Below the pieces are notes generated by a model, which did no database searches, was not told the origin of the DNA, and worked only from the letters and a program-made list of their open reading frames with translations. The translations under genes were made by a program, and so were the position numbers. Positions 1 to 64,000 of a stretch of DNA of 64,000 bases are shown here, piece after piece. Within the stretch, counting starts at the first letter, position 1; every line of letters starts with the position of its first letter. Source of the stretch: a virus; the IMG/VR virus record IMGVR_UViG_3300025407_001359; one strand, written 5' to 3'.

Positions 1-1996
1 ACACGAACGCTTGGGTGTTAAGACCAAAGTGTCTGGTGGTTACCATTCGGCCACACGTGATGACAAGACTTGGATTTTTGAACCCGACTCCAGCTTGGAC
101 GCAGACGAATCAGACAACTTGGCTATAGAAATTGTCAGCCCGCCAATGCCGTTAGAGACTTGCTTGCGTTTTATGGAAGACTTTTTTGAATGGGCCGAGG
201 ACAACGGCGCTTACAGCAACAGCTCAACCGGTTTCCATATGGGCGTGAGCCTGCCACATCGTGGTGGTGATGTTGACTATGTTAAATTGGCCCTGTTCTT
301 GGGCGACGAACACGTGTTACAGGAATTTGGTCGTGCCGGTAACAGTTTCTGCGAAGCCGCAATGAAAAAGATTCGCAATCGAGTCAAAGGCAACAAAGAA
401 GCGGTAGGTAGCGCATTGACCTTGATGCGTAGTAATCTATTAGAGTTGGCACAAAAAGCTCTAGAGATCAACAATCACGGATTTGGCAAGTATACCAGTA
501 TCAATCCCAAAGGCGGTACAGACAGTACACACCCACACAAGGAACGTGGTGCCAAGTACATTGAGTTTCGTAGTGCTGGTGGATCAAATTATTTTGAAGA
601 CATTGACAAATTAAAAAATACCTTGTTGCGTTATGCCAAGGCCATGACTGTGGCTGCCAATCCGGCTGCTGAACGCAAAGAATACTACAAGAAGTTATAC
701 AAACTTATTAGTCCACCCGACGGTGATGCCAGTTTGGATTTGTTTGCTAGATTTGCTACCGGCGCTATTTCAAAAGAAGATCTCAAGAAGCAATGGGCTG
801 AGAAACAGTTAGATGATGAACCCAAGGGCGATTGGAAAGTATACGATGCCAACGGAAAATATATCATTGGACAGGACTATCACGGTTATACAAAATCTGA
901 AGTATGGGAACGTGCTAAAAAGAAATTAAGTCCCGGCGGCAGTATGGAAGGTTTCCAAAAGGAATATCGAGTATTACCAATGAAGAGTACCACTGGTGAT
1001 TGGGAAGTATACAACAATGACACCGGCGAAACTTTAGAAATCTTACACGGCTACGCAACCAAGGGCGCGGCCGCCGACGCAGTATACGACAAGTATGTGA
1101 CCAACCAGGGCATTGCATTTAATTTACGTCCGGCCGATCCTGAAACTCCAGAGCCAGAATTAACTCCCAGAGCCAAGTTGGCCAAACGTATCAAAGCACC
1201 CAAACCCAATTGGAATGTGGTGTATCGTCCTACTGGTCGTGTGATCGATGAGCTGATTAATGTTTCAAAAGAAGAAGCTCAAAAACTCTTGCACCACGTG
1301 GCCACCTTGCACGACTTTGACAGTATAGATGATCTAGAGCTACATAACCAAGCAGATGTACCAAATTCCAATGACACAGATCCCGAGGATGAACCACACA
1401 AGTGGGAATTTTATCGTGCTGAAACAGGTGCAGTGATTGATACTGTAGACAATGCTTCCAAGAGTCAAGCCGAAATGGTGCGTAGAGATCTTGTGCGCAG
1501 ATACGGTCATCCAGATGACAGCGTTCGTATGCGTACCGTACCTACAGATGCAAGCCGTGAACGTTACGATAGTCGTCAAGAACACAACCCAGTGGTCAAT
1601 CAACCACCACAGCAATTTATAACACAACGTCCTGCCACTGGCGACTACTATGAAATACGTGGCGGTAGCGATAATAGAATCTATGGTTTCTTGCCAACCA
1701 TGCCAGGACAACCATCGCAGTTGCAGACTATAGTTACTGCTGCCAAACAATATGTGAATGACTTGACTGGTAGAGATGATGCGTATATACAATACCGTGC
1801 CGGAGATCCTGTGCAGGCTACAGCACCAAATGGTGTTCCGCTATGGCAAGTGTATGAACGTGACTCAGGACACGTGGTACACGCATTTGCCGATCACGAT
1901 CAACGTAGTGCCTGGTCTACAGCACAAACGTGGTTACGTGATCACGGTGCAGAAGATCCTAGCTTGTTTAGCTTACGTCCAATGATGAGTACATAA
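1..1996 (+). CDS. Putative amidoligase (COOH-NH2 ligase, glutamine-synthetase-like fold) with C-terminal tandem repeat modules; 5'-truncated by the window edge
   Basis: Motifs EIVSPP, NSSTGFHMGVS, KYTSIN and YIEFRSAGG; the frame is open back to base 2; about 6 C-terminal W.VY...TG.V modules. Confidence 0.75.
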   Translation, partial: HERLGVKTKVSGGYHSATRDDKTWIFEPDSSLDADESDNLAIEIVSPPMPLETCLRFMEDFFEWAEDNGAYSNSSTGFHMGVSLPHRGGDVDYVKLALFLGDEHVLQEFGRAGNSFCEAAMKKIRNRVKGNKEAVGSALTLMRSNLLELAQKALEINNHGFGKYTSINPKGGTDSTHPHKERGAKYIEFRSAGGSNYFEDIDKLKNTLLRYAKAMTVAANPAAERKEYYKKLYKLISPPDGDASLDLFARFATGAISKEDLKKQWAEKQLDDEPKGDWKVYDANGKYIIGQDYHGYTKSEVWERAKKKLSPGGSMEGFQKEYRVLPMKSTTGDWEVYNNDTGETLEILHGYATKGAAADAVYDKYVTNQGIAFNLRPADPETPEPELTPRAKLAKRIKAPKPNWNVVYRPTGRVIDELINVSKEEAQKLLHHVATLHDFDSIDDLELHNQADVPNSNDTDPEDEPHKWEFYRAETGAVIDTVDNASKSQAEMVRRDLVRRYGHPDDSVRMRTVPTDASRERYDSRQEHNPVVNQPPQQFITQRPATGDYYEIRGGSDNRIYGFLPTMPGQPSQLQTIVTAAKQYVNDLTGRDDAYIQYRAGDPVQATAPNGVPLWQVYERDSGHVVHAFADHDQRSAWSTAQTWLRDHGAEDPSLFSLRPMMST

Positions 1997-3516
1997 TGAG
2001 ATTCTTAGAATTTGCACCCAGTCCTGAACGTGACGACGATGAAATGCCCAACCAGCTGCTGATATTGGCCAATCGCTGGTGGAATGCCACAGATGAACAA
2101 CCGCAAATTGAGCACGTGTTAAACAGTCTTGGCTGGAGCATACATCAAGTCGAAAGTGAAGATGATGCTGTTCAACTACAGCATCGTGATGGTACTACTT
2201 ACTTTATTAGTGCTGACGAATTTGATCCAGACTTATTTGAAATCAGTGACGAGTTAAGACGTAATTACTTGCACCGTGCTGGTCAGCAGGTTGATCGTAG
2301 ACTTGACCGTATGGCACAAGCACGTGATCGTCTCGACAAGGGTTACGAAATCTATCACGCCGATCGTCCAGCTGGCGGCTCACAAATAGTAGATCGCTTT
2401 GAAGCAGATACTCCTGCTCTTGCAAGACGCTATTATGAACGGTTTATTCAAGATTATGATAGTGATGTAGACTTTGATCTACGCTTACGACGTGCTACTG
2501 GTATCCTAGAAACTTTGTTAGCTCTTGAATCCGGCGATTGGTTGCTAGCTGAATCATCTCAAGGTGTTGAAATTAAAAAAAGCAGTTTGTTTGATCAATC
2601 GCTAGTAACAAAAGCTCAATCGGCTCCGGGAATATCAGATAAAATAAAAGAATTTTTAAACTTTAGAATAAACAATCCTGGACGAGTAATAGGTAACGAC
2701 AAACCGTTTGCGTCAGCTGGTCCAATAGCACGTGCTTTACCAAAATTGCGTCATTATCATCTAACTAGAGATTTGAGTTTGTTTTATTCTATGGAAGGTC
2801 GTGCCCCTGCTGTTATCAAATTGTACGGAGTATTCAGTCATAGCGATAGCGGAACAGGTACACCGGGCAATATCAACAAACAAAAAAGTTTTGCACAGCA
2901 ATTGATTAATCAACCTGTAAATGAATTAACCTTGGTTCCTACAGTGGCCAAAAGCAAGCGTGAGCACTTAGACGTTATGCCTAACGATGGCCGACCTATC
3001 CCCAAAGGTGATGAAACCGAATACCTAGGTGACTTGGTAGCCGAGATGGGCAATGGATATCAACTATGGTCGTGGACCAGCCACGGTACTGTTACTTACT
3101 ATGTGTTTGATACGGCGACACGTCGTTGCCAACTGGGCACCACCGGTCGCCCGTACAAGACAAACCGTGACAGTTTTATCATACAAGGTGTTTATTCAGG
3201 TCCACGCAATCGTTATCGTGCTGCTGATCTATATGCTTTCCTTGTACTCAATCGTGGCTTAACCTTGGTATCAGATTACAAACAAAGTGCTGGTGGCTAT
3301 CGCGTGTGGCAAGAATTACAACGTCGCTATGGTCGTCGGATAAACATACACGGTTTTGATACACGCACCGATGAACCAGTAAATGTATCAGCTGATCCCG
3401 AAGATGAGCCCGATACACACGTGGATCGTGATGTAGTTAAACGTGCCGGTCCTGCTATGAAAAAGGAACTGGGTTCTATCAGTAGAGACCTACGTTTTGT
3501 GGCAAGTGCAAGATGA
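1996..3516 (+). CDS. Multidomain probable virion protein with a RelE/YafQ-like domain and a C-terminal GNAT-like domain
   Basis: LRHYHLTRDLSLFYSME...IKLYGVFSHSD resembles YafQ/RelE; AADLYAFL...LVSDYKQSAGGYRVWQEL resembles phage GNAT-like domains; N-terminus MRFLEF. Confidence 0.55.
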   Translation: MRFLEFAPSPERDDDEMPNQLLILANRWWNATDEQPQIEHVLNSLGWSIHQVESEDDAVQLQHRDGTTYFISADEFDPDLFEISDELRRNYLHRAGQQVDRRLDRMAQARDRLDKGYEIYHADRPAGGSQIVDRFEADTPALARRYYERFIQDYDSDVDFDLRLRRATGILETLLALESGDWLLAESSQGVEIKKSSLFDQSLVTKAQSAPGISDKIKEFLNFRINNPGRVIGNDKPFASAGPIARALPKLRHYHLTRDLSLFYSMEGRAPAVIKLYGVFSHSDSGTGTPGNINKQKSFAQQLINQPVNELTLVPTVAKSKREHLDVMPNDGRPIPKGDETEYLGDLVAEMGNGYQLWSWTSHGTVTYYVFDTATRRCQLGTTGRPYKTNRDSFIIQGVYSGPRNRYRAADLYAFLVLNRGLTLVSDYKQSAGGYRVWQELQRRYGRRINIHGFDTRTDEPVNVSADPEDEPDTHVDRDVVKRAGPAMKKELGSISRDLRFVASAR

Positions 3517-3869
3517 GAGCTAAAGAATTTCAAACAGTTCCAGCTGAAAAAATCTTAGACTACGTGAAACGCACACAAGGTGACGGCCATTTTCATATGG
3601 ACCATCTGATTACCGATCACCCCAATTGGCGCCTGACCCAGATACCATTGAAAAAATTACGCATTCCTGGCACAGATTCAGAACAGGCGGATCCATACAA
3701 TCGCGTATTAGATACCAACATAGATTATGCTGACAGTCTAGATCCTGCGGATATTCGGCGTCGTCCTATTGTGGTAGATACCAATGGTGTTATAATAGAT
3801 GGCAATCATCGTGCCTATCAAGCACATCAATTGAAATGGCAGTCAATTCCTGCTTACGTACCTGCATAA
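3513..3869 (+). CDS. ParB/Sulfiredoxin-like domain protein
   Basis: PIVVDTNGVIIDGNHRAYQA motif. Confidence 0.75.
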   Translation: MRAKEFQTVPAEKILDYVKRTQGDGHFHMDHLITDHPNWRLTQIPLKKLRIPGTDSEQADPYNRVLDTNIDYADSLDPADIRRRPIVVDTNGVIIDGNHRAYQAHQLKWQSIPAYVPA

Positions 3870-3872
3870 AAC

Positions 3873-3896
3873 AAAACCCGCACTAGGCGGGTTTTT
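3873..3896. terminator. Bidirectional intrinsic terminator
   Basis: AAAACCCGC-ACTAG-GCGGGTTTT hairpin between convergent genes. Confidence 0.85.
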
Positions 3897-3924
3897 CTTT
3901 GAAGTATTATTGTTTTTTTACAAA

Positions 3925-4542
3925 TTAAACCATTGCGTAAACAACTGTGCGTGTTACGCCTTTTTCTGCCAACTGTGGAACAAAGAACATATCCAAGTAA
4001 GGATTAGAACTTTGATCAGCAGCATTCAAATATTGGTGAGTAGCAATCACATTGGCACCGTTAATGACTAAGTCTGTCAATTTGCCATAGTGTTCATATG
4101 TTTCTAAACCAGCAACAAATGTGTCAATGTATGCATCAGTTGGGCTGGTAAATGTGTAAGTTGTTGTAACAGTATAAGGAGCATCAATACCAGCAACAGT
4201 TACAGCAGCTGCACGTTCAGCTGCAGTGGCATATGAAGTCAACGGAAAGCTGTTGGAAATTCTGTAGTCTTGGAATTCTTTAGCACCAGCAATGCCATAA
4301 GCAGTTTCTGCTGTGCTTAACGCATTTAAGTCTGGATAATTTACCACACGAGTTTGTGTCAAACCATCATCGCTGATTGTTTCTGTTACAGTGACACCAG
4401 CAGTTTTTAATGCCTGGCTGATGGATTGGAATTGTGGAAGTACAGATGCATCGCCCGAAGCAACTGCGGCACGACCTGCTACAGAATAAAAATCTACAGT
4501 AGTGTTTGGACGGCTTAATACGATAGTTTTGGTGATTGCCAT
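3925..4542 (-). CDS. Hypothetical protein, late and possibly structural
   Basis: 205-aa T/A/V-rich ORF; CATAAATA late-type motif on the - strand at 4566-4573; AAGGA SD. Confidence 0.7.
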   Translation of the reverse strand: MAITKTIVLSRPNTTVDFYSVAGRAAVASGDASVLPQFQSISQALKTAGVTVTETISDDGLTQTRVVNYPDLNALSTAETAYGIAGAKEFQDYRISNSFPLTSYATAAERAAAVTVAGIDAPYTVTTTYTFTSPTDAYIDTFVAGLETYEHYGKLTDLVINGANVIATHQYLNAADQSSNPYLDMFFVPQLAEKGVTRTVVYAMV

Positions 4543-4622
4543 TTTAAAAAATCCTTATGATAATGTATTTATGCGTCAAGTCTAATAAGATAGTCTGTTG
4601 TTAAAAAACTACACTTATTTGG

Positions 4623-4651
4623 TTGACTCAAAATTTGAAATAATCTATAAT
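4623..4651 (+). promoter_or_regulatory. Sigma70-type early promoter
   Basis: TTGACT-17bp-TATAAT. Confidence 0.85.
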
Positions 4652-4688
4652 TGTATTTATCGTAAACATTAAAAGGCGTTAGAAAACT

Positions 4689-4922
4689 ATGTCATATACA
4701 GTTTTTAAACACGATCCCAAGTGGCAACCACGCAAAGGCCTAGAAGGCCCGTTTCACTATCCCAATGGGCAGGTGCTATACTACGATCCTCAAGCGGGTC
4801 AATATTACGACCCTACCACCGATTTTTATGTGGACAATGCAGATGTTGCGAAATTACAACAGTCTATTCTTGACGCCATTGCACGGGATTATTGTGATCC
4901 GTGGCAGTTTGTAACAGTCTAA
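4689..4922 (+). CDS. Hypothetical early protein
   Basis: ORF downstream of the promoter; GQVLYYDPQAGQYYDP. Confidence 0.7.
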   Translation: MSYTVFKHDPKWQPRKGLEGPFHYPNGQVLYYDPQAGQYYDPTTDFYVDNADVAKLQQSILDAIARDYCDPWQFVTV

Positions 4923-4928
4923 TTTGGG

Positions 4929-4957
4929 TTGACCCAAAAATGCCAAAATGCTATAAT
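4929..4957 (+). promoter_or_regulatory. Sigma70-type early promoter with extended -10
   Basis: TTGACC-CAAAAATGCCAAAATGC-TATAAT; near-identical copies at 6982, 7278 and 9181. Confidence 0.9.
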
Positions 4958-4986
4958 ACTTGTATAGTGAATAACAAGGAGTTGAA

Positions 4987-5199
4987 ATGTTCGAAACACT
5001 AGTAGATCAATTGGTTAAAGTGACACTCACAAATGAGCCAGTCAAAACTGAGTTTTACAATGGTACCTTGTTTGTTCGTACCATTACCGAAACGCAGGCT
5101 CGCACGGTGTTTCATCGATTAAGCGAGACATTTGGGTTAGGTAAAGTCGTTGTTAGCCCAATTGGCGATACTGGCGAATTTGCTTACGATTTTATCTAA
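4987..5199 (+). CDS. Hypothetical early protein
   Basis: AAGGAG SD; 70 aa. Confidence 0.75.
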   Translation: MFETLVDQLVKVTLTNEPVKTEFYNGTLFVRTITETQARTVFHRLSETFGLGKVVVSPIGDTGEFAYDFI

Positions 5200-5208
5200 G
5201 GAGACAGT

Positions 5209-5364
5209 ATGACCAAAAAACATTTTATCGCAATGGCTCAAGAAATCAAGGCAATTCCTGTTTTGTCGGAGCGATTGACAGCGGCCATTGCGTTTTGCAA
5301 AGTGGCACGAATGGCCAATCCTAGATTTGATCAGGCCCGTTTTTTAGATGCGTGTGAGGTTTGA
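5209..5364 (+). CDS. Small hypothetical protein (MTKKHF...NPRFDQARFLDAC); not in the ORF track
   Basis: AAGGAG SD; 51 aa, translated by hand. Confidence 0.7.
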   Translation: MTKKHFIAMAQEIKAIPVLSERLTAAIAFCKVARMANPRFDQARFLDACEV

Positions 5365-5365
5365 T

Positions 5366-5641
5366 ATGATCAATGTCACTGATATTCGTTCAGCATTGGT
5401 AACAGGTCAATTTGGCAATGCCGACTTGATTGCTATTCAAGAAGCCCTGACCTTTGCTCGCAATCAATTGGCTCGCCGCAATACTGGTCAATTTCTCAAA
5501 GGCGACACAGTAAAATTCAAGTCCAGCCGTAATAACCAGTTTTACCAAGGCGTGATTGAAAAGGTCAATATCAAGAATATTTTGGTTCGCACTCCAGTTG
5601 GTGTATATCGCGTACCAGCCAATATGGTAGAAACAGTATGA
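5366..5641 (+). CDS. Hypothetical protein, SH3/KOW-like
   Basis: KGDTVKF...QGVIEKVNIKNILV; ATG at 5366 preferred over the upstream start in the ORF track. Confidence 0.65.
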   Translation: MINVTDIRSALVTGQFGNADLIAIQEALTFARNQLARRNTGQFLKGDTVKFKSSRNNQFYQGVIEKVNIKNILVRTPVGVYRVPANMVETV

Positions 5642-5849
5642 TCATCGTTGATGTTGGGTTGGTGTTTGTTGCAGTAGGTATTGTTGGTTTAATTGTGTCG
5701 TATTTGATATGGAGAACATTATGAGAATGTTTATTGCAGGTACTATCTTTGGTTTGGTTTTGGCTACCGTGGGCTTTTCGGGTATTGCTAGAATGTTGGA
5801 TCGCGGAGTTGACGTGGTCAAAACCCAAAGTACAGAGTTGGCCAAGTAA
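5638..5849 (+). CDS. Two tiny overlapping membrane-peptide ORFs (5638-5724 and 5721-5849)
   Basis: ATGA overlaps; hydrophobic translations; GGAG SD before the second ORF. Confidence 0.5.
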
Positions 5850-5876
5850 TTTTGGCAAAAGAATTTCATATTTAGG

Positions 5877-5905
5877 TTGACTCTAAATTCGAATTAACTT
5901 ATAAT
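5877..5905 (+). promoter_or_regulatory. Sigma70-type promoter
   Basis: TTGACT-17bp-TATAAT. Confidence 0.85.
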
Positions 5906-5973
5906 ATGAAATATGTTGGAGTGTGTCCAGCATAATTTAACTGTAGTTTTTAACTTAAATGGAGTGTTTTAAA

Positions 5974-6300
5974 ATGGATAAATTGTTCAAAGTTGGTGGC
6001 GTTTCTAAGACTAAAGGTCAATACAAAGTGCGTTTCGCATCTGATATGACTCGTGTCAAGATCTTGGCCAAGACTGATAGTGATATCAATCTTGTTGAGT
6101 TGCCAAAAGCAATGACCAAGCCAGAATTGGTAACTTTCTTGAAAGGTACTGATTTGTATGCTAACGGTAATTACCGTGCAGCTATCGATGCAGCTGATGC
6201 CAAGTACAATGGTACCGTATCTGCCAAAGCTGGTAAAGTCAAGCCAAGCCTTGATGCTATCAAAGCTCGTGCAACAGCCAAAGACGCTGTAGCTGAGTAA
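5974..6300 (+). CDS. Basic Lys/Ala-rich hypothetical protein, possibly nucleic-acid binding
   Basis: GGAG SD upstream of ATG 5974; K/A-rich composition. Confidence 0.7.
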   Translation: MDKLFKVGGVSKTKGQYKVRFASDMTRVKILAKTDSDINLVELPKAMTKPELVTFLKGTDLYANGNYRAAIDAADAKYNGTVSAKAGKVKPSLDAIKARATAKDAVAE

Positions 6301-6305
6301 TACTC

Positions 6306-6497
6306 GTAAGGGCATCGCTGGGAAGCGTATTAGCCCCTTACTATCAGCAAGTGTTTGAGACGGAAACATAGGTATCGTTGGCAGACGTGTCAACTATGCG
6401 GGCCTAACTGGCGTGGAACAGGTCCTAACATAACTAGCCATACGCTATTGCCGGGAAGCACCCGACGCATAAATTGGCACTCGAACACTTACTAATA
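6306..6497 (+). ncRNA. Unassigned structured RNA
   Basis: Stem 6349-6359 pairs with 6480-6490; internal helices GTTGGCA/TGTCAAC, TATGCG/CGCATA and CGGG/CCCG; upstream GGGA-tetraloop hairpin at 6306-6341; no convincing ORF. Confidence 0.55.
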
Positions 6498-6505
6498 GTA
6501 TAAAT

Positions 6506-6592
6506 ATGATTATGACATATTTAGCCTGTTTGATCGCTGTAGCAGTTTTACTCTATGTAATGATAGAGATAAAAAACTGGTTGGATTTTTAA
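6506..6592 (+). CDS. Possible small membrane peptide (MIMTYLACLIAVAVLLYVMIEIKNWLDF)
   Basis: Hydrophobic 28-aa ORF right after TATAAATA at 6499-6506. Confidence 0.35.
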   Translation: MIMTYLACLIAVAVLLYVMIEIKNWLDF

Positions 6593-6596
6593 AGAA

Positions 6597-6925
6597 TTGT
6601 TGTAACTCCTTTAGAGTGAAGGCATTGCGGACGTGGGTGCGATTCCCACCACCTCCACCTAAACGTATTGTTGATCTGGGACACGAAGTCGTGCAGTTAG
6701 TCTAAGATCCCATTGTTTAGTGGGTACACAGGGGCAGATCCTGTACAGTATGTTTAGTTGGGGGTGACTAGTTTCGACGTGGTGAGATAGCAACGAAGGC
6801 AACAGGACAGAGCAGTCCAAAAAACTAAAAAAAGTAAACGCAAACGACTCACAGTTCGCATTGGCAGCCTAAGGGCCGCCTAGGGCAGGAAATGCCTCGT
6901 AACAGAAACAACCATTGTGTTGCCT
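6597..6925 (+). ncRNA. ssrA: Circularly permuted two-piece tmRNA: acceptor piece about 6597-6659, spacer 6660-6759, coding piece about 6760-6925; tag ANDSQFALAA*
   Basis: T-arm GTGGG-TGCGATT-CCCAC followed by CACCTCC-A-CC lies upstream of the 5' strand GGGGGTG at 6760, giving a G3:U70 Ala acceptor stem; tag ORF GCA AAC GAC TCA CAG TTC GCA TTG GCA GCC TAA at 6840-6872. Confidence 0.93.
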
Positions 6926-6939
6926 AAAAACAACACCTT

Positions 6940-6964
6940 AAACCCCCTGAAAATGGGGGTTTTT
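6940..6964 (+). terminator. Intrinsic terminator after the tmRNA
   Basis: AAACCCCC-TGAAAAT-GGGGGTTTTT. Confidence 0.85.
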
Positions 6965-6981
6965 GCTGGCCTAAATTTTGG

Positions 6982-7010
6982 TTGATCCAAAAAGGCCAAA
7001 ATGCTATAAT
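6982..7010 (+). promoter_or_regulatory. Sigma70-type early promoter
   Basis: TTGATC-17bp-TATAAT with TG extension. Confidence 0.85.
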
Positions 7011-7040
7011 ACTTGTATAGTTAATAAAAAGGAGCTAGAA

Positions 7041-7271
7041 ATGAGTCAAGTACAATACAAAGTAGGTGATGATGTTAGTCACGGTATCGGCGGCGATCGT
7101 TACTATGATGGCAAAATTTCCCGTATTACCAAGCGTTTTATTTTCACAGATTCAGGTCGTCAATACACTCGCAAAGAGGACAAAAATGGTCGTGTGTATT
7201 ACACCCAAACCGGTTGTCGGTACTGCTACCTGATTCCAGGTATTCAAGAGTATATGGACCCGCATTTTTGA
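7041..7271 (+). CDS. Hypothetical early protein
   Basis: AAGGAG SD; ATG at 7041. Confidence 0.7.
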   Translation: MSQVQYKVGDDVSHGIGGDRYYDGKISRITKRFIFTDSGRQYTRKEDKNGRVYYTQTGCRYCYLIPGIQEYMDPHF

Positions 7272-7277
7272 TTTGGG

Positions 7278-7306
7278 TTGACCCAAAATTGCCAAAATGC
7301 TATAAT
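7278..7306 (+). promoter_or_regulatory. Sigma70-type early promoter
   Basis: TTGACC-17bp-TATAAT. Confidence 0.9.
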
Positions 7307-7334
7307 GTTACATACAGTTAAAAAAGGAGCCGAA

Positions 7335-7670
7335 ATGACCAGTGCAGATATTCAAAACATTTTGATCGAAGCCAAACAGGCCGCTCGCGAAGCCGCTGAA
7401 CAGTTCTTCCAGGAGAAGTTGGGCGGTGTTGACAAATACTCGTGCGGTTTTGCCTGGGTAGAGATCTACGGTGTCAAAGGCAATACTAAATTGGGCCGGG
7501 CATTCAAAGCCGCAGGCATCAACAAGAATTATTCCGGTGCTTACTCAATTTGGAATCCAGCAGGCCTTGGTGTGCAAAACATTGACACCCTTGAAGCAGG
7601 TGCTGAAGCGGCAGCCCGGGTTTTTGAGAAGTATGGTTTCCGTGCTTATGCTGGTAGCCGTTTAGACTAA
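7335..7670 (+). CDS. Conserved phage hypothetical protein (CGFAWV motif)
   Basis: AAGGAG SD; ATG at 7335. Confidence 0.75.
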   Translation: MTSADIQNILIEAKQAAREAAEQFFQEKLGGVDKYSCGFAWVEIYGVKGNTKLGRAFKAAGINKNYSGAYSIWNPAGLGVQNIDTLEAGAEAAARVFEKYGFRAYAGSRLD

Positions 7671-8014
7671 TGAAGTTCTACAAAGAAACCACAAAAGATT
7701 GGGCGGCACCAACGCCCAATCACATTTACTTGCTGTCAACAGACAAGAGCAAAATGTACGGTTACATCAAAGCCGGTACCGAAGAAGTAACAGTGGTCAA
7801 AAAGGCCTATCCGTTTGATGCTCGACGTAGAACTTTTCGAGAAGTGCCAGAATTAGGCGAGTTAAGTTTGGACGATGTCCGTACTGAAACCTGGGAATTT
7901 GTAGGCAGTAAGGGCGACAAGTATATTGTTGAGAAAACGGATAATATGTTAAAATGCAGTTGTCCAGGTTTTACATATCGCGGTGATTGCAAGCACGTCA
8001 GGGAGATTGCATAA
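7670..8014 (+). CDS. SWIM zinc-finger protein
   Basis: CSCPGFTYRGDCKH. Confidence 0.8.
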   Translation: MKFYKETTKDWAAPTPNHIYLLSTDKSKMYGYIKAGTEEVTVVKKAYPFDARRRTFREVPELGELSLDDVRTETWEFVGSKGDKYIVEKTDNMLKCSCPGFTYRGDCKHVREIA

Positions 8015-8469
8015 TGGGAACTAGATCAAGTATTGCCATCAAACACGGTGAGCGAATCAAGGCCATCTACTGTCATTGGGACGGTTATCTTGAAGGTGTG
8101 GGTGCGACCTTGTCGGAACACTATTCCAGTTCACCCAAAGTAAACAATCTAATTGCTTTGGGTGATGTCAGTAGCCTGGGCGAAGAAATTGGAGTTGAAC
8201 ACGCATTCAGCACCATGAATTTGACCGACGAAGAAAAACAAGCCTACGAACTCGAACACGGACGTTCTTGTACCTTTTACGGTCGTGACCGCGGCGAAGA
8301 AGGCGTGGAGTTTCGCAGTTTTGGTTCTGAAGCCGAATGGATTGATCATTATGAAGGTGCCGGTGCTCAATATTTTTACTTGTTTGATCACGGTGTTTGG
8401 TACTATTCAACTGGCGGCGACTTGCTACCTTTACACGAACATTTAAAACAGGAGACAGCAAATGCCTAA
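8014..8469 (+). CDS. Conserved phage hypothetical protein (IYCHWDGY motif)
   Basis: TAATG coupling at 8014. Confidence 0.75.
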   Translation: MGTRSSIAIKHGERIKAIYCHWDGYLEGVGATLSEHYSSSPKVNNLIALGDVSSLGEEIGVEHAFSTMNLTDEEKQAYELEHGRSCTFYGRDRGEEGVEFRSFGSEAEWIDHYEGAGAQYFYLFDHGVWYYSTGGDLLPLHEHLKQETANA

Positions 8470-9004
8470 TTGGTGTGGAAATACCCTAACAATCACTCAC
8501 GAAAATCCTGCAATGATTAGTCGTGCCAAAGCGGCCTTTGCCGAAGGTAACTTTTTAAATGAGTTTATTCCTAACCCCGCAGGTGAGTGGGACTACGATT
8601 GGTCCGTTGCAAACTGGGGTACCAAATGGGACGTGGGCGATGGCAACGGCATCCAAACCTGGGACGATCACGAACTGGTTGTTTATTTTGATAGTGCGTG
8701 GAGCCCTCCTATTACAGCCTACGAAAAATTGATGGACCTGGGTTTTACAGTCTATGCTACCTACTATGAACCAGGCTCGGCTTTTGCTGGTATTTGGGAA
8801 GATGGTATAGACGACCATTATGACCTATCGGGTATGGATTCGGGCGATGTTGAACAGCAGTTGCCATCCGAATTAAATGACACATTTGGTATTTCGGAAA
8901 CAATGGCCGAGTACGAAGCTGAACAAGAAGATGAAGTCACAGTCTGGTACAAAGACGGGGTCGAAGCAACCGGACTTATACCACACGAGGTTCCAAAAAA
9001 ATGA
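8462..9004 (+). CDS. YubB/DUF1281-like ferredoxin-fold protein
   Basis: MPNWCGN, NWGTKWD, FDSAWSPP, YYEPGSAFAG. Confidence 0.7.
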   Translation: MPNWCGNTLTITHENPAMISRAKAAFAEGNFLNEFIPNPAGEWDYDWSVANWGTKWDVGDGNGIQTWDDHELVVYFDSAWSPPITAYEKLMDLGFTVYATYYEPGSAFAGIWEDGIDDHYDLSGMDSGDVEQQLPSELNDTFGISETMAEYEAEQEDEVTVWYKDGVEATGLIPHEVPKK

Positions 9005-9177
9005 TACTGGCTCAAATTGGGTTGTTTCTTAGTATAGGATTGGGCATTGGATTTTTTGGTGCTATGTTGGTGGCCGCCCTATTAGATTGGCGTCAGGCTC
9101 GACAGCAACGCAAGGATCAAGTGTGGACTGAATTGAAACGTACCGATTATGAACCACGTAGACCGGCAGCAAAATAA
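9001..9177 (+). CDS. Small membrane protein; not in the ORF track
   Basis: ATGA overlap; N-terminal TM helix; 58 aa. Confidence 0.55.
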   Translation: MILAQIGLFLSIGLGIGFFGAMLVAALLDWRQARQQRKDQVWTELKRTDYEPRRPAAK

Positions 9178-9180
9178 CAC

Positions 9181-9209
9181 TTGCTCAAAGAATGCCAAAA
9201 TGCTATAAT
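9181..9209 (+). promoter_or_regulatory. Sigma70-type promoter for the ligase gene
   Basis: TTGCTC-AAAGAATGCCAAAATGC-TATAAT. Confidence 0.8.
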
Positions 9210-9238
9210 AATACATTGTTTAAAATTACGGAGCCAAA

Positions 9239-10549
9239 ATGCTAAAACCCTGGGAAGTTATTCAAGAACTGGAAATAGACAACAGTCGTTTGGTCAAAGA
9301 AGCGATTGTCAAACGTGAAGCTGAAGCTGGCAACACTGATTTCTTTCGCGGTGCCCGTGCCGCATTGGATTCCATGATTACTTTTGGTATTCGACAAGTT
9401 GAAGAAAAGAAGGGTGACGGCCGAGGACTCAATCCCGACAAGTTTTGGGAAACAGCACAGGCTCTAGCCGAAAGAAAATTGACCGGCAACGACGCTGTCA
9501 ACGCAGTCAGTTATATGCGTATGAATGCACGAGAGACCGAATGGAACCTGTGGTATCGACGTATTCTTATCAAAGATCTGCGCTGTGGCGTCAGTGAAAA
9601 AACAATCAACAAAATGGTGGAGGCAGTCAATGGAGATTATGTTATACCTGTTTTTAGTTGCCAACTTGCTCACGATGGTGCTAACCACGAAAGCAAGGTC
9701 TCAGGACGCAAACTCATCGAAGTTAAGCTGGATGGAGTACGTGTTATTACTATCGTCTATCCAAGTGGGAATGTTGATCAGTATAGTCGTAATGGCAAGG
9801 AACTAGTAAACTTTGAACATATAAAACAGCAAATTGCCAAACACGCAATCTTTTTTCGAGAACCAATGGTGTTGGATGGCGAAGTGATGTCAAGCAGTTT
9901 TCAAGACCTGATGCGTCAAGTGCATCGCAAAACTGATGTGGCTGCATCTGATGCTGTGCTAAATGTGTTTGATATTTTGACACTGAAAGAATTTCAAGCC
10001 GGCATCAGTGCCAGTTCGCAACAGGATCGCAGTAACGCACTTCGTGTATGGTATGCTCCTATAGCAGATCATATGCCCAACGTCACTATCTTGGGCAACG
10101 AACTGGTGGACTTGGACACTGAAGTGGGCCAGGCACGTTTTAGCGAAATCAATGCTCAAGCAATCGCAGGTGGATACGAAGGTATCATGATCAAAGACCC
10201 AACCGCAGTTTATGAATGCAAGCGATCGGTAGCGTGGCTCAAGCAAAAGCCCTTTATTGAAGTTAGTTTAACAGTAGTAGGCACCGAAGAAGGTACTGGT
10301 AAAAACGCCGGACGTCTTGGTGCATTAATTGTAGAAGGAACAGATGATGGTAAACTTATCAGGACCAATGTGGGATCCGGACTTACAGATGATAATCGCA
10401 TTAGCTATTGGGCCAGTCGGCATAACCTTATCGGTAATATTGTGGAAGTACGTGCCGATGCTGTTACGCAAAATCAAGACGGTTCATATTCATTGAGATT
10501 CCCCCGATTCAAAGGATTCCGCGGTTTTGAACCAGGAGAAAAAATTTGA
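9239..10549 (+). CDS. lig: ATP-dependent DNA ligase
   Basis: Motif I KLDGVR, LDGEV, EGIMIK, WLKQK and an OB-fold ending SLRFPRF. Confidence 0.95.
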   Translation: MLKPWEVIQELEIDNSRLVKEAIVKREAEAGNTDFFRGARAALDSMITFGIRQVEEKKGDGRGLNPDKFWETAQALAERKLTGNDAVNAVSYMRMNARETEWNLWYRRILIKDLRCGVSEKTINKMVEAVNGDYVIPVFSCQLAHDGANHESKVSGRKLIEVKLDGVRVITIVYPSGNVDQYSRNGKELVNFEHIKQQIAKHAIFFREPMVLDGEVMSSSFQDLMRQVHRKTDVAASDAVLNVFDILTLKEFQAGISASSQQDRSNALRVWYAPIADHMPNVTILGNELVDLDTEVGQARFSEINAQAIAGGYEGIMIKDPTAVYECKRSVAWLKQKPFIEVSLTVVGTEEGTGKNAGRLGALIVEGTDDGKLIRTNVGSGLTDDNRISYWASRHNLIGNIVEVRADAVTQNQDGSYSLRFPRFKGFRGFEPGEKI

Positions 10550-10935
10550 AAAAAGAACTAGATGAACAGTTGTGTAAAAAATACCCCAAACTGTTTGCAA
10601 ATCGCAATGCCGATATGCAGACCACTGCTATGTGTTGGGGTTTTGAATGTGGCGATGGTTGGTTTGATTTGATCGACGAACTGTGTTGGAATATACAAAG
10701 CTACATTGACAACAACAGCAGACCCGACAGACAAATACCACAGGTTGTGGTAGAACAGGTCAAGGAAAAGTTTGGCACACTACGTTTTTATTACCAAGGT
10801 GGCAACGAATTGATTCACGGTATGACCTGGTTTGCTGAATCAATGTCGGGTCGTATTTGTGAACAATGTGGCCGGCCTGGAAAAGAACGTGGCGGTGGCT
10901 GGATTAGAACTGCCTGCGAGGAACACGCACAATGA
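10546..10935 (+). CDS. Conserved phage hypothetical protein (QVKEKFGTLRFY; C-terminal CxxC)
   Basis: GGAG SD; overlaps the ligase stop codon. Confidence 0.75.
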   Translation: MKKELDEQLCKKYPKLFANRNADMQTTAMCWGFECGDGWFDLIDELCWNIQSYIDNNSRPDRQIPQVVVEQVKEKFGTLRFYYQGGNELIHGMTWFAESMSGRICEQCGRPGKERGGGWIRTACEEHAQ

Positions 10936-11099
10936 GTCGTTATCACTGGATCAAAACCATTGTGGAAGATGACAACGGTGAGCTCTTGCTGGATATCAAA
11001 GAAGCCTGCGAAGAGTTGGGATGGCAACCGGGCGATACAATTGAATGGATTGACAACAAAGACGGTACTTGGACACTACGGAAAAAGGAAACAAAATGA
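10932..11099 (+). CDS. AbrB/MazE-like small protein; not in the ORF track
   Basis: MSRYHW...LGWQPGDTIEWIDNKDGTWTLRK; 55 aa. Confidence 0.6.
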   Translation: MSRYHWIKTIVEDDNGELLLDIKEACEELGWQPGDTIEWIDNKDGTWTLRKKETK

Positions 11100-11404
11100 C
11101 ATTACATATTACTTACGAAAACGCCACCCTAGAAGATCTAGATCTAGATGATCGCAACCGCGAACTTAGAAACTTGCTGAGCAAACACGACTGTGAAGTT
11201 ACATTCACCAAAGTCAATGGCGAGTTGCGTACCATGCCTTGTACCTTGCGTACCGAAGCAATGCCGGCTCGTGTGGTCACAGAAGAATACCAAACCACTC
11301 GGTTGTACAAGCCAGAAACCTTGAGTGTGTGGTGCTTGGACAAAAGCGAATGGCGAGCTTTCAAAGTGGCCAACGTGAAGGAAATCCGTGTCATTGGATC
11401 GTGA
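11096..11404 (+). CDS. WYL-like/Sm-SH3-fold phage protein
   Basis: VTFTKVNGELRTMPCTL...WCLDKSEWRAFK. Confidence 0.7.
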   Translation: MTLHITYENATLEDLDLDDRNRELRNLLSKHDCEVTFTKVNGELRTMPCTLRTEAMPARVVTEEYQTTRLYKPETLSVWCLDKSEWRAFKVANVKEIRVIGS

Positions 11405-11801
11405 TCTAGTAGAGGACTTGTGGCAGTCCAAGGAGTTCTTGCACAAGATTAAAACTCGCGATGACTATGCTCAAAATGTCTACGCGGCCTTGTGCAATAT
11501 GCGTTGGCAACCTGCCGACGTGTTTCCTATACTCAAGGATGAGTATTGGACGTGTAGCTGGCGTAGTGCCGGTGGTATTGTGGCAGACTTTCGTCGTTCG
11601 GTTGCCACAGAAGATTATATGGATTGGTACTGCTCGGGTATAGGCGGCCTAGGTGGTTTTGATTTGGATGACGAACACAAATCCCAGGCCGAATTTGTTG
11701 CTAAAAAATATGTACCAGAAGGAACTGTAACCGATGAAATACGTGAGGATTTTGCGGCTCTGGGTTGGACTCCGAGTGAATGGCCTGATGACAAGGATTA
11801 A
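11388..11801 (+). CDS. Hypothetical protein, paralog of 13265-13633
   Basis: YAQNVYAALCN, SWRSAGG, DWYCSG. Confidence 0.75.
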   Translation: MSLDRDLVEDLWQSKEFLHKIKTRDDYAQNVYAALCNMRWQPADVFPILKDEYWTCSWRSAGGIVADFRRSVATEDYMDWYCSGIGGLGGFDLDDEHKSQAEFVAKKYVPEGTVTDEIREDFAALGWTPSEWPDDKD

Positions 11802-11805
11802 AAGT

Positions 11806-12042
11806 ATGTTGACACGCGATGTTGAAAAAATGATTATGGGTAGTATCAAAGAGATCTTGAAAGATCGACAGTATTTTTATTACTCAACTGTGGGACCGGA
11901 CTATTGTCATTTGACCGAAGAAGGCAAAGATGCTATAATAGACATAGTCAACATTTTAGGTTCTAGAATGTTAGTGGCAATTGAAAAAGAAGATATTGAA
12001 CGCAGTAAACAACTGGTGTTGGACCAACTTAAAGGAAAATGA
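11806..12042 (+). CDS. Hypothetical protein
   Basis: ORF fills the gap; start codon uncertain (11806 or 11833). Confidence 0.6.
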   Translation: MLTRDVEKMIMGSIKEILKDRQYFYYSTVGPDYCHLTEEGKDAIIDIVNILGSRMLVAIEKEDIERSKQLVLDQLKGK

Positions 12043-12043
12043 A

Positions 12044-12220
12044 ATGACTTGCAGAGGATATGACCCAAAAGCAGTAAAGGTATCAAAAAGTGTCAAGCGT
12101 TTGGCCGCTACCATTACTGATAACCAGCAACGCAGAGCATTGGTTAAAAGTTACGCTGTGGCTATTGCAGCCAATGCTCGTGCCGGTGCTCGCAGATCTG
12201 GCCCAGGCAAAGACGAATAA
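12044..12220 (+). CDS. Small basic hypothetical protein
   Basis: AAGGA SD; ATG at 12044. Confidence 0.6.
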   Translation: MTCRGYDPKAVKVSKSVKRLAATITDNQQRRALVKSYAVAIAANARAGARRSGPGKDE

Positions 12221-12831
12221 TGGGTAGAATATTTGAACGTGCTGAACAGTATTTGGATCAACTCGATCCAGGTGTGTTTGTGGAAATTGGCACCAGCCGC
12301 GGTGGTGATGACGGTAGCACACGCAAAATAGCTGTGTGGGCCGAACAGCTAGATACCTATCTAACCACGGTGGATATGGATCCATTGAATTGTTCCTTTG
12401 TTGAGCGTATGCAAACTCCCAGAACCACCATTGTCAACAGCACCGGTGAAGACTATCTAAACAAACGAACATTTGCCGAACGTCCCATTAGTTTTTTGTA
12501 CTTGGACAACTTTGATTGGGATTGGCACCCAGACAATACCGAAGATTTTGTTTTGGAACAACAAAAACGCTATGCTAATTTTGGTATTACCATGAACAAC
12601 GTAAACAGCCAACGTGCCCATTTGGCTCAGGCCATTGCAGCCTTGGGACATATGACTGCTCGCAGTTTAATTGTGTGTGATGACACTTGGTTCAATCCTT
12701 GGCACGGTCATTACAGTGGAAAATCAGGTGCGGTTGTGCCATATCTACTGAATCACGGCTACGAAGTGTTGGATACTGAAGAACGACCAGTTTATGGAAC
12801 TATTTTGGGCAGAGGAATAGTAAAAAAGTAA
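12220..12831 (+). CDS. Class I SAM-dependent methyltransferase
   Basis: VFVEIGTSRG, FLYLD, IVCDD. Confidence 0.7.
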   Translation: MGRIFERAEQYLDQLDPGVFVEIGTSRGGDDGSTRKIAVWAEQLDTYLTTVDMDPLNCSFVERMQTPRTTIVNSTGEDYLNKRTFAERPISFLYLDNFDWDWHPDNTEDFVLEQQKRYANFGITMNNVNSQRAHLAQAIAALGHMTARSLIVCDDTWFNPWHGHYSGKSGAVVPYLLNHGYEVLDTEERPVYGTILGRGIVKK

Positions 12832-12926
12832 CGGTTTGGTAAAATTAGCTATTGCATTGTACACAAGAATAGTGCATAATACACAAATGCTGTTACTAAC
12901 AGCTCTTATTTAAAAGGAAATCTAAA

Positions 12927-13196
12927 ATGTTTGATCTTTCAACAAAACAAGGTAAGTTATTTAACGCATTAGTTCTCAATGGTGAGACTTTGACTGCTAG
13001 CCAAATTAGCAAGCGTTTTGGTATCAAGAATCCAACTGCTACTGTTAGCGACATTCGTTACAGTGGTTTTGCTATCTACGCTAACAAGCGTAAAGCTGGC
13101 AACGGTGTTAAGGTTACTGAATACAAACACGGTAAGGCTTCACGTCGTATCGTTTCAGCTGGTTACAAGGCTATCGCAGCTGGTTTAGTAGATTAA
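12927..13196 (+). CDS. Winged HTH DNA-binding protein
   Basis: LTASQISKRFGIKNPTATVSDIR; own promoter TTGCAT-17-CATAAT at 12852-12880. Confidence 0.7.
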   Translation: MFDLSTKQGKLFNALVLNGETLTASQISKRFGIKNPTATVSDIRYSGFAIYANKRKAGNGVKVTEYKHGKASRRIVSAGYKAIAAGLVD

Positions 13197-13219
13197 TAGT
13201 CAACTAAACTGATGTGTTC

Positions 13220-13247
13220 AAACCCGCTTCGGCGGGTTTTTTCTTTT
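13220..13247 (+). terminator. Intrinsic terminator
   Basis: AAACCCGC-TTCG-GCGGGTTTTTT. Confidence 0.9.
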
Positions 13248-13264
13248 GCGTCATATATAATTAT

Positions 13265-13633
13265 ATGGGCCGCAAAGTTTTTAATCTTGAGCGTGATATC
13301 CGTAGTACCGATTGGATCATATCCAAAGTACGACACAAAGAAATCTACGCCCAAAATTTGTACGCAGCCTTGTGCAACAATTCCTACATACCCCAAGACG
13401 TTTGGGGAATTCTAACCAACATTACCTGGGACTGTAATTGGCGTTACGCAGCCGATTTGGTAGCCGATCTCAGACAAGACGACAGTTATATTGACTGGTA
13501 CTGCTCAGGTACCGGATTCATTGGCACTGATTTCAGTGGATTTGTTGAAGAAAGTTTTGTCACTGACGAAATAGAATCGGATATCAAAAGCATCGGCTGG
13601 TTGCTAAAAACTCGCAGATTTGTCGAAATCTAA
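13265..13633 (+). CDS. Hypothetical protein, paralog of 11388-11801
   Basis: YAQNLYAALCN, DWYCSG; true start is likely 13265 because the longer ORF crosses the terminator. Confidence 0.75.
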   Translation: MGRKVFNLERDIRSTDWIISKVRHKEIYAQNLYAALCNNSYIPQDVWGILTNITWDCNWRYAADLVADLRQDDSYIDWYCSGTGFIGTDFSGFVEESFVTDEIESDIKSIGWLLKTRRFVEI

Positions 13634-13668
13634 TAGACCAAAAATACTCAATATGTTATAATTACACT

Positions 13669-14502
13669 ATGAAAATAAATGTAATATCTGACCTCCACCT
13701 AGAATTCAGCGACCTTACACTACCCGGCGGTGATGTGTTGATCCTCAGCGGCGACGTTATGGAAGCTCGAAAATTCAAACGCAATCAGTACGATCCAATG
13801 AACGTACTGTTACCACACGAAGATGCTCACAAGCGTCCAGACCGACACTATCGTTTTATTATCGAAGAGTGCTCGGCCAAATACCGTGAAGTTATTTACG
13901 TTATGGGCAATCACGAGCACTACGGTTTCCAGTTTCAAAAGACCTGGGCACATATCAATAGTCAATTGCCTGACAACGTACACCTGTTGGAACGTGAAAC
14001 CTTGACCATTGATGATGTGACTTTCGTTGGGTGTACTCTATGGACAGATATGAACCGAGAAGATCAACTTACTATGTATCATATGCGGTCAATGATGAAC
14101 GATTACAAACAGATTACCATGTTCAACGAAGCCAAAAACATTTATCACAGACTTACTCCCGAGCGTACTGTGGAAGAGTTTTATAAGAGCCGCGACTATA
14201 TCAAGTTGGTTGTAGAAGGCAAACCGGATCAGAAGTTTGTGGTGGTAACACATCATTCGCCTTGCAAGGCCAGTACCCATCCGCGTTACATTCACGATAC
14301 CTTGATGAATGGTGCTTACAGCAGTGACTTGTCGGAATTTATTCTAGACCATCCGCAGATTCGGGTGTGGACTCACGGCCATACACACGATCCGTTTGAC
14401 TATCAGGTAGGTGAAACCAGAGTCATCTGCAACCCACGCGGCTACAAAGGCTACGAACAACGTGCTGAAGATTTTGATCCCACATACGGATTTGAAATTT
14501 AA
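13669..14502 (+). CDS. Calcineurin-like metallophosphoesterase
   Basis: SDLH, GD, GNHE, HH, HGHTH motifs; promoter TAGACC-17-TATAAT at 13634-13662. Confidence 0.92.
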   Translation: MKINVISDLHLEFSDLTLPGGDVLILSGDVMEARKFKRNQYDPMNVLLPHEDAHKRPDRHYRFIIEECSAKYREVIYVMGNHEHYGFQFQKTWAHINSQLPDNVHLLERETLTIDDVTFVGCTLWTDMNREDQLTMYHMRSMMNDYKQITMFNEAKNIYHRLTPERTVEEFYKSRDYIKLVVEGKPDQKFVVVTHHSPCKASTHPRYIHDTLMNGAYSSDLSEFILDHPQIRVWTHGHTHDPFDYQVGETRVICNPRGYKGYEQRAEDFDPTYGFEI

Positions 14503-14623
14503 TTTTACCAAAAGACTAGACAAATCCTTTCTATGCGTATATAATTGATACTAATAGAGCATAAGTAAAAGTATATGATTGCTCTAATATAGTAGTCTAA
14601 CTAAATGCTCTAAAGGATAAGCG

Positions 14624-14980
14624 ATGGCTGGTGTTTTTCAATGTTTGAACTGTGGTAGAGATAACCCTGTGCGTGGTGCAAATTATTCCAACAAATATTG
14701 TAATAATTTTTGTCAACAACAGCACAGGAAAACTCTCTTAGCGGAAAAGCGTATTGCGGAATGGCGGTCAGGTTGCGGACTATATGTTTGGAAAGAAGTT
14801 CCAGACTATATCCAAGACTTCTTGATCCAAGAGCGTGGACACCGGTGCGAAACCTGTGGTATTACAGAATGGCAAGGCCAACCTGCTCCACTTACTGTAA
14901 CGCAACGAGACAGTGACACTTATAACAATCAAGAATCAAACTTAGAAGTGACGTGCTATAACTGCAAGTCGCAAAAATAA
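14624..14980 (+). CDS. HNH-like zinc-binding protein with degenerate catalytic residues
   Basis: CxxC motifs; LTVTQRDSDTYNNQESNLEVTCYNCKSQ aligns with the HNH core but lacks the His residues. Confidence 0.65.
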   Translation: MAGVFQCLNCGRDNPVRGANYSNKYCNNFCQQQHRKTLLAEKRIAEWRSGCGLYVWKEVPDYIQDFLIQERGHRCETCGITEWQGQPAPLTVTQRDSDTYNNQESNLEVTCYNCKSQK

Positions 14981-15007
14981 TTTCATTTTAACCAAGGAGA
15001 ATTTCAA

Positions 15008-15547
15008 ATGAAAACAATCGGTGATAAATTAGAACACTTTGTAGTAACAGGTGTCAAGCCAGGACAGCCAGAAGATGCTTTTTTCAACATTGATGAAACC
15101 AGCTTTGAAGGCAAATGGAAAGTGATCGTATTCTACCCTAAGGACTTTACATTTGTATGTCCTACAGAAATTGTAGCTTACGACAAACTAAATCAAGACT
15201 TTGAAGACCGTGATGCAGTATTGCTAACAGGTAGCACAGACAATGAGTTCTGCAAACTAGCCTGGCAAAATGCACACGCAGATTTGAAGAAAATTACACA
15301 CAATCAATTTGCTGATACACAGCGTGGTGAGTTGAGCTTGGCAGAACAGTTGGGTGTATTTTATGCTCCAGCTGGTGCGGCTCTACGTGCTACATTTATT
15401 GTAGACCCAAGTAACACAATCCAACACGTTACAGTAAACAACTTGGACGTGGGTCGTAGCCCAGAAGAAACTCTACGTATTTTAGATGCTCTTCAAACTG
15501 GCGAACTATGTGCTTGTAATCGTACAGTGGGTGGGGAGACACTATAA
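15008..15547 (+). CDS. ahpC: Peroxiredoxin AhpC
   Basis: FYPKDFTFVCPTE; resolving Cys in LCACN. Confidence 0.95.
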   Translation: MKTIGDKLEHFVVTGVKPGQPEDAFFNIDETSFEGKWKVIVFYPKDFTFVCPTEIVAYDKLNQDFEDRDAVLLTGSTDNEFCKLAWQNAHADLKKITHNQFADTQRGELSLAEQLGVFYAPAGAALRATFIVDPSNTIQHVTVNNLDVGRSPEETLRILDALQTGELCACNRTVGGETL

Positions 15548-16053
15548 TGAGTTTCATTGAGCAAGTCAAAGGTGCCTTGCCAGACTACGCAAAGGATGCC
15601 AAGTTGAATCTTGATGCGGTACTCCTACGCAGTACATTAGACGCTGATGTGGCTATGGGCTGTGCAGTAGCCGCACTGGCCGCAACAGGCAATGGTAAAC
15701 TAGTTAGTTTAATCCTAGCAGATGCTCCAGCATTGGCAGAACCTGCAATGACAGCCGCAAGTATCATGGCACAAAACAACGTTTGGTACCCCTACGTTGA
15801 AATGGCCGATGACCCAAGCCTATCCGGCTTGCCAGCTCAATTGCGTATGAATGCTATTGCTAGTCACGGCGGAACAACTAAAAGCAACTTTGAAGCATTT
15901 AGTTTGGCTGCAAGCATTGTTGGCAAATGCCACTTTTGCGTAAAAGCACACTACGAAACACTCAAGCAAGAAGGCTACACAGTAGAAAACTTGCGCGATA
16001 TCGGTCGTATTGCCGCAGTGATGAATTCAGTAGCCAAAGTTTTGAACAGCTGA
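15547..16053 (+). CDS. ahpD: Alkylhydroperoxidase AhpD
   Basis: GKCHFCVKAH; coupled to ahpC by a TAATG overlap. Confidence 0.92.
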   Translation: MSFIEQVKGALPDYAKDAKLNLDAVLLRSTLDADVAMGCAVAALAATGNGKLVSLILADAPALAEPAMTAASIMAQNNVWYPYVEMADDPSLSGLPAQLRMNAIASHGGTTKSNFEAFSLAASIVGKCHFCVKAHYETLKQEGYTVENLRDIGRIAAVMNSVAKVLNS

Positions 16054-16105
16054 TATTTGACATTGGTATAGAAAGTCCTTATACTAAACCGTATAAGGAT
16101 TTTTT

Positions 16106-16459
16106 ATGGCCCATTTTCCAACAGCAAAACCCACCCACAACTACGCAAACGTGACCATTCCAAATGGTGGCAACGTGTTAAGCAGTCACGCAGTCAATAC
16201 CACCTTGTCGGCTGCCTGGAGCAGTAGCATAAACAGTGGCAAGGTCAAGATATCCGATTCTGATATCGAAATTGATGGCCTAAGTCTCAAGAAGACCTTA
16301 GAGGCTGTGAGCCAACGCTTGGCCATCATGGTACCCAATCCTGAGCTGGAACGGGAATTTGAAGAACTCCGAGCCTGTGGTGATCGTTACAGAGAACTTG
16401 AACGAGAATTTGCCGAACAACTCAAAATGTGGAATACACTCAAAAGCACTGACAAATAA
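16106..16459 (+). CDS. Hypothetical protein
   Basis: Promoter TTGACA-17-TATACT at 16057-16085; AAGGA SD. Confidence 0.7.
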   Translation: MAHFPTAKPTHNYANVTIPNGGNVLSSHAVNTTLSAAWSSSINSGKVKISDSDIEIDGLSLKKTLEAVSQRLAIMVPNPELEREFEELRACGDRYRELEREFAEQLKMWNTLKSTDK

Positions 16460-16482
16460 AGGTCAATATGCTATAATAGCAT

Positions 16483-17659
16483 ATGGACTCTAAATCGAAT
16501 TGCGTAGTACTAAACACAACTAATTTAACCCCAACTCAGATCGATCGAATAATACACTGGTGCAACCGCCAGTTTGATTCGGACAAATGGAATTTTGTAA
16601 CAGACTTCCCCAGTTACTATTGGAGATTCTATTTGCCCGATGCACACGCAGAAACACTATTTAGATTGAGGTGGATGAATTGACTGTAACTATACGTGTA
16701 CCTTGGACTGATCCTTACAATCACGGTGATGCCTGGAATGAACTCCTGGCCTGGACTGTGGAAACTTATGGCTTGCCTGGCGAACGAGTAAGTTTTAGTC
16801 CCACTGAACGATGGATGGATTTTACATTCGATGATGAACAGGATGCACTTATGTTTCAGTTAAAGACTGGTGGGCATCGACGCACCAAACAAGAATATAC
16901 TGTGGAATTTGTAAACAGAATAATCAATGGGTAGAGGAACCTTGGTCAAAGAAATACGTATGGGCGATGTAGAAGACCCGTACTTGTATGCGGCCTTTCC
17001 TTTGCACGAGTGGGAACAGACCGAAGAATGCCAGTGGCTCAGAAGTCAGCTAAACGAAGGTGATGAACTGGTATTCTTTTGCGATAATGATCCTGCCAAT
17101 TGGGGTTTTGTTATTAGAATATATGCTCCACTCACAGGCAAGGCTCTTACTTACTATAATTTAAAGTATCTAGGTATTCAAGAATGATCAATTACTACTA
17201 CGAGCTGATTGACGGAGTGAAAGCGTTTGGGCACAACATCCGTTACATTGGTGACTTTGATGTCAAGCCCGAGGGTATGCACACAAAGTTTCACACTACC
17301 GCCTACAATCACAGTACACGTTGGTGGTTGGAAAATGCCAATGGTGTTACTATGCTACGACGTCGTGCAACTGATTATACCAGCTGGGAAGAAGCACGTT
17401 TTGACGAACGAGAGTTCACCTGGATCAAACTACAAACCAGAGATGTCAAAACCCTGTGAAAAATAGATTTATACCTGCCCGTAGTCCTATAGATCATGAT
17501 TACCTGCTGATCATTGAGGATTATGCTTGGTGGCACATAAACCAAACAGAGATTGATCAATGGATCGAAGCCAGCAATGGTGCTGTAACGCAAAAAGGTA
17601 TGGTTGTACATTTTGATACCGACGAAGATCGTACCATGTTTATGTTGAGGTGGGCATAA
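16483..17659 (+). CDS. Five coupled small ORFs of an F.L(K/R)W-terminal family (16483-16683, 16671-16934, 16927-17187, 17184-17459, 17456-17659)
   Basis: Overlapping start/stop codons; shared C-terminal motif. Confidence 0.65.
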
Positions 17660-17919
17660 TGGCTGCAGTAATGCCAAGGATGCAACCGGCTTTCAAAGTG
17701 GCCGCCAGTTCAAGACGCCGAGCCGGCAAACCTGTGATTGTGGATGAGCCGATTCCTACCAATCCTTGGGAACCGTATAGACTAAAGATATTTCCCAAGC
17801 AAATCAACGAACGTTGGTACAAGCCCGGCGACTTGGTCTATCGTAGATTTGTACACAGCCCGGGTGGCGGATATTGGCAGTATGGTGATGATTTTGACTA
17901 TTTGAAGTGGCAGCCGTGA
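17659..17919 (+). CDS. Hypothetical protein
   Basis: ATG at 17659 coupled to the upstream TAA. Confidence 0.6.
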   Translation: MAAVMPRMQPAFKVAASSRRRAGKPVIVDEPIPTNPWEPYRLKIFPKQINERWYKPGDLVYRRFVHSPGGGYWQYGDDFDYLKWQP

Positions 17920-18128
17920 TCAACTGGAGTTACTTGATTGCTCGCTTTATATCGGCTGTGGCATCGTGGTTGGATGCCAGTAATCTACGCAATCGTGTAT
18001 ATCGTCTAGAACAGGTCAACGAACTCATGAGAATAGGACTAGAAGACATACAACGTATGGATCCAGAAGGTCGTATAGGTTGGTATGCCAAGTCGGTCTT
18101 GGACAATGTGGACAATCGAGATGAATAA
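17907..18128 (+). CDS. Hypothetical protein; start may be 17916
   Basis: Fills the gap; overlap coupling. Confidence 0.55.
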   Translation: MAAVINWSYLIARFISAVASWLDASNLRNRVYRLEQVNELMRIGLEDIQRMDPEGRIGWYAKSVLDNVDNRDE

Positions 18129-18360
18129 ATATCAAATTACTCGTATAAAAATAAATAGTAATAAAGTCTGGATTGAAATAAACGAAGGCTTTGATTCTAA
18201 TCCGTTCAAAGATCCATTAATAACGGTCCCCTCAGAAGAAGAACTAAATCAAGTGCAAGCGTGGTGTGAAGAAAACCAATGCGGTCGTCGTATGAGTTAC
18301 GATCAATTTGTTTTCAACAATGAAAAAGAACTTAGTATGTTTATGCTAAAGTGGTCATAG
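18121..18360 (+). CDS. F.LKW-family small protein
   Basis: C-terminus FNNEKELSMFMLKWS. Confidence 0.7.
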   Translation: MNKYQITRIKINSNKVWIEINEGFDSNPFKDPLITVPSEEELNQVQAWCEENQCGRRMSYDQFVFNNEKELSMFMLKWS

Positions 18361-18370
18361 GAAGAATTCA

Positions 18371-19948
18371 ATGAAAGTTAAAAAAATTATTGTAGTAGGT
18401 GGTGGTACAGCAGGCTGGCTCAGTGCCGGTTTTATTGCTAGTCAATTGCCCGAAGTAGAAGTCACTGTGATTCACAGTAAGGATGTTCCAATTATTGGTG
18501 TTGGGGAAACTACGGTACCGCAGTTCCGCAATCACTTGGAAAAAATGGGTCTACACGAAGATCTATGGTTGCGTGAGTCAGGCAGCACATTCAAGTACGG
18601 TGTTACCTTTGACAACTGGCGTACTGGGTCAGACACACGTTGGCACGGATTTGGCGATTTTGTTACAGAAAAAGGTATCAGCCATAGTATGGACGAGTTT
18701 GGCAAACGTGTTAGCTGTGCCAAGGACGATTCAGTATTGATAGCCGACTACTGGATTGAAATGCTCAAACGTGGCATTGTTACCGAAGAGGATTACTATC
18801 AATATGCGTCAGATACGTATCATTTGGTTCAGAATCGCCGAGCACACAGAAACCTAGCGGGACACCAGTATTCGAGCCGTGTGCCGGGCTATGCTTATAA
18901 TATCAACGCATTCAAAGTGGGACAAACTATCAAGAACCACGTGGCCATCCCGGCTGGGGTAAAGACCCTGGAACGTCACATTGTTCAAGTGCTACGCAAC
19001 GAGCGTGAAGAAGTAACAGGTATTGTAGACGATGGCGGGGAAACACATACCGCAGACTTGTACATTGACTGCACCGGCTTCAAGCGACTACTGATTGGTC
19101 CTGTGGGCAAATGGATCAGTTACGAGGATCGACTGCCGTGTAAGAATGCTATTGGTGGACGTGTAAACTATCAAGGACGCGAAGCAGAATTCTGTGTACC
19201 TAACCTACACGCTACAGCATTCAACCACGGTTGGTCGTGGCGTGTTCCCTTACGTGATGACTTGGGTTCGGGCTATGTGTACGATACACGTTTCACCACA
19301 ACTGAACAGGCCATAGAAGAGTTGTCGGCATACTGGCAGAACCTCGGCTTGGAGTGGGATCATAAAGTTACTTTGACATTTGACAACGGTATCCTGGATC
19401 GTTCGGCACACCGTAACGTGATTGCCTGCGGACTCAGTTCAAACTTCCTGGAGCCCCTGGAAGCCACAAGTATTAGCTTTACTACGCTAATCAACGAATT
19501 GGTTGTGGCAGTACTTAAAAAGCACGACTGCCATTGGAATGACGGTGAGGATCGTGTGTTAAGTCGTTTAATGAGCCGTGAAGTCAAGATCACCGGTGAC
19601 TTCTTGTGGGCACACTATGCCTTGACCGAACGTTCAGATACAGAGTTCTGGCGCGAGCAAGCCGGTAAGCGTGAGGAAGCAGTTGATATGGTACACGGTT
19701 GGTTTGGTCGTCACTTTAGCGATATCTATCGTAGAGAAAAAGACTTTGACCACACACGCTACAACAAGTATGACTGGGCGCAGACCATTACCACTATGCG
19801 AATATTTGATGGTTGCCCTACTCGTGAGATCAATGAAGCCTTATTACCACGTGCTCGTCTATGGTATCAACACAGAGATGAAATGACTCGCGGTGTATTA
19901 GATCTTGTGCCAACGCACTGGGAATTGATTCAACATATCAACAGATAA
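18371..19948 (+). CDS. Tryptophan-halogenase-family flavin-dependent enzyme
   Basis: GGGTAG, GVGETT, conserved Lys in TFKYG, DCTGF, WSWRVP (WxWxIP-like), FLEPLEATSI. Confidence 0.9.
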   Translation: MKVKKIIVVGGGTAGWLSAGFIASQLPEVEVTVIHSKDVPIIGVGETTVPQFRNHLEKMGLHEDLWLRESGSTFKYGVTFDNWRTGSDTRWHGFGDFVTEKGISHSMDEFGKRVSCAKDDSVLIADYWIEMLKRGIVTEEDYYQYASDTYHLVQNRRAHRNLAGHQYSSRVPGYAYNINAFKVGQTIKNHVAIPAGVKTLERHIVQVLRNEREEVTGIVDDGGETHTADLYIDCTGFKRLLIGPVGKWISYEDRLPCKNAIGGRVNYQGREAEFCVPNLHATAFNHGWSWRVPLRDDLGSGYVYDTRFTTTEQAIEELSAYWQNLGLEWDHKVTLTFDNGILDRSAHRNVIACGLSSNFLEPLEATSISFTTLINELVVAVLKKHDCHWNDGEDRVLSRLMSREVKITGDFLWAHYALTERSDTEFWREQAGKREEAVDMVHGWFGRHFSDIYRREKDFDHTRYNKYDWAQTITTMRIFDGCPTREINEALLPRARLWYQHRDEMTRGVLDLVPTHWELIQHINR

Positions 19949-20417
19949 TGTACGTAAACAATTTTTCATTGCCCAAACCGACGCCGGAAGTGCTGGATCA
20001 GTGTCATTGTGTGTACATTGGCGACCCAGCATTTCACGTTAAGAAAATGCGTGACTGGTGCTACGAACAGAATCTCAGTTTGGTTTACTGGGAGTTGATG
20101 GAAGTGGCCGATGTTAGTCCAATACTAGACAATGTTGCGGCCTTTTGGTTTGCCAGTGGTCGTGATGCTACTATGTTTAGTTTAAAATACAAATGAAACA
20201 GATAGAAACCTGGCCGCCGCCAGACTGGACCGAAGTCATAGTGCTGTGGGACGAAGTATTAGGCGGACCCAGATATCCAATTCGAGAAATACTGGAATGG
20301 ATAGATACAGCCCCGGGCGGTGAATTTCATTTGCACGGTTATCGTTCTACTGAAGGTTTTTCGTTTAGATTTCGCAATCCCAATGATGCTGTGTATTTTA
20401 AACTAAAGTGGTTATAA
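19948..20417 (+). CDS. Two F.LKW-family small proteins (19948-20196 and 20193-20417)
   Basis: C-termini DATMFSLKYK and DAVYFKLKWL. Confidence 0.7.
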
Positions 20418-20418
20418 A

Positions 20419-20835
20419 ATGAACAAAGAATTAATAACAGGTATGTTGTTTATGGCTATTGCCGTGGCATTTGGCCTGGGCGGTGTACACTATAAATTTG
20501 GTACCTACGATGATCCCGGTGCTGCATTATTTCCTGTGGCTGTCAGTGTGTTTTTATTTGTGGTAGGCACAATCAAATTGATTGTTGGGTTCGTGGCCAA
20601 GAAAGAATACATTGAGTTTGAAGTTAAAAATATTGCTATTGTCTCTGCGTCACTGCTGTTGTTTGCTGTGGCTTCCGAGCGCATTGGCATACTTGCCGGT
20701 ACTGTGGCATTGGTAGCGGTGTCCAGTTTAAGTGCCAGCTCGTATTCGATCGGCCGAGTTGTTAAAATTGTTGCTGGACTGTGCGCTGTTGCACTTGCAT
20801 TTAAATACCTACTGGGATTGAACTTGCCACTATGA
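20419..20835 (+). CDS. tctB: Tripartite tricarboxylate transporter small membrane subunit TctB
   Basis: 4-5 TM helices; PGAALFP; directly upstream of tctA. Confidence 0.8.
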   Translation: MNKELITGMLFMAIAVAFGLGGVHYKFGTYDDPGAALFPVAVSVFLFVVGTIKLIVGFVAKKEYIEFEVKNIAIVSASLLLFAVASERIGILAGTVALVAVSSLSASSYSIGRVVKIVAGLCAVALAFKYLLGLNLPL

Positions 20836-22334
20836 TAGAAATACTCAATCACTTGGCTGCAGGCTTTGATACTGCACTCTCTTTACAAAATTTATTGTAT
20901 TGTGCTTTGGGCTGTTTTATCGGCACCTTGATCGGCCTACTGCCGGGTCTGGGTCCTATCAGTACCATCAGCTTGCTGTTGCCACTGACCTACTCAATGC
21001 CTGTAACTGGCAGTATCATTATGCTGGCCGGTATCTATTACGGCGCACAGTACGGCGACAGCGTCAGTGCCATTACCATGAAGATACCACACCAAAGCAG
21101 TATTGTGGCCTGTATAGACGGTTATCAAATGCACTTGCAAGGTCGCACAGGCTTGGCCTTGTTCACTGCCGGTGTCAGCAGTTTTATTGGCGGAACCGTG
21201 GCTGCTGTTATTGTGGTTGGCTTTGCTCCTGTATTGGGCGAGCTGGCTTTCTTGTTTGGTCCAAACGAATATGTGATGTTGATGCTGTTGGGATTTGTAT
21301 GTGTGAGCTTGGTCACCACTGGCAGTTTACTTGGCGGCCTGGGAATGGTGGCCATTGGGGTATTGTTGGGCATGGTAGGCACCGATGTCAACTCAGGAGT
21401 TATGCGATACACCCTGGGCTTGAGTTTCTTGAGTGACGGTATTGGTATGGTATCTATTGCCATCGGCTGTTTTGGACTGGCAGAAATTGTCAATAACTTG
21501 GACAAGCGAGACGAGCGCACTCCGTTTACGGGTTCAATCAAATTGATCCCAACCTGGACCGAATTCAAGCGTATTGTTCCCAGTGCCCTGCGTGGTAGCC
21601 TGGTAGGCAGTTTCTTGGGCCTGTTGCCCGGTGGTGGTCCCACTATTGCCCAGTACGGTGCTTACGCTGTGGACAAAAGATTTAGCAAATATCGAGACGA
21701 AATAGGTTCAGGAGCAATTGAAGGTGTAGCCGGACAAGCAGCTGCTGACGAAGCTGCTGCCCGTACCAGTTTTATTCCGCTAATGAGTATGGGCATTCCA
21801 GAAAATGCTGTTATGGCCTTGATTTTGGGTGCATTGACCATGAAAGGTATAACGCCCGGACCTTCAATGATTACTTCACACTCGACCTTGTTCTGGGGCT
21901 TGATTGCATCAATGTGGATTGGCAACGTGTTCTTGTTGATCTTGAATGTGCCATTGGTCAGATACTGGCTCACAGTATTTAAAATTCCTTATGCGGTGTT
22001 GTTTCCTTGTATCTTGTTCTTTTGTTGCATCGGTACATTCAGTACCAACAACAACATAGAAGATGTGTATACCACCGTGGCATTTGGTTTGTTGGGCTAT
22101 GCATTTTTGAAGTTGGGACTGGAAGCGGCACCCTTGATGTTGGGCTTTATTCTAGGACCAATGTTGGAAGAAAATTTCCGCCGGGCAATGAGCATCAGTC
22201 GTGGTGATTTTGGCCCGTTTTGGGACAGACCCATCAGTTGTGCTATGTTAGTGGTCATTGGCCTTTGCGTAGCCTACAGTATATACGGGTATCTACGTCG
22301 GTTGACCATAAAAGATCAAAATAGTACAATATAA
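20832..22334 (+). CDS. tctA: Tripartite tricarboxylate transporter large subunit TctA
   Basis: 500 aa; GTLIGLLPGLGP and GSFLGLLPGGG repeats; DGYQM; GIP motif; GFILGPMLEENFRRAM. Confidence 0.95.
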   Translation: MIEILNHLAAGFDTALSLQNLLYCALGCFIGTLIGLLPGLGPISTISLLLPLTYSMPVTGSIIMLAGIYYGAQYGDSVSAITMKIPHQSSIVACIDGYQMHLQGRTGLALFTAGVSSFIGGTVAAVIVVGFAPVLGELAFLFGPNEYVMLMLLGFVCVSLVTTGSLLGGLGMVAIGVLLGMVGTDVNSGVMRYTLGLSFLSDGIGMVSIAIGCFGLAEIVNNLDKRDERTPFTGSIKLIPTWTEFKRIVPSALRGSLVGSFLGLLPGGGPTIAQYGAYAVDKRFSKYRDEIGSGAIEGVAGQAAADEAAARTSFIPLMSMGIPENAVMALILGALTMKGITPGPSMITSHSTLFWGLIASMWIGNVFLLILNVPLVRYWLTVFKIPYAVLFPCILFFCCIGTFSTNNNIEDVYTTVAFGLLGYAFLKLGLEAAPLMLGFILGPMLEENFRRAMSISRGDFGPFWDRPISCAMLVVIGLCVAYSIYGYLRRLTIKDQNSTI

Positions 22335-22371
22335 GTGTAGTAAAAGATTAACTCAACTTCGGAAAGTAAAA

Positions 22372-22620
22372 ATGATAAAAATCAACAAATATATCCTAAA
22401 AGCCACAATTCAAACTGTAACAACAGTCATTGGCATAATTGCCATATCAGCTGTGATTAGCCTAGGCTTAAACTACATCAACCCGACACCCACACAATTG
22501 GTTGGCGCTTTGATCACTGTGTTTTTGATCTATGCCCTGTACTCGCTGATCACTATACAGGCCAAAATCCTAGAGTCACGTGACAAAATCAATGCACGAA
22601 TCGATCGAGTAACAAAATGA
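22372..22620 (+). CDS. Small membrane protein with 2 TM helices
   Basis: Promoter TTGACC-17-TACAAT at 22302-22330. Confidence 0.7.
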   Translation: MIKINKYILKATIQTVTTVIGIIAISAVISLGLNYINPTPTQLVGALITVFLIYALYSLITIQAKILESRDKINARIDRVTK

Positions 22621-23288
22621 AGATTTACATTTCCCGACCACGCAATCATTGGCTGAGTCCATACACTATTCTCAAAACAGTTTGCTTTTGGGAACGAGAC
22701 GACGATGTGTTTTACGATCACGAGGATACCGGCAAGGGCCGATATGTCAAGTGGGTCAAATTCTTGACCCCCATTTGTAATGCTTGGCAACGATTCTTGG
22801 ACATTGTACACCCCGACATCAATTATATCAAAATTGATCGTTATGATACTTGGTCAATGGATCATACTCTCAGCCCTATCATCTTGCCTATGTTGCGGCA
22901 GTTGCAAGAAACCAAACACGGTGCTCCATTTGTGGATGACAAGGATGTTCCCAAAGAGTTGCGTAGCACATCAGCACCGCCCAAAGAAAACGAGTGGGAC
23001 ACCGATGACAATCACTTTCGTCGTTGGGATTGGGTCTTAGACGAAATGATTTTTGCATTTGAGCACATTGTCAACACCGACTGGGAAGACGAATTCCGCA
23101 CAGGCAAAATGAGTCACCGTACTGTGGCTTGCGAGTGGGACGAGGCAGGTAAAGCCACTATGTACCGATGGGAAGAACAACCAGATCATACCTACAAGTA
23201 CGATATGGAAGGCGCTCAAAAGGTACACAAGCGCATTCAGAACGGCCTTTGTTTATTTGGTAAATACTATCAAGCACTTTGGGACTAA
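22617..23288 (+). CDS. Conserved phage hypothetical protein (WDWVLDEMIFAF)
   Basis: 223-aa ORF; ATGA overlap. Confidence 0.8.
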   Translation: MKIYISRPRNHWLSPYTILKTVCFWERDDDVFYDHEDTGKGRYVKWVKFLTPICNAWQRFLDIVHPDINYIKIDRYDTWSMDHTLSPIILPMLRQLQETKHGAPFVDDKDVPKELRSTSAPPKENEWDTDDNHFRRWDWVLDEMIFAFEHIVNTDWEDEFRTGKMSHRTVACEWDEAGKATMYRWEEQPDHTYKYDMEGAQKVHKRIQNGLCLFGKYYQALWD

Positions 23289-23291
23289 TCA

Positions 23292-23651
23292 ATGTTTGAA
23301 GATATCACAGTATTTTTGATATGGTTGTTGGCAACCTGGATTGTATCCAATATTATCATTGGGTTTCTTGGAATATATCAACAAACTGACAGCAAAATCA
23401 GAGATCAGCTGATCAAACACTTGGACACCATCATACATCGTGTTCGGGTTGAAAAACACAACGAAGTTTATTTTTGGTACGACAACGACGACGGCGAATT
23501 TCTTGCACAAGGTCAAACCGACGAAGAAATCATCAACAATTTAAAACAGCGTTTTCCCACCCATATTTTCTATTTGCCCACCAGCCATTTTATCAGTCAA
23601 AAAACCAATTGGCAACCACGACATCAGCACGTAGAAACTGTTGACCAATAA
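23292..23651 (+). CDS. Membrane-anchored hypothetical protein
   Basis: N-terminal TM helix; FLAQG motif. Confidence 0.7.
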   Translation: MFEDITVFLIWLLATWIVSNIIIGFLGIYQQTDSKIRDQLIKHLDTIIHRVRVEKHNEVYFWYDNDDGEFLAQGQTDEEIINNLKQRFPTHIFYLPTSHFISQKTNWQPRHQHVETVDQ

Positions 23652-23676
23652 AGATCAAAATAGTATAATACTTGTT

Positions 23677-24069
23677 ATGACAATGCACCTAGCACATCCT
23701 GCCCTTTCTACCACCGGCAAAAAGCGTGGCAAGCAAAAATATGCGTCAGCTGAGGCAAAAAGAAAAGCCGAAATCCTGCGCGAAGAGTGGGAAGCTCTCA
23801 AACGTCGTAACAATATTACCACAGAAAAGAAAACCCGAGCACGTGATATGCGTGGCAATCTAGCTGATACTTATTGCCTCACTGTGCCGCCCGGACGTGA
23901 CTTGCCACGCATCACAAGCCGCGATACCGGCTGGGTTCCTTGCACCAAAGGCACAGACAAAGTCTACACCGGCACCAAGGTCAAAGGTATTGGCACTATG
24001 CACAAGTCCAACGCTGTACCCATTTTCTCCGACGAAGAAGCAGTTGAGATAAGTACAATGCGACGTTAA
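23677..24069 (+). CDS. Conserved T4-like-phage hypothetical protein ([19 protein letters not shown])
   Basis: Promoter TTGACC-17-TATAAT at 23641-23669 places the start at 23677. Confidence 0.75.
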
Positions 24070-24080
24070 AAGGAGATGAC

Positions 24081-24299
24081 TTGGCAAAGGATGATATAAT
24101 TGAAATGACCGGAGTAGTAGACGAAGTTCTACCAAACGCTATGTTTCGCGTAATACTAGAAAATGGACACAAAATTACTGCCACAATCGGCGGTAGATTA
24201 AGACAGCATAATATACGCATATTATTAGGTGATAGTGTAAATGTAGAAATGAGCACATATGACCTAAGCCGTGGGCGAGTGGTATACCGCAACAAATAA
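24081..24299 (+). CDS. infA: Translation initiation factor IF-1
   Basis: [29 protein letters not shown]...[26 protein letters not shown]; AAGGAG SD with a TTG start. Confidence 0.95.
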
Positions 24300-24306
24300 G
24301 TACGGT

Positions 24307-24933
24307 ATGCTAAAACATAAAAAGTTAGGGGTAATTTTTATTGACTGCTGGGACCAACATTGGAATTGGCAAAACCCAGGTGCTCCGCATAATAATTTTT
24401 ATCACAATATGATAGACACATTGTCTGAATATGATATAGACAGTTATGTATTTCATAATACTTTTTTAAGTTTAAAATATGTCACTCCCGACGTTGTAAA
24501 TTATTTCAAAGAATTTGTCAACAACGAACCCAGTGATTCCAACAAACGCCAGGCTGTTATTGACCTACTGAGTGCCACCGGTACTGAACGATTGACCCCT
24601 GAATTACACACCTTATACGAAAATAACAAAAGCATTTATATACCCACATTCAACGGATTTCAACAATGGGTACAAACATCTGGCATTGGTAGATGGATTG
24701 TGGTAGGTGCTCATTGGGGCATTTGTACCCACACAAAACCGTTGGGGTTTGAAAACTTGCTCATTTATAAAAAACAATCTCCGGGTATAAAAATTTTTAG
24801 TATTCCCAGTTGCACAGCAAAATGGACCGACGGTCCCGACAGTGGGGTTACAATTTGCAGTGATATTGACTATGCACAGGACCATTTAAAATGGCAAAAG
24901 GTCGGTGATAATTTACAAGAATTAATATTATAA
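24307..24933 (+). CDS. Isochorismatase/cysteine-hydrolase-like protein
   Basis: VIFIDCW and WIVVGAHWGIC; AT-rich. Confidence 0.45.
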   Translation: MLKHKKLGVIFIDCWDQHWNWQNPGAPHNNFYHNMIDTLSEYDIDSYVFHNTFLSLKYVTPDVVNYFKEFVNNEPSDSNKRQAVIDLLSATGTERLTPELHTLYENNKSIYIPTFNGFQQWVQTSGIGRWIVVGAHWGICTHTKPLGFENLLIYKKQSPGIKIFSIPSCTAKWTDGPDSGVTICSDIDYAQDHLKWQKVGDNLQELIL

Positions 24934-24941
24934 ATAGTATT

Positions 24942-25487
24942 ATGAACGATATTAGACAAACCTTAGATCTACTAGAAGCAAAAGAAAAAGGCAAACTAGA
25001 GCAAATCAAACTGCCCTACAGTCGTACTGCTTTGGCTCCTGTTATGAGTTCAGCTGAAATAGACTTGCACTATGGTAAACTATACAAAGGCTATGTGGAT
25101 CGTTACAACAAGGGTGAAGGTGACGCCAAGTTTAACGAAGCCGGGGCATACTTACACAGTATATTTTTTAGCCAATTCAAACATCCGGGTAGCCAAAAAC
25201 CACACGGACGTATTGCCGACATCATCAATTATCATCACACAAACTTTGTAGATTTCAAAAAGTCCTTTATCGAAGAAGCAATGAAAGTACAAGGGTCGGG
25301 TTGGATTTATCTCAGCAAGAGCGGTCAGATCAAAACCATTCGCAATCACGCTGTACGTTCAGATATAGCACTATTGATTGATATGTGGGAACACGCTTAT
25401 CAAAACGATTACGGTTCAAACAAGAAAAAATATTTAGAAAACATTTGGCGTATCATTGACTGGAGCGCCGTTAACAGAAGATTATGA
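24942..25487 (+). CDS. sod: Fe/Mn superoxide dismutase with an N-terminal extension
   Basis: KLPY, LHYGK, YLHSIFF, GSGW, DMWEHAY; TATAAATA at 24929-24936. Confidence 0.92.
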
Positions 25488-25810
25488 TAACAATTACAGA
25501 TTCAGCCGTAGCAAAATTACGAGACATACTGGCAGAAGAATCCAATCCTGATCTTAAACTTCGTGTTTTTGTTCAAGGTGGCGGTTGTTCGGGTATGCAG
25601 TACGGATTTACCTTGGACGAAACAGTCAACGAAGATGACTTTGATCTTGACATTGACAATATACACGTACTGGTAGATTCGATGAGCGGTAGCTATCTAC
25701 AAGGTGCCGAGATTGACTACCGAGAAGACCAATACGGCTCACAATTCAGCATCAAAAACCCCAACGCAGTCACCACCTGCGGTTGCGGATCTAGTTTTAG
25801 TCCGGGATAA
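25484..25810 (+). CDS. erpA: A-type Fe-S carrier ErpA/IscA
   Basis: GGGCSG and [14 protein letters not shown]. Confidence 0.93.
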
Positions 25811-25886
25811 TATACCCACATAATTCCTGTGCAAACCTGGCTTTAGCCAATTCCGATAAATAACAGTATTACTCGGGATTATAGTT

Positions 25887-28800
25887 ATGGCATTATGGAC
25901 AGGGGCAATTCAAAAAGTTAATGAAGGTTTTGCGGCCAACGACGGCTCTGGCGATACCATTCGTGCGGCGTTTATTAAAACCGACACCAGCTTTGCAGCA
26001 ATCAATAGCTTTTTAAGCGCAACAACACAGGATTTTCTCAATGCCAATGTTAGTGGTCTATTGCAGTCCAACATTGGATCTTTTGTAAACGTAAACACTA
26101 TCAACTTTGTTGCAACCACGGCCAACATCGCACACATCAATGGTTTGTTGGGATTGACAGTGGGTGGAGATGTTACAGTTACCGGTAACGTAACAGCTAC
26201 CAATACTGTTTCAGCCACAACACTGACTGCCAACACACTACAAGCTGCCACACTTGGCTCCAACATTGGCCTAAACAATTACAGCATTGTCGGCAACGGA
26301 AATGTTGCAATCACCGGCACAGTAGGTGCTACCAATGTTGTCAGCACCAATGCCACAGTAAACGGCACAGCCACAGTACAAAATTTAACAGTACAAGGCA
26401 ACTTGGTAGCCAACGCTGGTTTGGTTGTTACTTCTTCTATTGTGCCAAGCGGAAACTTACAATACGACCTAGGCAGCCCTACAAACTTTTTCCGTAATGT
26501 TTATTCTGCAGGCCTGGTAGAAGTCAACACAGTTGTATTAAACAACAACAATAACATATTGAGATTGCACTCAAATATACCGGTTGGTGACGTCAAAGAC
26601 GTTGGTATTTTGGGCGAGTTTAACAAAAACAGTACCAACAGTTTTGCTTATTTTGGTTACCAATATTCAACTGACAATTTTGTTTACAAGATTACCCCAA
26701 CCGACGCCACTGTGGGTTCGGGCATAGTCAGCGACGGAGTATACGGTAACGCACAATTTGGCAGTTTGTTTCTAAGCAACAACACAGCCGGTGGCAATAC
26801 TTTGGTTGTCAACAGCGGTGCCGCGATTGCTGGCAATGCCTACAGCGCAAACTTTGTTGGCAATTTGGTTGGTAACTTGACCAGCGGTGCAGCCACTGTT
26901 GGCGCACTCACTGTCAACACAGTCACAGCCGGCAACGTAACTGCCAACTATCATCTTGGCAACATTGTTTCATCTGTTGCCAACATTACTAATATAAATG
27001 CCAATACTGTCAATGCAACTGGTAACATTTCGTCCAGTTACTATCTTGGCAATATTGTTTCATCTGTTGCCACTGTTGCAAACCTAACAGTTGGCTCAGT
27101 GGTTGGCAATTTGGCTGTCAACGGAATCATTTCCAGCACTGGCGACGCAACTGTCACCGGCAATGTGGTTGCTGGCAATCGTTTGGTTGGTAATATTACC
27201 AGTACCGCTGCCAACGTTTCAACATTGACAGTTGGTAGTGTCAGTGGCAATTTGTCAGTAACTGGCAACGTGACCAGTGGTGGTTTCCAAGTATTGACCA
27301 TTAACAATTTTTCACAGTATCTGCCAGCTTTGAACAATGCTACCAACGTTGTTGGCGACAGTTACTTTACCGGTAATATGACGGTCAGCGGCATTGCTGG
27401 ATTTAAAACAGCCAGCAACATTTATGCTGGCTACGGATCCGGTGCTCCATTTGGATTCTACGGTAACCTATACGGACTGGTTACCAATCCAGTACAGACT
27501 GGTATTACCACAGTTGGTACTCTTGGTAATTTGTCAATCACTGGCACAACTACCACTGGCACATTGAATGTCAACACTCTTAATGTACAAACTGGTGCAA
27601 CTATAAGCGGCGCATTGTCGGCAGGTACTACTACAGTTGCTGGTTTAAGTGCTAGTTCATTGACTGTCTCGGGCAACACCACCGTAAATAATCTTGCTGT
27701 TACCGGAACAATCAGTACCGGAACCACTATTAGTGCCAGTGCAACCAGCAATTCCTTAACCAGTGGCAATATTACAGTAACTGGCAACGTAACCAGTAAC
27801 AATGCCAGTGTTACCAATACCATAAGCACCAACAACATTGCAGTCACCAGCAACGTAACTGCTGGTAACGTGGTGGCCACAGCAATTTATTCTAATGGAT
27901 ATCGATTTGCTAACGGTGCGGCGTTTGTATCTACTACACTGGCCAATACCGCAGAGATTACAGCCAACATAGCCAGTGGTGCCAATGCTGGATTCAATTT
28001 GGTTGCTTCGGGTGTCTCGGCAGGCACATATGGTTCATCTACCACAGTACCTGTGATTGCCGTTGATGCCAAAGGGCGCATTACTTCCGCAACCACTGCC
28101 AGCATTGCTGGCTCATTGACCTTTACTGGTGATGCAACTGGTTCAGGCAATGTGGGCGGTTCAACAGCGTTGACCTTGGCTGCCTCAGGTGTCACAGCAG
28201 GCACATATGGTTCGGCTACCAGTATTCCAACCATTGCAGTTGACGCCAAAGGCCGTATTACTAGCGTAACTACCAATACTGTCAGCAGTACGTTGAACAT
28301 TGCTGGCACTACAGGAACTGGCTCAGTTGGTTTATTAACCGGTACCTTGACAGTAACTGGCGCCACCGGCGTGTCGGTAGCGGCCTCGGGCAGCACTCTT
28401 ACTGTTAGTCCACCACAGGACTTACGTGCAACTGCTACACCAACATTTAATGGCCTGGTTACCACAAGTCATACTAGCACCAGTTTAACCGCTACCAACA
28501 TCAACATTGTTACCAGCATTGTTCCAACTGTCAATAACACAGTTAATATTGGCGGCAGTGGCAGTAACTTTGCCACAGTATATGCACAAACATTCAGTGG
28601 TACAGCAACCACAGCCAACTATGCTGACTTGGCAGAAATTTATGCAGCCGATGCCGAGTATGCACCGGGTACTGTTGTGATATTTGGTGGCGATAAAGAA
28701 ATCACAACCACTACACAATTCGCTGACGTTGCAGTGGCTGGTGCAATATCCACCGATCCTGCTTACCTGATGAATAATGCAGCGGAAGGTTTACCTGTTG

Positions 28801-28994
28801 CCTTGCGTGGACGTGTTCCTGTGCAAGTGGTTGGACCAGTACGCAAAGGCGACCTGTTGGTAACAGCCGGTGCCACGCCAGGTTACGCTGTCAGCGTGGG
28901 TCGTAGCACAGACTATCCGTTGGCAGTATTTGCCAAGGCATTGGAAACCAATCCGGCTGAAGGCGCAAAAACGATTGAAGCGGTAATTATATAA
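25887..28994 (+). CDS. Tail fibre/baseplate protein with a C-terminal chaperone-like domain
   Basis: N-terminal ANDGSGDTIRAAF (gp9/gp10-like); N/T/V/G-rich repeats; duplicated AGTYGS...VDAKGRITS; C-terminal ANYADLAEIY. Confidence 0.8.
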   Translation: MALWTGAIQKVNEGFAANDGSGDTIRAAFIKTDTSFAAINSFLSATTQDFLNANVSGLLQSNIGSFVNVNTINFVATTANIAHINGLLGLTVGGDVTVTGNVTATNTVSATTLTANTLQAATLGSNIGLNNYSIVGNGNVAITGTVGATNVVSTNATVNGTATVQNLTVQGNLVANAGLVVTSSIVPSGNLQYDLGSPTNFFRNVYSAGLVEVNTVVLNNNNNILRLHSNIPVGDVKDVGILGEFNKNSTNSFAYFGYQYSTDNFVYKITPTDATVGSGIVSDGVYGNAQFGSLFLSNNTAGGNTLVVNSGAAIAGNAYSANFVGNLVGNLTSGAATVGALTVNTVTAGNVTANYHLGNIVSSVANITNINANTVNATGNISSSYYLGNIVSSVATVANLTVGSVVGNLAVNGIISSTGDATVTGNVVAGNRLVGNITSTAANVSTLTVGSVSGNLSVTGNVTSGGFQVLTINNFSQYLPALNNATNVVGDSYFTGNMTVSGIAGFKTASNIYAGYGSGAPFGFYGNLYGLVTNPVQTGITTVGTLGNLSITGTTTTGTLNVNTLNVQTGATISGALSAGTTTVAGLSASSLTVSGNTTVNNLAVTGTISTGTTISASATSNSLTSGNITVTGNVTSNNASVTNTISTNNIAVTSNVTAGNVVATAIYSNGYRFANGAAFVSTTLANTAEITANIASGANAGFNLVASGVSAGTYGSSTTVPVIAVDAKGRITSATTASIAGSLTFTGDATGSGNVGGSTALTLAASGVTAGTYGSATSIPTIAVDAKGRITSVTTNTVSSTLNIAGTTGTGSVGLLTGTLTVTGATGVSVAASGSTLTVSPPQDLRATATPTFNGLVTTSHTSTSLTATNINIVTSIVPTVNNTVNIGGSGSNFATVYAQTFSGTATTANYADLAEIYAADAEYAPGTVVIFGGDKEITTTTQFADVAVAGAISTDPAYLMNNAAEGLPVALRGRVPVQVVGPVRKGDLLVTAGATPGYAVSVGRSTDYPLAVFAKALETNPAEGAKTIEAVII

Positions 28995-28995
28995 T

Positions 28996-31900
28996 ATGGC
29001 ACTAACTTGGGTAACACCACCGGGGTCTCTTGCTAATTTTTTAATTGGCTATCCATCTGAAATTCACGTGCTAGCCACTGATGCATTAAACCCAGGCACA
29101 TCATTGACTTATACCGTAATATCAGGTACATTGCCACCTGGTATGACAATGGATGCGACCGGATATATTTCTGGAACCCCTGAATACAGTACTGCATCAA
29201 ACAATTTGTTTACAAAACTGCCGTACGCATTTGTTGTTAGAGCCAGCGATGGTGCAGGCAATATACTTGATGGTGGTTTTACTATCATTATTTCCAACAC
29301 GTTCAACAATAATTTTTACTGGGTAACACCGGCAGGTTCGTTGGGTACCATTCCCAACGGAGAATTTTATTCATTGCCTTTGCAGGCCATTGACGTACAT
29401 AATCGCACAGTGACTTACAGTTTTATTTCAGGTGAATTACCTCCTGGAATGCAAGTGGTGGCCACAGGGTCATTACAGGGCGTTCCAACCTTGACCAGTG
29501 CTACACAAGTTAACGACAGTCAAAACTTTCGTTTTACCATACGTGCAACCAATGCCAATGGCAACATTAGCGATCAAGCATTTGATATCACTGTCACCAA
29601 TGTGTTTGGTCCAGTTATTGAGCCGGCCACTTCTTTCTTGGGCAGTTTCTTCGACGGCAGTTATTATAAACAACAGTTGTCGGTCAATGAATTAAACACC
29701 AATGTAAACATCAACTGGAGTCTGGTACAAGGCGAATTGCCAGTGGGTTTAACATTGGATTCCAACGGGTTGATCAGCGGCTACATACATCCTGTACAAA
29801 TAATTGGATCGTATGGGCCAGCAAATTATGACAGTTATGTGGTTGATCCAGCTAGCAATACCATCACACAACGAGCACTATACGACGGCGGACCTTACGA
29901 ATTCAATCAGGTCAATCAAAACTTAGCATACAATTTTACCATTCAAGCATTTGATGGTGCCAACTATGACATACAGTCATACACTATCAACATCATCAGT
30001 CGCGGCGGATTTACCGCTGACAGTACTGTTACTGTGGACAACGATCTTATCAGTATTGACTCTACCAACATTTATGCTCCAGTGTTGCTAAACACCAGTA
30101 AAAATTTACCTGTGGCTCGTCAAGACAGTTACTACGCATTTAAATTTGATGGTATTGATTTCCAAGACGACACCCTAACTTATAATATTGCCAATGTGAC
30201 AGGAACCTATGATTCATATGTGACTGGCATTGATGAAGGATTTGACTACGCACCATTTGACAGTTTTACTGGTGGTGCTGGTACATCAAACTTGCCTGGA
30301 GTTATATTGGATGCACAGTCTGGTTGGTTATATGGCAAGGTTAGCCCACAGAACACCAGTATACAAACATACACATTTGGTGTATATGTAAGCAAAGTAA
30401 GAAACACTGTGGTGTGGACCAGCCCCACTGTGTTTTTTAATTTTTCAGTCCTAGGCGACGTAAACAATGTGGTCAAATGGATTACGCCCAGTGACCTAGG
30501 AACCATCAACAACGGCGCAACCAGCGAATTGTATTTGGAAGCCAAGAGTGTGTTGAACAAGCCGTTGATGTATCGATTGTACGATGGCGCCGGTGTTTCT
30601 TGTCATTTGCCACAGGGTTTAAAATTGTTACCTTCGGGAGAAATCAGTGGACGAGTCAGCTTTGAATTGTTTACTGTGGACAATTACCAAACCACATTTG
30701 ACAAAAATTCAATGTCGTTTGATCGCAAGTACGAGTTTACAGTGATTGCCGAAACCGACGACGGTACTGCCGAATCTATACAACAATTCAGTCTCACTGT
30801 AAGCGAAGTAGACAAAAAGCCTTACGAGAATTTATATCTCAAAGCAATGCCAGCTTTGGATCAAAGAAAAATTTATACCAGTGTAATTTCAGATCCTGAA
30901 ATTTTTAATCCTGCGTTGATCTATAGACCAACTGATCCATACTATGGTGTTAAGACCGATATTGAAATGTTGTTTATGTCAGGATTGAATCCGTCATCGT
31001 TGAATCAATACGAAACAGCAATGATCAGAAACCATTATACCAAACGTTACAATTTTGGCGATATAAAAACTGCTGTGGTGTTGGACGACAATTTTAAAGT
31101 CAAATATGAGGTGGTTTATATAGACCTAATTGACCCTGAAGAAGATGCCAACGGAAATGGTCCACCATTGGAGATTGATCAAAATGGCCTGACCATTTAT
31201 CCAAATACCAGTGCTGATATGGTTCAGCGGATTGCCAGCGGCTTGGGTTACAATGATCAAAGCACACTACCAACTTGGATGACCAGCAATCAACCCGATC
31301 CTACAAACGCCAGCAAGTTTAAAACACCACTGGGATATACCAAAGCTGTGGTAATGGCCTACACCAAACCAGGTGCAAGTAGTTTGATAGCTTATAGATT
31401 ACGAAACACAGGAATCAATTTTAATCGAATAGAATTTGCTGTGAATCGCTATCAACTTGACAACTATTACAGCACATACTATGACATCAACAGTGGCAAC
31501 TATGTACGTATGCCTCAAACTACCTTTGACAATCAAGCAGTCAACAACATTGGTCAAATTATAGCAACGGTAGACTACGGAGTTACTGTACCTTTCAGTG
31601 AAATCAATGGAAGACCTGTGGATTATATCAATGCCAACGGCGGCATTGATGGATCAACCGCCTATCGCAATGGTGAACGATTGATTTTTGTCAAACAAGA
31701 GAATTTTAGACAAAACTTGCCGTATTCGGGTTGGGTAGACTATACTGGAGTTTATCTGGGCGATGATGTCACCACATCAGCCGTTGAAGGATACGATGAC
31801 ACTCCTTACGATCCTTATCACGTTGTACCAGGCTATTTAGAAAAGAATCAAAATATTGCCAGTGCCACTGTAATTGCTACACAGTCAAACGCTGCGGCCA

Positions 31901-32436
31901 ATAATCTCACTGTGGACAGCACCGAAGGATTAGTTGTAGGTACTGGTATTGTGTTCACCGGCGTTATGTTTGGCGGATTGGTCAACGGTACCACTTATTA
32001 CATTGCCAGTGTTGTAGATCATACTCACATTACCTTAAGCACGACCGGCGACTTGAAAAATATTGTTGCGTTTCCTAATGCTGCTGGACAAATGATTGGT
32101 AAAAATTATGTTAACCAACGCGGCGGTGTATGGCAAATCAACATCATTGACGGAATAGTAAATTTACAATTTGTACAGGAAATTGATGTAAATCAAAGAA
32201 TACGTATTACCAAAGGCAGTACATATTCTGGGTCAATTGTGTATTACAGTCTTGATTTGAGTCCAGGACAAAGTGCTCCATTTTACACCATATACAATGT
32301 TAAACCAACGTCTACATCTACCAGAACCACATTCAACGGAGATACTACCAGATTCTTCAACTATAGAGATCAGTATTACAAGCCTGGTTCCCAGGATAAA
32401 TATGTTGAATTCCCACAAATCGGAGTATTTAACTAA
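28996..32436 (+). CDS. Large baseplate/virion protein with Ig-like (He_PIG-type) repeats
   Basis: Repeated W.TP.GSLG, SG.LPPG, G.ISG.P and F.IRA modules. Confidence 0.8.
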   Translation: MALTWVTPPGSLANFLIGYPSEIHVLATDALNPGTSLTYTVISGTLPPGMTMDATGYISGTPEYSTASNNLFTKLPYAFVVRASDGAGNILDGGFTIIISNTFNNNFYWVTPAGSLGTIPNGEFYSLPLQAIDVHNRTVTYSFISGELPPGMQVVATGSLQGVPTLTSATQVNDSQNFRFTIRATNANGNISDQAFDITVTNVFGPVIEPATSFLGSFFDGSYYKQQLSVNELNTNVNINWSLVQGELPVGLTLDSNGLISGYIHPVQIIGSYGPANYDSYVVDPASNTITQRALYDGGPYEFNQVNQNLAYNFTIQAFDGANYDIQSYTINIISRGGFTADSTVTVDNDLISIDSTNIYAPVLLNTSKNLPVARQDSYYAFKFDGIDFQDDTLTYNIANVTGTYDSYVTGIDEGFDYAPFDSFTGGAGTSNLPGVILDAQSGWLYGKVSPQNTSIQTYTFGVYVSKVRNTVVWTSPTVFFNFSVLGDVNNVVKWITPSDLGTINNGATSELYLEAKSVLNKPLMYRLYDGAGVSCHLPQGLKLLPSGEISGRVSFELFTVDNYQTTFDKNSMSFDRKYEFTVIAETDDGTAESIQQFSLTVSEVDKKPYENLYLKAMPALDQRKIYTSVISDPEIFNPALIYRPTDPYYGVKTDIEMLFMSGLNPSSLNQYETAMIRNHYTKRYNFGDIKTAVVLDDNFKVKYEVVYIDLIDPEEDANGNGPPLEIDQNGLTIYPNTSADMVQRIASGLGYNDQSTLPTWMTSNQPDPTNASKFKTPLGYTKAVVMAYTKPGASSLIAYRLRNTGINFNRIEFAVNRYQLDNYYSTYYDINSGNYVRMPQTTFDNQAVNNIGQIIATVDYGVTVPFSEINGRPVDYINANGGIDGSTAYRNGERLIFVKQENFRQNLPYSGWVDYTGVYLGDDVTTSAVEGYDDTPYDPYHVVPGYLEKNQNIASATVIATQSNAAANNLTVDSTEGLVVGTGIVFTGVMFGGLVNGTTYYIASVVDHTHITLSTTGDLKNIVAFPNAAGQMIGKNYVNQRGGVWQINIIDGIVNLQFVQEIDVNQRIRITKGSTYSGSIVYYSLDLSPGQSAPFYTIYNVKPTSTSTRTTFNGDTTRFFNYRDQYYKPGSQDKYVEFPQIGVFN

Positions 32437-32744
32437 TGGCATCACAGATTAATCCAACCAACATAGACATTACCTACCCAATTGCAGGGCAGGACAATGA
32501 CACACAAGGATTTCGTACTAATTTTACGAATATTAAAAATAATTTTGCTACCGCTGCTTCTGAGATTAGCCAACTACAGGCCAATTCTTCTGTTTCGGTC
32601 ACTACTACACATATTCCATCCAGCAACAGCGCCGTTGGTGTACCGGGTACAATAGCATACAGCACATCGTATTTGTATGTTTGTATAGCCACAGATACTT
32701 GGTTACGTGCTAACCTGGCAACTTGGAGTGGGCCCGGCGTCTAA
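32436..32744 (+). CDS. Small virion protein, short paralog of the next gene
   Basis: Shares the N-terminal AGQDNxxQGFRxNFTNIKNNF and the C-terminal YxCxxTxxWLRANL. Confidence 0.75.
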   Translation: MASQINPTNIDITYPIAGQDNDTQGFRTNFTNIKNNFATAASEISQLQANSSVSVTTTHIPSSNSAVGVPGTIAYSTSYLYVCIATDTWLRANLATWSGPGV

Positions 32745-32761
32745 CACATAGGATAATCTAA

Positions 32762-33556
32762 ATGTCATCAAATATCAATCCATACAACATTGACGGTACT
32801 TTTCCAGTAGCAGGACAGGACAACTCCAGTCAAGGTTTTCGTGACAACTTTACCAACATCAAAAATAACTTTGCCTTTGCACAGAGCGAAATTAACGATT
32901 TACAGTCTAAGGCTATTTTAACTTCTGCACTGAGTGGACAAACCATCAGCAACGATATGGCTGGTACACAAATTGTGCGCCCACAACTACGTGCTTGGAC
33001 CGAAGCCTATTTGGATTTGGGTTTAATCAGCACCGGTGTTGCATCGTTGGATTTTACACAGGCTTCGGTATACAAATTTGAAACTGGTGGTCCAGTGGTC
33101 ATTTCTTTTCCAACTGGTACTTGGCCTGCGGTAACCGGTCAAGGTGCCTTGGGTTATGGATCTTTGCGACTATGGGTTACAGTAACTGACACAGCTCACA
33201 CTATCACATTGCCGGCCAGCGTTACCATTGGTGCCAACGATCTTGTTGGGTACAATGCCGCAACACACACTATCAGTTTTTCTGCAACCGGCACTTATGT
33301 TTACGATTTCAGCAGTACCGACAATGCCACCAATTTCCTAATTGATGATCCTGTTCGCGGACGTCGTGCTGTACGTGACAATTTAACTATAAGTGGTAAT
33401 TTGACAGTGGGCAGAAATACTGTGATATCTAACAGTTACATACCAACCAGTTCAAATAGTGCTGGCACCACAGGACAAATCAGTTACGACAGTAGCCACG
33501 TTTATATTTGCGTTGGTACAAACAACTGGTTACGAGCCAATCTCACTGCATTCTAA
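32762..33556 (+). CDS. Virion structural protein
   Basis: Same N- and C-terminal modules as the previous gene, with an extra central region of about 160 aa. Confidence 0.75.
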   Translation: MSSNINPYNIDGTFPVAGQDNSSQGFRDNFTNIKNNFAFAQSEINDLQSKAILTSALSGQTISNDMAGTQIVRPQLRAWTEAYLDLGLISTGVASLDFTQASVYKFETGGPVVISFPTGTWPAVTGQGALGYGSLRLWVTVTDTAHTITLPASVTIGANDLVGYNAATHTISFSATGTYVYDFSSTDNATNFLIDDPVRGRRAVRDNLTISGNLTVGRNTVISNSYIPTSSNSAGTTGQISYDSSHVYICVGTNNWLRANLTAF

Positions 33557-33610
33557 AAATCATTTGACTTTGTCCAAAAGTTCACGTATACTTGAACAAA
33601 GGAAACTGTT

Positions 33611-33850
33611 ATGAGTCATCCACTTGCTCCAGATTTAAGTAAATTAACTATTGATGAGTTAAACGCCAAATATGGCGACTTGCTCAAACGTGTGACCTAC
33701 GCTTATAGGATCGGTAACCCAGATATGGTACAACAGCTGCAAATGCTGATGGAAGACTATCGTATGGAACTGGATAATCGCAATCGTAAAGCCCTGGAAG
33801 AAATGGAAAAAAATTCCAAAAACTTTAAAAACATTATTGATATTCAATGA
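33611..33850 (+). CDS. Coiled-coil hypothetical protein
   Basis: Promoter TTGACT-17-TATACT at 33564-33592; AAGGA SD. Confidence 0.75.
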   Translation: MSHPLAPDLSKLTIDELNAKYGDLLKRVTYAYRIGNPDMVQQLQMLMEDYRMELDNRNRKALEEMEKNSKNFKNIIDIQ

Positions 33851-34374
33851 AGTATGACAAGTATGGTCAGGCATATACCACAGAGTTGGAACTGTCGGAT
33901 ATGCTTTACCTAGATCCTGAACTAGACTTATCTAGATTCCAAGTTGCCGACCAACCAGGAATGTATAACGAATCGGTGCATAAAACCTACGCTGATTTTC
34001 CGTTGGTAAAGCCCTATGTGCCAATAGATGCTCGAGAGGATGTTCCAGTAGAACTGTTTGATTGGAGTCAGCAACAACGCTGGCGTATGCCAGAAGAATA
34101 CCATACTATGGACATAGCACAGTGGGTCCTAGATCAATGTCAGACAGAGCCAGAACTGCAACGTGTGGGCCAAGAATTATTGCTGTATCAAGAACGTGAG
34201 CTGTTTGGACTACTGCGTTACCTCAAGTATTTTGTAGACACTATGCGAGCCAATGGTGTGCTATGGGGTCTGGGTCGTGGATCCAGTACAGCCAGTTATG
34301 TGTTGTACCTGATTGGAGTTCACCGGATCAACAGCCTGTATTATGATCTTCCGATTGAAGAATTTTTGAAGTAA
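33847..34374 (+). CDS. Stand-alone fragment of DNA polymerase III alpha (DnaE)
   Basis: LWGLGRGSSTASYVLYLIGVHRINSLYYDLPIEEFL matches the DnaE GPGRGS...FERFL segment. Confidence 0.85.
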   Translation: MKYDKYGQAYTTELELSDMLYLDPELDLSRFQVADQPGMYNESVHKTYADFPLVKPYVPIDAREDVPVELFDWSQQQRWRMPEEYHTMDIAQWVLDQCQTEPELQRVGQELLLYQERELFGLLRYLKYFVDTMRANGVLWGLGRGSSTASYVLYLIGVHRINSLYYDLPIEEFLK

Positions 34375-34414
34375 ACTACCCACATTATAAATACCTACAA
34401 CAAGGAGACATCTA

Positions 34415-34888
34415 ATGTCAAGAGTATACAAATCAGCCCGTGGTAAAATGATAGATATGGATGCTGTAAAACTATCCAACGAACAATCTATTGCTGTTGG
34501 CAATATGAAAGTGAATGCTCGCGGTGACAAACTAGGCCCCGGCGGTCGTGTTGCAACTGGACGCAATCAAATCATGGACCAGGTCTACTCGGTAAATACT
34601 AGCAGTAGCAATACCGGATACAGTCCCAATGATCCAGAAGTTTACGCAGAAAGACAAGCACAAATGGACCAAACCAAAGCAAAAAAATTGCACGACTTAG
34701 CCAATAATTTGGTTGAAACTGTGCCAGAAGAACAGGCAGTACCAAATGCCGCAGCCCAGGCCAATCCAGCAGTCGACGGAACAGCATCAACTCGCGGCAG
34801 CTTGGCCAGTAGTGTTGCAAAAACCACAGTGGTTACACAAAAGCCAATGGAAGATCCACGTAAACCAAAAGGTCCCACAAGAATTTAA
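34415..34888 (+). CDS. Hypothetical late protein
   Basis: TATAAATA at 34386-34393; AAGGAG SD. Confidence 0.8.
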   Translation: MSRVYKSARGKMIDMDAVKLSNEQSIAVGNMKVNARGDKLGPGGRVATGRNQIMDQVYSVNTSSSNTGYSPNDPEVYAERQAQMDQTKAKKLHDLANNLVETVPEEQAVPNAAAQANPAVDGTASTRGSLASSVAKTTVVTQKPMEDPRKPKGPTRI

Positions 34889-34890
34889 TT

Positions 34891-35265
34891 ATGTTTAAAC
34901 CGATCCAAGTAGACAGCCTACGAGCACTGAATGATCACGTGTTGGTAGCTGATATGAATTTCAAAGAACGTAAACTAAGCAGTGGTATTTACTTGCTCAA
35001 CGACGATGGCCGCGGTGCTGGTATTCGACCACGGTGGGCCAAAGTGTATGCTACCGGTCCTGAACAACAGGACATCACAGTTGGGCAATGGATTTTAGTT
35101 GCTCACGGACGTTGGACCAGGGGCATCACCATTGAAGATCCCACCGGCGAAGTAACAATCCGTCGAGTTGACCCAAACGACATCTTATTGGTATCCGACA
35201 CCGACCCAGGTGGCGACGATACTGTGTCTGACGCTACTCAAATCGACAGCAAAACTCGCTGGTAA
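34891..35265 (+). CDS. groES: GroES-like co-chaperonin
   Basis: LRALNDHVLV, SSGIYL, VYATGP, VGQWIL. Confidence 0.85.
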   Translation: MFKPIQVDSLRALNDHVLVADMNFKERKLSSGIYLLNDDGRGAGIRPRWAKVYATGPEQQDITVGQWILVAHGRWTRGITIEDPTGEVTIRRVDPNDILLVSDTDPGGDDTVSDATQIDSKTRW

Positions 35266-35487
35266 ATGGGATTCCAAAAACCCAATCTGCACCCTGCCAA
35301 ATTTGCCATAATGAAAAGTTTGGCAGAAATTTCTAGTTCCTACAACGACGGTTTCACCGCTTTCACTTGCAAACAAGATCTTTATATGTTAAAATGTTGG
35401 TTAGAAGATGAATATAATCGTTTGCCAACATTTGCCGGGGAAGAACAATGGGAACAGGATCGAGTCGTACAAATACTCAAGCAGTAG
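35266..35487 (+). CDS. Hypothetical protein
   Basis: Starts directly after the groES stop codon. Confidence 0.65.
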   Translation: MGFQKPNLHPAKFAIMKSLAEISSSYNDGFTAFTCKQDLYMLKCWLEDEYNRLPTFAGEEQWEQDRVVQILKQ

Positions 35488-35663
35488 CCAGAATCAAACA
35501 ACCACCAAAATGCAGCATTTGCCGACAGATTATTACAGATACCTGTACCTGGCGCCAAGGGCGTTGCCCACACGTACCAAGTATGATTGATCAAATTTTG
35601 GCCAATCCATACAAATCACGTTTTTACAACTTAATCAAATTTTTTAAAAGGAAATCAAAATGA
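35448..35663 (+). CDS. Small Cys-rich (zinc-finger-like) protein; start uncertain
   Basis: CSIC...CTWRQGRCPH. Confidence 0.5.
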   Translation: MGTGSSRTNTQAVARIKQPPKCSICRQIITDTCTWRQGRCPHVPSMIDQILANPYKSRFYNLIKFFKRKSK

Positions 35664-35836
35664 AAAATATCAACGATCTTAAACACGACCACCACTTTCA
35701 GGTCAGCGCAGTAAAAAGCGCATTCCGTTTAATTGCCTGCGGTGCTGTAATCCTAGCCGGAGTAGATGCACTAGGTGTGGCAGCGTTTTTGTTTGCTTTT
35801 GCTGAATTATTGGGCGTAGGCGAAGAGCTAGTATGA
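35660..35836 (+). CDS. Small membrane protein; not in the ORF track
   Basis: AAGGA SD; 58 aa; hydrophobic. Confidence 0.6.
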   Translation: MKNINDLKHDHHFQVSAVKSAFRLIACGAVILAGVDALGVAAFLFAFAELLGVGEELV

Positions 35837-36024
35837 GAAATCTCAAACTAGTTGATGCAGTTATCCAACTACACGATATTGCTCGACTGGTACTAGAAGA
35901 AGCCGAGGATCGGGTACTACACGATGCACTGAGAAAATGTGCAGATCGGTTACACAAGCACTCGATTGCCGACGACAAAGCCAATACAATAGCACAAGAA
36001 CTTATTAAACAGGTAAAAGAATGA
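35833..36024 (+). CDS. Hypothetical protein
   Basis: ATGA overlaps on both sides. Confidence 0.6.
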   Translation: MRNLKLVDAVIQLHDIARLVLEEAEDRVLHDALRKCADRLHKHSIADDKANTIAQELIKQVKE

Positions 36025-36947
36025 AAGAACTCTGGACAGAAAAATATCGCCCCAAGACTGTGGGTGATTATGTATTCACTGATGCCAATCAACGTGAACA
36101 GGTAGATGCTTGGATTCGCGATGGTGCTATTCCGCATATCTTGTTGAGCGGATCGCCTGGCACGGGCAAAACTACACTGGCAAAGGTCCTGATCAATGAA
36201 CTGGGAATCGAAGAATACGACACCTTACACATCAACGCTTCAAGAGATAACGGAGTCGACTTTATTAAAACCCGAGTGGAAGGCTTTGTTAGTACAATGC
36301 CATTTGGTGCGTTCAAAGTGGTCCTTCTTGACGAAGCCGACTACCTAACACACAATGCTCAGGCTATTATGCGTGGACTTATGGAAACGTATCAAGAGTC
36401 GGCACGTTTTATCTTGACCTGTAATATGCCACACAAGATTATTCCAGCACTACACAGTCGTTGTCAAGGGTTCCACATTGACAAATCGGATGTGACAGAG
36501 TTTACAGCACGTGCGGCCACAGTATTGGTCACTGAAGACGTGACATTTGAATTAGATACACTTGACAGCTATGTCAAAGCCACATACCCAGACTTACGCA
36601 AGTGTTTGAACCTGTTGCAGGCCAATAGTACTACGGGTACACTATCTACTCCCGGCGAAAACGATCGCGGAGTCAAAGACTGGAAACTGGATGCTGTTAC
36701 ACTATTCAAAGCTGGCAAGATTTTAGATGCACGTAAGGTAATCTGCGCTCAGGCCGGCAGTGAAGAAATGGATGAACTGTTTCGCTGGATGTATGACAAT
36801 TTAGAACTATGGAGTCGTGACCCAGCCGGTCAAGACGAAGCAATCTTGGTTATCCGTAAAGGATTGGTCAACCACCCAATGTGTGCTGACCCCGAAATCA
36901 ACTTGTCGGCCACTCTCATTGAATTGACACAAATAGGAAACGAATGA
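36021..36947 (+). CDS. Clamp-loader AAA+ subunit (T4 gp44/RFC-small type)
   Basis: WTEKYRP, GSPGTGKT, INAS, DEAD, SRC. Confidence 0.95.
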   Translation: MKELWTEKYRPKTVGDYVFTDANQREQVDAWIRDGAIPHILLSGSPGTGKTTLAKVLINELGIEEYDTLHINASRDNGVDFIKTRVEGFVSTMPFGAFKVVLLDEADYLTHNAQAIMRGLMETYQESARFILTCNMPHKIIPALHSRCQGFHIDKSDVTEFTARAATVLVTEDVTFELDTLDSYVKATYPDLRKCLNLLQANSTTGTLSTPGENDRGVKDWKLDAVTLFKAGKILDARKVICAQAGSEEMDELFRWMYDNLELWSRDPAGQDEAILVIRKGLVNHPMCADPEINLSATLIELTQIGNE

Positions 36948-37321
36948 AAATCAAAGACATACACTTAATTGCATTTTATGTGCAAAAGCCACGCCCGGGT
37001 GTGCAGACACAAATTGCCGGTTGGACAAAAGATCCCAACAATTTCCAATACGATGAACGTGTAGAATTTACCAAAGGTTTGTCTGGCAAGGATCGTCAGT
37101 ATGCCGGTGTTATTCTAAACCTCAACACCAAGACTGTGGTCTACAACAAGTTCGGCAAGGAAAAAACATTTGATGATCTGTTTAAATATTTCCTAGAAGC
37201 CTACACACAACAAGTTGGTACTGTTATGGCACAACTTGATGTGGATTATCTAAAACAGTTTATTCCCGAAGATGAACCCGCAGTAGAGGAAGCTCCAGTT
37301 GAAGAAACTAAAGCTGAGTGA
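36944..37321 (+). CDS. Hypothetical protein
   Basis: ATGA overlap; 125 aa. Confidence 0.7.
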   Translation: MKIKDIHLIAFYVQKPRPGVQTQIAGWTKDPNNFQYDERVEFTKGLSGKDRQYAGVILNLNTKTVVYNKFGKEKTFDDLFKYFLEAYTQQVGTVMAQLDVDYLKQFIPEDEPAVEEAPVEETKAE

Positions 37322-37622
37322 AACCGGTGACCGCGGTTGGTTTATTGGCGACTTTCCCAAGTCTGTATTGACAACAGATTTGTTTGAAGTTTGCTTTCAG
37401 ACCAACGCTGCTGGCACCAGTTATCCACGTCACTACCATCGAGAAATTACCGAAGTACAGTTGATCACTCGAGGCTGTATGGTGCTCAACGGCGAAGAAT
37501 ATCGTGCTGGTGACATCTGTGTTATCGAACCCGGTGATATCAATGAAGCCTATTACACCGAAGATACCGATACTGTTGCCGTCAAAGCGCCCAGTCGACC
37601 GCAGGATAAATATCTAGTATGA
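37299..37622 (+). CDS. Cupin-domain protein
   Basis: GWFIGDF, HYHREITE, GDICVIEPG. Confidence 0.75.
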   Translation: MKKLKLSETGDRGWFIGDFPKSVLTTDLFEVCFQTNAAGTSYPRHYHREITEVQLITRGCMVLNGEEYRAGDICVIEPGDINEAYYTEDTDTVAVKAPSRPQDKYLV

Positions 37623-37864
37623 GTATGTTTGATATGTATCGCACCAAAAAGAAACCCAAGGTCGTGGACCCAAATGCACCACCACGTCCCAACTTGCTGA
37701 ATCACGAAAAACGACTCAAAGAAGCCACTGGCACACTGGAGCAAGTACAGCAAGAAAATCACGAATTGCGCCGCAGAATCGACTCGTTAGAAGGCAAAAT
37801 GATCACACAAAACGCCTATCTAAGCCAATTACACCAGTATATATCAAGGCTCAAACGCGGTTGA
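37619..37864 (+). CDS. Coiled-coil hypothetical protein
   Basis: GATAAATA at 37605-37612. Confidence 0.7.
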   Translation: MSMFDMYRTKKKPKVVDPNAPPRPNLLNHEKRLKEATGTLEQVQQENHELRRRIDSLEGKMITQNAYLSQLHQYISRLKRG

Positions 37865-37894
37865 CCGATAAATTCCGAAATGCTATAATACAGT

Positions 37895-38581
37895 ATGAAA
37901 TCGGATAACAGTCAACCAAAAATGAAAAAACAAAATCGTTACCCCACAACCCAGGCATTAATGGCCGCTGTGGCCGCCTACGAATTCAACAATCGCACCG
38001 TTGTACGTGAAACTGTCACGGTTGATGGAGTAGAAACTCGTTCCAATCGTCAACTTATTTTGGACAGCCTAAACGGCACATTTGTCCACAATGAGTTTTA
38101 TCAAAAGCAAGCAGAATCAATTATCACGTATCTGCAACAAACAGGCCTGATGCAAACACTTGCAAATGGCAAAACAGATCCGTTCATTGGCAATATCATT
38201 GGCCTGTTGACAGAACAAGAAATCAATTATCGTGACCTGGGCCTGTTGGCCTGGGCACCCAAAGTGGCCGATGACTATCAACGCAAAGACGCAGTACGTG
38301 AAATCAGTGCTCGTTATGAAAGCGGTAGTCGCTATATTGGCAAGATAGGCGATAAAATTTTAACCCAATTTACCTTGATTGAAAGTCGTTTCGTACACAC
38401 GCTCGAGTGCTATGCGGTATACGGACACGACGAATACAATAACCTGATATTTTATTGGGCCAAGGATCAAAAGAAAGTGGTCACCAGCGGTCGTATACAA
38501 GGTCGTGTCAAAGCACAGCAACTGGACCACCGCCACGGTGATGCACGTGTTACCACATTAAATTATGTAAAGGCAGTATGA
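37895..38581 (+). CDS. Hypothetical protein with an OB-like C-terminus
   Basis: Promoter TTGACC-17-TATAAT at 37861-37889. Confidence 0.75.
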   Translation: MKSDNSQPKMKKQNRYPTTQALMAAVAAYEFNNRTVVRETVTVDGVETRSNRQLILDSLNGTFVHNEFYQKQAESIITYLQQTGLMQTLANGKTDPFIGNIIGLLTEQEINYRDLGLLAWAPKVADDYQRKDAVREISARYESGSRYIGKIGDKILTQFTLIESRFVHTLECYAVYGHDEYNNLIFYWAKDQKKVVTSGRIQGRVKAQQLDHRHGDARVTTLNYVKAV

Positions 38582-39162
38582 AAGAAAGTACTATATTAGT
38601 AGATGCAGATGGTGTATTGCTCAATTGGGAATATGCTTTTGAAATTTGGATGGAGCAACACGGGTTTGAACAAATACCCGGTGGCAACTTGGACTACGAC
38701 ATTGGCAAGCGTTATGGTATCAGTCGTGAGCAAACCACACGATTGATCAAGATGTTTAACGAAAGTGCTGCCATTGGATTTATTCCACCACTACGTGATG
38801 CTATGCACTATGTAGAAAAATTGCACCGGGAACACGGATATGTGTTCCATTGCATCACCAGTGTAAGCTCAGACCCCAATGCTATCAAATTGCGTGAAAT
38901 GAACCTGCGCAAGTTGTTTGGCAAAACAGTATTTCAAAAGATTGTGTGCTTGGATACCGGTGCCGACAAAGATGAAGCTCTGTATCCGTATAGAGACACC
39001 GGATGCTGGTGGATCGAAGACAAGCCACAGAATGCTGTGACCGGCGCCGAGCTGGGACTCAACAGCTTATTGATGGAACACGGTCATAATATGAACTATT
39101 ATCACGACCACGTTCGCACCGTTAAAAACTGGGAAGAAGTTTACCGAATAATTGTTGGTTAA
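38578..39162 (+). CDS. HAD-family 5'(3')-deoxyribonucleotidase
   Basis: LVDADGVL, CITS, WWIEDK, HGHN. Confidence 0.85.
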   Translation: MKESTILVDADGVLLNWEYAFEIWMEQHGFEQIPGGNLDYDIGKRYGISREQTTRLIKMFNESAAIGFIPPLRDAMHYVEKLHREHGYVFHCITSVSSDPNAIKLREMNLRKLFGKTVFQKIVCLDTGADKDEALYPYRDTGCWWIEDKPQNAVTGAELGLNSLLMEHGHNMNYYHDHVRTVKNWEEVYRIIVG

Positions 39163-39935
39163 ACTTCCTTGTAAATCTTTAGAATCTCAAGAACAGCCGG
39201 GTGGCGTTGTATGTCTCGGTGATCAAAATCAATACCGGAGACGTATTTACAACTGCTATAGTCATCTACTAAGCGTTGGAAATTGAGAAGACCGTTGTTG
39301 TCTTCCCGTCTGTCTGCTTGTCGAGTGTCACCAGTTACGATCATTTTACTGCCTTCGCCTAATCGCGTGAGTAACATTTTCATCTGACTTGGGGTCGCGT
39401 TTTGCATTTCGTCTGCAATAATCCACGAATTTTTAAATGTTCTACCTCTCATATATGCCAGTGGAGAAATCTCAATCTGGTTGTCATCTAGCATACGTGC
39501 AATTTCGCTTTGGCGATAGTATTCACCGACGATGTCAAAAATAGGACGGGTCCACGGAGCCATCTTTTCATTTAGATCGCCTGGTAAAAATCCGTGTTCC
39601 TCATCATCGACACCTACGGCTGGTCGAGTTATTACTATACGCTCACAGGTTCCTGCTCTAAACGCTCGGAGTGCGGCCAATACGGCCAACATAGTTTTAC
39701 CTGTACCAGCTGGGCCGGTTGCAAAAACTATTAGTTTGCTTGGATCTGTTAAGAGGTCAATATAGGTTTCTTGTTTGAGACTTTTTGGGAGAAGTGTTAT
39801 TGGACGTTGTTGCTGTGGTGCCTTTCGGAAAGTGTCCAATACCACGGTGTTGTTGCTTTTAAAATTGTTGCCATTACTGCTGATACTGCTGTCATTTACT
39901 AATAGGGCCGAAGCTCTTTTCTGACGTTTGGACAA
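39159..39935 (-). CDS. phoH: PhoH-family ATPase
   Basis: GPAGTGKT, TRPAV, GFLPG, YMRGRTF, DEMQN, RLGEGS, GDTRQAD; GGAGG SD favours a TTG start at 39935. Confidence 0.95.
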   Translation of the reverse strand: MSKRQKRASALLVNDSSISSNGNNFKSNNTVVLDTFRKAPQQQRPITLLPKSLKQETYIDLLTDPSKLIVFATGPAGTGKTMLAVLAALRAFRAGTCERIVITRPAVGVDDEEHGFLPGDLNEKMAPWTRPIFDIVGEYYRQSEIARMLDDNQIEISPLAYMRGRTFKNSWIIADEMQNATPSQMKMLLTRLGEGSKMIVTGDTRQADRREDNNGLLNFQRLVDDYSSCKYVSGIDFDHRDIQRHPAVLEILKIYKEV

Positions 39936-40023
39936 TGTTGCCTCCATTGAGTGTAGTAGTGTCGTGCTACCTACACAAATATTTAGGTACTATTGTCCGG
40001 GCCAAAAACTACTTGTTTATTGT

Positions 40024-40599
40024 TTACGTAGGAAGATAAGTATTAGACGGACCTGAATTATGAATCCATTCTGCGTAAATTCTGTTGTTGCTATCCCAAT
40101 CCATTTCACCAATTCTGTAATTAAATAATTGACTCAGTCGCACGTGTTCGTCAAACGACCAGTCGTAGAATGGAATATGTTCACATTCGGCATTGCCGTG
40201 ATCGGCCCGCCCTGGATTGCAACGCCAGTAGATTCTGGTATCACGTGTGCGCAGTATTTTGGTTAACAAATTGATTTGATGTTCAATATCTTCTCTTGTG
40301 CCAAAGTTGATACTGCCCAAACAAAAGGCCACGTTGAATCGCTGTATAATTCCCCGAGACACAAATTCTTCCAAACTACATTGATAATCAGCTTCAGCAA
40401 AAGCCGGATCAATTCCAACCAAATTTGGTATATGCCCACGAAATGGGTTAACGCCGCAACCAACGTCGATCACTGTTTCTCCGGCATTGATTTTTTCAAT
40501 TAAGCGTTCGCCAGTGTATTGGTACTGTCCGATGGAACGATTTCTTTGGCGCCAGGCGCCAGCGAAATAAGTATTAAGAGCTTGTTGATCGATTGTCAT
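40024..40599 (-). CDS. Class I SAM-dependent methyltransferase-like protein
   Basis: VIDVGCG, GIDP, FCLGSINF; TAAATA on the - strand at 40605-40610. Confidence 0.7.
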   Translation of the reverse strand: MTIDQQALNTYFAGAWRQRNRSIGQYQYTGERLIEKINAGETVIDVGCGVNPFRGHIPNLVGIDPAFAEADYQCSLEEFVSRGIIQRFNVAFCLGSINFGTREDIEHQINLLTKILRTRDTRIYWRCNPGRADHGNAECEHIPFYDWSFDEHVRLSQLFNYRIGEMDWDSNNRIYAEWIHNSGPSNTYLPT

Positions 40600-40610
40600 A
40601 TTACTATTTA

Positions 40611-41231
40611 ATGAATACCATTCTTGATTATAAAATTATCTTGATCCTTTTTCATCCACTGACCGGAGGTAATCACCTGGCCAATTTGATTTCTACTTCG
40701 GCCCGAGTAGCAAATCGGGTGCAACATCCTGATTATCTTGCATATATGCTAGAACAATATTCTATTGATAGAAAAACATTTCACGTGACAGAAATTGATA
40801 ACTGCGGCATACAAAACATTGCAAAAACGATAGAAACAGTAACAAATTCAACCTTACCATATGTTTTGGCCGGGCATATTGACGAAGCTTATCGAGTTGA
40901 ACAGAAAGTACAATCTTTGGGCCCTATCAAGTATATAAGATTGCACGATTTTATTTTGCCCAACATAGTTAAACAAAAAATTGATATTCCGGATTTGTTG
41001 TCTTGGTTGTACAGCGACGAAATAGTGGACAAACTATTTGACACCAACGATACTGTGGACATAAGTTTAACCAATTTGTTTTCAAATGACATTGCTCCGG
41101 TTGTTAATAAACTGAATAACGTGTTACAATTAGACCTAGATTTGGCATTTTGCCAACAACTTCATGATCTTTGGTTACCAGTGGTATCGCAAAGAATGCA
41201 AACAAACAAAATAAAGGCTCTACGCATATGA
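40611..41231 (+). CDS. Hypothetical protein with a sulfotransferase/P-loop-like N-terminus
   Basis: ILFHPLTGGNHLANLI; AT-rich. Confidence 0.45.
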   Translation: MNTILDYKIILILFHPLTGGNHLANLISTSARVANRVQHPDYLAYMLEQYSIDRKTFHVTEIDNCGIQNIAKTIETVTNSTLPYVLAGHIDEAYRVEQKVQSLGPIKYIRLHDFILPNIVKQKIDIPDLLSWLYSDEIVDKLFDTNDTVDISLTNLFSNDIAPVVNKLNNVLQLDLDLAFCQQLHDLWLPVVSQRMQTNKIKALRI

Positions 41232-42178
41232 AACGTTTTTTAGCTTTGCTGTTATTATTACCTGTTGTTGCCTTGGCTTGGCAACCCGAACGGTCTGTTA
41301 TATCCGTTGTTGGATTTGCTCCTGGAGCCGGCAACGAGCTGGCGTTTAGGCAAGCCAGTGCTATTGTTACAAAAAACAATCCTAAAATCTCTTTTGTAAT
41401 AGAAAATCGACCCGGTGCCGATTCGGTGGTGGCGCAAAATCATATGTTAACCGCCCCTCCTGATGGTTATACCTTAAGTATACCCAGTCATATGAGTTTG
41501 TTTGTAACCAACGATATATGGCAACGAGACATTAAAAAGTTTCAGTACAACAGTTTTGTCAATGTAGTTACCTTGGGTAAAAGCCCGTTGGCTGTTGTAA
41601 CAACTGCAAAAAGTGTAATTGCCACCCCAGAAGAATTCACAGCACTATTAACCATGGGCTATCGTCCAGTCAATATAGCCATTGGTGGCGGAGCACATCA
41701 AATGGCCTATGAATATATTATGTGGCGAGTCAACGGCAACCGCGAGCAGGTTAAAATGATTCGCTATCCCGGACCACTACAGGCTGTTACTGCTGTTGCT
41801 AGTGAGCAGACAGAGTTTGGAATTATGCCTATTGCTGTTGCTCGTCCTTTGATCGAAGCCGGCCGGGTTAAACTAATTGGCCTAACTACCAATAACACTA
41901 TGGGCGGTATGCCTACTATGGCCCGTGCTGTACCTGGACTCAATGTGTCAGCCGGATGGATGATAAGTTTACCGCCCAATACACCCCGAGACATAGTCGA
42001 CTGGTATCAACGAGAATTCAGTCGTGCTATCAAGAGCCGAGAGTATCAGGAATGGGCACGAGCCAACTATGTGTATACTGTCGACTCTGAACTAACATCA
42101 GCCGGTGTGCAACATTACGCAGAAGAATTACGCCGAACATTTGAACCAATAATTCCACACGTAAGTCGAGAACAATGA
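41228..42178 (+). CDS. tctC: TctC/Bug-family periplasmic binding protein
   Basis: Signal peptide MKRFLALLLLLPVVALA; FAPGAG, ENRPGA, PPDGYT, YPG motifs. Confidence 0.9.
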   Translation: MKRFLALLLLLPVVALAWQPERSVISVVGFAPGAGNELAFRQASAIVTKNNPKISFVIENRPGADSVVAQNHMLTAPPDGYTLSIPSHMSLFVTNDIWQRDIKKFQYNSFVNVVTLGKSPLAVVTTAKSVIATPEEFTALLTMGYRPVNIAIGGGAHQMAYEYIMWRVNGNREQVKMIRYPGPLQAVTAVASEQTEFGIMPIAVARPLIEAGRVKLIGLTTNNTMGGMPTMARAVPGLNVSAGWMISLPPNTPRDIVDWYQREFSRAIKSREYQEWARANYVYTVDSELTSAGVQHYAEELRRTFEPIIPHVSREQ

Positions 42179-42789
42179 AATATATTTTTTTAGCAGGAGT
42201 ACCAGGTTCTAAATGGTCCAGTGTTGCACGAAACATCTACTACAGCAACAGCATTGATCGTTCTGACTACAGTGAGGATAGAGTCTATTCACACTCGGCC
42301 AGCGGTAGCCTAGCGCCTATGCACGTGGGTGCTTACTGGGATCCAGGTATGGAGTTTGGCAACTGGTTTGATCGGTTAGACCAACACAGCCAATTGGAAT
42401 GCGAAGCAGAATTTGATAGGCCGTTTACAGGCACTGGTATACGTATTATCAAAAGCCACGTGTTTTGTTATTACCTGAATTTTTTAAAACGCACCTGGCC
42501 TGATTGCCCGGTTGTATTGGTACACCGCGGTGATGATGCTAGCCTGGGCTGGTGGGTCAAGTGTGGGCATTTCGATATCAAATATCCCAACTACAAGCCC
42601 TACTACAAAGATTTAAAAAATATGGCTGTGGAAATAGCCCGACAAAACGCTGCAATGCGACCGCAATGGGAACACGCCAGTTTTGTACACAACAACTTGG
42701 ACCTTTGTGAGCAACTGGGCATTGAGCCACCGCCCGCCGAATACCGACAGAACTACGCAGAACATAAAATACGAGTAAAAATACTATGA
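42175..42789 (+). CDS. Sulfotransferase-like/P-loop-fold protein
   Basis: IFLAGVPGSKWSSV; IIKSH; VVLVHR. Confidence 0.5.
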   Translation: MKYIFLAGVPGSKWSSVARNIYYSNSIDRSDYSEDRVYSHSASGSLAPMHVGAYWDPGMEFGNWFDRLDQHSQLECEAEFDRPFTGTGIRIIKSHVFCYYLNFLKRTWPDCPVVLVHRGDDASLGWWVKCGHFDIKYPNYKPYYKDLKNMAVEIARQNAAMRPQWEHASFVHNNLDLCEQLGIEPPPAEYRQNYAEHKIRVKIL

Positions 42790-43514
42790 GCAATATACCT
42801 GAAATAGATTGGAAGGGCAGTCGTTGGAAAGGCACCAAGGCCATGAGCCAATGGCACTTTGATACAACACGTCCGCCTGAACCCGGCGTCGACAGTTTTA
42901 CCTATGTTGGCAGATTTGAAGCTGATTTTACCGAAGCCATTGCACAAGGTCTAGTATTGGTCAAACCGACCAGCTGGGCTGACCGTAACAAATACAAAAT
43001 CAAAGAAGAATTGTATACTGCCAGTGCCGAAGAAGCAGACTTGATACGTGCTGGCGCTGACCCCAAGATGGAAATTTACAGTCGTAGCAACGCTGGACAC
43101 ATTGGAAAATTTGCCTTGATCGCTGGGCACCTGGGTATGTCCAAATGCGACATCAACTTTCACAACCAAACCACAGGTCAAATGTTGGTCACACACATCG
43201 ATAACTTTCCCGGTAATCACAGCAGACAAAATTCATTCAAGGTTACCAAATTTGATCAAAACCCCGAGCTGATCAGACGTTTTGTTATTATGTTGGCTGA
43301 CTGGCAGTTGGGACAAGTGTTTCAATTGGGCAATGCTATGTGGACACAATGGCGAGCCGGTGATTGCATCACGTGGGAATGGCAAGATATTCCACACGCC
43401 ACTTGCAATATGGGTTGGTGGGATAGACCTATGTTGCAGGTCACAGGAAATGTTACTGAAGCCACCAAAAAAATATTGGCCAATGCCGGACCCAATCAAA
43501 TAATCACACTATGA
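42786..43514 (+). CDS. 2OG-Fe(II)-oxygenase-like (DSBH) protein
   Basis: QTTGQMLVTHID (HxD) and a distal His in IPHATCN; R.MLQVTG. Confidence 0.6.
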   Translation: MSNIPEIDWKGSRWKGTKAMSQWHFDTTRPPEPGVDSFTYVGRFEADFTEAIAQGLVLVKPTSWADRNKYKIKEELYTASAEEADLIRAGADPKMEIYSRSNAGHIGKFALIAGHLGMSKCDINFHNQTTGQMLVTHIDNFPGNHSRQNSFKVTKFDQNPELIRRFVIMLADWQLGQVFQLGNAMWTQWRAGDCITWEWQDIPHATCNMGWWDRPMLQVTGNVTEATKKILANAGPNQIITL

Positions 43515-44743
43515 TAAAACGATCAATTACCAAATTTAACAATGTAAATCTAGAGGAAAATCCCAATCTAGGTTATTACACAGTGGGCGACAGCGTGTAC
43601 TTCACCAAGGTACAGGCCTTGATTGAAGGTACCCGTACCAATCAATTTCCTACCTGGAACTTCAACAACGATGTGTATGGAAAAATGTCCTGGACCCAGG
43701 AACCCGAAGTTGGACTGCTGGATTTGTATCGTATGCGAGCACAACAACTGCGTGACAAATACGACTACATAAGGATAGAATGTTCAGGCGGCAGTGACAG
43801 CACACAGGCCTTGTTTGCTTTTTTACTTAACGATATACACGTGGACGAAATAGTGTTTCGCTATCCCAAAGCTGGTGAAAAAAATATTCCAGTTGAAAGC
43901 AGCAATTATCGTTGTGAAAATACCTTGAGTGAAGCTGAACTGGCCACTAGACCTCTGCTGAACTGGGTGGCCACACATCATCCTCAAGTTAAAATTACTG
44001 TACACGATTACTCGGCTGATATGTTGGTCAACGAAGATAGAGATGAAAGTTGGGTATATAGTGCCAAAGAATTTTTACAGCCCGGGCACGTGACAAAATT
44101 TCCCAACTACCAAACCATTGAGCACAAACTGTTGGCTGATGCTGGCAAACGCATCTGTGTGTTGTACGGCATCGACAAACCCAAGATGTGTATTAGAGAA
44201 AATCATTGGTACTTGTATTTTATGGATTTTCAAGCCAACTATGCCAACCCCGATGTGGGCGACTACACCAATATTACCAACGAGTATTTTTTCTGGACTC
44301 CGGACTTGCCTGAAATCTCGGTCAAGCAAGCACACACTATTATGAACTGGTTCAACAAACCTGAAAATCGTCATATGCAATTCCTAGCACGTTGGCCCAA
44401 TCACTCGGTGGCTCAACGTACCACGTATGAAAACCTCATCAAGCCCTTGATATATCCCGACTACGACCCTCTCACATTCCAGGTGGCCAAACCCAGCACA
44501 AACTTTTACAGTGAAATGGACTACTGGTTCTATGAAAATTTCAAGGATCACAAACTGTATCAAAGCTGGCAAGCTGGTATAAAATTTGTTGAAGGACAAA
44601 TTGATCCCAAGTATTTTAACAAACAGTTTGGCCGTGTGGTCAGCTTTGTGGGTTTCTTGAGCCCGTTCTACTATCTCGGTGATGCGTTGGCTGACACTAA
44701 TGCCAAGCAGACGTTTGCAGTACAAGTACACGATCGGTTTTGA
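43511..44743 (+). CDS. PP-loop (adenine nucleotide alpha hydrolase) enzyme, paralog 1
   Basis: SGGSDS; YGIDKP; YFFWTPDLP. Confidence 0.8.
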   Translation: MIKRSITKFNNVNLEENPNLGYYTVGDSVYFTKVQALIEGTRTNQFPTWNFNNDVYGKMSWTQEPEVGLLDLYRMRAQQLRDKYDYIRIECSGGSDSTQALFAFLLNDIHVDEIVFRYPKAGEKNIPVESSNYRCENTLSEAELATRPLLNWVATHHPQVKITVHDYSADMLVNEDRDESWVYSAKEFLQPGHVTKFPNYQTIEHKLLADAGKRICVLYGIDKPKMCIRENHWYLYFMDFQANYANPDVGDYTNITNEYFFWTPDLPEISVKQAHTIMNWFNKPENRHMQFLARWPNHSVAQRTTYENLIKPLIYPDYDPLTFQVAKPSTNFYSEMDYWFYENFKDHKLYQSWQAGIKFVEGQIDPKYFNKQFGRVVSFVGFLSPFYYLGDALADTNAKQTFAVQVHDRF

Positions 44744-46014
44744 TGAGCAAAATAGAATTGACCAGTCACGCTGATGTGACATTTGAGCCCAACAAAAAGC
44801 TGGGTTATTATTTGTTGGGCGACAAAATCTACTACAACAAGTTTCAAGCCTTGTTGGACGAAGCACGTCAAACTGAACACACCGTCAAGTGGTTTTTCAA
44901 TGATGTGGATTTTGCACGAGCTCGTTGGACCGAAGAGCCCGAAGAGGACATACGCGAACTGTATCGCCAACGTGCCCAACAACTACGCGACAAGTACGAC
45001 TGGATACGGGTAGAAGCCTCGGGTGGTGCCGACTCAACCACTGCGGTGTTTGCATTCTTGCTCAACGGCATACACCTAGACGAAGTCATATTCCGCTATC
45101 CCAAGGCCGGTGAAAAAAACGTAGTTACTGGAGCCGGTGATCTCAGTTGCGAAAACACACTGAGCGAATGGCAATTTGCAGCCAAACCGTTGTTTGACTG
45201 GATTGCCACACATCATCCCAGTACCAAAATTACCTTTCACGACTACAGTGAAAATCTCCTAGCTGATGAGAATCACAGAGATGAATCGTGGATTTTCCGT
45301 ACCAGACATTTTTTACAGCCTGGGCACTATACCAAGCATACCAATCTGTTGCCCGAGCATCAACGCATTGCTGATCAAGGACTGCGTATGTGTGTGCTGT
45401 ACGGCACAGACAAGCCCAAGGTCTGTATCAAAGACAACAAGTTCTGGATTTACTTTGTTGATGCGCCCACAGGCGAAAACGATCCGTACTTTGGCCGATA
45501 TACCAATATGACCAACGAGTATTTTTACTGGTCACCAGACGCCACTCGTATGCTGGCCAAGCAAGCACACCTGATCAAGCAGTGGGCCGAAATGCCGGCC
45601 AATCACAAAATGCAGAATCTGTTGCGTTGGCCCAACAACAGCTTTGCTACCAGAACAATGTACGAGCAATTTGTCAAAGCCATTATATACCCAGATTATG
45701 ACAGCAACACTTTTCAAGTGGTAAAAAGTACCAACAACATCTACAACGAAATGGATCACTGGTTTCATACCAACTTCAAAGGCACACGCCTGTACGAAAC
45801 CTGGGAAGCCGGCGTCAACTATTTGTTGACCAATGTTGGCGCACAGCACGTGGGAATCAAAAAAGGTGTGGCCACAGATCTTACAGTATTTCAAAGTGCC
45901 TTTTATTACATAGGCGAATGTGATATTCCTGTTGTCACCCCTTTGGTCAATCCCAAACCCGATAAAACTGCTACCTACAAGCACGTTTTGAACGGTAAAT
46001 TATCAATTTATTAA
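44743..46014 (+). CDS. PP-loop enzyme, paralog 2
   Basis: SGGADS; YGTDKP; YFYWSPD. Confidence 0.8.
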   Translation: MSKIELTSHADVTFEPNKKLGYYLLGDKIYYNKFQALLDEARQTEHTVKWFFNDVDFARARWTEEPEEDIRELYRQRAQQLRDKYDWIRVEASGGADSTTAVFAFLLNGIHLDEVIFRYPKAGEKNVVTGAGDLSCENTLSEWQFAAKPLFDWIATHHPSTKITFHDYSENLLADENHRDESWIFRTRHFLQPGHYTKHTNLLPEHQRIADQGLRMCVLYGTDKPKVCIKDNKFWIYFVDAPTGENDPYFGRYTNMTNEYFYWSPDATRMLAKQAHLIKQWAEMPANHKMQNLLRWPNNSFATRTMYEQFVKAIIYPDYDSNTFQVVKSTNNIYNEMDHWFHTNFKGTRLYETWEAGVNYLLTNVGAQHVGIKKGVATDLTVFQSAFYYIGECDIPVVTPLVNPKPDKTATYKHVLNGKLSIY

Positions 46015-46032
46015 CACCGTCATAAATATCTA

Positions 46033-46160
46033 TGCAACGCCGGTATATGCCGACGTCGGACTTAACATTGACGCCTAGGGTAGTGAAACCCTTTTACTAG
46101 TGTGATACACCTAGAACGCCGATTCCCGTAAGTAGCACACGCTACAAGCCTTAAACAAAA
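46033..46160 (+). ncRNA. Structured leader (candidate cis-regulatory RNA) upstream of dctP
   Basis: Follows CATAAATA at 46021-46028; hairpins CGGT/GCCG, CGTCG/TGACG, GGGT/ACCC, GTGT/ACAC and GTAGC/GCTAC. Confidence 0.4.
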
Positions 46161-46187
46161 AAACTTTTGCAAAAGGTAATTTTTAAA

Positions 46188-47145
46188 ATGAAAACAACAA
46201 CAATTCGCTGGGTTATTGCTCACGAGCCGTTAGATCTATTCTTACGTGCCGCTAAGGATTTCCAAGACTATTTGAATGCAACACAATCTGTAGAAAAAAT
46301 TGAAGTAGAAGTAATGACATTGGGCGAGTACTCTGCCAAGTACAAGAACGGTGCTCCTGTAACCAAACACGATCTATTAGATCTAATGGAATCAGGCGAA
46401 ATCGAAATGAGCCAAATGTACACAACTTGGTTAGCTGAAAAGTATGACCACGATATGTTAGCTCTAGAAATGCCATTCTTGTTTGAAAACCACGACCACG
46501 CTACTCGCGTGTTAGAGGGTGAAGTTGGTGAGTTCTTGCTAGACAAGATCACCGAATCAGGCAACGTTCGTGGTATGGCTTTCACATACTCAGGCGGTTT
46601 CCGTAACGTATTAAGCAGCAAGAAAGTTGAATCACTAAAAGGATTAACTGGTGAAGATCAGAACTAATCGTAATCCGGTAGCTCAGGAAACTTTCAAGGC
46701 GTTGGGCGTTGATGCGTCCGACATACACATTTGCGAAATCGAAGATCTTGCACCACACATCAAAGCAGGTGAGTGTGATGCAGGCGAAGGAGTTTACAGC
46801 CGTGTTTATCCGTTGGGACAGGACGAAGTTACAGAATCTGTTATCGACAGCAAACACAGCTTGTTCTTGACTACCATGATTATCGGCGACAAATTTTTTA
46901 AAAGTTTGAGCCCAGAAGTACGTGCTATTATCAAAGAAGCAGCCATAGTAGCCGGGCGCAAAGAGCGTTTAAAAACAATTGAGGATGGCGAAGAAGCCAA
47001 AGCCAAATTGATCGCCGAAGGTGTCAACATTCACGATTTAACCGAAGAAGAACTGGCTGAGTGGAAAGAAAAGTCTCAAGTGGTCTATGACAAATTTGAA
47101 CCAACTTTTACTCCTGGTCTAATCGACAAAATCAAACGCAGTTGA
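46188..47145 (+). CDS. dctP: DctP/TRAP-type binding protein split into two ORFs (46188-46667 and 46651-47145), with no signal peptide
   Basis: LEMPFLFEN.DHA, FTYSGGFR, KIRT, H.LF.T; the frame changes at GGT-G-AAG (46650-46656). Confidence 0.8.
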
Positions 47146-47156
47146 TTTAACCAAAT

Positions 47157-47189
47157 AAACGGACAGGTATTTACAGCCTGTCCGTTTTT
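47157..47189 (+). terminator. Intrinsic terminator
   Basis: AAACGGACAGG...CCTGTCCGTTTTT. Confidence 0.85.
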
Positions 47190-47232
47190 CTTTATAATTA
47201 CAATACAACCTCAATAACCTAGGATTTCAACA

Positions 47233-48147
47233 ATGAAAAAGATTCTCGCCCTATTGCTGTGCGCTTTTGCACTATCTGCAACAGCTAAAGAAACAGTAAC
47301 AATCATGTACGGCTTTAGTCCAGCCGACACCATGGCCAACTACAGCCGCACACTGGCCGAAGAAGCCAACCGGATTCAAGACAAGTACACATTTGTGTTT
47401 GATACCAAACCTGGTGCTGGCAATAGTATTGCAGCCAACTATGTGTTGAAAACACCAAACACCATTTTTGCCACATCGGGCGCATTTTTTGTACGACCAA
47501 ACTTTTATCCCAACGAAAGCTACGATGTGCAGGCATTCCAGGAAATTCTACCACAATGTAATGCACCAATGAGCATTGCCAGTGTCAAATACAAGAGCTG
47601 GAAAGAAGTGCCTGCCAATGCACCAATTACCGTTGCCACCAGTGGACTGGGTGTAGTCAGTCATTTGACAGCGTTGCAAATACTAAAGAAATATCCCAAT
47701 GGCAAAGTTATTCCGTTCAAGTCAACCACAGATGCACTGGTATCTACTGTGGCTGGTCAAACAGATTTTGCTGTAGGCTTTCTAGGCGACCACGAAAAGT
47801 GGACCGATCCTGATGGCAAAGTGCGAGTCACTATTCTAGGCACATCAGGTCCCAAACCAGTCAACGGTCACCCCAGCCTGGTCAGTGCTGGATTTGACAA
47901 GATTTTGGCATCCACCGACAATCCACATCAATTGATGATTCCAGTAACTACACCCAAGGCGCAGGCCGACGAATGGCGCAAGATCCTGTTCAAAGCTGCC
48001 AATAGCAAATCAGTGCGTGATGCTTACGCAGTGGATCACTGCGGTATACTAGATCGTATGGAAGACAAAGACATTCAGCCTTGGTTCCAGGCACAAAATG
48101 CCATGTGGTCCAAGCTCACAGTCGGTGTCAAACTAGACAACAAATAA
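47233..48147 (+). CDS. tctC: TctC/Bug-family periplasmic binding protein, second copy
   Basis: Signal peptide MKKILALLLCAFALSATA; FSPAD, KPGAG, SGLG, IPFKS. Confidence 0.85.
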   Translation: MKKILALLLCAFALSATAKETVTIMYGFSPADTMANYSRTLAEEANRIQDKYTFVFDTKPGAGNSIAANYVLKTPNTIFATSGAFFVRPNFYPNESYDVQAFQEILPQCNAPMSIASVKYKSWKEVPANAPITVATSGLGVVSHLTALQILKKYPNGKVIPFKSTTDALVSTVAGQTDFAVGFLGDHEKWTDPDGKVRVTILGTSGPKPVNGHPSLVSAGFDKILASTDNPHQLMIPVTTPKAQADEWRKILFKAANSKSVRDAYAVDHCGILDRMEDKDIQPWFQAQNAMWSKLTVGVKLDNK

Positions 48148-49403
48148 TGAATCCGTACGGAATTGAACAAAATCCCAAGCTGGGCTATTACAAGGTAGCC
48201 GATCAGGTTTTTTACAGCAAGCCCGAAGCCTATATCTATGCTACCAATATTGGTATGGACCCAGTGTGGAATTTCAACGCTGTAACCTATGCCAAGACCC
48301 AGTGGAACGTTGAACCTGAGCTGGACATACGTGAGCTGTACAAAATGCGAGCACAGCAGATTCGTGATCGCTATGACTGGATACGTGTGGAAGCATCAGG
48401 TGGTGGTGACTCAACCACGGCTATTTTCAGTTTCTTGCTGAATGGTATACACCTGGACGAAGTCATATTTCGTTATCCCAAGCAGGGTGAAAAAGGAGTC
48501 AGTAATGATCCTTTCACAACCAATCCCATTAATACCTTGAGTGAGTGGCAGTTTGCGGCTCGCCCACTGTTGGATTGGATCAAAACGCACTATCCCAAAA
48601 CTATCTGCACAGTACACGACTATTCAGAGGATATGCTCAAAGAAGAAGGTACCAGAGATGAGTCGTGGGTGTTTACTACCAAAGACTGGTTCCAACCCGG
48701 GCACGGCAGCAAACACACACACTTTGGCACAAAGGAACACAGAGATCTAGCCGAATCGGGCAAACAGATTGCTGTGGTGTACGGAGTAGACAAACCCAAA
48801 GTGGCTTTGGTTGACAACGAATGGTACAGCTACTTTATTGACTTACACGCCAATCACGGCAATCCAGTCAGCAACGGGCACGACAACATTACCACTGAGT
48901 TGTTTTACTGGACACCAGACTTGCCTGAGATTTCAGTCAAACAGGCACACCTGATTCGTCGCTGGTTTGATATGCCACAGAACCATCACCTGCGTCACTT
49001 GGTCAACGAACAAGATCCCAATCAGCGTACTGCTTATGAATTTATTGCCAAGAGCATTATATACCCAGATTATGATCTGCAGACCTGGCAAACTGCCAAA
49101 CCCACCAACAGTTTTTATAACGAAATGGACTATTGGTTCTTTACCAATTTCAAAGATACCAACCTGTACAATGCCTGGGAACAAGGTCTCAAATTCTTAA
49201 CCGACAAAATCAATCCCAAGTATTTTTATCGTCAATTAGGCGAACCAGTGGGACTGACTATGCAACGCAGTCCCTACTATCACATTGGTACTGCTGCAAT
49301 TTCTGACTCAGCACCGGCTGTGCCCAACCGTGATTATATGCAAAAGAAACAGGTTGATGTGGCCCTGGTCAAAAATAAAAAGTTTACCACCGTTAAAATC
49401 TAA
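48147..49403 (+). CDS. PP-loop enzyme, paralog 3
   Basis: SGGGDS; YGVDKP; LFYWTPDLP; TAATG coupling at 48147. Confidence 0.8.
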   Translation: MNPYGIEQNPKLGYYKVADQVFYSKPEAYIYATNIGMDPVWNFNAVTYAKTQWNVEPELDIRELYKMRAQQIRDRYDWIRVEASGGGDSTTAIFSFLLNGIHLDEVIFRYPKQGEKGVSNDPFTTNPINTLSEWQFAARPLLDWIKTHYPKTICTVHDYSEDMLKEEGTRDESWVFTTKDWFQPGHGSKHTHFGTKEHRDLAESGKQIAVVYGVDKPKVALVDNEWYSYFIDLHANHGNPVSNGHDNITTELFYWTPDLPEISVKQAHLIRRWFDMPQNHHLRHLVNEQDPNQRTAYEFIAKSIIYPDYDLQTWQTAKPTNSFYNEMDYWFFTNFKDTNLYNAWEQGLKFLTDKINPKYFYRQLGEPVGLTMQRSPYYHIGTAAISDSAPAVPNRDYMQKKQVDVALVKNKKFTTVKI

Positions 49404-49440
49404 ACAGGTTGCTGGCTGGTTTTCGATAAATAATTGTACT

Positions 49441-49974
49441 ATGCCGGCAAATATTAAAGAACTACTACAAAATACCAAAGAAATTTTTATGACTGATTCA
49501 GCAGTGAGTACTCTGCTGGATTTTGAACGTGTGCTAGACGAATTAGACTTGTATGCGTTTGCTCATTGGAAAAATGGCGAATTGGTTGAAGGTCCTGTTT
49601 ACGAAAAATACTTTGTAAAATGCACCTTTATGTGGCCTTACAAAAAGATGCCAGACCCACGTGGTGCGGCACGACTAAGCGAGTACGATTGCGATATCAG
49701 CTACAAACAGGATTTCTTTGAACATCCTATCAAAGTAAAAACCCCAATGGATTTCAAACCAGGAACCAAGTTTCCTAGAATGATCAAAAGTCCAATTTGG
49801 TTGGTTGAAATTGTTATGCCCAAGAAACTGATGCAAGACATCGAGCAAGGCGCCTTGGAATTGGAATCGGGCACAGTTGATATGGAAGACATTGATTCTG
49901 CATACGAAACTGGCGCAGATGACGAAACACAAGCCACACAGGATTTGAACAATGAACAACAACCACAACAGTAA
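49441..49974 (+). CDS. Hypothetical late protein
   Basis: GATAAATA at 49425-49432; ATG at 49441. Confidence 0.75.
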   Translation: MPANIKELLQNTKEIFMTDSAVSTLLDFERVLDELDLYAFAHWKNGELVEGPVYEKYFVKCTFMWPYKKMPDPRGAARLSEYDCDISYKQDFFEHPIKVKTPMDFKPGTKFPRMIKSPIWLVEIVMPKKLMQDIEQGALELESGTVDMEDIDSAYETGADDETQATQDLNNEQQPQQ

Positions 49975-50515
49975 TTTGGCCGAAGGATTGGAACAGGGCG
50001 ATCTAGCACGACTAATTCATACTGAATTGCACGTTGACGAGTTCAAAAGCAAGCTGGGCGATGATGCTGATGTAATTGTGCTCAGCTTCAAAGTTGATTC
50101 AAAAGAACCTGCAGCTGACCTGGTCGATTTCATTGAAAAAGGTTACGAGTGGGTGTTGGATTCTGACGTCAGCTCAGGCGAAATGGACGACGGCAGCTAT
50201 ATTGTGTTTGTTGAATTGGATCGCAATGCAGAATCTGCAGACAACATCATGATGTTGATGACCGATTTGATGAATGTGACTGACCAAGAAATATCAGACT
50301 GGCGTGTGCGTTATTACAAGGCACACAAAGAAAGAGAATTGAGTTTGGAATCATTGAAATCATTGATTCCCGACAGTCCCGAAGCCTACGAACGCAAGTA
50401 CGGACAACAAGAGATAGATGCATTAAAAACAGCTGCCGGTGTGGATGTTGATACCAAAGCACCAAAAAATGACTTTACTGAATCACTAAGGAATTTGGCC
50501 GGCATAATTCGATAA
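49952..50515 (+). CDS. Hypothetical protein
   Basis: 187-aa acidic ORF. Confidence 0.75.
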   Translation: MNNNHNSNLAEGLEQGDLARLIHTELHVDEFKSKLGDDADVIVLSFKVDSKEPAADLVDFIEKGYEWVLDSDVSSGEMDDGSYIVFVELDRNAESADNIMMLMTDLMNVTDQEISDWRVRYYKAHKERELSLESLKSLIPDSPEAYERKYGQQEIDALKTAAGVDVDTKAPKNDFTESLRNLAGIIR

Positions 50516-50527
50516 TAAGGAAATAAA

Positions 50528-51154
50528 ATGACTTTTCAATTTAATTTTACACAAGACCAATTACAACAATTTTTACCAAACAATCAGCACGTGCCACACT
50601 GGTACGAAGCACTAAGCAAAGTGTTGCCTGATTACGATATTACCACTGTACAACGTGTGGCCAGTTTCCTTGGCGAAACTTATGTGGAATCAGCTGGATA
50701 CACAGCTATTCAAGAAAACTTAAACTATCGTCCAGAGACACTAATGAAGACCTGGCCTAGTCATTTCCCAACTATGGATATTGCTAATCAATACGGTCAT
50801 CATCCCGAGCAGATCGCTAATCGTGCCTATGCTGGTCGTATGGGCAATGGTCCCGAAGAAAGCGGAGATGGTTGGAAGTTTTGCGGTCGTGGTTTGATTC
50901 AGCTTACCGGTCGTGCAAACTATCAAGCATTTGCCGACAGCATCAGTACACCAATTGATCAGTTGCCTGATTTCCTACAAACCTTTGAAGGCTGTGTACA
51001 AAGCGCCTGCTGGTTCTGGGAAGCAAACAACCTAAATCAGTATGCTGATCAAGGTGCCATTGATCACGAATCACGTATTGTAAACGGTGGTACACTGGGC
51101 TTGCAAGAACGTCGTGCCGCATACGAACGTGCTTTACAAATCTTACAATCATAA
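50528..51154 (+). CDS. GH19-family endolysin
   Basis: IQENLNY, IANRAY, GRGLIQLTG, WFW, VNGGTLGL. Confidence 0.92.
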   Translation: MTFQFNFTQDQLQQFLPNNQHVPHWYEALSKVLPDYDITTVQRVASFLGETYVESAGYTAIQENLNYRPETLMKTWPSHFPTMDIANQYGHHPEQIANRAYAGRMGNGPEESGDGWKFCGRGLIQLTGRANYQAFADSISTPIDQLPDFLQTFEGCVQSACWFWEANNLNQYADQGAIDHESRIVNGGTLGLQERRAAYERALQILQS

Positions 51155-51618
51155 TGTTTGAACTGATTGTCAACCATCTACTAGGCAATATACCTGTCTG
51201 GGTATTTCCATTCATGGCCGGCGGTGGAGTAGCCACTTACATCATAGCCGGTATTGCCAGTCATATACCACCTGTTAGAATATATGCTTTGATAGCACGT
51301 CCCGTAGCATTTGTGGTATTTGTACTAGGGGTGTTCTTTTATGGCGGTGCTGGTGTAATTGCTGTTCAGCAACAGGCCCTGGCTGAAGCCAAACAAAAAA
51401 TTGCCTTGGCAGAACAGGCCAGTGCAGATGCTAGCCAAAGACTGGCAGATGCACTAGCAGCCAACGAGCACTTGGTCAAAGGACGTGGCTACGGTGTCAA
51501 ACAAATTATTGTACACGACAAACAGATTATCGACAAAGACTGTGCCCGTATCAATGATCAGGCCTGGGCCGACTACAATCGTGCTGTAAAAAATACAGGA
51601 AGTGCTCCAGCCAAATGA
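51154..51618 (+). CDS. Inner-membrane spanin (Rz-like)
   Basis: TM helices plus a coiled coil; follows the endolysin. Confidence 0.7.
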   Translation: MFELIVNHLLGNIPVWVFPFMAGGGVATYIIAGIASHIPPVRIYALIARPVAFVVFVLGVFFYGGAGVIAVQQQALAEAKQKIALAEQASADASQRLADALAANEHLVKGRGYGVKQIIVHDKQIIDKDCARINDQAWADYNRAVKNTGSAPAK

Positions 51619-51884
51619 AAAGATCAATAGTTATACTTTCTTTGTTGTTATCTGCTTGTGCCAATACAGCCGCACCAGTTATACCTGCGTGGCCCACAGC
51701 ACCGGCTGATCTACAGCGACCAGCTGCTGATCTAACACCGCTTACTCCTGACCAACGCAACCTGTCAGATCTAATTTCTAACTCCAATGACAATTATACT
51801 CAGTACTACATCCTAAAAGAACGCTATGAAGGTTGGCAGAACTGGTACAACACTCAACAAAAAATTTGGCAAGGCCTACAGTAA
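51615..51884 (+). CDS. Outer-membrane spanin lipoprotein (Rz1-like)
   Basis: Lipobox LSAC; Pro-rich. Confidence 0.75.
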   Translation: MKRSIVILSLLLSACANTAAPVIPAWPTAPADLQRPAADLTPLTPDQRNLSDLISNSNDNYTQYYILKERYEGWQNWYNTQQKIWQGLQ

Positions 51885-51955
51885 TCAAACTGTAACACAA
51901 CGATTTACAGAAAAAACTAAATAAGTGCGTACATAATTTTTTCTGTGGATTTTCA

Positions 51956-53008
51956 ATGACCAAACTGCTTTTTATTCTCAAACGACGAGAAGATTACAAT
52001 CCTGTCAAGCATTCGCCGCTGGGCTTGTCAACAGGCCTATTTAACTCGGCCAGCTTTGTTGTCAATATGCTTAACTCGGCTGGTATCGAAGCGGCTATGG
52101 AAGTGGCCATAGACAACAACTGTATCGACCAAATGGTCAAACAACACCAACCCACTCACGTGATCATTGAAGCATTATGGGTGGTGCCAACTAAATTTTC
52201 AGTATTGACCAAACTACACCCCAATGTAAAATGGATCATTCGTTTGCACAGCGAAATGCCATTCATGGCCGGCGAAGGTATGGCCATGGATTGGTTGGGA
52301 GAATACATCAATTTTCCAACCATTGACATTGGCATCAATGCTCCACGTATGTTGAGCGAAATACAAACATATCTTACTGTTAAAAAGGGCTGGAATAAAC
52401 AGCAAACTGCTGAACGTATCTATTATTTGCCCAATCACTACCCACAGGATTATGTACACAAACTGTTTGACCGCAACAAATACTGGATTGACATTGGCTG
52501 TTTTGGTGCTGTACGGCCCTTAAAGAATCATATGCTACAAGCAGTGGCAGCCCTTAAATTTGCAACAAAAATCAACAAACAATTACGATTCCATATCAAC
52601 TCGGGACGCATAGAAATGAAGGGCGATCCTGTTATGCATAATTTACGTGGATTTTTTCAACACCTAAGCGATGCTGGACATCAGTTGATCGGACACGAGT
52701 GGTGTCCTAGAGAAGAGTTCCTTGAAGTATGTGCTGGTATGGACATTGGGTTGCAATGTAATTTTAGCGAAACATTTAACATTGTCACAGCAGATCTAAT
52801 CAGCCAAGGTGTTCCCATTGTGGGCAGTAAAGAAATACCCTGGAGTTGTGAGTTTTTTAATGCAGATCCAACCGACAGCGACGATATTGCTGATAAATTG
52901 CTACGCACCTATCGTTTCGCTGGGTTTAATGTTTGGCGCAATCAGCAAAATTTAACTAAATACACAGACAATACCCAGAATGTATGGGAAACAAAATTCA
53001 AGGAATAA
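51956..53008 (+). CDS. GT-B glycosyltransferase
   Basis: IRLHSE, GCFGAVRPLKN, SETFNIVTAD...GVPIVG. Confidence 0.8.
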   Translation: MTKLLFILKRREDYNPVKHSPLGLSTGLFNSASFVVNMLNSAGIEAAMEVAIDNNCIDQMVKQHQPTHVIIEALWVVPTKFSVLTKLHPNVKWIIRLHSEMPFMAGEGMAMDWLGEYINFPTIDIGINAPRMLSEIQTYLTVKKGWNKQQTAERIYYLPNHYPQDYVHKLFDRNKYWIDIGCFGAVRPLKNHMLQAVAALKFATKINKQLRFHINSGRIEMKGDPVMHNLRGFFQHLSDAGHQLIGHEWCPREEFLEVCAGMDIGLQCNFSETFNIVTADLISQGVPIVGSKEIPWSCEFFNADPTDSDDIADKLLRTYRFAGFNVWRNQQNLTKYTDNTQNVWETKFKE

Positions 53009-53009
53009 T

Positions 53010-53407
53010 ATGAGCAAGTTACATAGAGTTAGAACACACCATTTACGCCTGGGTCGTATGATTATCAAAGATCACCTATTTGAAAGCCTGGAGCAAGCAC
53101 TCACATTTGGCAATAGCGTTAGCGATGCTGAGAGTGTAAAAGTATACGATCACCAAGACCAAATCACACACGACTTGACGTCAGTGAGTACAGACACCTA
53201 CGCCTAGGAACCACAATGCCACACAAAGTCAGAACACACCATTGGTACAACGGAATTCTAGAGTTCAAAGATCACGTGTTTGAAACTCTGGACCGCGCAT
53301 TGCATTTTGCCAATACGTCTGATGCAAATGTGACCAAAGTTTATGATGAGAACGATGCTATTGTGCATCAGGTGCAAAAAACCACAAGCGTTGACACATA
53401 CGCATAA
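53010..53407 (+). CDS. Tandem paralogous His-rich small proteins (53010-53207 and 53217-53407)
   Basis: Both have VRTHH, KDHxFE and KVYD, and both end in DTYA*. Confidence 0.75.
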
Positions 53408-53410
53408 GGA

Positions 53411-53821
53411 TTGGCTGTGAAAAAGTTATTGTTATTGTTATCAGTATTGACACTAAATGGTTGCGCTGTGTATGATGCTGTCACAATGACCAAATACGAT
53501 CCCAACGAGTACTTGTTGATATCTGAAATTCGCGTGGATGCTCGTCATTATGCCACCGGATGCACCAATCCAATCATGAGTCAGCCCAATGCAGTGGCAA
53601 TGGCTCGTAAAACTGAATTGTTTGAAGCCTACAGCGAAAACCTGCCCAGCAACGGCGACGGCGTCAAGGCTGCCAAATCGCTAAATGAAATAGCACAAGG
53701 TTTAGTTGCACGTTATAATTCGGGTGACGCAGTTAGTCCCTTGTTTTGTAAATTGAAGTTTGAAGGAATCGAGCACAGCGCCGATACAATACAACACGTT
53801 CTAGGAAACAGACCAAGATGA
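53411..53821 (+). CDS. Lipoprotein
   Basis: Lipobox LNGC; TTG start with AAGGA SD. Confidence 0.7.
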   Translation: MAVKKLLLLLSVLTLNGCAVYDAVTMTKYDPNEYLLISEIRVDARHYATGCTNPIMSQPNAVAMARKTELFEAYSENLPSNGDGVKAAKSLNEIAQGLVARYNSGDAVSPLFCKLKFEGIEHSADTIQHVLGNRPR

Positions 53822-54075
53822 CATTAGATGATATCAACACTCAATTGGCTGCACTGGTAAACTCAGGTGATCCTACCTTTGCCAATGCTGCAAATTATGT
53901 AGCGCAGGCCACACAGGCTGCGCAGAGCGGACAAATGAGTCCGCAAGAGCTAGCAGAAACGCTGAAAGACTTGCAACGTCAAATGGATATTATCCAGGAT
54001 ATGAGCCAGTTACAATTTAAAGAAACATTAAACACTTGCATCAATGGTCTATTGATCATAGCCGGTGCAGTATAA
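53818..54075 (+). CDS. Hypothetical protein
   Basis: ATGA overlap. Confidence 0.65.
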   Translation: MTLDDINTQLAALVNSGDPTFANAANYVAQATQAAQSGQMSPQELAETLKDLQRQMDIIQDMSQLQFKETLNTCINGLLIIAGAV

Positions 54076-54090
54076 TCAAGGAGAAGTAAA

Positions 54091-54435
54091 ATGAGTTGGT
54101 TTACAGATATAGAAAAAAAGATAGCCGATAAAGTTGCCGGTGCTTTTACCAAAGCTGAGGATTTATTAAACAAAGCTGAACACGTTATCATTGACGATGT
54201 TAAAGGTGCGTTTGAACAATCACGTCAAGCTGCGTTAGATGCCAATGTTGAAGTAAATACTCTTAAAGCACAACTACAAGATGCTCTAGTACGTGCAAGA
54301 GATTTACATCAGGCCGCTGTTGATGCAGCCAACGCCGCTGTTGCAGCCGCCGAAGCAGATGTTGTAAGATTCAAAGCTGCCGCAGCCGCACACGCAGCCG
54401 ATTTGGCGACACAAGCAAGTCAAATTATACAATAA
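54091..54435 (+). CDS. Ala-rich coiled-coil protein
   Basis: AAGGAG SD. Confidence 0.75.
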   Translation: MSWFTDIEKKIADKVAGAFTKAEDLLNKAEHVIIDDVKGAFEQSRQAALDANVEVNTLKAQLQDALVRARDLHQAAVDAANAAVAAAEADVVRFKAAAAAHAADLATQASQIIQ

Positions 54436-54456
54436 TAAAAACCAGCAGGAGCTAAA

Positions 54457-55128
54457 ATGCCAACGTCACAAGAGTATTCAGAATTAAGCGACAGCGACAA
54501 GAAAAAAGAAGATTGGATGAACAGCAAATGGCGTCCAATGATGGGCTGGATGTATATGGCTGTTTGTATGTTTGACTTTATGTTGGCACCAATATTATGG
54601 TCAATGCTACAAGCTGTGTTTCACGGCGGAATCAACACACAATGGCAACCATTGACACTACAAGGCGCCGGTTTGTTTCACATTGCAATGGGTGCCGTAT
54701 TGGGTATTGCTGCATACGGTCGCACACAAGAAAAAATGGCTGGTGCCAATAACGGCGGCCTAACACAACCAGTAGGTACCACATATATTCCGCCAGGCGG
54801 TATGCAGGGCGGTATGAACTCAGGTATGGGCGGTGGATTTGGCGGACAATCATCAGGTGGATTTGGTGGCAGCACTGGAGGCTTTGGCGGACAATCATCA
54901 GGTGGATTTGGCGCACCAGCCGCAGGAGGTTTTGGTTCGGGTACCACAGGAGGTTTTGGTACTCCGGCCGCAGGTGGATTTGGCAGTCCCGCAACCGCAC
55001 CAAGTACAGGTTCATTTGGATCAGCAACACCAGCCGCACCAAGTACAGGATTTGGTGCTGCATCTACTCCGTCTTTAAATGCAAACGGACAAAAAATAGT
55101 TCCTCAAACAGCATTTCCTGCGTTATAA
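54457..55128 (+). CDS. Holin (GTA 3TM-type) with an FG-repeat C-terminal tail
   Basis: KWRPMMGW...FHIAMGAVLGIAAYGRTQEK; 9 FG repeats. Confidence 0.75.
   Translation: MPTSQEYSELSDSDKKKEDWMNSKWRPMMGWMYMAVCMFDFMLAPILWSMLQAVFHGGINTQWQPLTLQGAGLFHIAMGAVLGIAAYGRTQEKMAGANNGGLTQPVGTTYIPPGGMQGGMNSGMGGGFGGQSSGGFGGSTGGFGGQSSGGFGAPAAGGFGSGTTGGFGTPAAGGFGSPATAPSTGSFGSATPAAPSTGFGAASTPSLNANGQKIVPQTAFPAL
54838..54911 (+). repeat. 29-nt exact direct repeat within the holin tail
   Basis: TTTGGCGGACAATCATCAGGTGGATTTGG at 54838 and 54883. Confidence 0.9.
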
Positions 55129-55149
55129 TATAGTTACTAAGGAGAAATT

Positions 55150-55323
55150 ATGAAAAAATTATTGATCGTTTTAATCTCAACAATGTTGGCAACAACATCG
55201 GTGTATGCAACTCAAAAAAACAAACCAGCTGCACAGAAAAAAGTAGTTAAAAAACACCAACGTGTTGATGGTACCAAGGTAGCCGACGACAAACCAACTG
55301 CACCTGTTAAAAAGAAAAAATAA
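55150..55323 (+). CDS. Small secreted Lys-rich protein; not in the ORF track
   Basis: AAGGAG SD; signal peptide; 57 aa. Confidence 0.65.
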   Translation: MKKLLIVLISTMLATTSVYATQKNKPAAQKKVVKKHQRVDGTKVADDKPTAPVKKKK

Positions 55324-55339
55324 TATTTTTTTACCTATT

Positions 55340-55380
55340 AAAGCCGGTAGTTTGACTCTGCCGGCTTTTTCATTTATAAT
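55340..55380 (+). terminator. Intrinsic terminator overlapping the sigma70 promoter of dnaJ
   Basis: AAAGCCGG...CCGGCTTTTT; TTGACT(55352)-17-TATAAT(55375). Confidence 0.8.
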
Positions 55381-55386
55381 ACTACA

Positions 55387-56238
55387 ATGACTTATTACGA
55401 AATTTTGGGTGTCGGCGATAAAGCCACTGCCGAAGAAATCAAACGTGCTTATCGCAAGCTCGCAAGTCAGCACCACCCTGACAAAGGTGGTGATACCAAA
55501 CGATTCCAAGAAATACAAACAGCCTACGACACTCTAAGCGATAATAACAAGCGTCAACAGTATGATATGCAACGCAACGGATTTGGTGGTGGTCCTGGCG
55601 GCGTACACTTTACCTGGCATTCCAATGATGCCAACCATCCCGACATCAATGAAATATTTCGCAATTTTGGGTTTGGTGGTTTCAGCAACGATCCTTTTAG
55701 TCCATTCAGACAAAGAGAAAGACGCAATAAAGATCTGCGCATAGAAATTCCTGTGGATCTGATAGACACTTTGCAAGATCAAACCAAAACTATCAGTGTA
55801 CAAACCACAAACGGGCAACGCAGTACAATGGAAGTGAATATTCCTAGAGGAGTAACTTCTGGTACACAGATCAAATATGCCGGTTTGGGAGACAATTTAT
55901 TTGACACCATTCCCAGAGGTGATCTTTATGTGCAATTCAGTGTGCGTGTTCCGGAAAGGTTTGTTGTACATAATCTTGACATTCATACCCAAGTTGTAGT
56001 AAACTGTTTAACAGCAATAGTTGGGGGTACAGTTGTAGTTGCAGGTATAGACAACAAAGAATTTGAATTGACAATTCCACCGGGCACACAACCTGGGACC
56101 AAATTTAGATTGGCTCACAATGGATTGTACCAATTAAATTCAAGTGAGCGTGGTCACCTGTACATAGAACTGGCAGTCAGTATACCACGAGATCTTTCAG
56201 CCGATCAACTTGAAATTATAAAGAATCTTATCAATTAA
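55387..56238 (+). CDS. dnaJ: DnaJ/CbpA-type co-chaperone without a zinc finger
   Basis: YYEILGV, HPDKGG, G/F-rich region, GDLYV C-terminal domain. Confidence 0.93.
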   Translation: MTYYEILGVGDKATAEEIKRAYRKLASQHHPDKGGDTKRFQEIQTAYDTLSDNNKRQQYDMQRNGFGGGPGGVHFTWHSNDANHPDINEIFRNFGFGGFSNDPFSPFRQRERRNKDLRIEIPVDLIDTLQDQTKTISVQTTNGQRSTMEVNIPRGVTSGTQIKYAGLGDNLFDTIPRGDLYVQFSVRVPERFVVHNLDIHTQVVVNCLTAIVGGTVVVAGIDNKEFELTIPPGTQPGTKFRLAHNGLYQLNSSERGHLYIELAVSIPRDLSADQLEIIKNLIN

Positions 56239-56253
56239 CCACTAAATATTTTT

Positions 56254-58539
56254 ATGAACCATAATCCAGAAATAGAATTAATTATTGCCAACGCGACCGA
56301 AGCTGCAAAAGATCGCAATCACGAATATGTGACCTTGGAACATCTAGCCCTTGGCTTGATAACATTTAAGCCCTGGAATGATTTGCTAACAGCATTTGGC
56401 ATAGATGTCAAAGGGTTGATAAATGATTTAGAGGACTATTTACAAAAACAAACATACATTGTCAGCACAGCCGAAGACAATATTCCAAAGAAAACACACA
56501 GCCTGGAACGTGTGTTTAATCGTGCATTTACTCAGGTGTTGTTTAGTGGACGTAATCACGTACAGACCATTGATATCTATTTAAGTATTGCATCAGAGAC
56601 CAACAGTCACGCCAGTTATTTCTTTGTCAAGTATGGACTTGAACGCAGTCAGCTGGTGGATTTCTACAATCAAAACTATGTAGAAAGCAAAGGACGCAAA
56701 ATAGCTGCCAATGCACGTGCCGATGAAATCTTAAACGAATATTGTGAAAATTTAAACGTGGCTGCCAAAGAAGGAAAAATTGATCCAGTGGTAGGACGCG
56801 AGTTTGAACTGGATGAAATTGCACAGGTCTTGGCCAAGCGTAACAAATCAAATGTGTTGATGGTGGGCGATGCTGGTGTAGGTAAAACTGCCATTGCCGA
56901 AGGTCTGGCACGTAACATTACCGAAGGCAAAGTTCCTGAATATCTACGTGACTATGTGGTATACAACTTAGACATTGGTAGCTTGCTGGCTGGAAGTAAA
57001 TATCGCGGTGAATTTGAAGAAAAATTCAAAGATGTCATTGGAGCCTTGGGAGCCAAAGGCAAGTGCGTGTTGTTTATCGACGAAGCACATCAAATGCGTG
57101 GTGCCGGATCTGGTAGCAACAGCTCAGTGGACTTTGCCAACATGATCAAACCGGCCTTGAGCAAAGGCAACATCAAAGTGTTGGCATCAACCACCTGGGA
57201 AGAATACACACAATCGTTTGAAAAAGATCGTGCCCTGATGCGTCGCTTTGTACGTATGACCATTGAAGAACCTACTCCGGCCATTGCCAAAAATATCTTG
57301 CGTGGCCTGCGTGAATACTTTGAAACATTCCACGGTGGTGAAATCAGTGACGCAGCCATTGATGCCGCTGTTGAATTGAGTGTGCGTTATCAACCAGATA
57401 AAAAATTACCAGACAAGGCCATCGACCTGATTGATACTGCGGCGGCCCGATTAAAAATCAATGCTGTTGACTGGTGTGTGCGTAAAACACACATTGTGGA
57501 TATTATCAGCAAATTTACAAAAATCCCAGCAGAACAAATTGGATCAGAGTCGACTAAAAATCTAGTTAACCTTGAAGACACTATCAAAACCAAATTGTAC
57601 GGACAAGACTCTGTGGTTGATACTGTGCTGGAAAAAATCTATGTTGCCCGTGCTGGACTCAAAAGTCTCAACAAACCAATTGGTAACTTTTTGTTTTTAG
57701 GGCCAACTGGCACAGGCAAAACCGAATTGGCCAAATTGCTGGCCGAAGGTATGGGAATGAAGATGTTGCGTTATGATATGAGTGAATATCAAGAAAAACA
57801 CGCTGTGGCCAAATTGATTGGTGCGCCACCGGGCTATGTGGGCTACGACGATAGCAATCTTGGCGGTGGCTTGCTGATTAGCGACATTGAAAAAAATCCC
57901 AACTGTGTGATCTTGTTTGACGAAGTTGAAAAGGCACACCCCGATATTATGAATATCCTGTTGCAATTGATGGACGAAGGCAATATTACCAGCTCAAACG
58001 GTAAAAAGGCCGATGCACGTAACGCCGTGGTTATTCTTACCAGTAACTTGGGTGCCAGTGCCAATGAACAAAACAACATTGGCTTTGGACGTGATTTACA
58101 AAAGTCAGGCGAAGATGACAAAGCGGTACGAGACTTCTTTAAACCTGAATTCCGTAATCGCTTGGATGCTATTTGCAAGTTTAACAAATTGAACGAAGTA
58201 AGTATCAAGAAAATTGTTGCCAAGTTCATCAACGAAGTCAACGAATTGTTGGCTGAAAAGAGCATACGTATTCGTTTAACTGAACGTGCAGTAGATCACC
58301 TAGCCGAAGTCGGATACGATAGCAAGATGGGCGCTAGACCTTTGGGTCGCAAGATCAGTGACTTGATCAAAGTGCCGCTCAGTAAAAAGATCTTGTTTGA
58401 ATCTATTCCAGCCAATACTGTGATCGAAGTAGACTGGGCAGATGAAAAGTTTGAATTTAACGCTGTAGATACTTTTACAGCAAACGTACCAATGATAGAC
58501 GCTAATGGATACATCGTTCTGGATTCAGTGCAATCCTAA
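56254..58539 (+). CDS. clpA: ClpA ATP-dependent unfoldase
   Basis: N-domain; GDAGVGKT and GPTGTGKT; IGAPPGYVG; IGF ClpP-docking loop. Confidence 0.95.
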   Translation: MNHNPEIELIIANATEAAKDRNHEYVTLEHLALGLITFKPWNDLLTAFGIDVKGLINDLEDYLQKQTYIVSTAEDNIPKKTHSLERVFNRAFTQVLFSGRNHVQTIDIYLSIASETNSHASYFFVKYGLERSQLVDFYNQNYVESKGRKIAANARADEILNEYCENLNVAAKEGKIDPVVGREFELDEIAQVLAKRNKSNVLMVGDAGVGKTAIAEGLARNITEGKVPEYLRDYVVYNLDIGSLLAGSKYRGEFEEKFKDVIGALGAKGKCVLFIDEAHQMRGAGSGSNSSVDFANMIKPALSKGNIKVLASTTWEEYTQSFEKDRALMRRFVRMTIEEPTPAIAKNILRGLREYFETFHGGEISDAAIDAAVELSVRYQPDKKLPDKAIDLIDTAAARLKINAVDWCVRKTHIVDIISKFTKIPAEQIGSESTKNLVNLEDTIKTKLYGQDSVVDTVLEKIYVARAGLKSLNKPIGNFLFLGPTGTGKTELAKLLAEGMGMKMLRYDMSEYQEKHAVAKLIGAPPGYVGYDDSNLGGGLLISDIEKNPNCVILFDEVEKAHPDIMNILLQLMDEGNITSSNGKKADARNAVVILTSNLGASANEQNNIGFGRDLQKSGEDDKAVRDFFKPEFRNRLDAICKFNKLNEVSIKKIVAKFINEVNELLAEKSIRIRLTERAVDHLAEVGYDSKMGARPLGRKISDLIKVPLSKKILFESIPANTVIEVDWADEKFEFNAVDTFTANVPMIDANGYIVLDSVQS

Positions 58540-59233
58540 TATTTCTATAGAACATACAACCAAAAAATACTTTGGTAAATATCTCTACAAAATTGTAGTG
58601 TATGCTCCAGCGGGTCGTTTGATCGACGCCAAAGGCTCAATGACCGAAGCTCTTGAACGACGTAAAGAAATAGCCAAACACATCAACTATGGCGGATACT
58701 GGGGCAGTCATCGCAACAAGGACATCAATCAGGCCGACATAAGTTTTTTAGAAAAATTACGAAACATTCGGCACGACAAAGCATCCGGAATCAAAATGCG
58801 GGTCGAAGAACCCAAAATACAAATTTATTCCAATGATGCAAAACAGCTGGAGCAGTTGGTAGATGCCAATTTTGCTGACAACGAAAAACAATATTTAGAA
58901 TCATTTGCTGGTCCAGAATCTGATCGCAGTGAACAACTGTTGAATTCAGGTGCCATTTTGAGAAAAACCAATATCGGGTACCGATACAAAGTCATACTCA
59001 AAGATGGACGATACAGCCCCGACGTTAAAAATCAACTGTTGAACTATTTTACCAATTTGGGCGAGGATCAAATCAAACTACCAAAAACTGGGCGTGATAT
59101 GCTGAGCAAAAGCACAGGTTTTATTTGGAACCTGTATTTTTATACCAACGATTTGAATGTGGTAACTTTTGTAAGTCTCATAAGCCCGGGTATAGTTTCA
59201 AATAGTCACGAGCTGGTTATTGCCTCAACATAA
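58505..59233 (+). CDS. Hypothetical protein
   Basis: 242-aa ORF overlapping the clpA end. Confidence 0.75.
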   Translation: MDTSFWIQCNPNISIEHTTKKYFGKYLYKIVVYAPAGRLIDAKGSMTEALERRKEIAKHINYGGYWGSHRNKDINQADISFLEKLRNIRHDKASGIKMRVEEPKIQIYSNDAKQLEQLVDANFADNEKQYLESFAGPESDRSEQLLNSGAILRKTNIGYRYKVILKDGRYSPDVKNQLLNYFTNLGEDQIKLPKTGRDMLSKSTGFIWNLYFYTNDLNVVTFVSLISPGIVSNSHELVIAST

Positions 59234-59262
59234 ATAATAGCATATTATTCAAGGAGCCCGTG

Positions 59263-59427
59263 ATGGCAAAACTTCAAGAAGATACACTAGTTATCAAAAT
59301 TAGCAAATTAATCAAAGATACAGACTCTGCTGGCACAGCATTGACCGAAGAGTTGATCACAAGTTTGGAAGCAGTAGTAGAAGAATTGGCTGGTGCCGGC
59401 GTCCTAGTTGAAATCACCACAGCCTAA
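59263..59427 (+). CDS. Small hypothetical protein; not in the ORF track
   Basis: CATAAATA at 59229; AAGGAG SD; 54 aa. Confidence 0.7.
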   Translation: MAKLQEDTLVIKISKLIKDTDSAGTALTEELITSLEAVVEELAGAGVLVEITTA

Positions 59428-59453
59428 AAATCAATCAATATAGAAAGCAATCA

Positions 59454-60329
59454 ATGAGCACAAAAAAAGTCAGTCAAAAAGACGCGGTAGCGATGATCAA
59501 AGAAGCCGCAGCCAAGCAAAAAACTCAAGCAGCAGCGCCTGCGCCACAACAAGGTACACCATTTGACTTTAGTAAAGTACATTTACACATTGGTATTCCT
59601 TGCTATGGTGGTATGGTGTCAGAGCCAACCATGACCAGCTTCCTACGTTTCACACTATTGGCCAGCCAAGCTGGACTCAATTGGAGCTTGGACACAATGG
59701 TCAATGAGAGTTTGGTAACACGTGCTCGTAACAACTTGATGGCCAAAATGATGACCAACACTACAGCCACACATTTTATGTTTATTGATGCTGATATTCG
59801 TTTCCAACCAGAATCAATTCTCAGTATGCTGGCCTATGACAAAGAAGTGATCGGTGGTTTATATCCTAAAAAAGCCTTGCCGGTAAACTATGTTATCAAC
59901 TTGAAACCACAGACCAAGATCCAAGGCGATATTTTCACAGTAGATACAATGGGCACAGGTTTCTTGTTGTTCAAACGTAGTGTATACGAAAAGTTAATTG
60001 CTGCTCACCCAGAGTGCAAGTATGTAGATGATGTGGGTTTAGGCAAGCAGTTTGAACCAATGATGTATTCAATCTTTGATTGTAAGATTGATGAGCGCGG
60101 ACATTATCTAAGTGAAGACTGGTTATTCTGCCGTCGTTGGCAAGAGCTAGGTGGCGAAATCTGGGCACACTCAAAAGTTCTGTTGAACCACGTGGGACAT
60201 TACGAGTATGCTGGTGACTTGGACAAGCTGAAGATTGCCGAGCGTGGATCCATGGGCATCATTGAAGATACCTTGGCTGCGCAAGGTGCCAAAATTGAAG
60301 AAACAACCACTGAACCGGCTAAGGAGTAA
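59454..60329 (+). CDS. GT-A fold glycosyltransferase
   Basis: IGIPCY, RARN, FIDAD, GTGFLL, SEDW. Confidence 0.85.
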   Translation: MSTKKVSQKDAVAMIKEAAAKQKTQAAAPAPQQGTPFDFSKVHLHIGIPCYGGMVSEPTMTSFLRFTLLASQAGLNWSLDTMVNESLVTRARNNLMAKMMTNTTATHFMFIDADIRFQPESILSMLAYDKEVIGGLYPKKALPVNYVINLKPQTKIQGDIFTVDTMGTGFLLFKRSVYEKLIAAHPECKYVDDVGLGKQFEPMMYSIFDCKIDERGHYLSEDWLFCRRWQELGGEIWAHSKVLLNHVGHYEYAGDLDKLKIAERGSMGIIEDTLAAQGAKIEETTTEPAKE

Positions 60330-60331
60330 AA

Positions 60332-60781
60332 ATGGCAGATACAGAAAAACTTCATTTTAAAATTGGCCTAGCTGGTACCTACTGGAATACTCATCCAATA
60401 TACAGTATTTTTGTCAATGACAACAATGTGGTACCGCCTACAAAAATTACCACTGCCAGTGAGGAACAGTTTTTTGTTGAATTTGATGTTGATGTAGTAG
60501 AAGGACCAGCTGTACTAAAAATACGTTTGGAAAACAAGACCTGGCGTGATACTCTTCAGAACGAAGAAAAAACCGAAATCCTCAAAGATATGCTGTTGAA
60601 TATCAAAAGCGTGGAAATCGATGATATCGATTTGGCAAATATGATCTATACCAAATCTGAGTTTGTGGGCGACGATGCTGAACGCCCTGTGCTAGATAAA
60701 TGTATAGATTTAGGCTGGAATGGCACTTGGAGTTTGCCGTTTGAAAGCCCATTCTACATTTGGCTACTAGAAAACATTTAA
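60332..60781 (+). CDS. Hypothetical protein
   Basis: AAGGAG SD. Confidence 0.75.
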   Translation: MADTEKLHFKIGLAGTYWNTHPIYSIFVNDNNVVPPTKITTASEEQFFVEFDVDVVEGPAVLKIRLENKTWRDTLQNEEKTEILKDMLLNIKSVEIDDIDLANMIYTKSEFVGDDAERPVLDKCIDLGWNGTWSLPFESPFYIWLLENI

Positions 60782-60813
60782 GATAAATATAGTAATACTA
60801 ACACTATTACTAT

Positions 60814-61797
60814 ATGTACATAAACGAACTAGCTGAACCCCAATTACTTGTAATTTATCCCGGTAGATTTCAGCCCTTTCACAAAGGGCATTATGCCGTT
60901 TACAATTGGCTGACAGGCAAGTTCGGTCGTAACAATGTCTATATTGCAACCAGCAATAAAACAGACGCTGTCAAATCCCCTTTTACTTTTGCAGAAAAAG
61001 CATATTTTATGCAACTTACAGGGGTTCCTGCTGACCGTATTGTACAGGCTGCCCAACCCTACAAGATTGAAGACGTGCTGGCTGGCGGGCATATTGCTGT
61101 GGCCAATCCTGCTAATACTGTGGTTGTATTTGCTGTCAGTCAAAAGGATATGGACGAGGATCCACGATTCAGTTTCGCTCCCAAGAAAGATGGTAATCCA
61201 TCTTATTTCCAAAAATTTACCACAATTAAACAAACAGAGTCAATGGACAAGCACGGTTATATCTTGACCGTTCCCACGTTTGATTTCAGCGTGGCTGGAG
61301 CACCGATGCGCAGCGGCACAGAGTTACGTAAACTGTATGCCAACAGCAATGAAAAACAAAGACAGGCCATAATTGCAGATTTGTTTGGCAAATACACTCG
61401 CGAAGCTGAGCAAATAATGAACAACAAGATACCAACCCCGGTATCGGAAACAGTCAGTGCTTTTGTACCGGCTCGACAAGACAACAATGATGGTTACTAT
61501 AAATTACTAGCGCATCGATATCGCAAAGATCCGCGATCACTGAGCAATAAAGAAAAAGAACAACTGCACAATTACATTATAAAACAAAAAGTTTTCAAAG
61601 AAGACGCAGCCGGAGTTGGTGTGGTCAAAGGCGGCAATGATCCTCGTTATTGTATGGCCACTGCGGGTGATCAAAACGACGTTACCGGCGATACCCTAGG
61701 CAAGGAAATGCAGGCTTACGGGTTGATTGGCAGAAAAAATCCACACACTGGACAAAAACCCGTAGGCAAAAACATAGGCAAAGGCAGTAAAGTATGA
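60814..61797 (+). CDS. HxGH nucleotidyltransferase (cytidylyltransferase-like/NMNAT-like)
   Basis: YPGRFQPFHKGH; SPFTFAEK; SGTELR; GATAAATA at 60782. Confidence 0.8.
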   Translation: MYINELAEPQLLVIYPGRFQPFHKGHYAVYNWLTGKFGRNNVYIATSNKTDAVKSPFTFAEKAYFMQLTGVPADRIVQAAQPYKIEDVLAGGHIAVANPANTVVVFAVSQKDMDEDPRFSFAPKKDGNPSYFQKFTTIKQTESMDKHGYILTVPTFDFSVAGAPMRSGTELRKLYANSNEKQRQAIIADLFGKYTREAEQIMNNKIPTPVSETVSAFVPARQDNNDGYYKLLAHRYRKDPRSLSNKEKEQLHNYIIKQKVFKEDAAGVGVVKGGNDPRYCMATAGDQNDVTGDTLGKEMQAYGLIGRKNPHTGQKPVGKNIGKGSKV

Positions 61798-62060
61798 ACG
61801 AACATACTATTACTGTTGACATTTATGCAGATTCTGGAGAGCCACGATACCGCATATATGTAGACAACAACTTGCTAACTGAACGTGATTTTACGTGGCC
61901 AAGTCACGAAATTTTTATACGTGAAAATATCATAGTTAATTTGGCCGAAGGCCCGCACCAGCTAAATGTGGAACTAGTTGGCAATCACGGCACAATAAAA
62001 CCTCGAAATATAACAGTTGACGGCAAACCAAGTTTATTCGACTTTACTATAGATGAATAA
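61794..62060 (+). CDS. Hypothetical protein
   Basis: ATGA overlap. Confidence 0.7.
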   Translation: MNEHTITVDIYADSGEPRYRIYVDNNLLTERDFTWPSHEIFIRENIIVNLAEGPHQLNVELVGNHGTIKPRNITVDGKPSLFDFTIDE

Positions 62061-62081
62061 ATACATAAACTGGAAACTATT

Positions 62082-62465
62082 ATGAGATCAAAAGAATTCG
62101 TTAGAGAAATGACAGATGCAGATGTTGCTAAATTACGCAAGGATGCAGAAGCTGGCATTAAATCATCTATAGACAAGCAAAGCGATGCCCGAATTGCAGC
62201 ACGGCGCAACCCTGCCAAAAAGCCATCATTTATGGCTCAAGTGGGCGACAAAATTATTGGTGGTGTCAAAGGTGCTGCCAAAGGATTTATGCACGGTAGC
62301 AATGCTATCAAAGAAGATGCTACCGCAGGTGCTACAGCTAGCCCAACGGTTGCTGTTTCCTTTGCACAACAGGGCAATGTACCAACAGAAATGATCAAGC
62401 GTCAAAAGGGTTATACAAATCAGTTGTCCAAAGGTGGCGCTGTTAATATTAAGAAGAGCAAATAA
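62082..62465 (+). CDS. Probable internal head protein
   Basis: MRSKEFVRE leader; KEDATAGATA. Confidence 0.65.
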   Translation: MRSKEFVREMTDADVAKLRKDAEAGIKSSIDKQSDARIAARRNPAKKPSFMAQVGDKIIGGVKGAAKGFMHGSNAIKEDATAGATASPTVAVSFAQQGNVPTEMIKRQKGYTNQLSKGGAVNIKKSK

Positions 62466-63055
62466 TGGATAACAATTTCAGTAACATTTTAGATATATTC
62501 AAGCGTTTGGACGAAACAGCAGGCTTTGAATTTGCTGGCGAAAAGCGTGGTCAAAAGCCAGGCGAACAATGGCGCGGAACAGATGCAGGCACACCCGGTA
62601 CTAAATTAGTTGGCGCCAGTGAAAGTATTGAAGAGTGCGACACAGAAATGAGTCCCTTAGAAGCCAAACTACGTGCTCGTTGGGAAGCTACCAAAAAAGG
62701 ACTGGCCGAATACGGTATGACCACTGGTGGTACTGCTGCAACAGGTCCAACCGATGATGCCAACGCACAAACACCACAAACTCCAGATCCGGCTGCCGCT
62801 CAAAAATTAAAAGCCGGTGTGCAAAGTTTAAAATCTGCAGGCCTGGACATTGACCCAAACAAATTGGATCAAGCATTGACCAAAGCTGGCTCAGGTGCAG
62901 ACATCAGCAATCAAGATGAAAAAGCATTTGCAGCAATGGCTCCACAAATTGCTGGCATTGCTGGCAATCCACAATTGAATCAACAATTTAAACAGTTGCT
63001 GGATAAAAACAAACAGCAACAAGCTCAACAACAGAAAGCACAAGGTACGGTATAA
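62465..63055 (+). CDS. Probable internal head protein
   Basis: Low-complexity; Glu-containing linkers; Q-rich end. Confidence 0.65.
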   Translation: MDNNFSNILDIFKRLDETAGFEFAGEKRGQKPGEQWRGTDAGTPGTKLVGASESIEECDTEMSPLEAKLRARWEATKKGLAEYGMTTGGTAATGPTDDANAQTPQTPDPAAAQKLKAGVQSLKSAGLDIDPNKLDQALTKAGSGADISNQDEKAFAAMAPQIAGIAGNPQLNQQFKQLLDKNKQQQAQQQKAQGTV

Positions 63056-64000
63056 TGTTTTTAGATGATATTGTAAATCCACTTAATGAATTAAGCAAGG
63101 ACCAATTAAAAAAATATATTAAGGCCAATGCAGCTGATGCTGTCCAACGTACCAGTAGTGACAGTTTTAAATCTGGTGCCGCTGGTGACAAATACAACAA
63201 ATCAGAATTTGATACCCCCGTTGACCGCAAACGTGAGCGCGGTATGGATCGTGCATTAAACAAGCTAGCTCGAGAAGACAGCAATGATTTTTCTGCTGTA
63301 GATAGTACAAGTCCTATTCACGGTGGCTTAGAAGAAGATGGTCCAATGGCCGTACCAGCTCTGGGTGCTGTGGGTGCTCGTGCTCAGAAAGATTTATTTG
63401 CTACTCCACAACAATTTATTGCTCAGCAGACCAATCTCAAAGCCGGCGGCAATGCTCCAGTTCAATGGAAAAAATTAACTCCAACTACTGCACAGGATCT
63501 TGGTGTTAGAGTTGATGCACAATATGTTGCAGCACCCAATGGTGGTATAACTATTAAAGGTCTAGCAACTAGTTATGAAAACAAAACACAATTTCCATTT
63601 GCAATGACCATTGATGCTGATCATCAAATTCGTTACAAGAACGTTGAAAAATTAAATGATGACGAACTAGATGCGGTATTCCAAAACTTGGCCAGCAACG
63701 GATTGTTAGATAGACAATACATCAATCCACTAAAGGCACAGTTAGCCGAAGATAAAAAAAGTGAAGTAGAAAAACACGCCAAGGATCAAGAGTATGTACG
63801 TAACGATCCTATCCTACACTACGGCGGCAACATTGCTGGTGTTAAGAGTGCAGTTCGTCAGGCCAAGAAAAAACATCCTACAGCAAAGAACGACGTAGAA
63901 GCTATGTTTGCACAGATTGGCGACGAAGGCGATATTAATCAAAGCCAAGAACAACTACTACAAAAACACAAACGTGTTATCAATCAATTGACTCAACAAG
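63055..64000 (+). CDS. Probable internal head protein; 3'-truncated by the window edge
   Basis: MFLDDIVNPLNELSKDQLKKYIKA...; the frame is open to the window end. Confidence 0.7.
   Translation, partial: MFLDDIVNPLNELSKDQLKKYIKANAADAVQRTSSDSFKSGAAGDKYNKSEFDTPVDRKRERGMDRALNKLAREDSNDFSAVDSTSPIHGGLEEDGPMAVPALGAVGARAQKDLFATPQQFIAQQTNLKAGGNAPVQWKKLTPTTAQDLGVRVDAQYVAAPNGGITIKGLATSYENKTQFPFAMTIDADHQIRYKNVEKLNDDELDAVFQNLASNGLLDRQYINPLKAQLAEDKKSEVEKHAKDQEYVRNDPILHYGGNIAGVKSAVRQAKKKHPTAKNDVEAMFAQIGDEGDINQSQEQLLQKHKRVINQLTQQ

Follow-up and report, generated by a model that had tools for sequence, protein, structure and literature searches.

A phage gene island that links predicted AsnB-type PP-loop enzymes to solute-binding proteins and a leader RNA riboswitch candidate

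Introduction

Tripartite tricarboxylate transporters (TTT; TctABC, Bug) have a large permease, TctA, a small membrane subunit, TctB, and an exported solute receptor, TctC, whereas TRAP transporters employ DctP receptors. In AsnB-type synthetases, which include glutaminase-dead relatives, adenylation of a carboxylate at an SGGxDS PP-loop site is followed by attack of an amine. Cyanophage PstS is a phage-encoded periplasmic binding protein, and it is established that phages make sponge proteins for small signals. A review counts tctA among viral auxiliary genes (PMC6359870).

Here we describe a gene cluster (positions 40024–49403) in a 64,000-nucleotide stretch of viral DNA, hereafter the window (IMG/VR record IMGVR_UViG_3300025407_001359), containing genes for three SGGxDS paralogs, two TctC proteins, a DctP-like protein, sulfotransferase-like and 2OG-oxygenase-like proteins, and a divergently oriented methyltransferase-like protein. 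The original prediction counted three solute-binding proteins, which is correct for TctC and DctP together but not for TctC, of which there are only two. The PP-loop enzyme family, the cytoplasmic form of DctP and the leader RNA described below are each new. Our preferred reading, to which we give an even chance, is that the island provides the infected cell with import of small organic anions and their ATP-driven amidation or tailoring.

Results

Organization and recurrence of the island

As originally predicted, start/stop overlaps of 4 nt or 1 nt connect TctC1, p204, p242, PP1 and PP2, and a second overlap-coupled pair, TctC2 and PP3, stands apart from this series. The operon content first listed was incomplete, omitting an ORF at 40611–41231 that is ATGA-coupled to TctC1. 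The same island was found in UFOVP112 (LR796233.1) and in many IMG/VR contigs, and most likely represents a portable, mobile accessory island of an uncultured freshwater (lake) jumbo phage. The host is probably a Burkholderiales bacterium, since the closest TctA homologs belong to that order and a beta-type tmRNA is present in related phages.

A synteny survey of relatives, which had been suggested as a check, found PP-loop genes together with TctC/DctP genes far more often than chance would give. Among the 108 PP family genes having two neighbors on each side (80 related loci), a TctC or DctP gene is found within two genes of 85 (79%) and directly adjacent to 66. At these loci, binding-protein genes account for only 8% of the total gene number; the contigs counted are related, and the co-occurrences are not independent of one another. 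Clades of divergent PP enzymes are paired with clades of divergent TctC proteins, upstream gene contexts vary between loci, and in most relatives the core module consists of enzyme and binding proteins only. Each complete relative encodes three TctC genes and 2–5 PP family genes.

The PP-loop paralogs resemble the synthetase domain of AsnB

43511 to 44743, plus strand: PP1, 410 aa with SGGSDS motif, predicted AsnB-type adenylating PP-loop enzyme (phage-only family)
44743 to 46014 (start 44740 or 44743), plus strand: PP2, paralog, 424 aa, 49% identical to PP1
48147 to 49403, plus strand: PP3, paralog, 418 aa, 51% identical to PP1, start overlapping the TctC2 stop by 1 nt

The three paralogs first noted are confirmed (pairwise identity 49–51%), and each possesses SGGxDS, FRYPK.GEK, NTLSE, QPGH, YG.DKPK and [FY][FY]W[TS]PD, together with the N-terminal LGYY..D..Y..K..A. 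A fourth paralog is encoded outside the window (genome positions 61772–62920), and neither it nor some distant family members have a binding-protein gene as neighbor. Judged by its sequences, the family is large and phage-only. It has no sequence match in Pfam, NCBIfam or the PDB, is not matched by the PF00733 profile, and gave nothing in hhalign against E. coli AsnB; a single member of 103 matches Pfam QueC (E 0.011).

The AF2 model of PP1 (pLDDT 92.8) has AsnB as its top fold match (1ct9, Z 11.2, 298 aligned residues), and the other best matches are human ASNS (Z 10.9), β-lactam synthetase (Z 9.6–9.7), TsnB9 and carbapenam synthetase. For generic PP-loop cores the matches have Z 7–8 and cover about 160 residues. 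The modeled fold most resembles the synthetase domain of AsnB and β-lactam synthetase and lacks the glutaminase domain; this bears out the carboxylate-adenylating structural class initially proposed, with a short, unfamiliar N-terminus replacing the glutaminase domain. In 103 diverse family members, SGG.DS, D112, E141 and K327 vary little or not at all, and no conserved Cys was found. No characterized enzyme is linked to the family by sequence, and adenylation and amidation are therefore predicted from fold and motif.

Exported TctC receptors and a phage-encoded permease

20419 to 20835, plus strand: TctB, small TTT membrane subunit (PF07331, E 2.7e-10, 41 bits vs cut-off 29.1)
20832 to 22334, plus strand: TctA, large TTT permease (PF01970, E 3e-137, full length)
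41228 to 42178, plus strand: TctC1, exported TTT solute receptor, start MKRFLALLLLLPVVALA (PF03401, E 1.6e-13; 51.3 bits, exceeding the Pfam cut-off)
47233 to 48147, plus strand: TctC2, exported divergent TTT-type receptor, start MKKILALLLCAFALSATA (PF03401, E 1e-4, signal peptide)

The TctC binding proteins are not orphans, as the phage encodes a predicted TctB and TctA in the same window, about 19 kb upstream of the binding-protein cluster. The tctB gene overlaps tctA by 4 nt; a gene of the Trp-halogenase family adjoins tctBA. TctA is 71–73% identical to TctA of Variovorax, Ralstonia and Mitsuaria, and copies at 82–84% identity are found in four other IMG/VR contigs. It is absent from the three complete relatives in which it was sought, placing the phage permease outside the core module. 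The PDB relatives of TctC1 are Bug27, AdpC-like and TphC-like proteins. TctC2 falls under the Pfam cut-off (22.4 vs 27) yet clusters with 76 phage TctC homologs, and Sec-type signal peptides are present in all of about 60 phage TctC homologs.

A split, leaderless DctP-like protein

46189 to 46667, plus strand: N-terminal piece of the DctP-like protein, starts MKTTTIRWVIAHEP (PF03480 positions 22–135; no signal peptide)
46651 to 47145, plus strand: C-terminal piece, GTG start, VKIRTNRNPVAQ (PF03480 positions 138–284)

The gene first read as DctP does match PF03480, but it comprises two ORFs, overlapping by 17 nt in different frames, and lacks a signal peptide. At least 11 other contigs, and also G004, have the identical split, whose junction is of two types, a simple ATGA overlap being one of them; unsplit 312-aa forms are found in L004 and others. 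The two-ORF gene is a conserved split, not an error. None of 64 phage DctP-like homologs has a signal peptide, and the protein is therefore predicted to be cytoplasmic. DctM was searched for in the phage genome and not found. The Arg of the GGFR motif is retained in 25 of 29 DctP-like proteins, and PDB relatives (E 1e-26) include an isethionate-binding DctP. One complete relative has no DctP, suggesting that the cytoplasmic binder is dispensable.

A conserved structured RNA precedes binding-protein genes

46021 to 46029, plus strand: late-promoter-like box CATAAATAT, consensus (a/c)TAAATAA
46031 to 46182, plus strand: structured leader RNA, riboswitch candidate (covariation, covariance model)
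46037 to 46044 with 46049 to 46056: leader RNA P1
46057 to 46060 with 46125 to 46128: leader RNA closing helix
46077 to 46081 with 46088 to 46092: leader RNA P2
46097 to 46103 with 46107 to 46114: leader RNA P3
46132 to 46136 with 46141 to 46145: leader RNA P4
47157 to 47198, plus strand: terminator-like hairpin, 12-bp stem and T run

The structured, covarying leader RNA, ~125 nt and here ahead of DctP, contains three copies of the junction motif ACGCC. In a plain MAFFT alignment 21 of 28 pairs are compensatory, and 87% of cells are paired compared with 32–46% in slid controls, a value reached by 0 of 500 shuffles. The covariance model scores 105.6 bits at this locus, and no Rfam 15 family matches the RNA. 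An alignment of 42 upstream regions shows that the (a/c)TAAATAA box is kept 8–10 nt ahead of the RNA in relatives.

Nearly all assessable RNA copies (53 of 54) are directly ahead of a binding-protein gene, and at other loci the RNA is found upstream of DctP, of TctC and of a third family of binding proteins. Loci picked by RNA pattern alone also have it ahead of NMT1/OpuAC-like binding proteins (weak matches, E 1e-4 to 5e-6), DUF2061 and a TauD-family oxygenase. The RNA may be a riboswitch; a protein could just as well bind at the triple ACGCC motif. Ahead of TctC2, a sigma70-like promoter (TTTACA-17-TATAAT) overlaps the terminator-like hairpin.

Tailoring-type and other ORFs

40024 to 40599, minus strand: MT191, small class-I methyltransferase-like protein, VIDVGCG motif, divergent from the operon
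40611 to 41231, plus strand: putative 206-aa ORF (from the ORF list), stop overlapping the TctC1 start (ATGA)
42175 to 42789, plus strand: p204, sulfotransferase-like P-loop protein
42786 to 43514, plus strand: p242, Fe(II)/2-oxoglutarate (cupin) oxygenase-like protein, nearest Asp/Asn β-hydroxylase

MT191 has weak matches (Methyltransf_23, E 0.022; NCBIfam Rmt, E 0.006) and is found together with TctC1 and p204 in nine loci. The 206-aa ORF has no Pfam, PHROG or NCBIfam match, and no homolog among the related loci retrieved. The sulfotransferase-like and oxygenase-like assignments proposed at the start were both upheld. For p204, which itself has no Pfam match, relatives at 70–71% identity carry PF13469, the Atlas feature lead is Sulfotransfer_3/_1 at 0.96, and there are more than 4000 metagenomic homologs. 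In p242 the residues H137-x-D139...H204...R214 are conserved, the AF2 model (pLDDT 76) finds its best PDB matches, with low TM (~0.4), in AspH and further 2OG oxygenases, and the Atlas lead is PF05118 at 0.96.

Discussion

The phage-encoded TctB–TctA, the export of all TctC proteins and the cytoplasmic location of all DctP-like proteins point to import followed by intracellular conversion. TctC1 and TctC2, exported to the periplasm as their family and signal peptides indicate, would capture a ligand there and pass it to a TTT permease; the permease would be the phage's own TctB–TctA (20419–22334) and, in relatives, is presumably host-encoded. In the cytoplasm, PP1–PP3 would use their SGGxDS site to bind ATP, adenylate a carboxylate to the acyl-AMP and transfer the acyl group to ammonia or another amine, giving an amide, a chemistry predicted from the modeled fold and the motif. 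Each of the three paralogs is tied to a binding protein of its own, and they probably differ in substrate. The leaderless split DctP-like protein would remain cytoplasmic and bind substrate or product, and may buffer the ligand or hand it to the enzymes. The side cassette found with TctC1 (methyltransferase-like, sulfotransferase-like and AspH-like oxygenase genes) would tailor the same or a related compound, and the structured leader RNA ahead of binding-protein genes may sense the metabolite.

The original prediction proposed a molecule that the phage makes or modifies and then recaptures or senses; this found no direct support. A version in which the enzymes assemble or complete a small molecule specified by the phage, such as a signal, a chelator or a decoration of the surface, and the binding proteins take it up again or detect it both outside the cell and within it appears improbable. 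It would account for oxygenase, sulfotransferase-like and methyltransferase-like enzymes sharing an operon with predicted adenylating enzymes, and for the Trp-halogenase-family gene beside tctBA; AsnB-like enzymes without a glutaminase domain are also typical of natural-product pathways (β-lactam synthetase, carbapenam synthetase, TsnB9). However, neither a scaffold-building enzyme (NRPS, PKS, NIS synthetase or precursor peptide) nor an exporter was found in or beside the island, the core module of most relatives is limited to enzyme and binding proteins, and the phage-encoded TTT permease favors uptake. The analogy with monobactam (sulfazecin) tailoring finds support in shared enzyme classes only.

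Import and conversion is also preferred to sulfur or sulfonate acquisition, in which the binding proteins would import organosulfonates or sulfate and the PP-loop enzymes, being ATP-sulfurylase/PAPS-reductase-like, would supply the sulfotransferase-like protein; this we regard as quite unlikely. CysD and APS/PAPS reductases are among the PP1 fold matches (Z 7.0–7.5), but AsnB-type matches clearly exceed them in score and length (Z 11.2 and 298 residues vs about 7 and about 165), and the PP family lacks the conserved Cys needed by a reductase. A sulfotransferase-like gene is present in this island but absent from most modules. Both the isethionate-binding DctP relative and the occurrence of the RNA ahead of a TauD-family dioxygenase and NMT1-like (SsuA/TauA-type) binding proteins fit a sulfur role, although the NMT1 and OpuAC matches are weak.

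Very little probability attaches to sequestration or interference, whereby exported TctC would block host transporters or sensors or redirect them, the DctP-like protein would be a cytoplasmic sponge that soaks up a metabolite or signal of the host, and the enzymes would destroy or mask that molecule. This phage carries TctBA, the known immune signals are nucleotides whereas these families bind carboxylates, and no defense context surrounds the island, set against a leaderless cytoplasmic binding protein without a transport role, the permease missing from most relatives, and the precedent of phage sponges. Least probable is that the paralogs act on tRNA, DNA or peptide, in a TilS-/QueC-like role or a lasso-cyclase-like reaction: TilS, MnmA, QueC and Cap9 are among the PP1 fold matches (Z 6–8.5) and one family member matches QueC, but those fold matches span the shared core only, the family has no conserved Cys/Zn site or RNA-binding domain, the paralogs show neither the tRNA-binding domain nor an Fe-S/Cys motif of the ordinary tRNA modifiers that the original prediction had set against itself, no precursor peptide or lasso protease is nearby, and the tight linkage to small-molecule binding proteins would be left unexplained.

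Comparison with known systems

Like tripartite tricarboxylate transporters, this phage has TctA, TctB and signal-peptide TctC; unlike them, its receptors are about 19 kb from tctBA and operon-coupled to predicted adenylating enzymes, most related phages have receptors only, and TctC2 is highly divergent. As with cyanophage PstS, the phage would supply an extra high-affinity receptor to raise uptake during infection, but other transporter families are involved and the receptors are coupled to enzymes and a cytoplasmic binder. The PP family shares with AsnB, β-lactam synthetase, carbapenam synthetase and TsnB9 the SGGxDS site and the synthetase-domain fold, including the helical C-terminal part (Z 8–11, 240–298 residues), and their chemistry of carboxylate adenylation followed by amine attack is predicted for it. 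It differs in having an N-terminal domain of only about 65 residues without a Cys nucleophile, in being phage-only with no detectable sequence similarity, and in its genomic tie to solute-binding-protein genes. The DctP-like proteins match PF03480 over its full length and largely keep the GGFR arginine of TRAP receptors, but the phage copies have no signal peptide (64/64), the genome has no DctM, and in this lineage the protein is made from two translationally coupled ORFs behind a dedicated structured RNA. That RNA matches no Rfam 15 family, unlike known transporter-gene riboswitches, and is a riboswitch candidate only; like them, it has several conserved helices, junction nucleotides that do not vary and many compensatory changes, and it is found in the 5' leaders of non-homologous, functionally related genes.

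Organization of the island and its genome

The window corresponds to bases 92729-156728 of a single virus record of 157,933 bp, for which CheckV estimates a completeness of about 43%. Close relatives of the window phage are contigs of 350-374 kb, and the record is therefore a piece of a jumbo phage. ORF calling reproduced the predicted layout of the island, in which three PP-loop paralogs (PP1, PP2 and PP3; 410, 424 and 418 aa) are interleaved with receptor genes of the tripartite tricarboxylate (TTT) and TRAP types and with genes for putative tailoring proteins, and added a 206-aa ORF absent from the earlier list:

40024-40599, minus strand: methyltransferase-like gene (MT191), divergent
40611-41231: 206-aa ORF, ATGA-coupled to TctC1
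41228-42178: TctC1, TTT solute receptor
42175-42789: p204, sulfotransferase-like
42786-43514: p242, 2-oxoglutarate (2OG) oxygenase-like
43511-44743: PP1
44743-46014: PP2, followed by a 174-nt gap
46189-46667 and 46651-47145, plus strand: DctP-like gene, two overlapping ORFs
47157-47198: strong terminator, overlapped by a sigma70-like promoter
47233-48147: TctC2, TTT solute receptor
48147-49403: PP3

The motifs listed for the paralogs in the original prediction are all common to PP1, PP2 and PP3, which share 49-51% identity with one another. The phage-like genes around the island encode a clamp-loader AAA+ protein, PhoH, an NT5C-like protein and a GH19 lysin, together with a permuted tmRNA:

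6568-6963, plus strand: permuted tmRNA, tag ANDSQFALAA (ARAGORN)

Relatives of the window phage give Rfam beta_tmRNA and tmRNA_permuted matches, and a tmRNA of the beta type fits a betaproteobacterial host. The phage TctA permease subunit shares 71-73% identity with the TctA proteins of Variovorax, Ralstonia and Mitsuaria. Taken together, the Burkholderiales-like TctA and the beta-type tmRNA of the relatives indicate that the host is probably a member of the Burkholderiales, a group rich in TTT systems.

A PP-loop family with a predicted synthetase fold

The signatures SGGSDS, SGGADS and SGGGDS place the three paralogs in the PP-loop ATP pyrophosphatase superfamily. Across 103 diverse family members, S92, G93, G94, D96 and S97 of the SGG.DS motif are invariant or nearly so, and D112, E141, K223 and K327 are also kept; no cysteine is conserved among them. 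Clustered at 90% identity, the family numbers 1,547 proteins; at 50% identity it forms 1,606 clusters, almost all full-length (370-450 aa). A search for fused forms longer than 761 aa found none, which is weak evidence. Its neighbors in the Atlas and BFVD are 99-100% viral and unnamed. Among 185,579 prokaryotic genomes, searched with narrow patterns, the only match was one 3-kb MAG contig, and blastn and tblastn searches of 50,697 deposited phage genomes returned no match to the paralogs. Pfam, NCBIfam, PDB sequences (phmmer and hmmsearch) and PHROGs gave no match to the paralogs either, except for 32 residues of PP2 that match the unannotated phrog_5961 (E 2.2e-05), and no consistent Pfam domain is carried by any family member.

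An AlphaFold2 model built from the 103 members (pLDDT 92.8, pTM 0.91) was compared with known structures by VIA-align Z-scores, with which Foldseek agreed. The best match was Escherichia coli AsnB (1ct9; Z 11.2, rmsd 5.2, 298 aligned residues spanning model residues 2-382), followed by human ASNS (9b6c; Z 10.9), beta-lactam synthetase (Z 9.6-9.7; 1jgt, Z 9.6), carbapenam synthetase (Z 8.3-8.9) and TsnB9 (Z 8.1-8.8). These leading matches extend over most of the protein and take in the C-terminal helical subdomain typical of AsnB, whereas TilS, GMP synthetase, LarE, NAD synthetase, QueC and PAPS reductases match only a core of about 160 residues (Z 6.9-8.5; 7.5-8.5 for the first four). Compared with the asparagine synthetase B family, the paralogs share the synthetase-domain fold but lack both the PF00733 (Asn_synthase) signature, which matched neither the paralogs nor the 103 members and gave 0 matches in the genome search, and the glutaminase; an hhalign comparison of the family profile with E. 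coli AsnB also found nothing. The segment of about 65 residues ahead of the synthetase core starts MIKRS, MMSKI or MNPYG, so an Ntn glutaminase domain with Cys as the first mature residue is absent from the paralogs, and the family has no Cys nucleophile. We read the family as an AsnB-type adenylating synthetase domain lacking glutaminase, with its chemistry predicted from the modeled fold. Having no glutaminase domain, such enzymes would need ammonia or another amine, or would act intramolecularly.

Identity with QueC was considered and rejected: only one of the 103 members matches the QueC profile (E 0.011), the QueC structure 3bl5 superposes with a Z of only 6.9, and the C-terminal Zn-binding Cys cluster is missing from a family with no conserved Cys. 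Beyond the window, at genome 61772-62920 (L001:9773-10921), the phage encodes a fourth, more divergent PP-loop paralog. It is flanked by a gene for an Rv2179c-like exoribonuclease and a CsgF/CsgG curli-secretion cluster, and has no binding-protein neighbor.

Linkage of the enzyme family to binding-protein genes

To quantify linkage, 80 IMG/VR loci were fetched by the family profile and all their ORFs were clustered. The commonest neighbors by far were TctC (76 genes) and DctP (74 genes). A binding-protein gene lies within two genes of 85 of the 108 family genes that have at least two genes on each side, and is directly adjacent to 66 of them, while binding proteins account for 150 of the 1,807 genes in the loci; these counts, drawn from contigs that are related, do not represent independent events. 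The co-occurrence pattern is far from random. Divergent enzyme clades (27-32% identity) are paired with correspondingly divergent TctC clades. The relative UFOVP112 (LR796233.1) carries the same island between PhoH and the GH19 lysin, and across the loci at least four contexts, unrelated to one another, are found upstream, including PhoH, an AhpC/CMD set and a sugar-nucleotidyltransferase set. The module therefore moves as a unit. Complete genomes carry two to five enzyme genes, three TctC genes and zero to two DctP genes, so that DctP is optional.

Exported TctC receptors and a TTT permease

TctC1 passes the PF03401 cut-off of 27 bits with 51.3 bits; TctC2 falls below it at 22.4 bits, yet belongs to the same BLAST cluster as the other phage TctC proteins. 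Both, like all of about 60 phage TctC homologs, start with a classic Sec-type leader, and are therefore predicted to be periplasmic. The window also encodes the membrane partners expected of TTT receptors, detected in the Pfam search of the phage record:

20419-22334, plus strand: tctBA pair; tctB (E 2.7e-10) lies just upstream of tctA with a 4-nt overlap
20832-22334, plus strand: tctA (E 6.6e-139)

TctA occurs in four other viral contigs at 82-84% identity and in a fifth at 59%, and was absent from three complete relatives (349-374 kb). By this distribution, the permease is a lineage-specific addition and the receptors are core. TctA has already been listed among viral auxiliary genes (PMC6359870).

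Two small ORFs upstream of tctB lies a gene of the flavin-dependent tryptophan-halogenase family (window 18371-19948, plus strand; PF04820, E 1.4e-84). A phage-borne halogenase is unusual.

A DctP-like protein without a leader

The two DctP-like ORFs jointly cover positions 22-284 of the PF03480 profile, and 25 of 29 DctP-like proteins retain the GGFR-motif Arg that binds carboxylates. Compared with the TRAP receptor DctP, the phage protein matches the profile but does not have the features of a periplasmic protein. No signal peptide or lipobox was found in the window protein or in 64 phage homologs, and extending the ORF upstream revealed no hydrophobic leader; all 64 begin M..(I/V)(R/K)W(V/L)(I/L)AHEP and run directly into the mature domain. 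With Sec leaders on the TctC proteins and none on the DctP-like protein, the latter is predicted to be cytoplasmic, like the PP enzymes. We know of no precedent for a cytoplasmic TRAP-type binding protein. No match to the permease subunit DctM (PF06808) was found in the phage record, whose completeness is only about 43%; the host could supply such a membrane partner.

The gene is split at about 46650, and at least 11 other contigs (62-85% protein identity) show the same break, as does the related genome G004. At one form of the junction, the stop codon of the N-terminal piece overlaps the ATG of the C-terminal piece as ATGA. At the other, found in the window, the N-terminal piece extends for five codons and overlaps the conserved ATG or GTG start of the C-terminal piece (MKIRTNRNPVAQ); it ends in ..(G/D)ED(Q/K)N, apart from a single variant. 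Because the split is found repeatedly, in two junction types and with its start codons conserved, we reject a frameshift or other sequencing error and a decaying pseudogene as its explanation; DctP is a conserved, translationally coupled two-ORF gene. Other relatives carry intact versions of 312-325 aa. Outside the window, at genome 3982-4953 (L092:1438-2409), is a third DctP-like gene, intact and leaderless (323 aa; PF03480, E 1.9e-33), ahead of which the covariance model described below found no leader RNA.

A structured RNA in the leaders of binding-protein genes

A gap of 140-185 nt nearly always precedes the DctP genes, regardless of the upstream gene, and an alignment of 42 of these gaps uncovered a conserved element of about 125 nt with five helices and three ACGCC junction motifs. 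In order, it consists of an (a/c)TAAATAA box, GCA(A/G)CGCC, hairpin P1, GACG(U/C)CGG, GACGCC, P2, UUUAC, P3, GAACGCC, CCGUA, P4, CAAGC and a Shine-Dalgarno sequence; P2 and P3 belong to a three-way junction closed by a short CGG/CCG helix. The window shows no enrichment of the T4 late promoter TATAAATA; the box ahead of the RNA is (a/c)TAAATAA instead. Copies include the following, with more than 50 in other loci:

46031-46182 of the window, plus strand: leader RNA, 105.6 bits (covariance model)
L004:7935-8070: leader RNA
L024:3662-3797: leader RNA

On a plain MAFFT alignment, 87.3% of cells are paired in the five-helix structure, compared with 32-46% when partners are slid. Compensatory changes occur in 21 of 28 pairs, and the 154 cells changed on both sides (47 +/- 8 in shuffles) were reached by none of 500 shuffles. 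A model-fitted alignment, which leans toward the model, gives 24 of 28 compensatory pairs. The covariance model finds 57 copies in the loci, 17 of them outside the seed. Of the 57, 40 immediately precede leaderless DctP genes, 13 signal-peptide TctC genes and one another gene, and three are located at contig ends. Neither the window nor any of six loci gives an Rfam 15 match at the element.

A loose DNA pattern gave mostly chance matches, as the covariance model confirmed only 15 of 79 loci chosen in this way, two of them weakly. The 13 strong copies precede five DctP genes, three TctC genes, two genes for NMT1/OpuAC-like proteins (binding proteins with signal peptides), two for DUF2061 membrane proteins and one TauD-family gene, for example:

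L127:2261-3310, minus strand: TauD/TfdA-family dioxygenase
L130:602-1597, plus strand: NMT1/OpuAC-like binding protein
L141:10195-10644, minus strand: DUF2061 membrane protein

These genes hint at a wider regulon, possibly sulfonate-related. That the island itself serves sulfonate or sulfur acquisition seems to us quite unlikely.

One RNA in the leaders of unrelated gene families is a classic riboswitch signature, and this element, a covarying, aptamer-like structure in the 5' leaders of functionally related genes, precedes three unrelated binding-protein families. It may thus represent a new riboswitch or, in view of the triple ACGCC motif, a protein-binding leader. Neither a conserved terminator nor a clear anti-Shine-Dalgarno pairing was established in it. 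The upstream ORF originally proposed in the leader was rejected, since the alignment shows no conservation of its ATG (46032).

Putative tailoring proteins

Nine loci carry MT191, TctC1 and p204 together beside a PP1-type gene; p242 may or may not be among them. The sulfotransferase-like p204 has no Pfam match of its own and more than 4,000 homologs, two of which, at 70-71% identity, carry PF13469 (Sulfotransfer_3). An Atlas feature leads strongly to sulfotransferase, and the motif GVPGSKWS resembles a 5'-PSB loop; APS-kinase profile matches in relatives span the P-loop half only. In p242, conserved H137, D139, H204 and R214 form an H-x-D...H...R pattern, and its model (pLDDT 76) has as top Foldseek matches AspH (Asp/Asn beta-hydroxylase) and other 2OG oxygenases, with a TM of only about 0.4. 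The protein thus shows the iron triad, 2OG-binding Arg and double-stranded beta-helix fold of Fe(II)/2OG oxygenases, with PF05118 as an Atlas lead only. MT191 has a VIDVGCG motif and otherwise weak matches.

Discussion

We consider the chances about even that the island is an import-and-convert system for small organic anions. TctC1 and TctC2 would feed the TTT permease, PP1-3 would adenylate and amidate the imported anion, the cytoplasmic DctP-like protein would bind substrate or product, the oxygenase-, sulfotransferase- and methyltransferase-like proteins would tailor the same or a related compound, and the leader RNA would tune binding-protein expression to the metabolite. The reading builds on the protein families and fold, the export signals, the presence of TctBA, the operon couplings, the linkage of enzymes to binding proteins and the covariation of the RNA. 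Biosynthesis of a small molecule with its recapture, as originally proposed, now appears unlikely to us, and sequestration or interference is a slim prospect. Modification of a macromolecule is very improbable.

We tentatively entertain a bolder possibility, which we would not favor: that the RNA is a new riboswitch class sensing the metabolite of the module, that the splittable, cytoplasmic DctP-like protein delivers substrate to, or holds product for, a new, phage-only family of amide-forming PP enzymes, and that viral metabolite conversion regulates itself. If so, thousands of aquatic jumbo phages would carry a conversion system that reshapes how their hosts use dissolved organic acids. Should import and amidation of such acids be the task of the module, phages would have a direct effect on the flow of carbon and nitrogen through infected lake bacteria. 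In freshwater viromes, both the PP family, with its roughly 1,600 clusters at 50% identity, and the sulfotransferase-like family, with over 4,000 proteins, are abundant, and neither has an assigned function. The binding protein paired with each enzyme, the cytoplasmic TRAP-type protein and the covarying RNA, which may bind the same ligand, are three independent handles on the ligand, and the paired binding proteins and candidate riboswitch make the practical interest high.

Our literature search found no paper on the enzyme family, its binding-protein pairing, a cytoplasmic split DctP-like protein, the module or the leader RNA. All parts of the island fall into known superfamilies, and phages were already known to carry transporter genes; the enzyme family, its systematic pairing with binding proteins, the cytoplasmic, splittable TRAP-type protein and the leader RNA appear to be undescribed.
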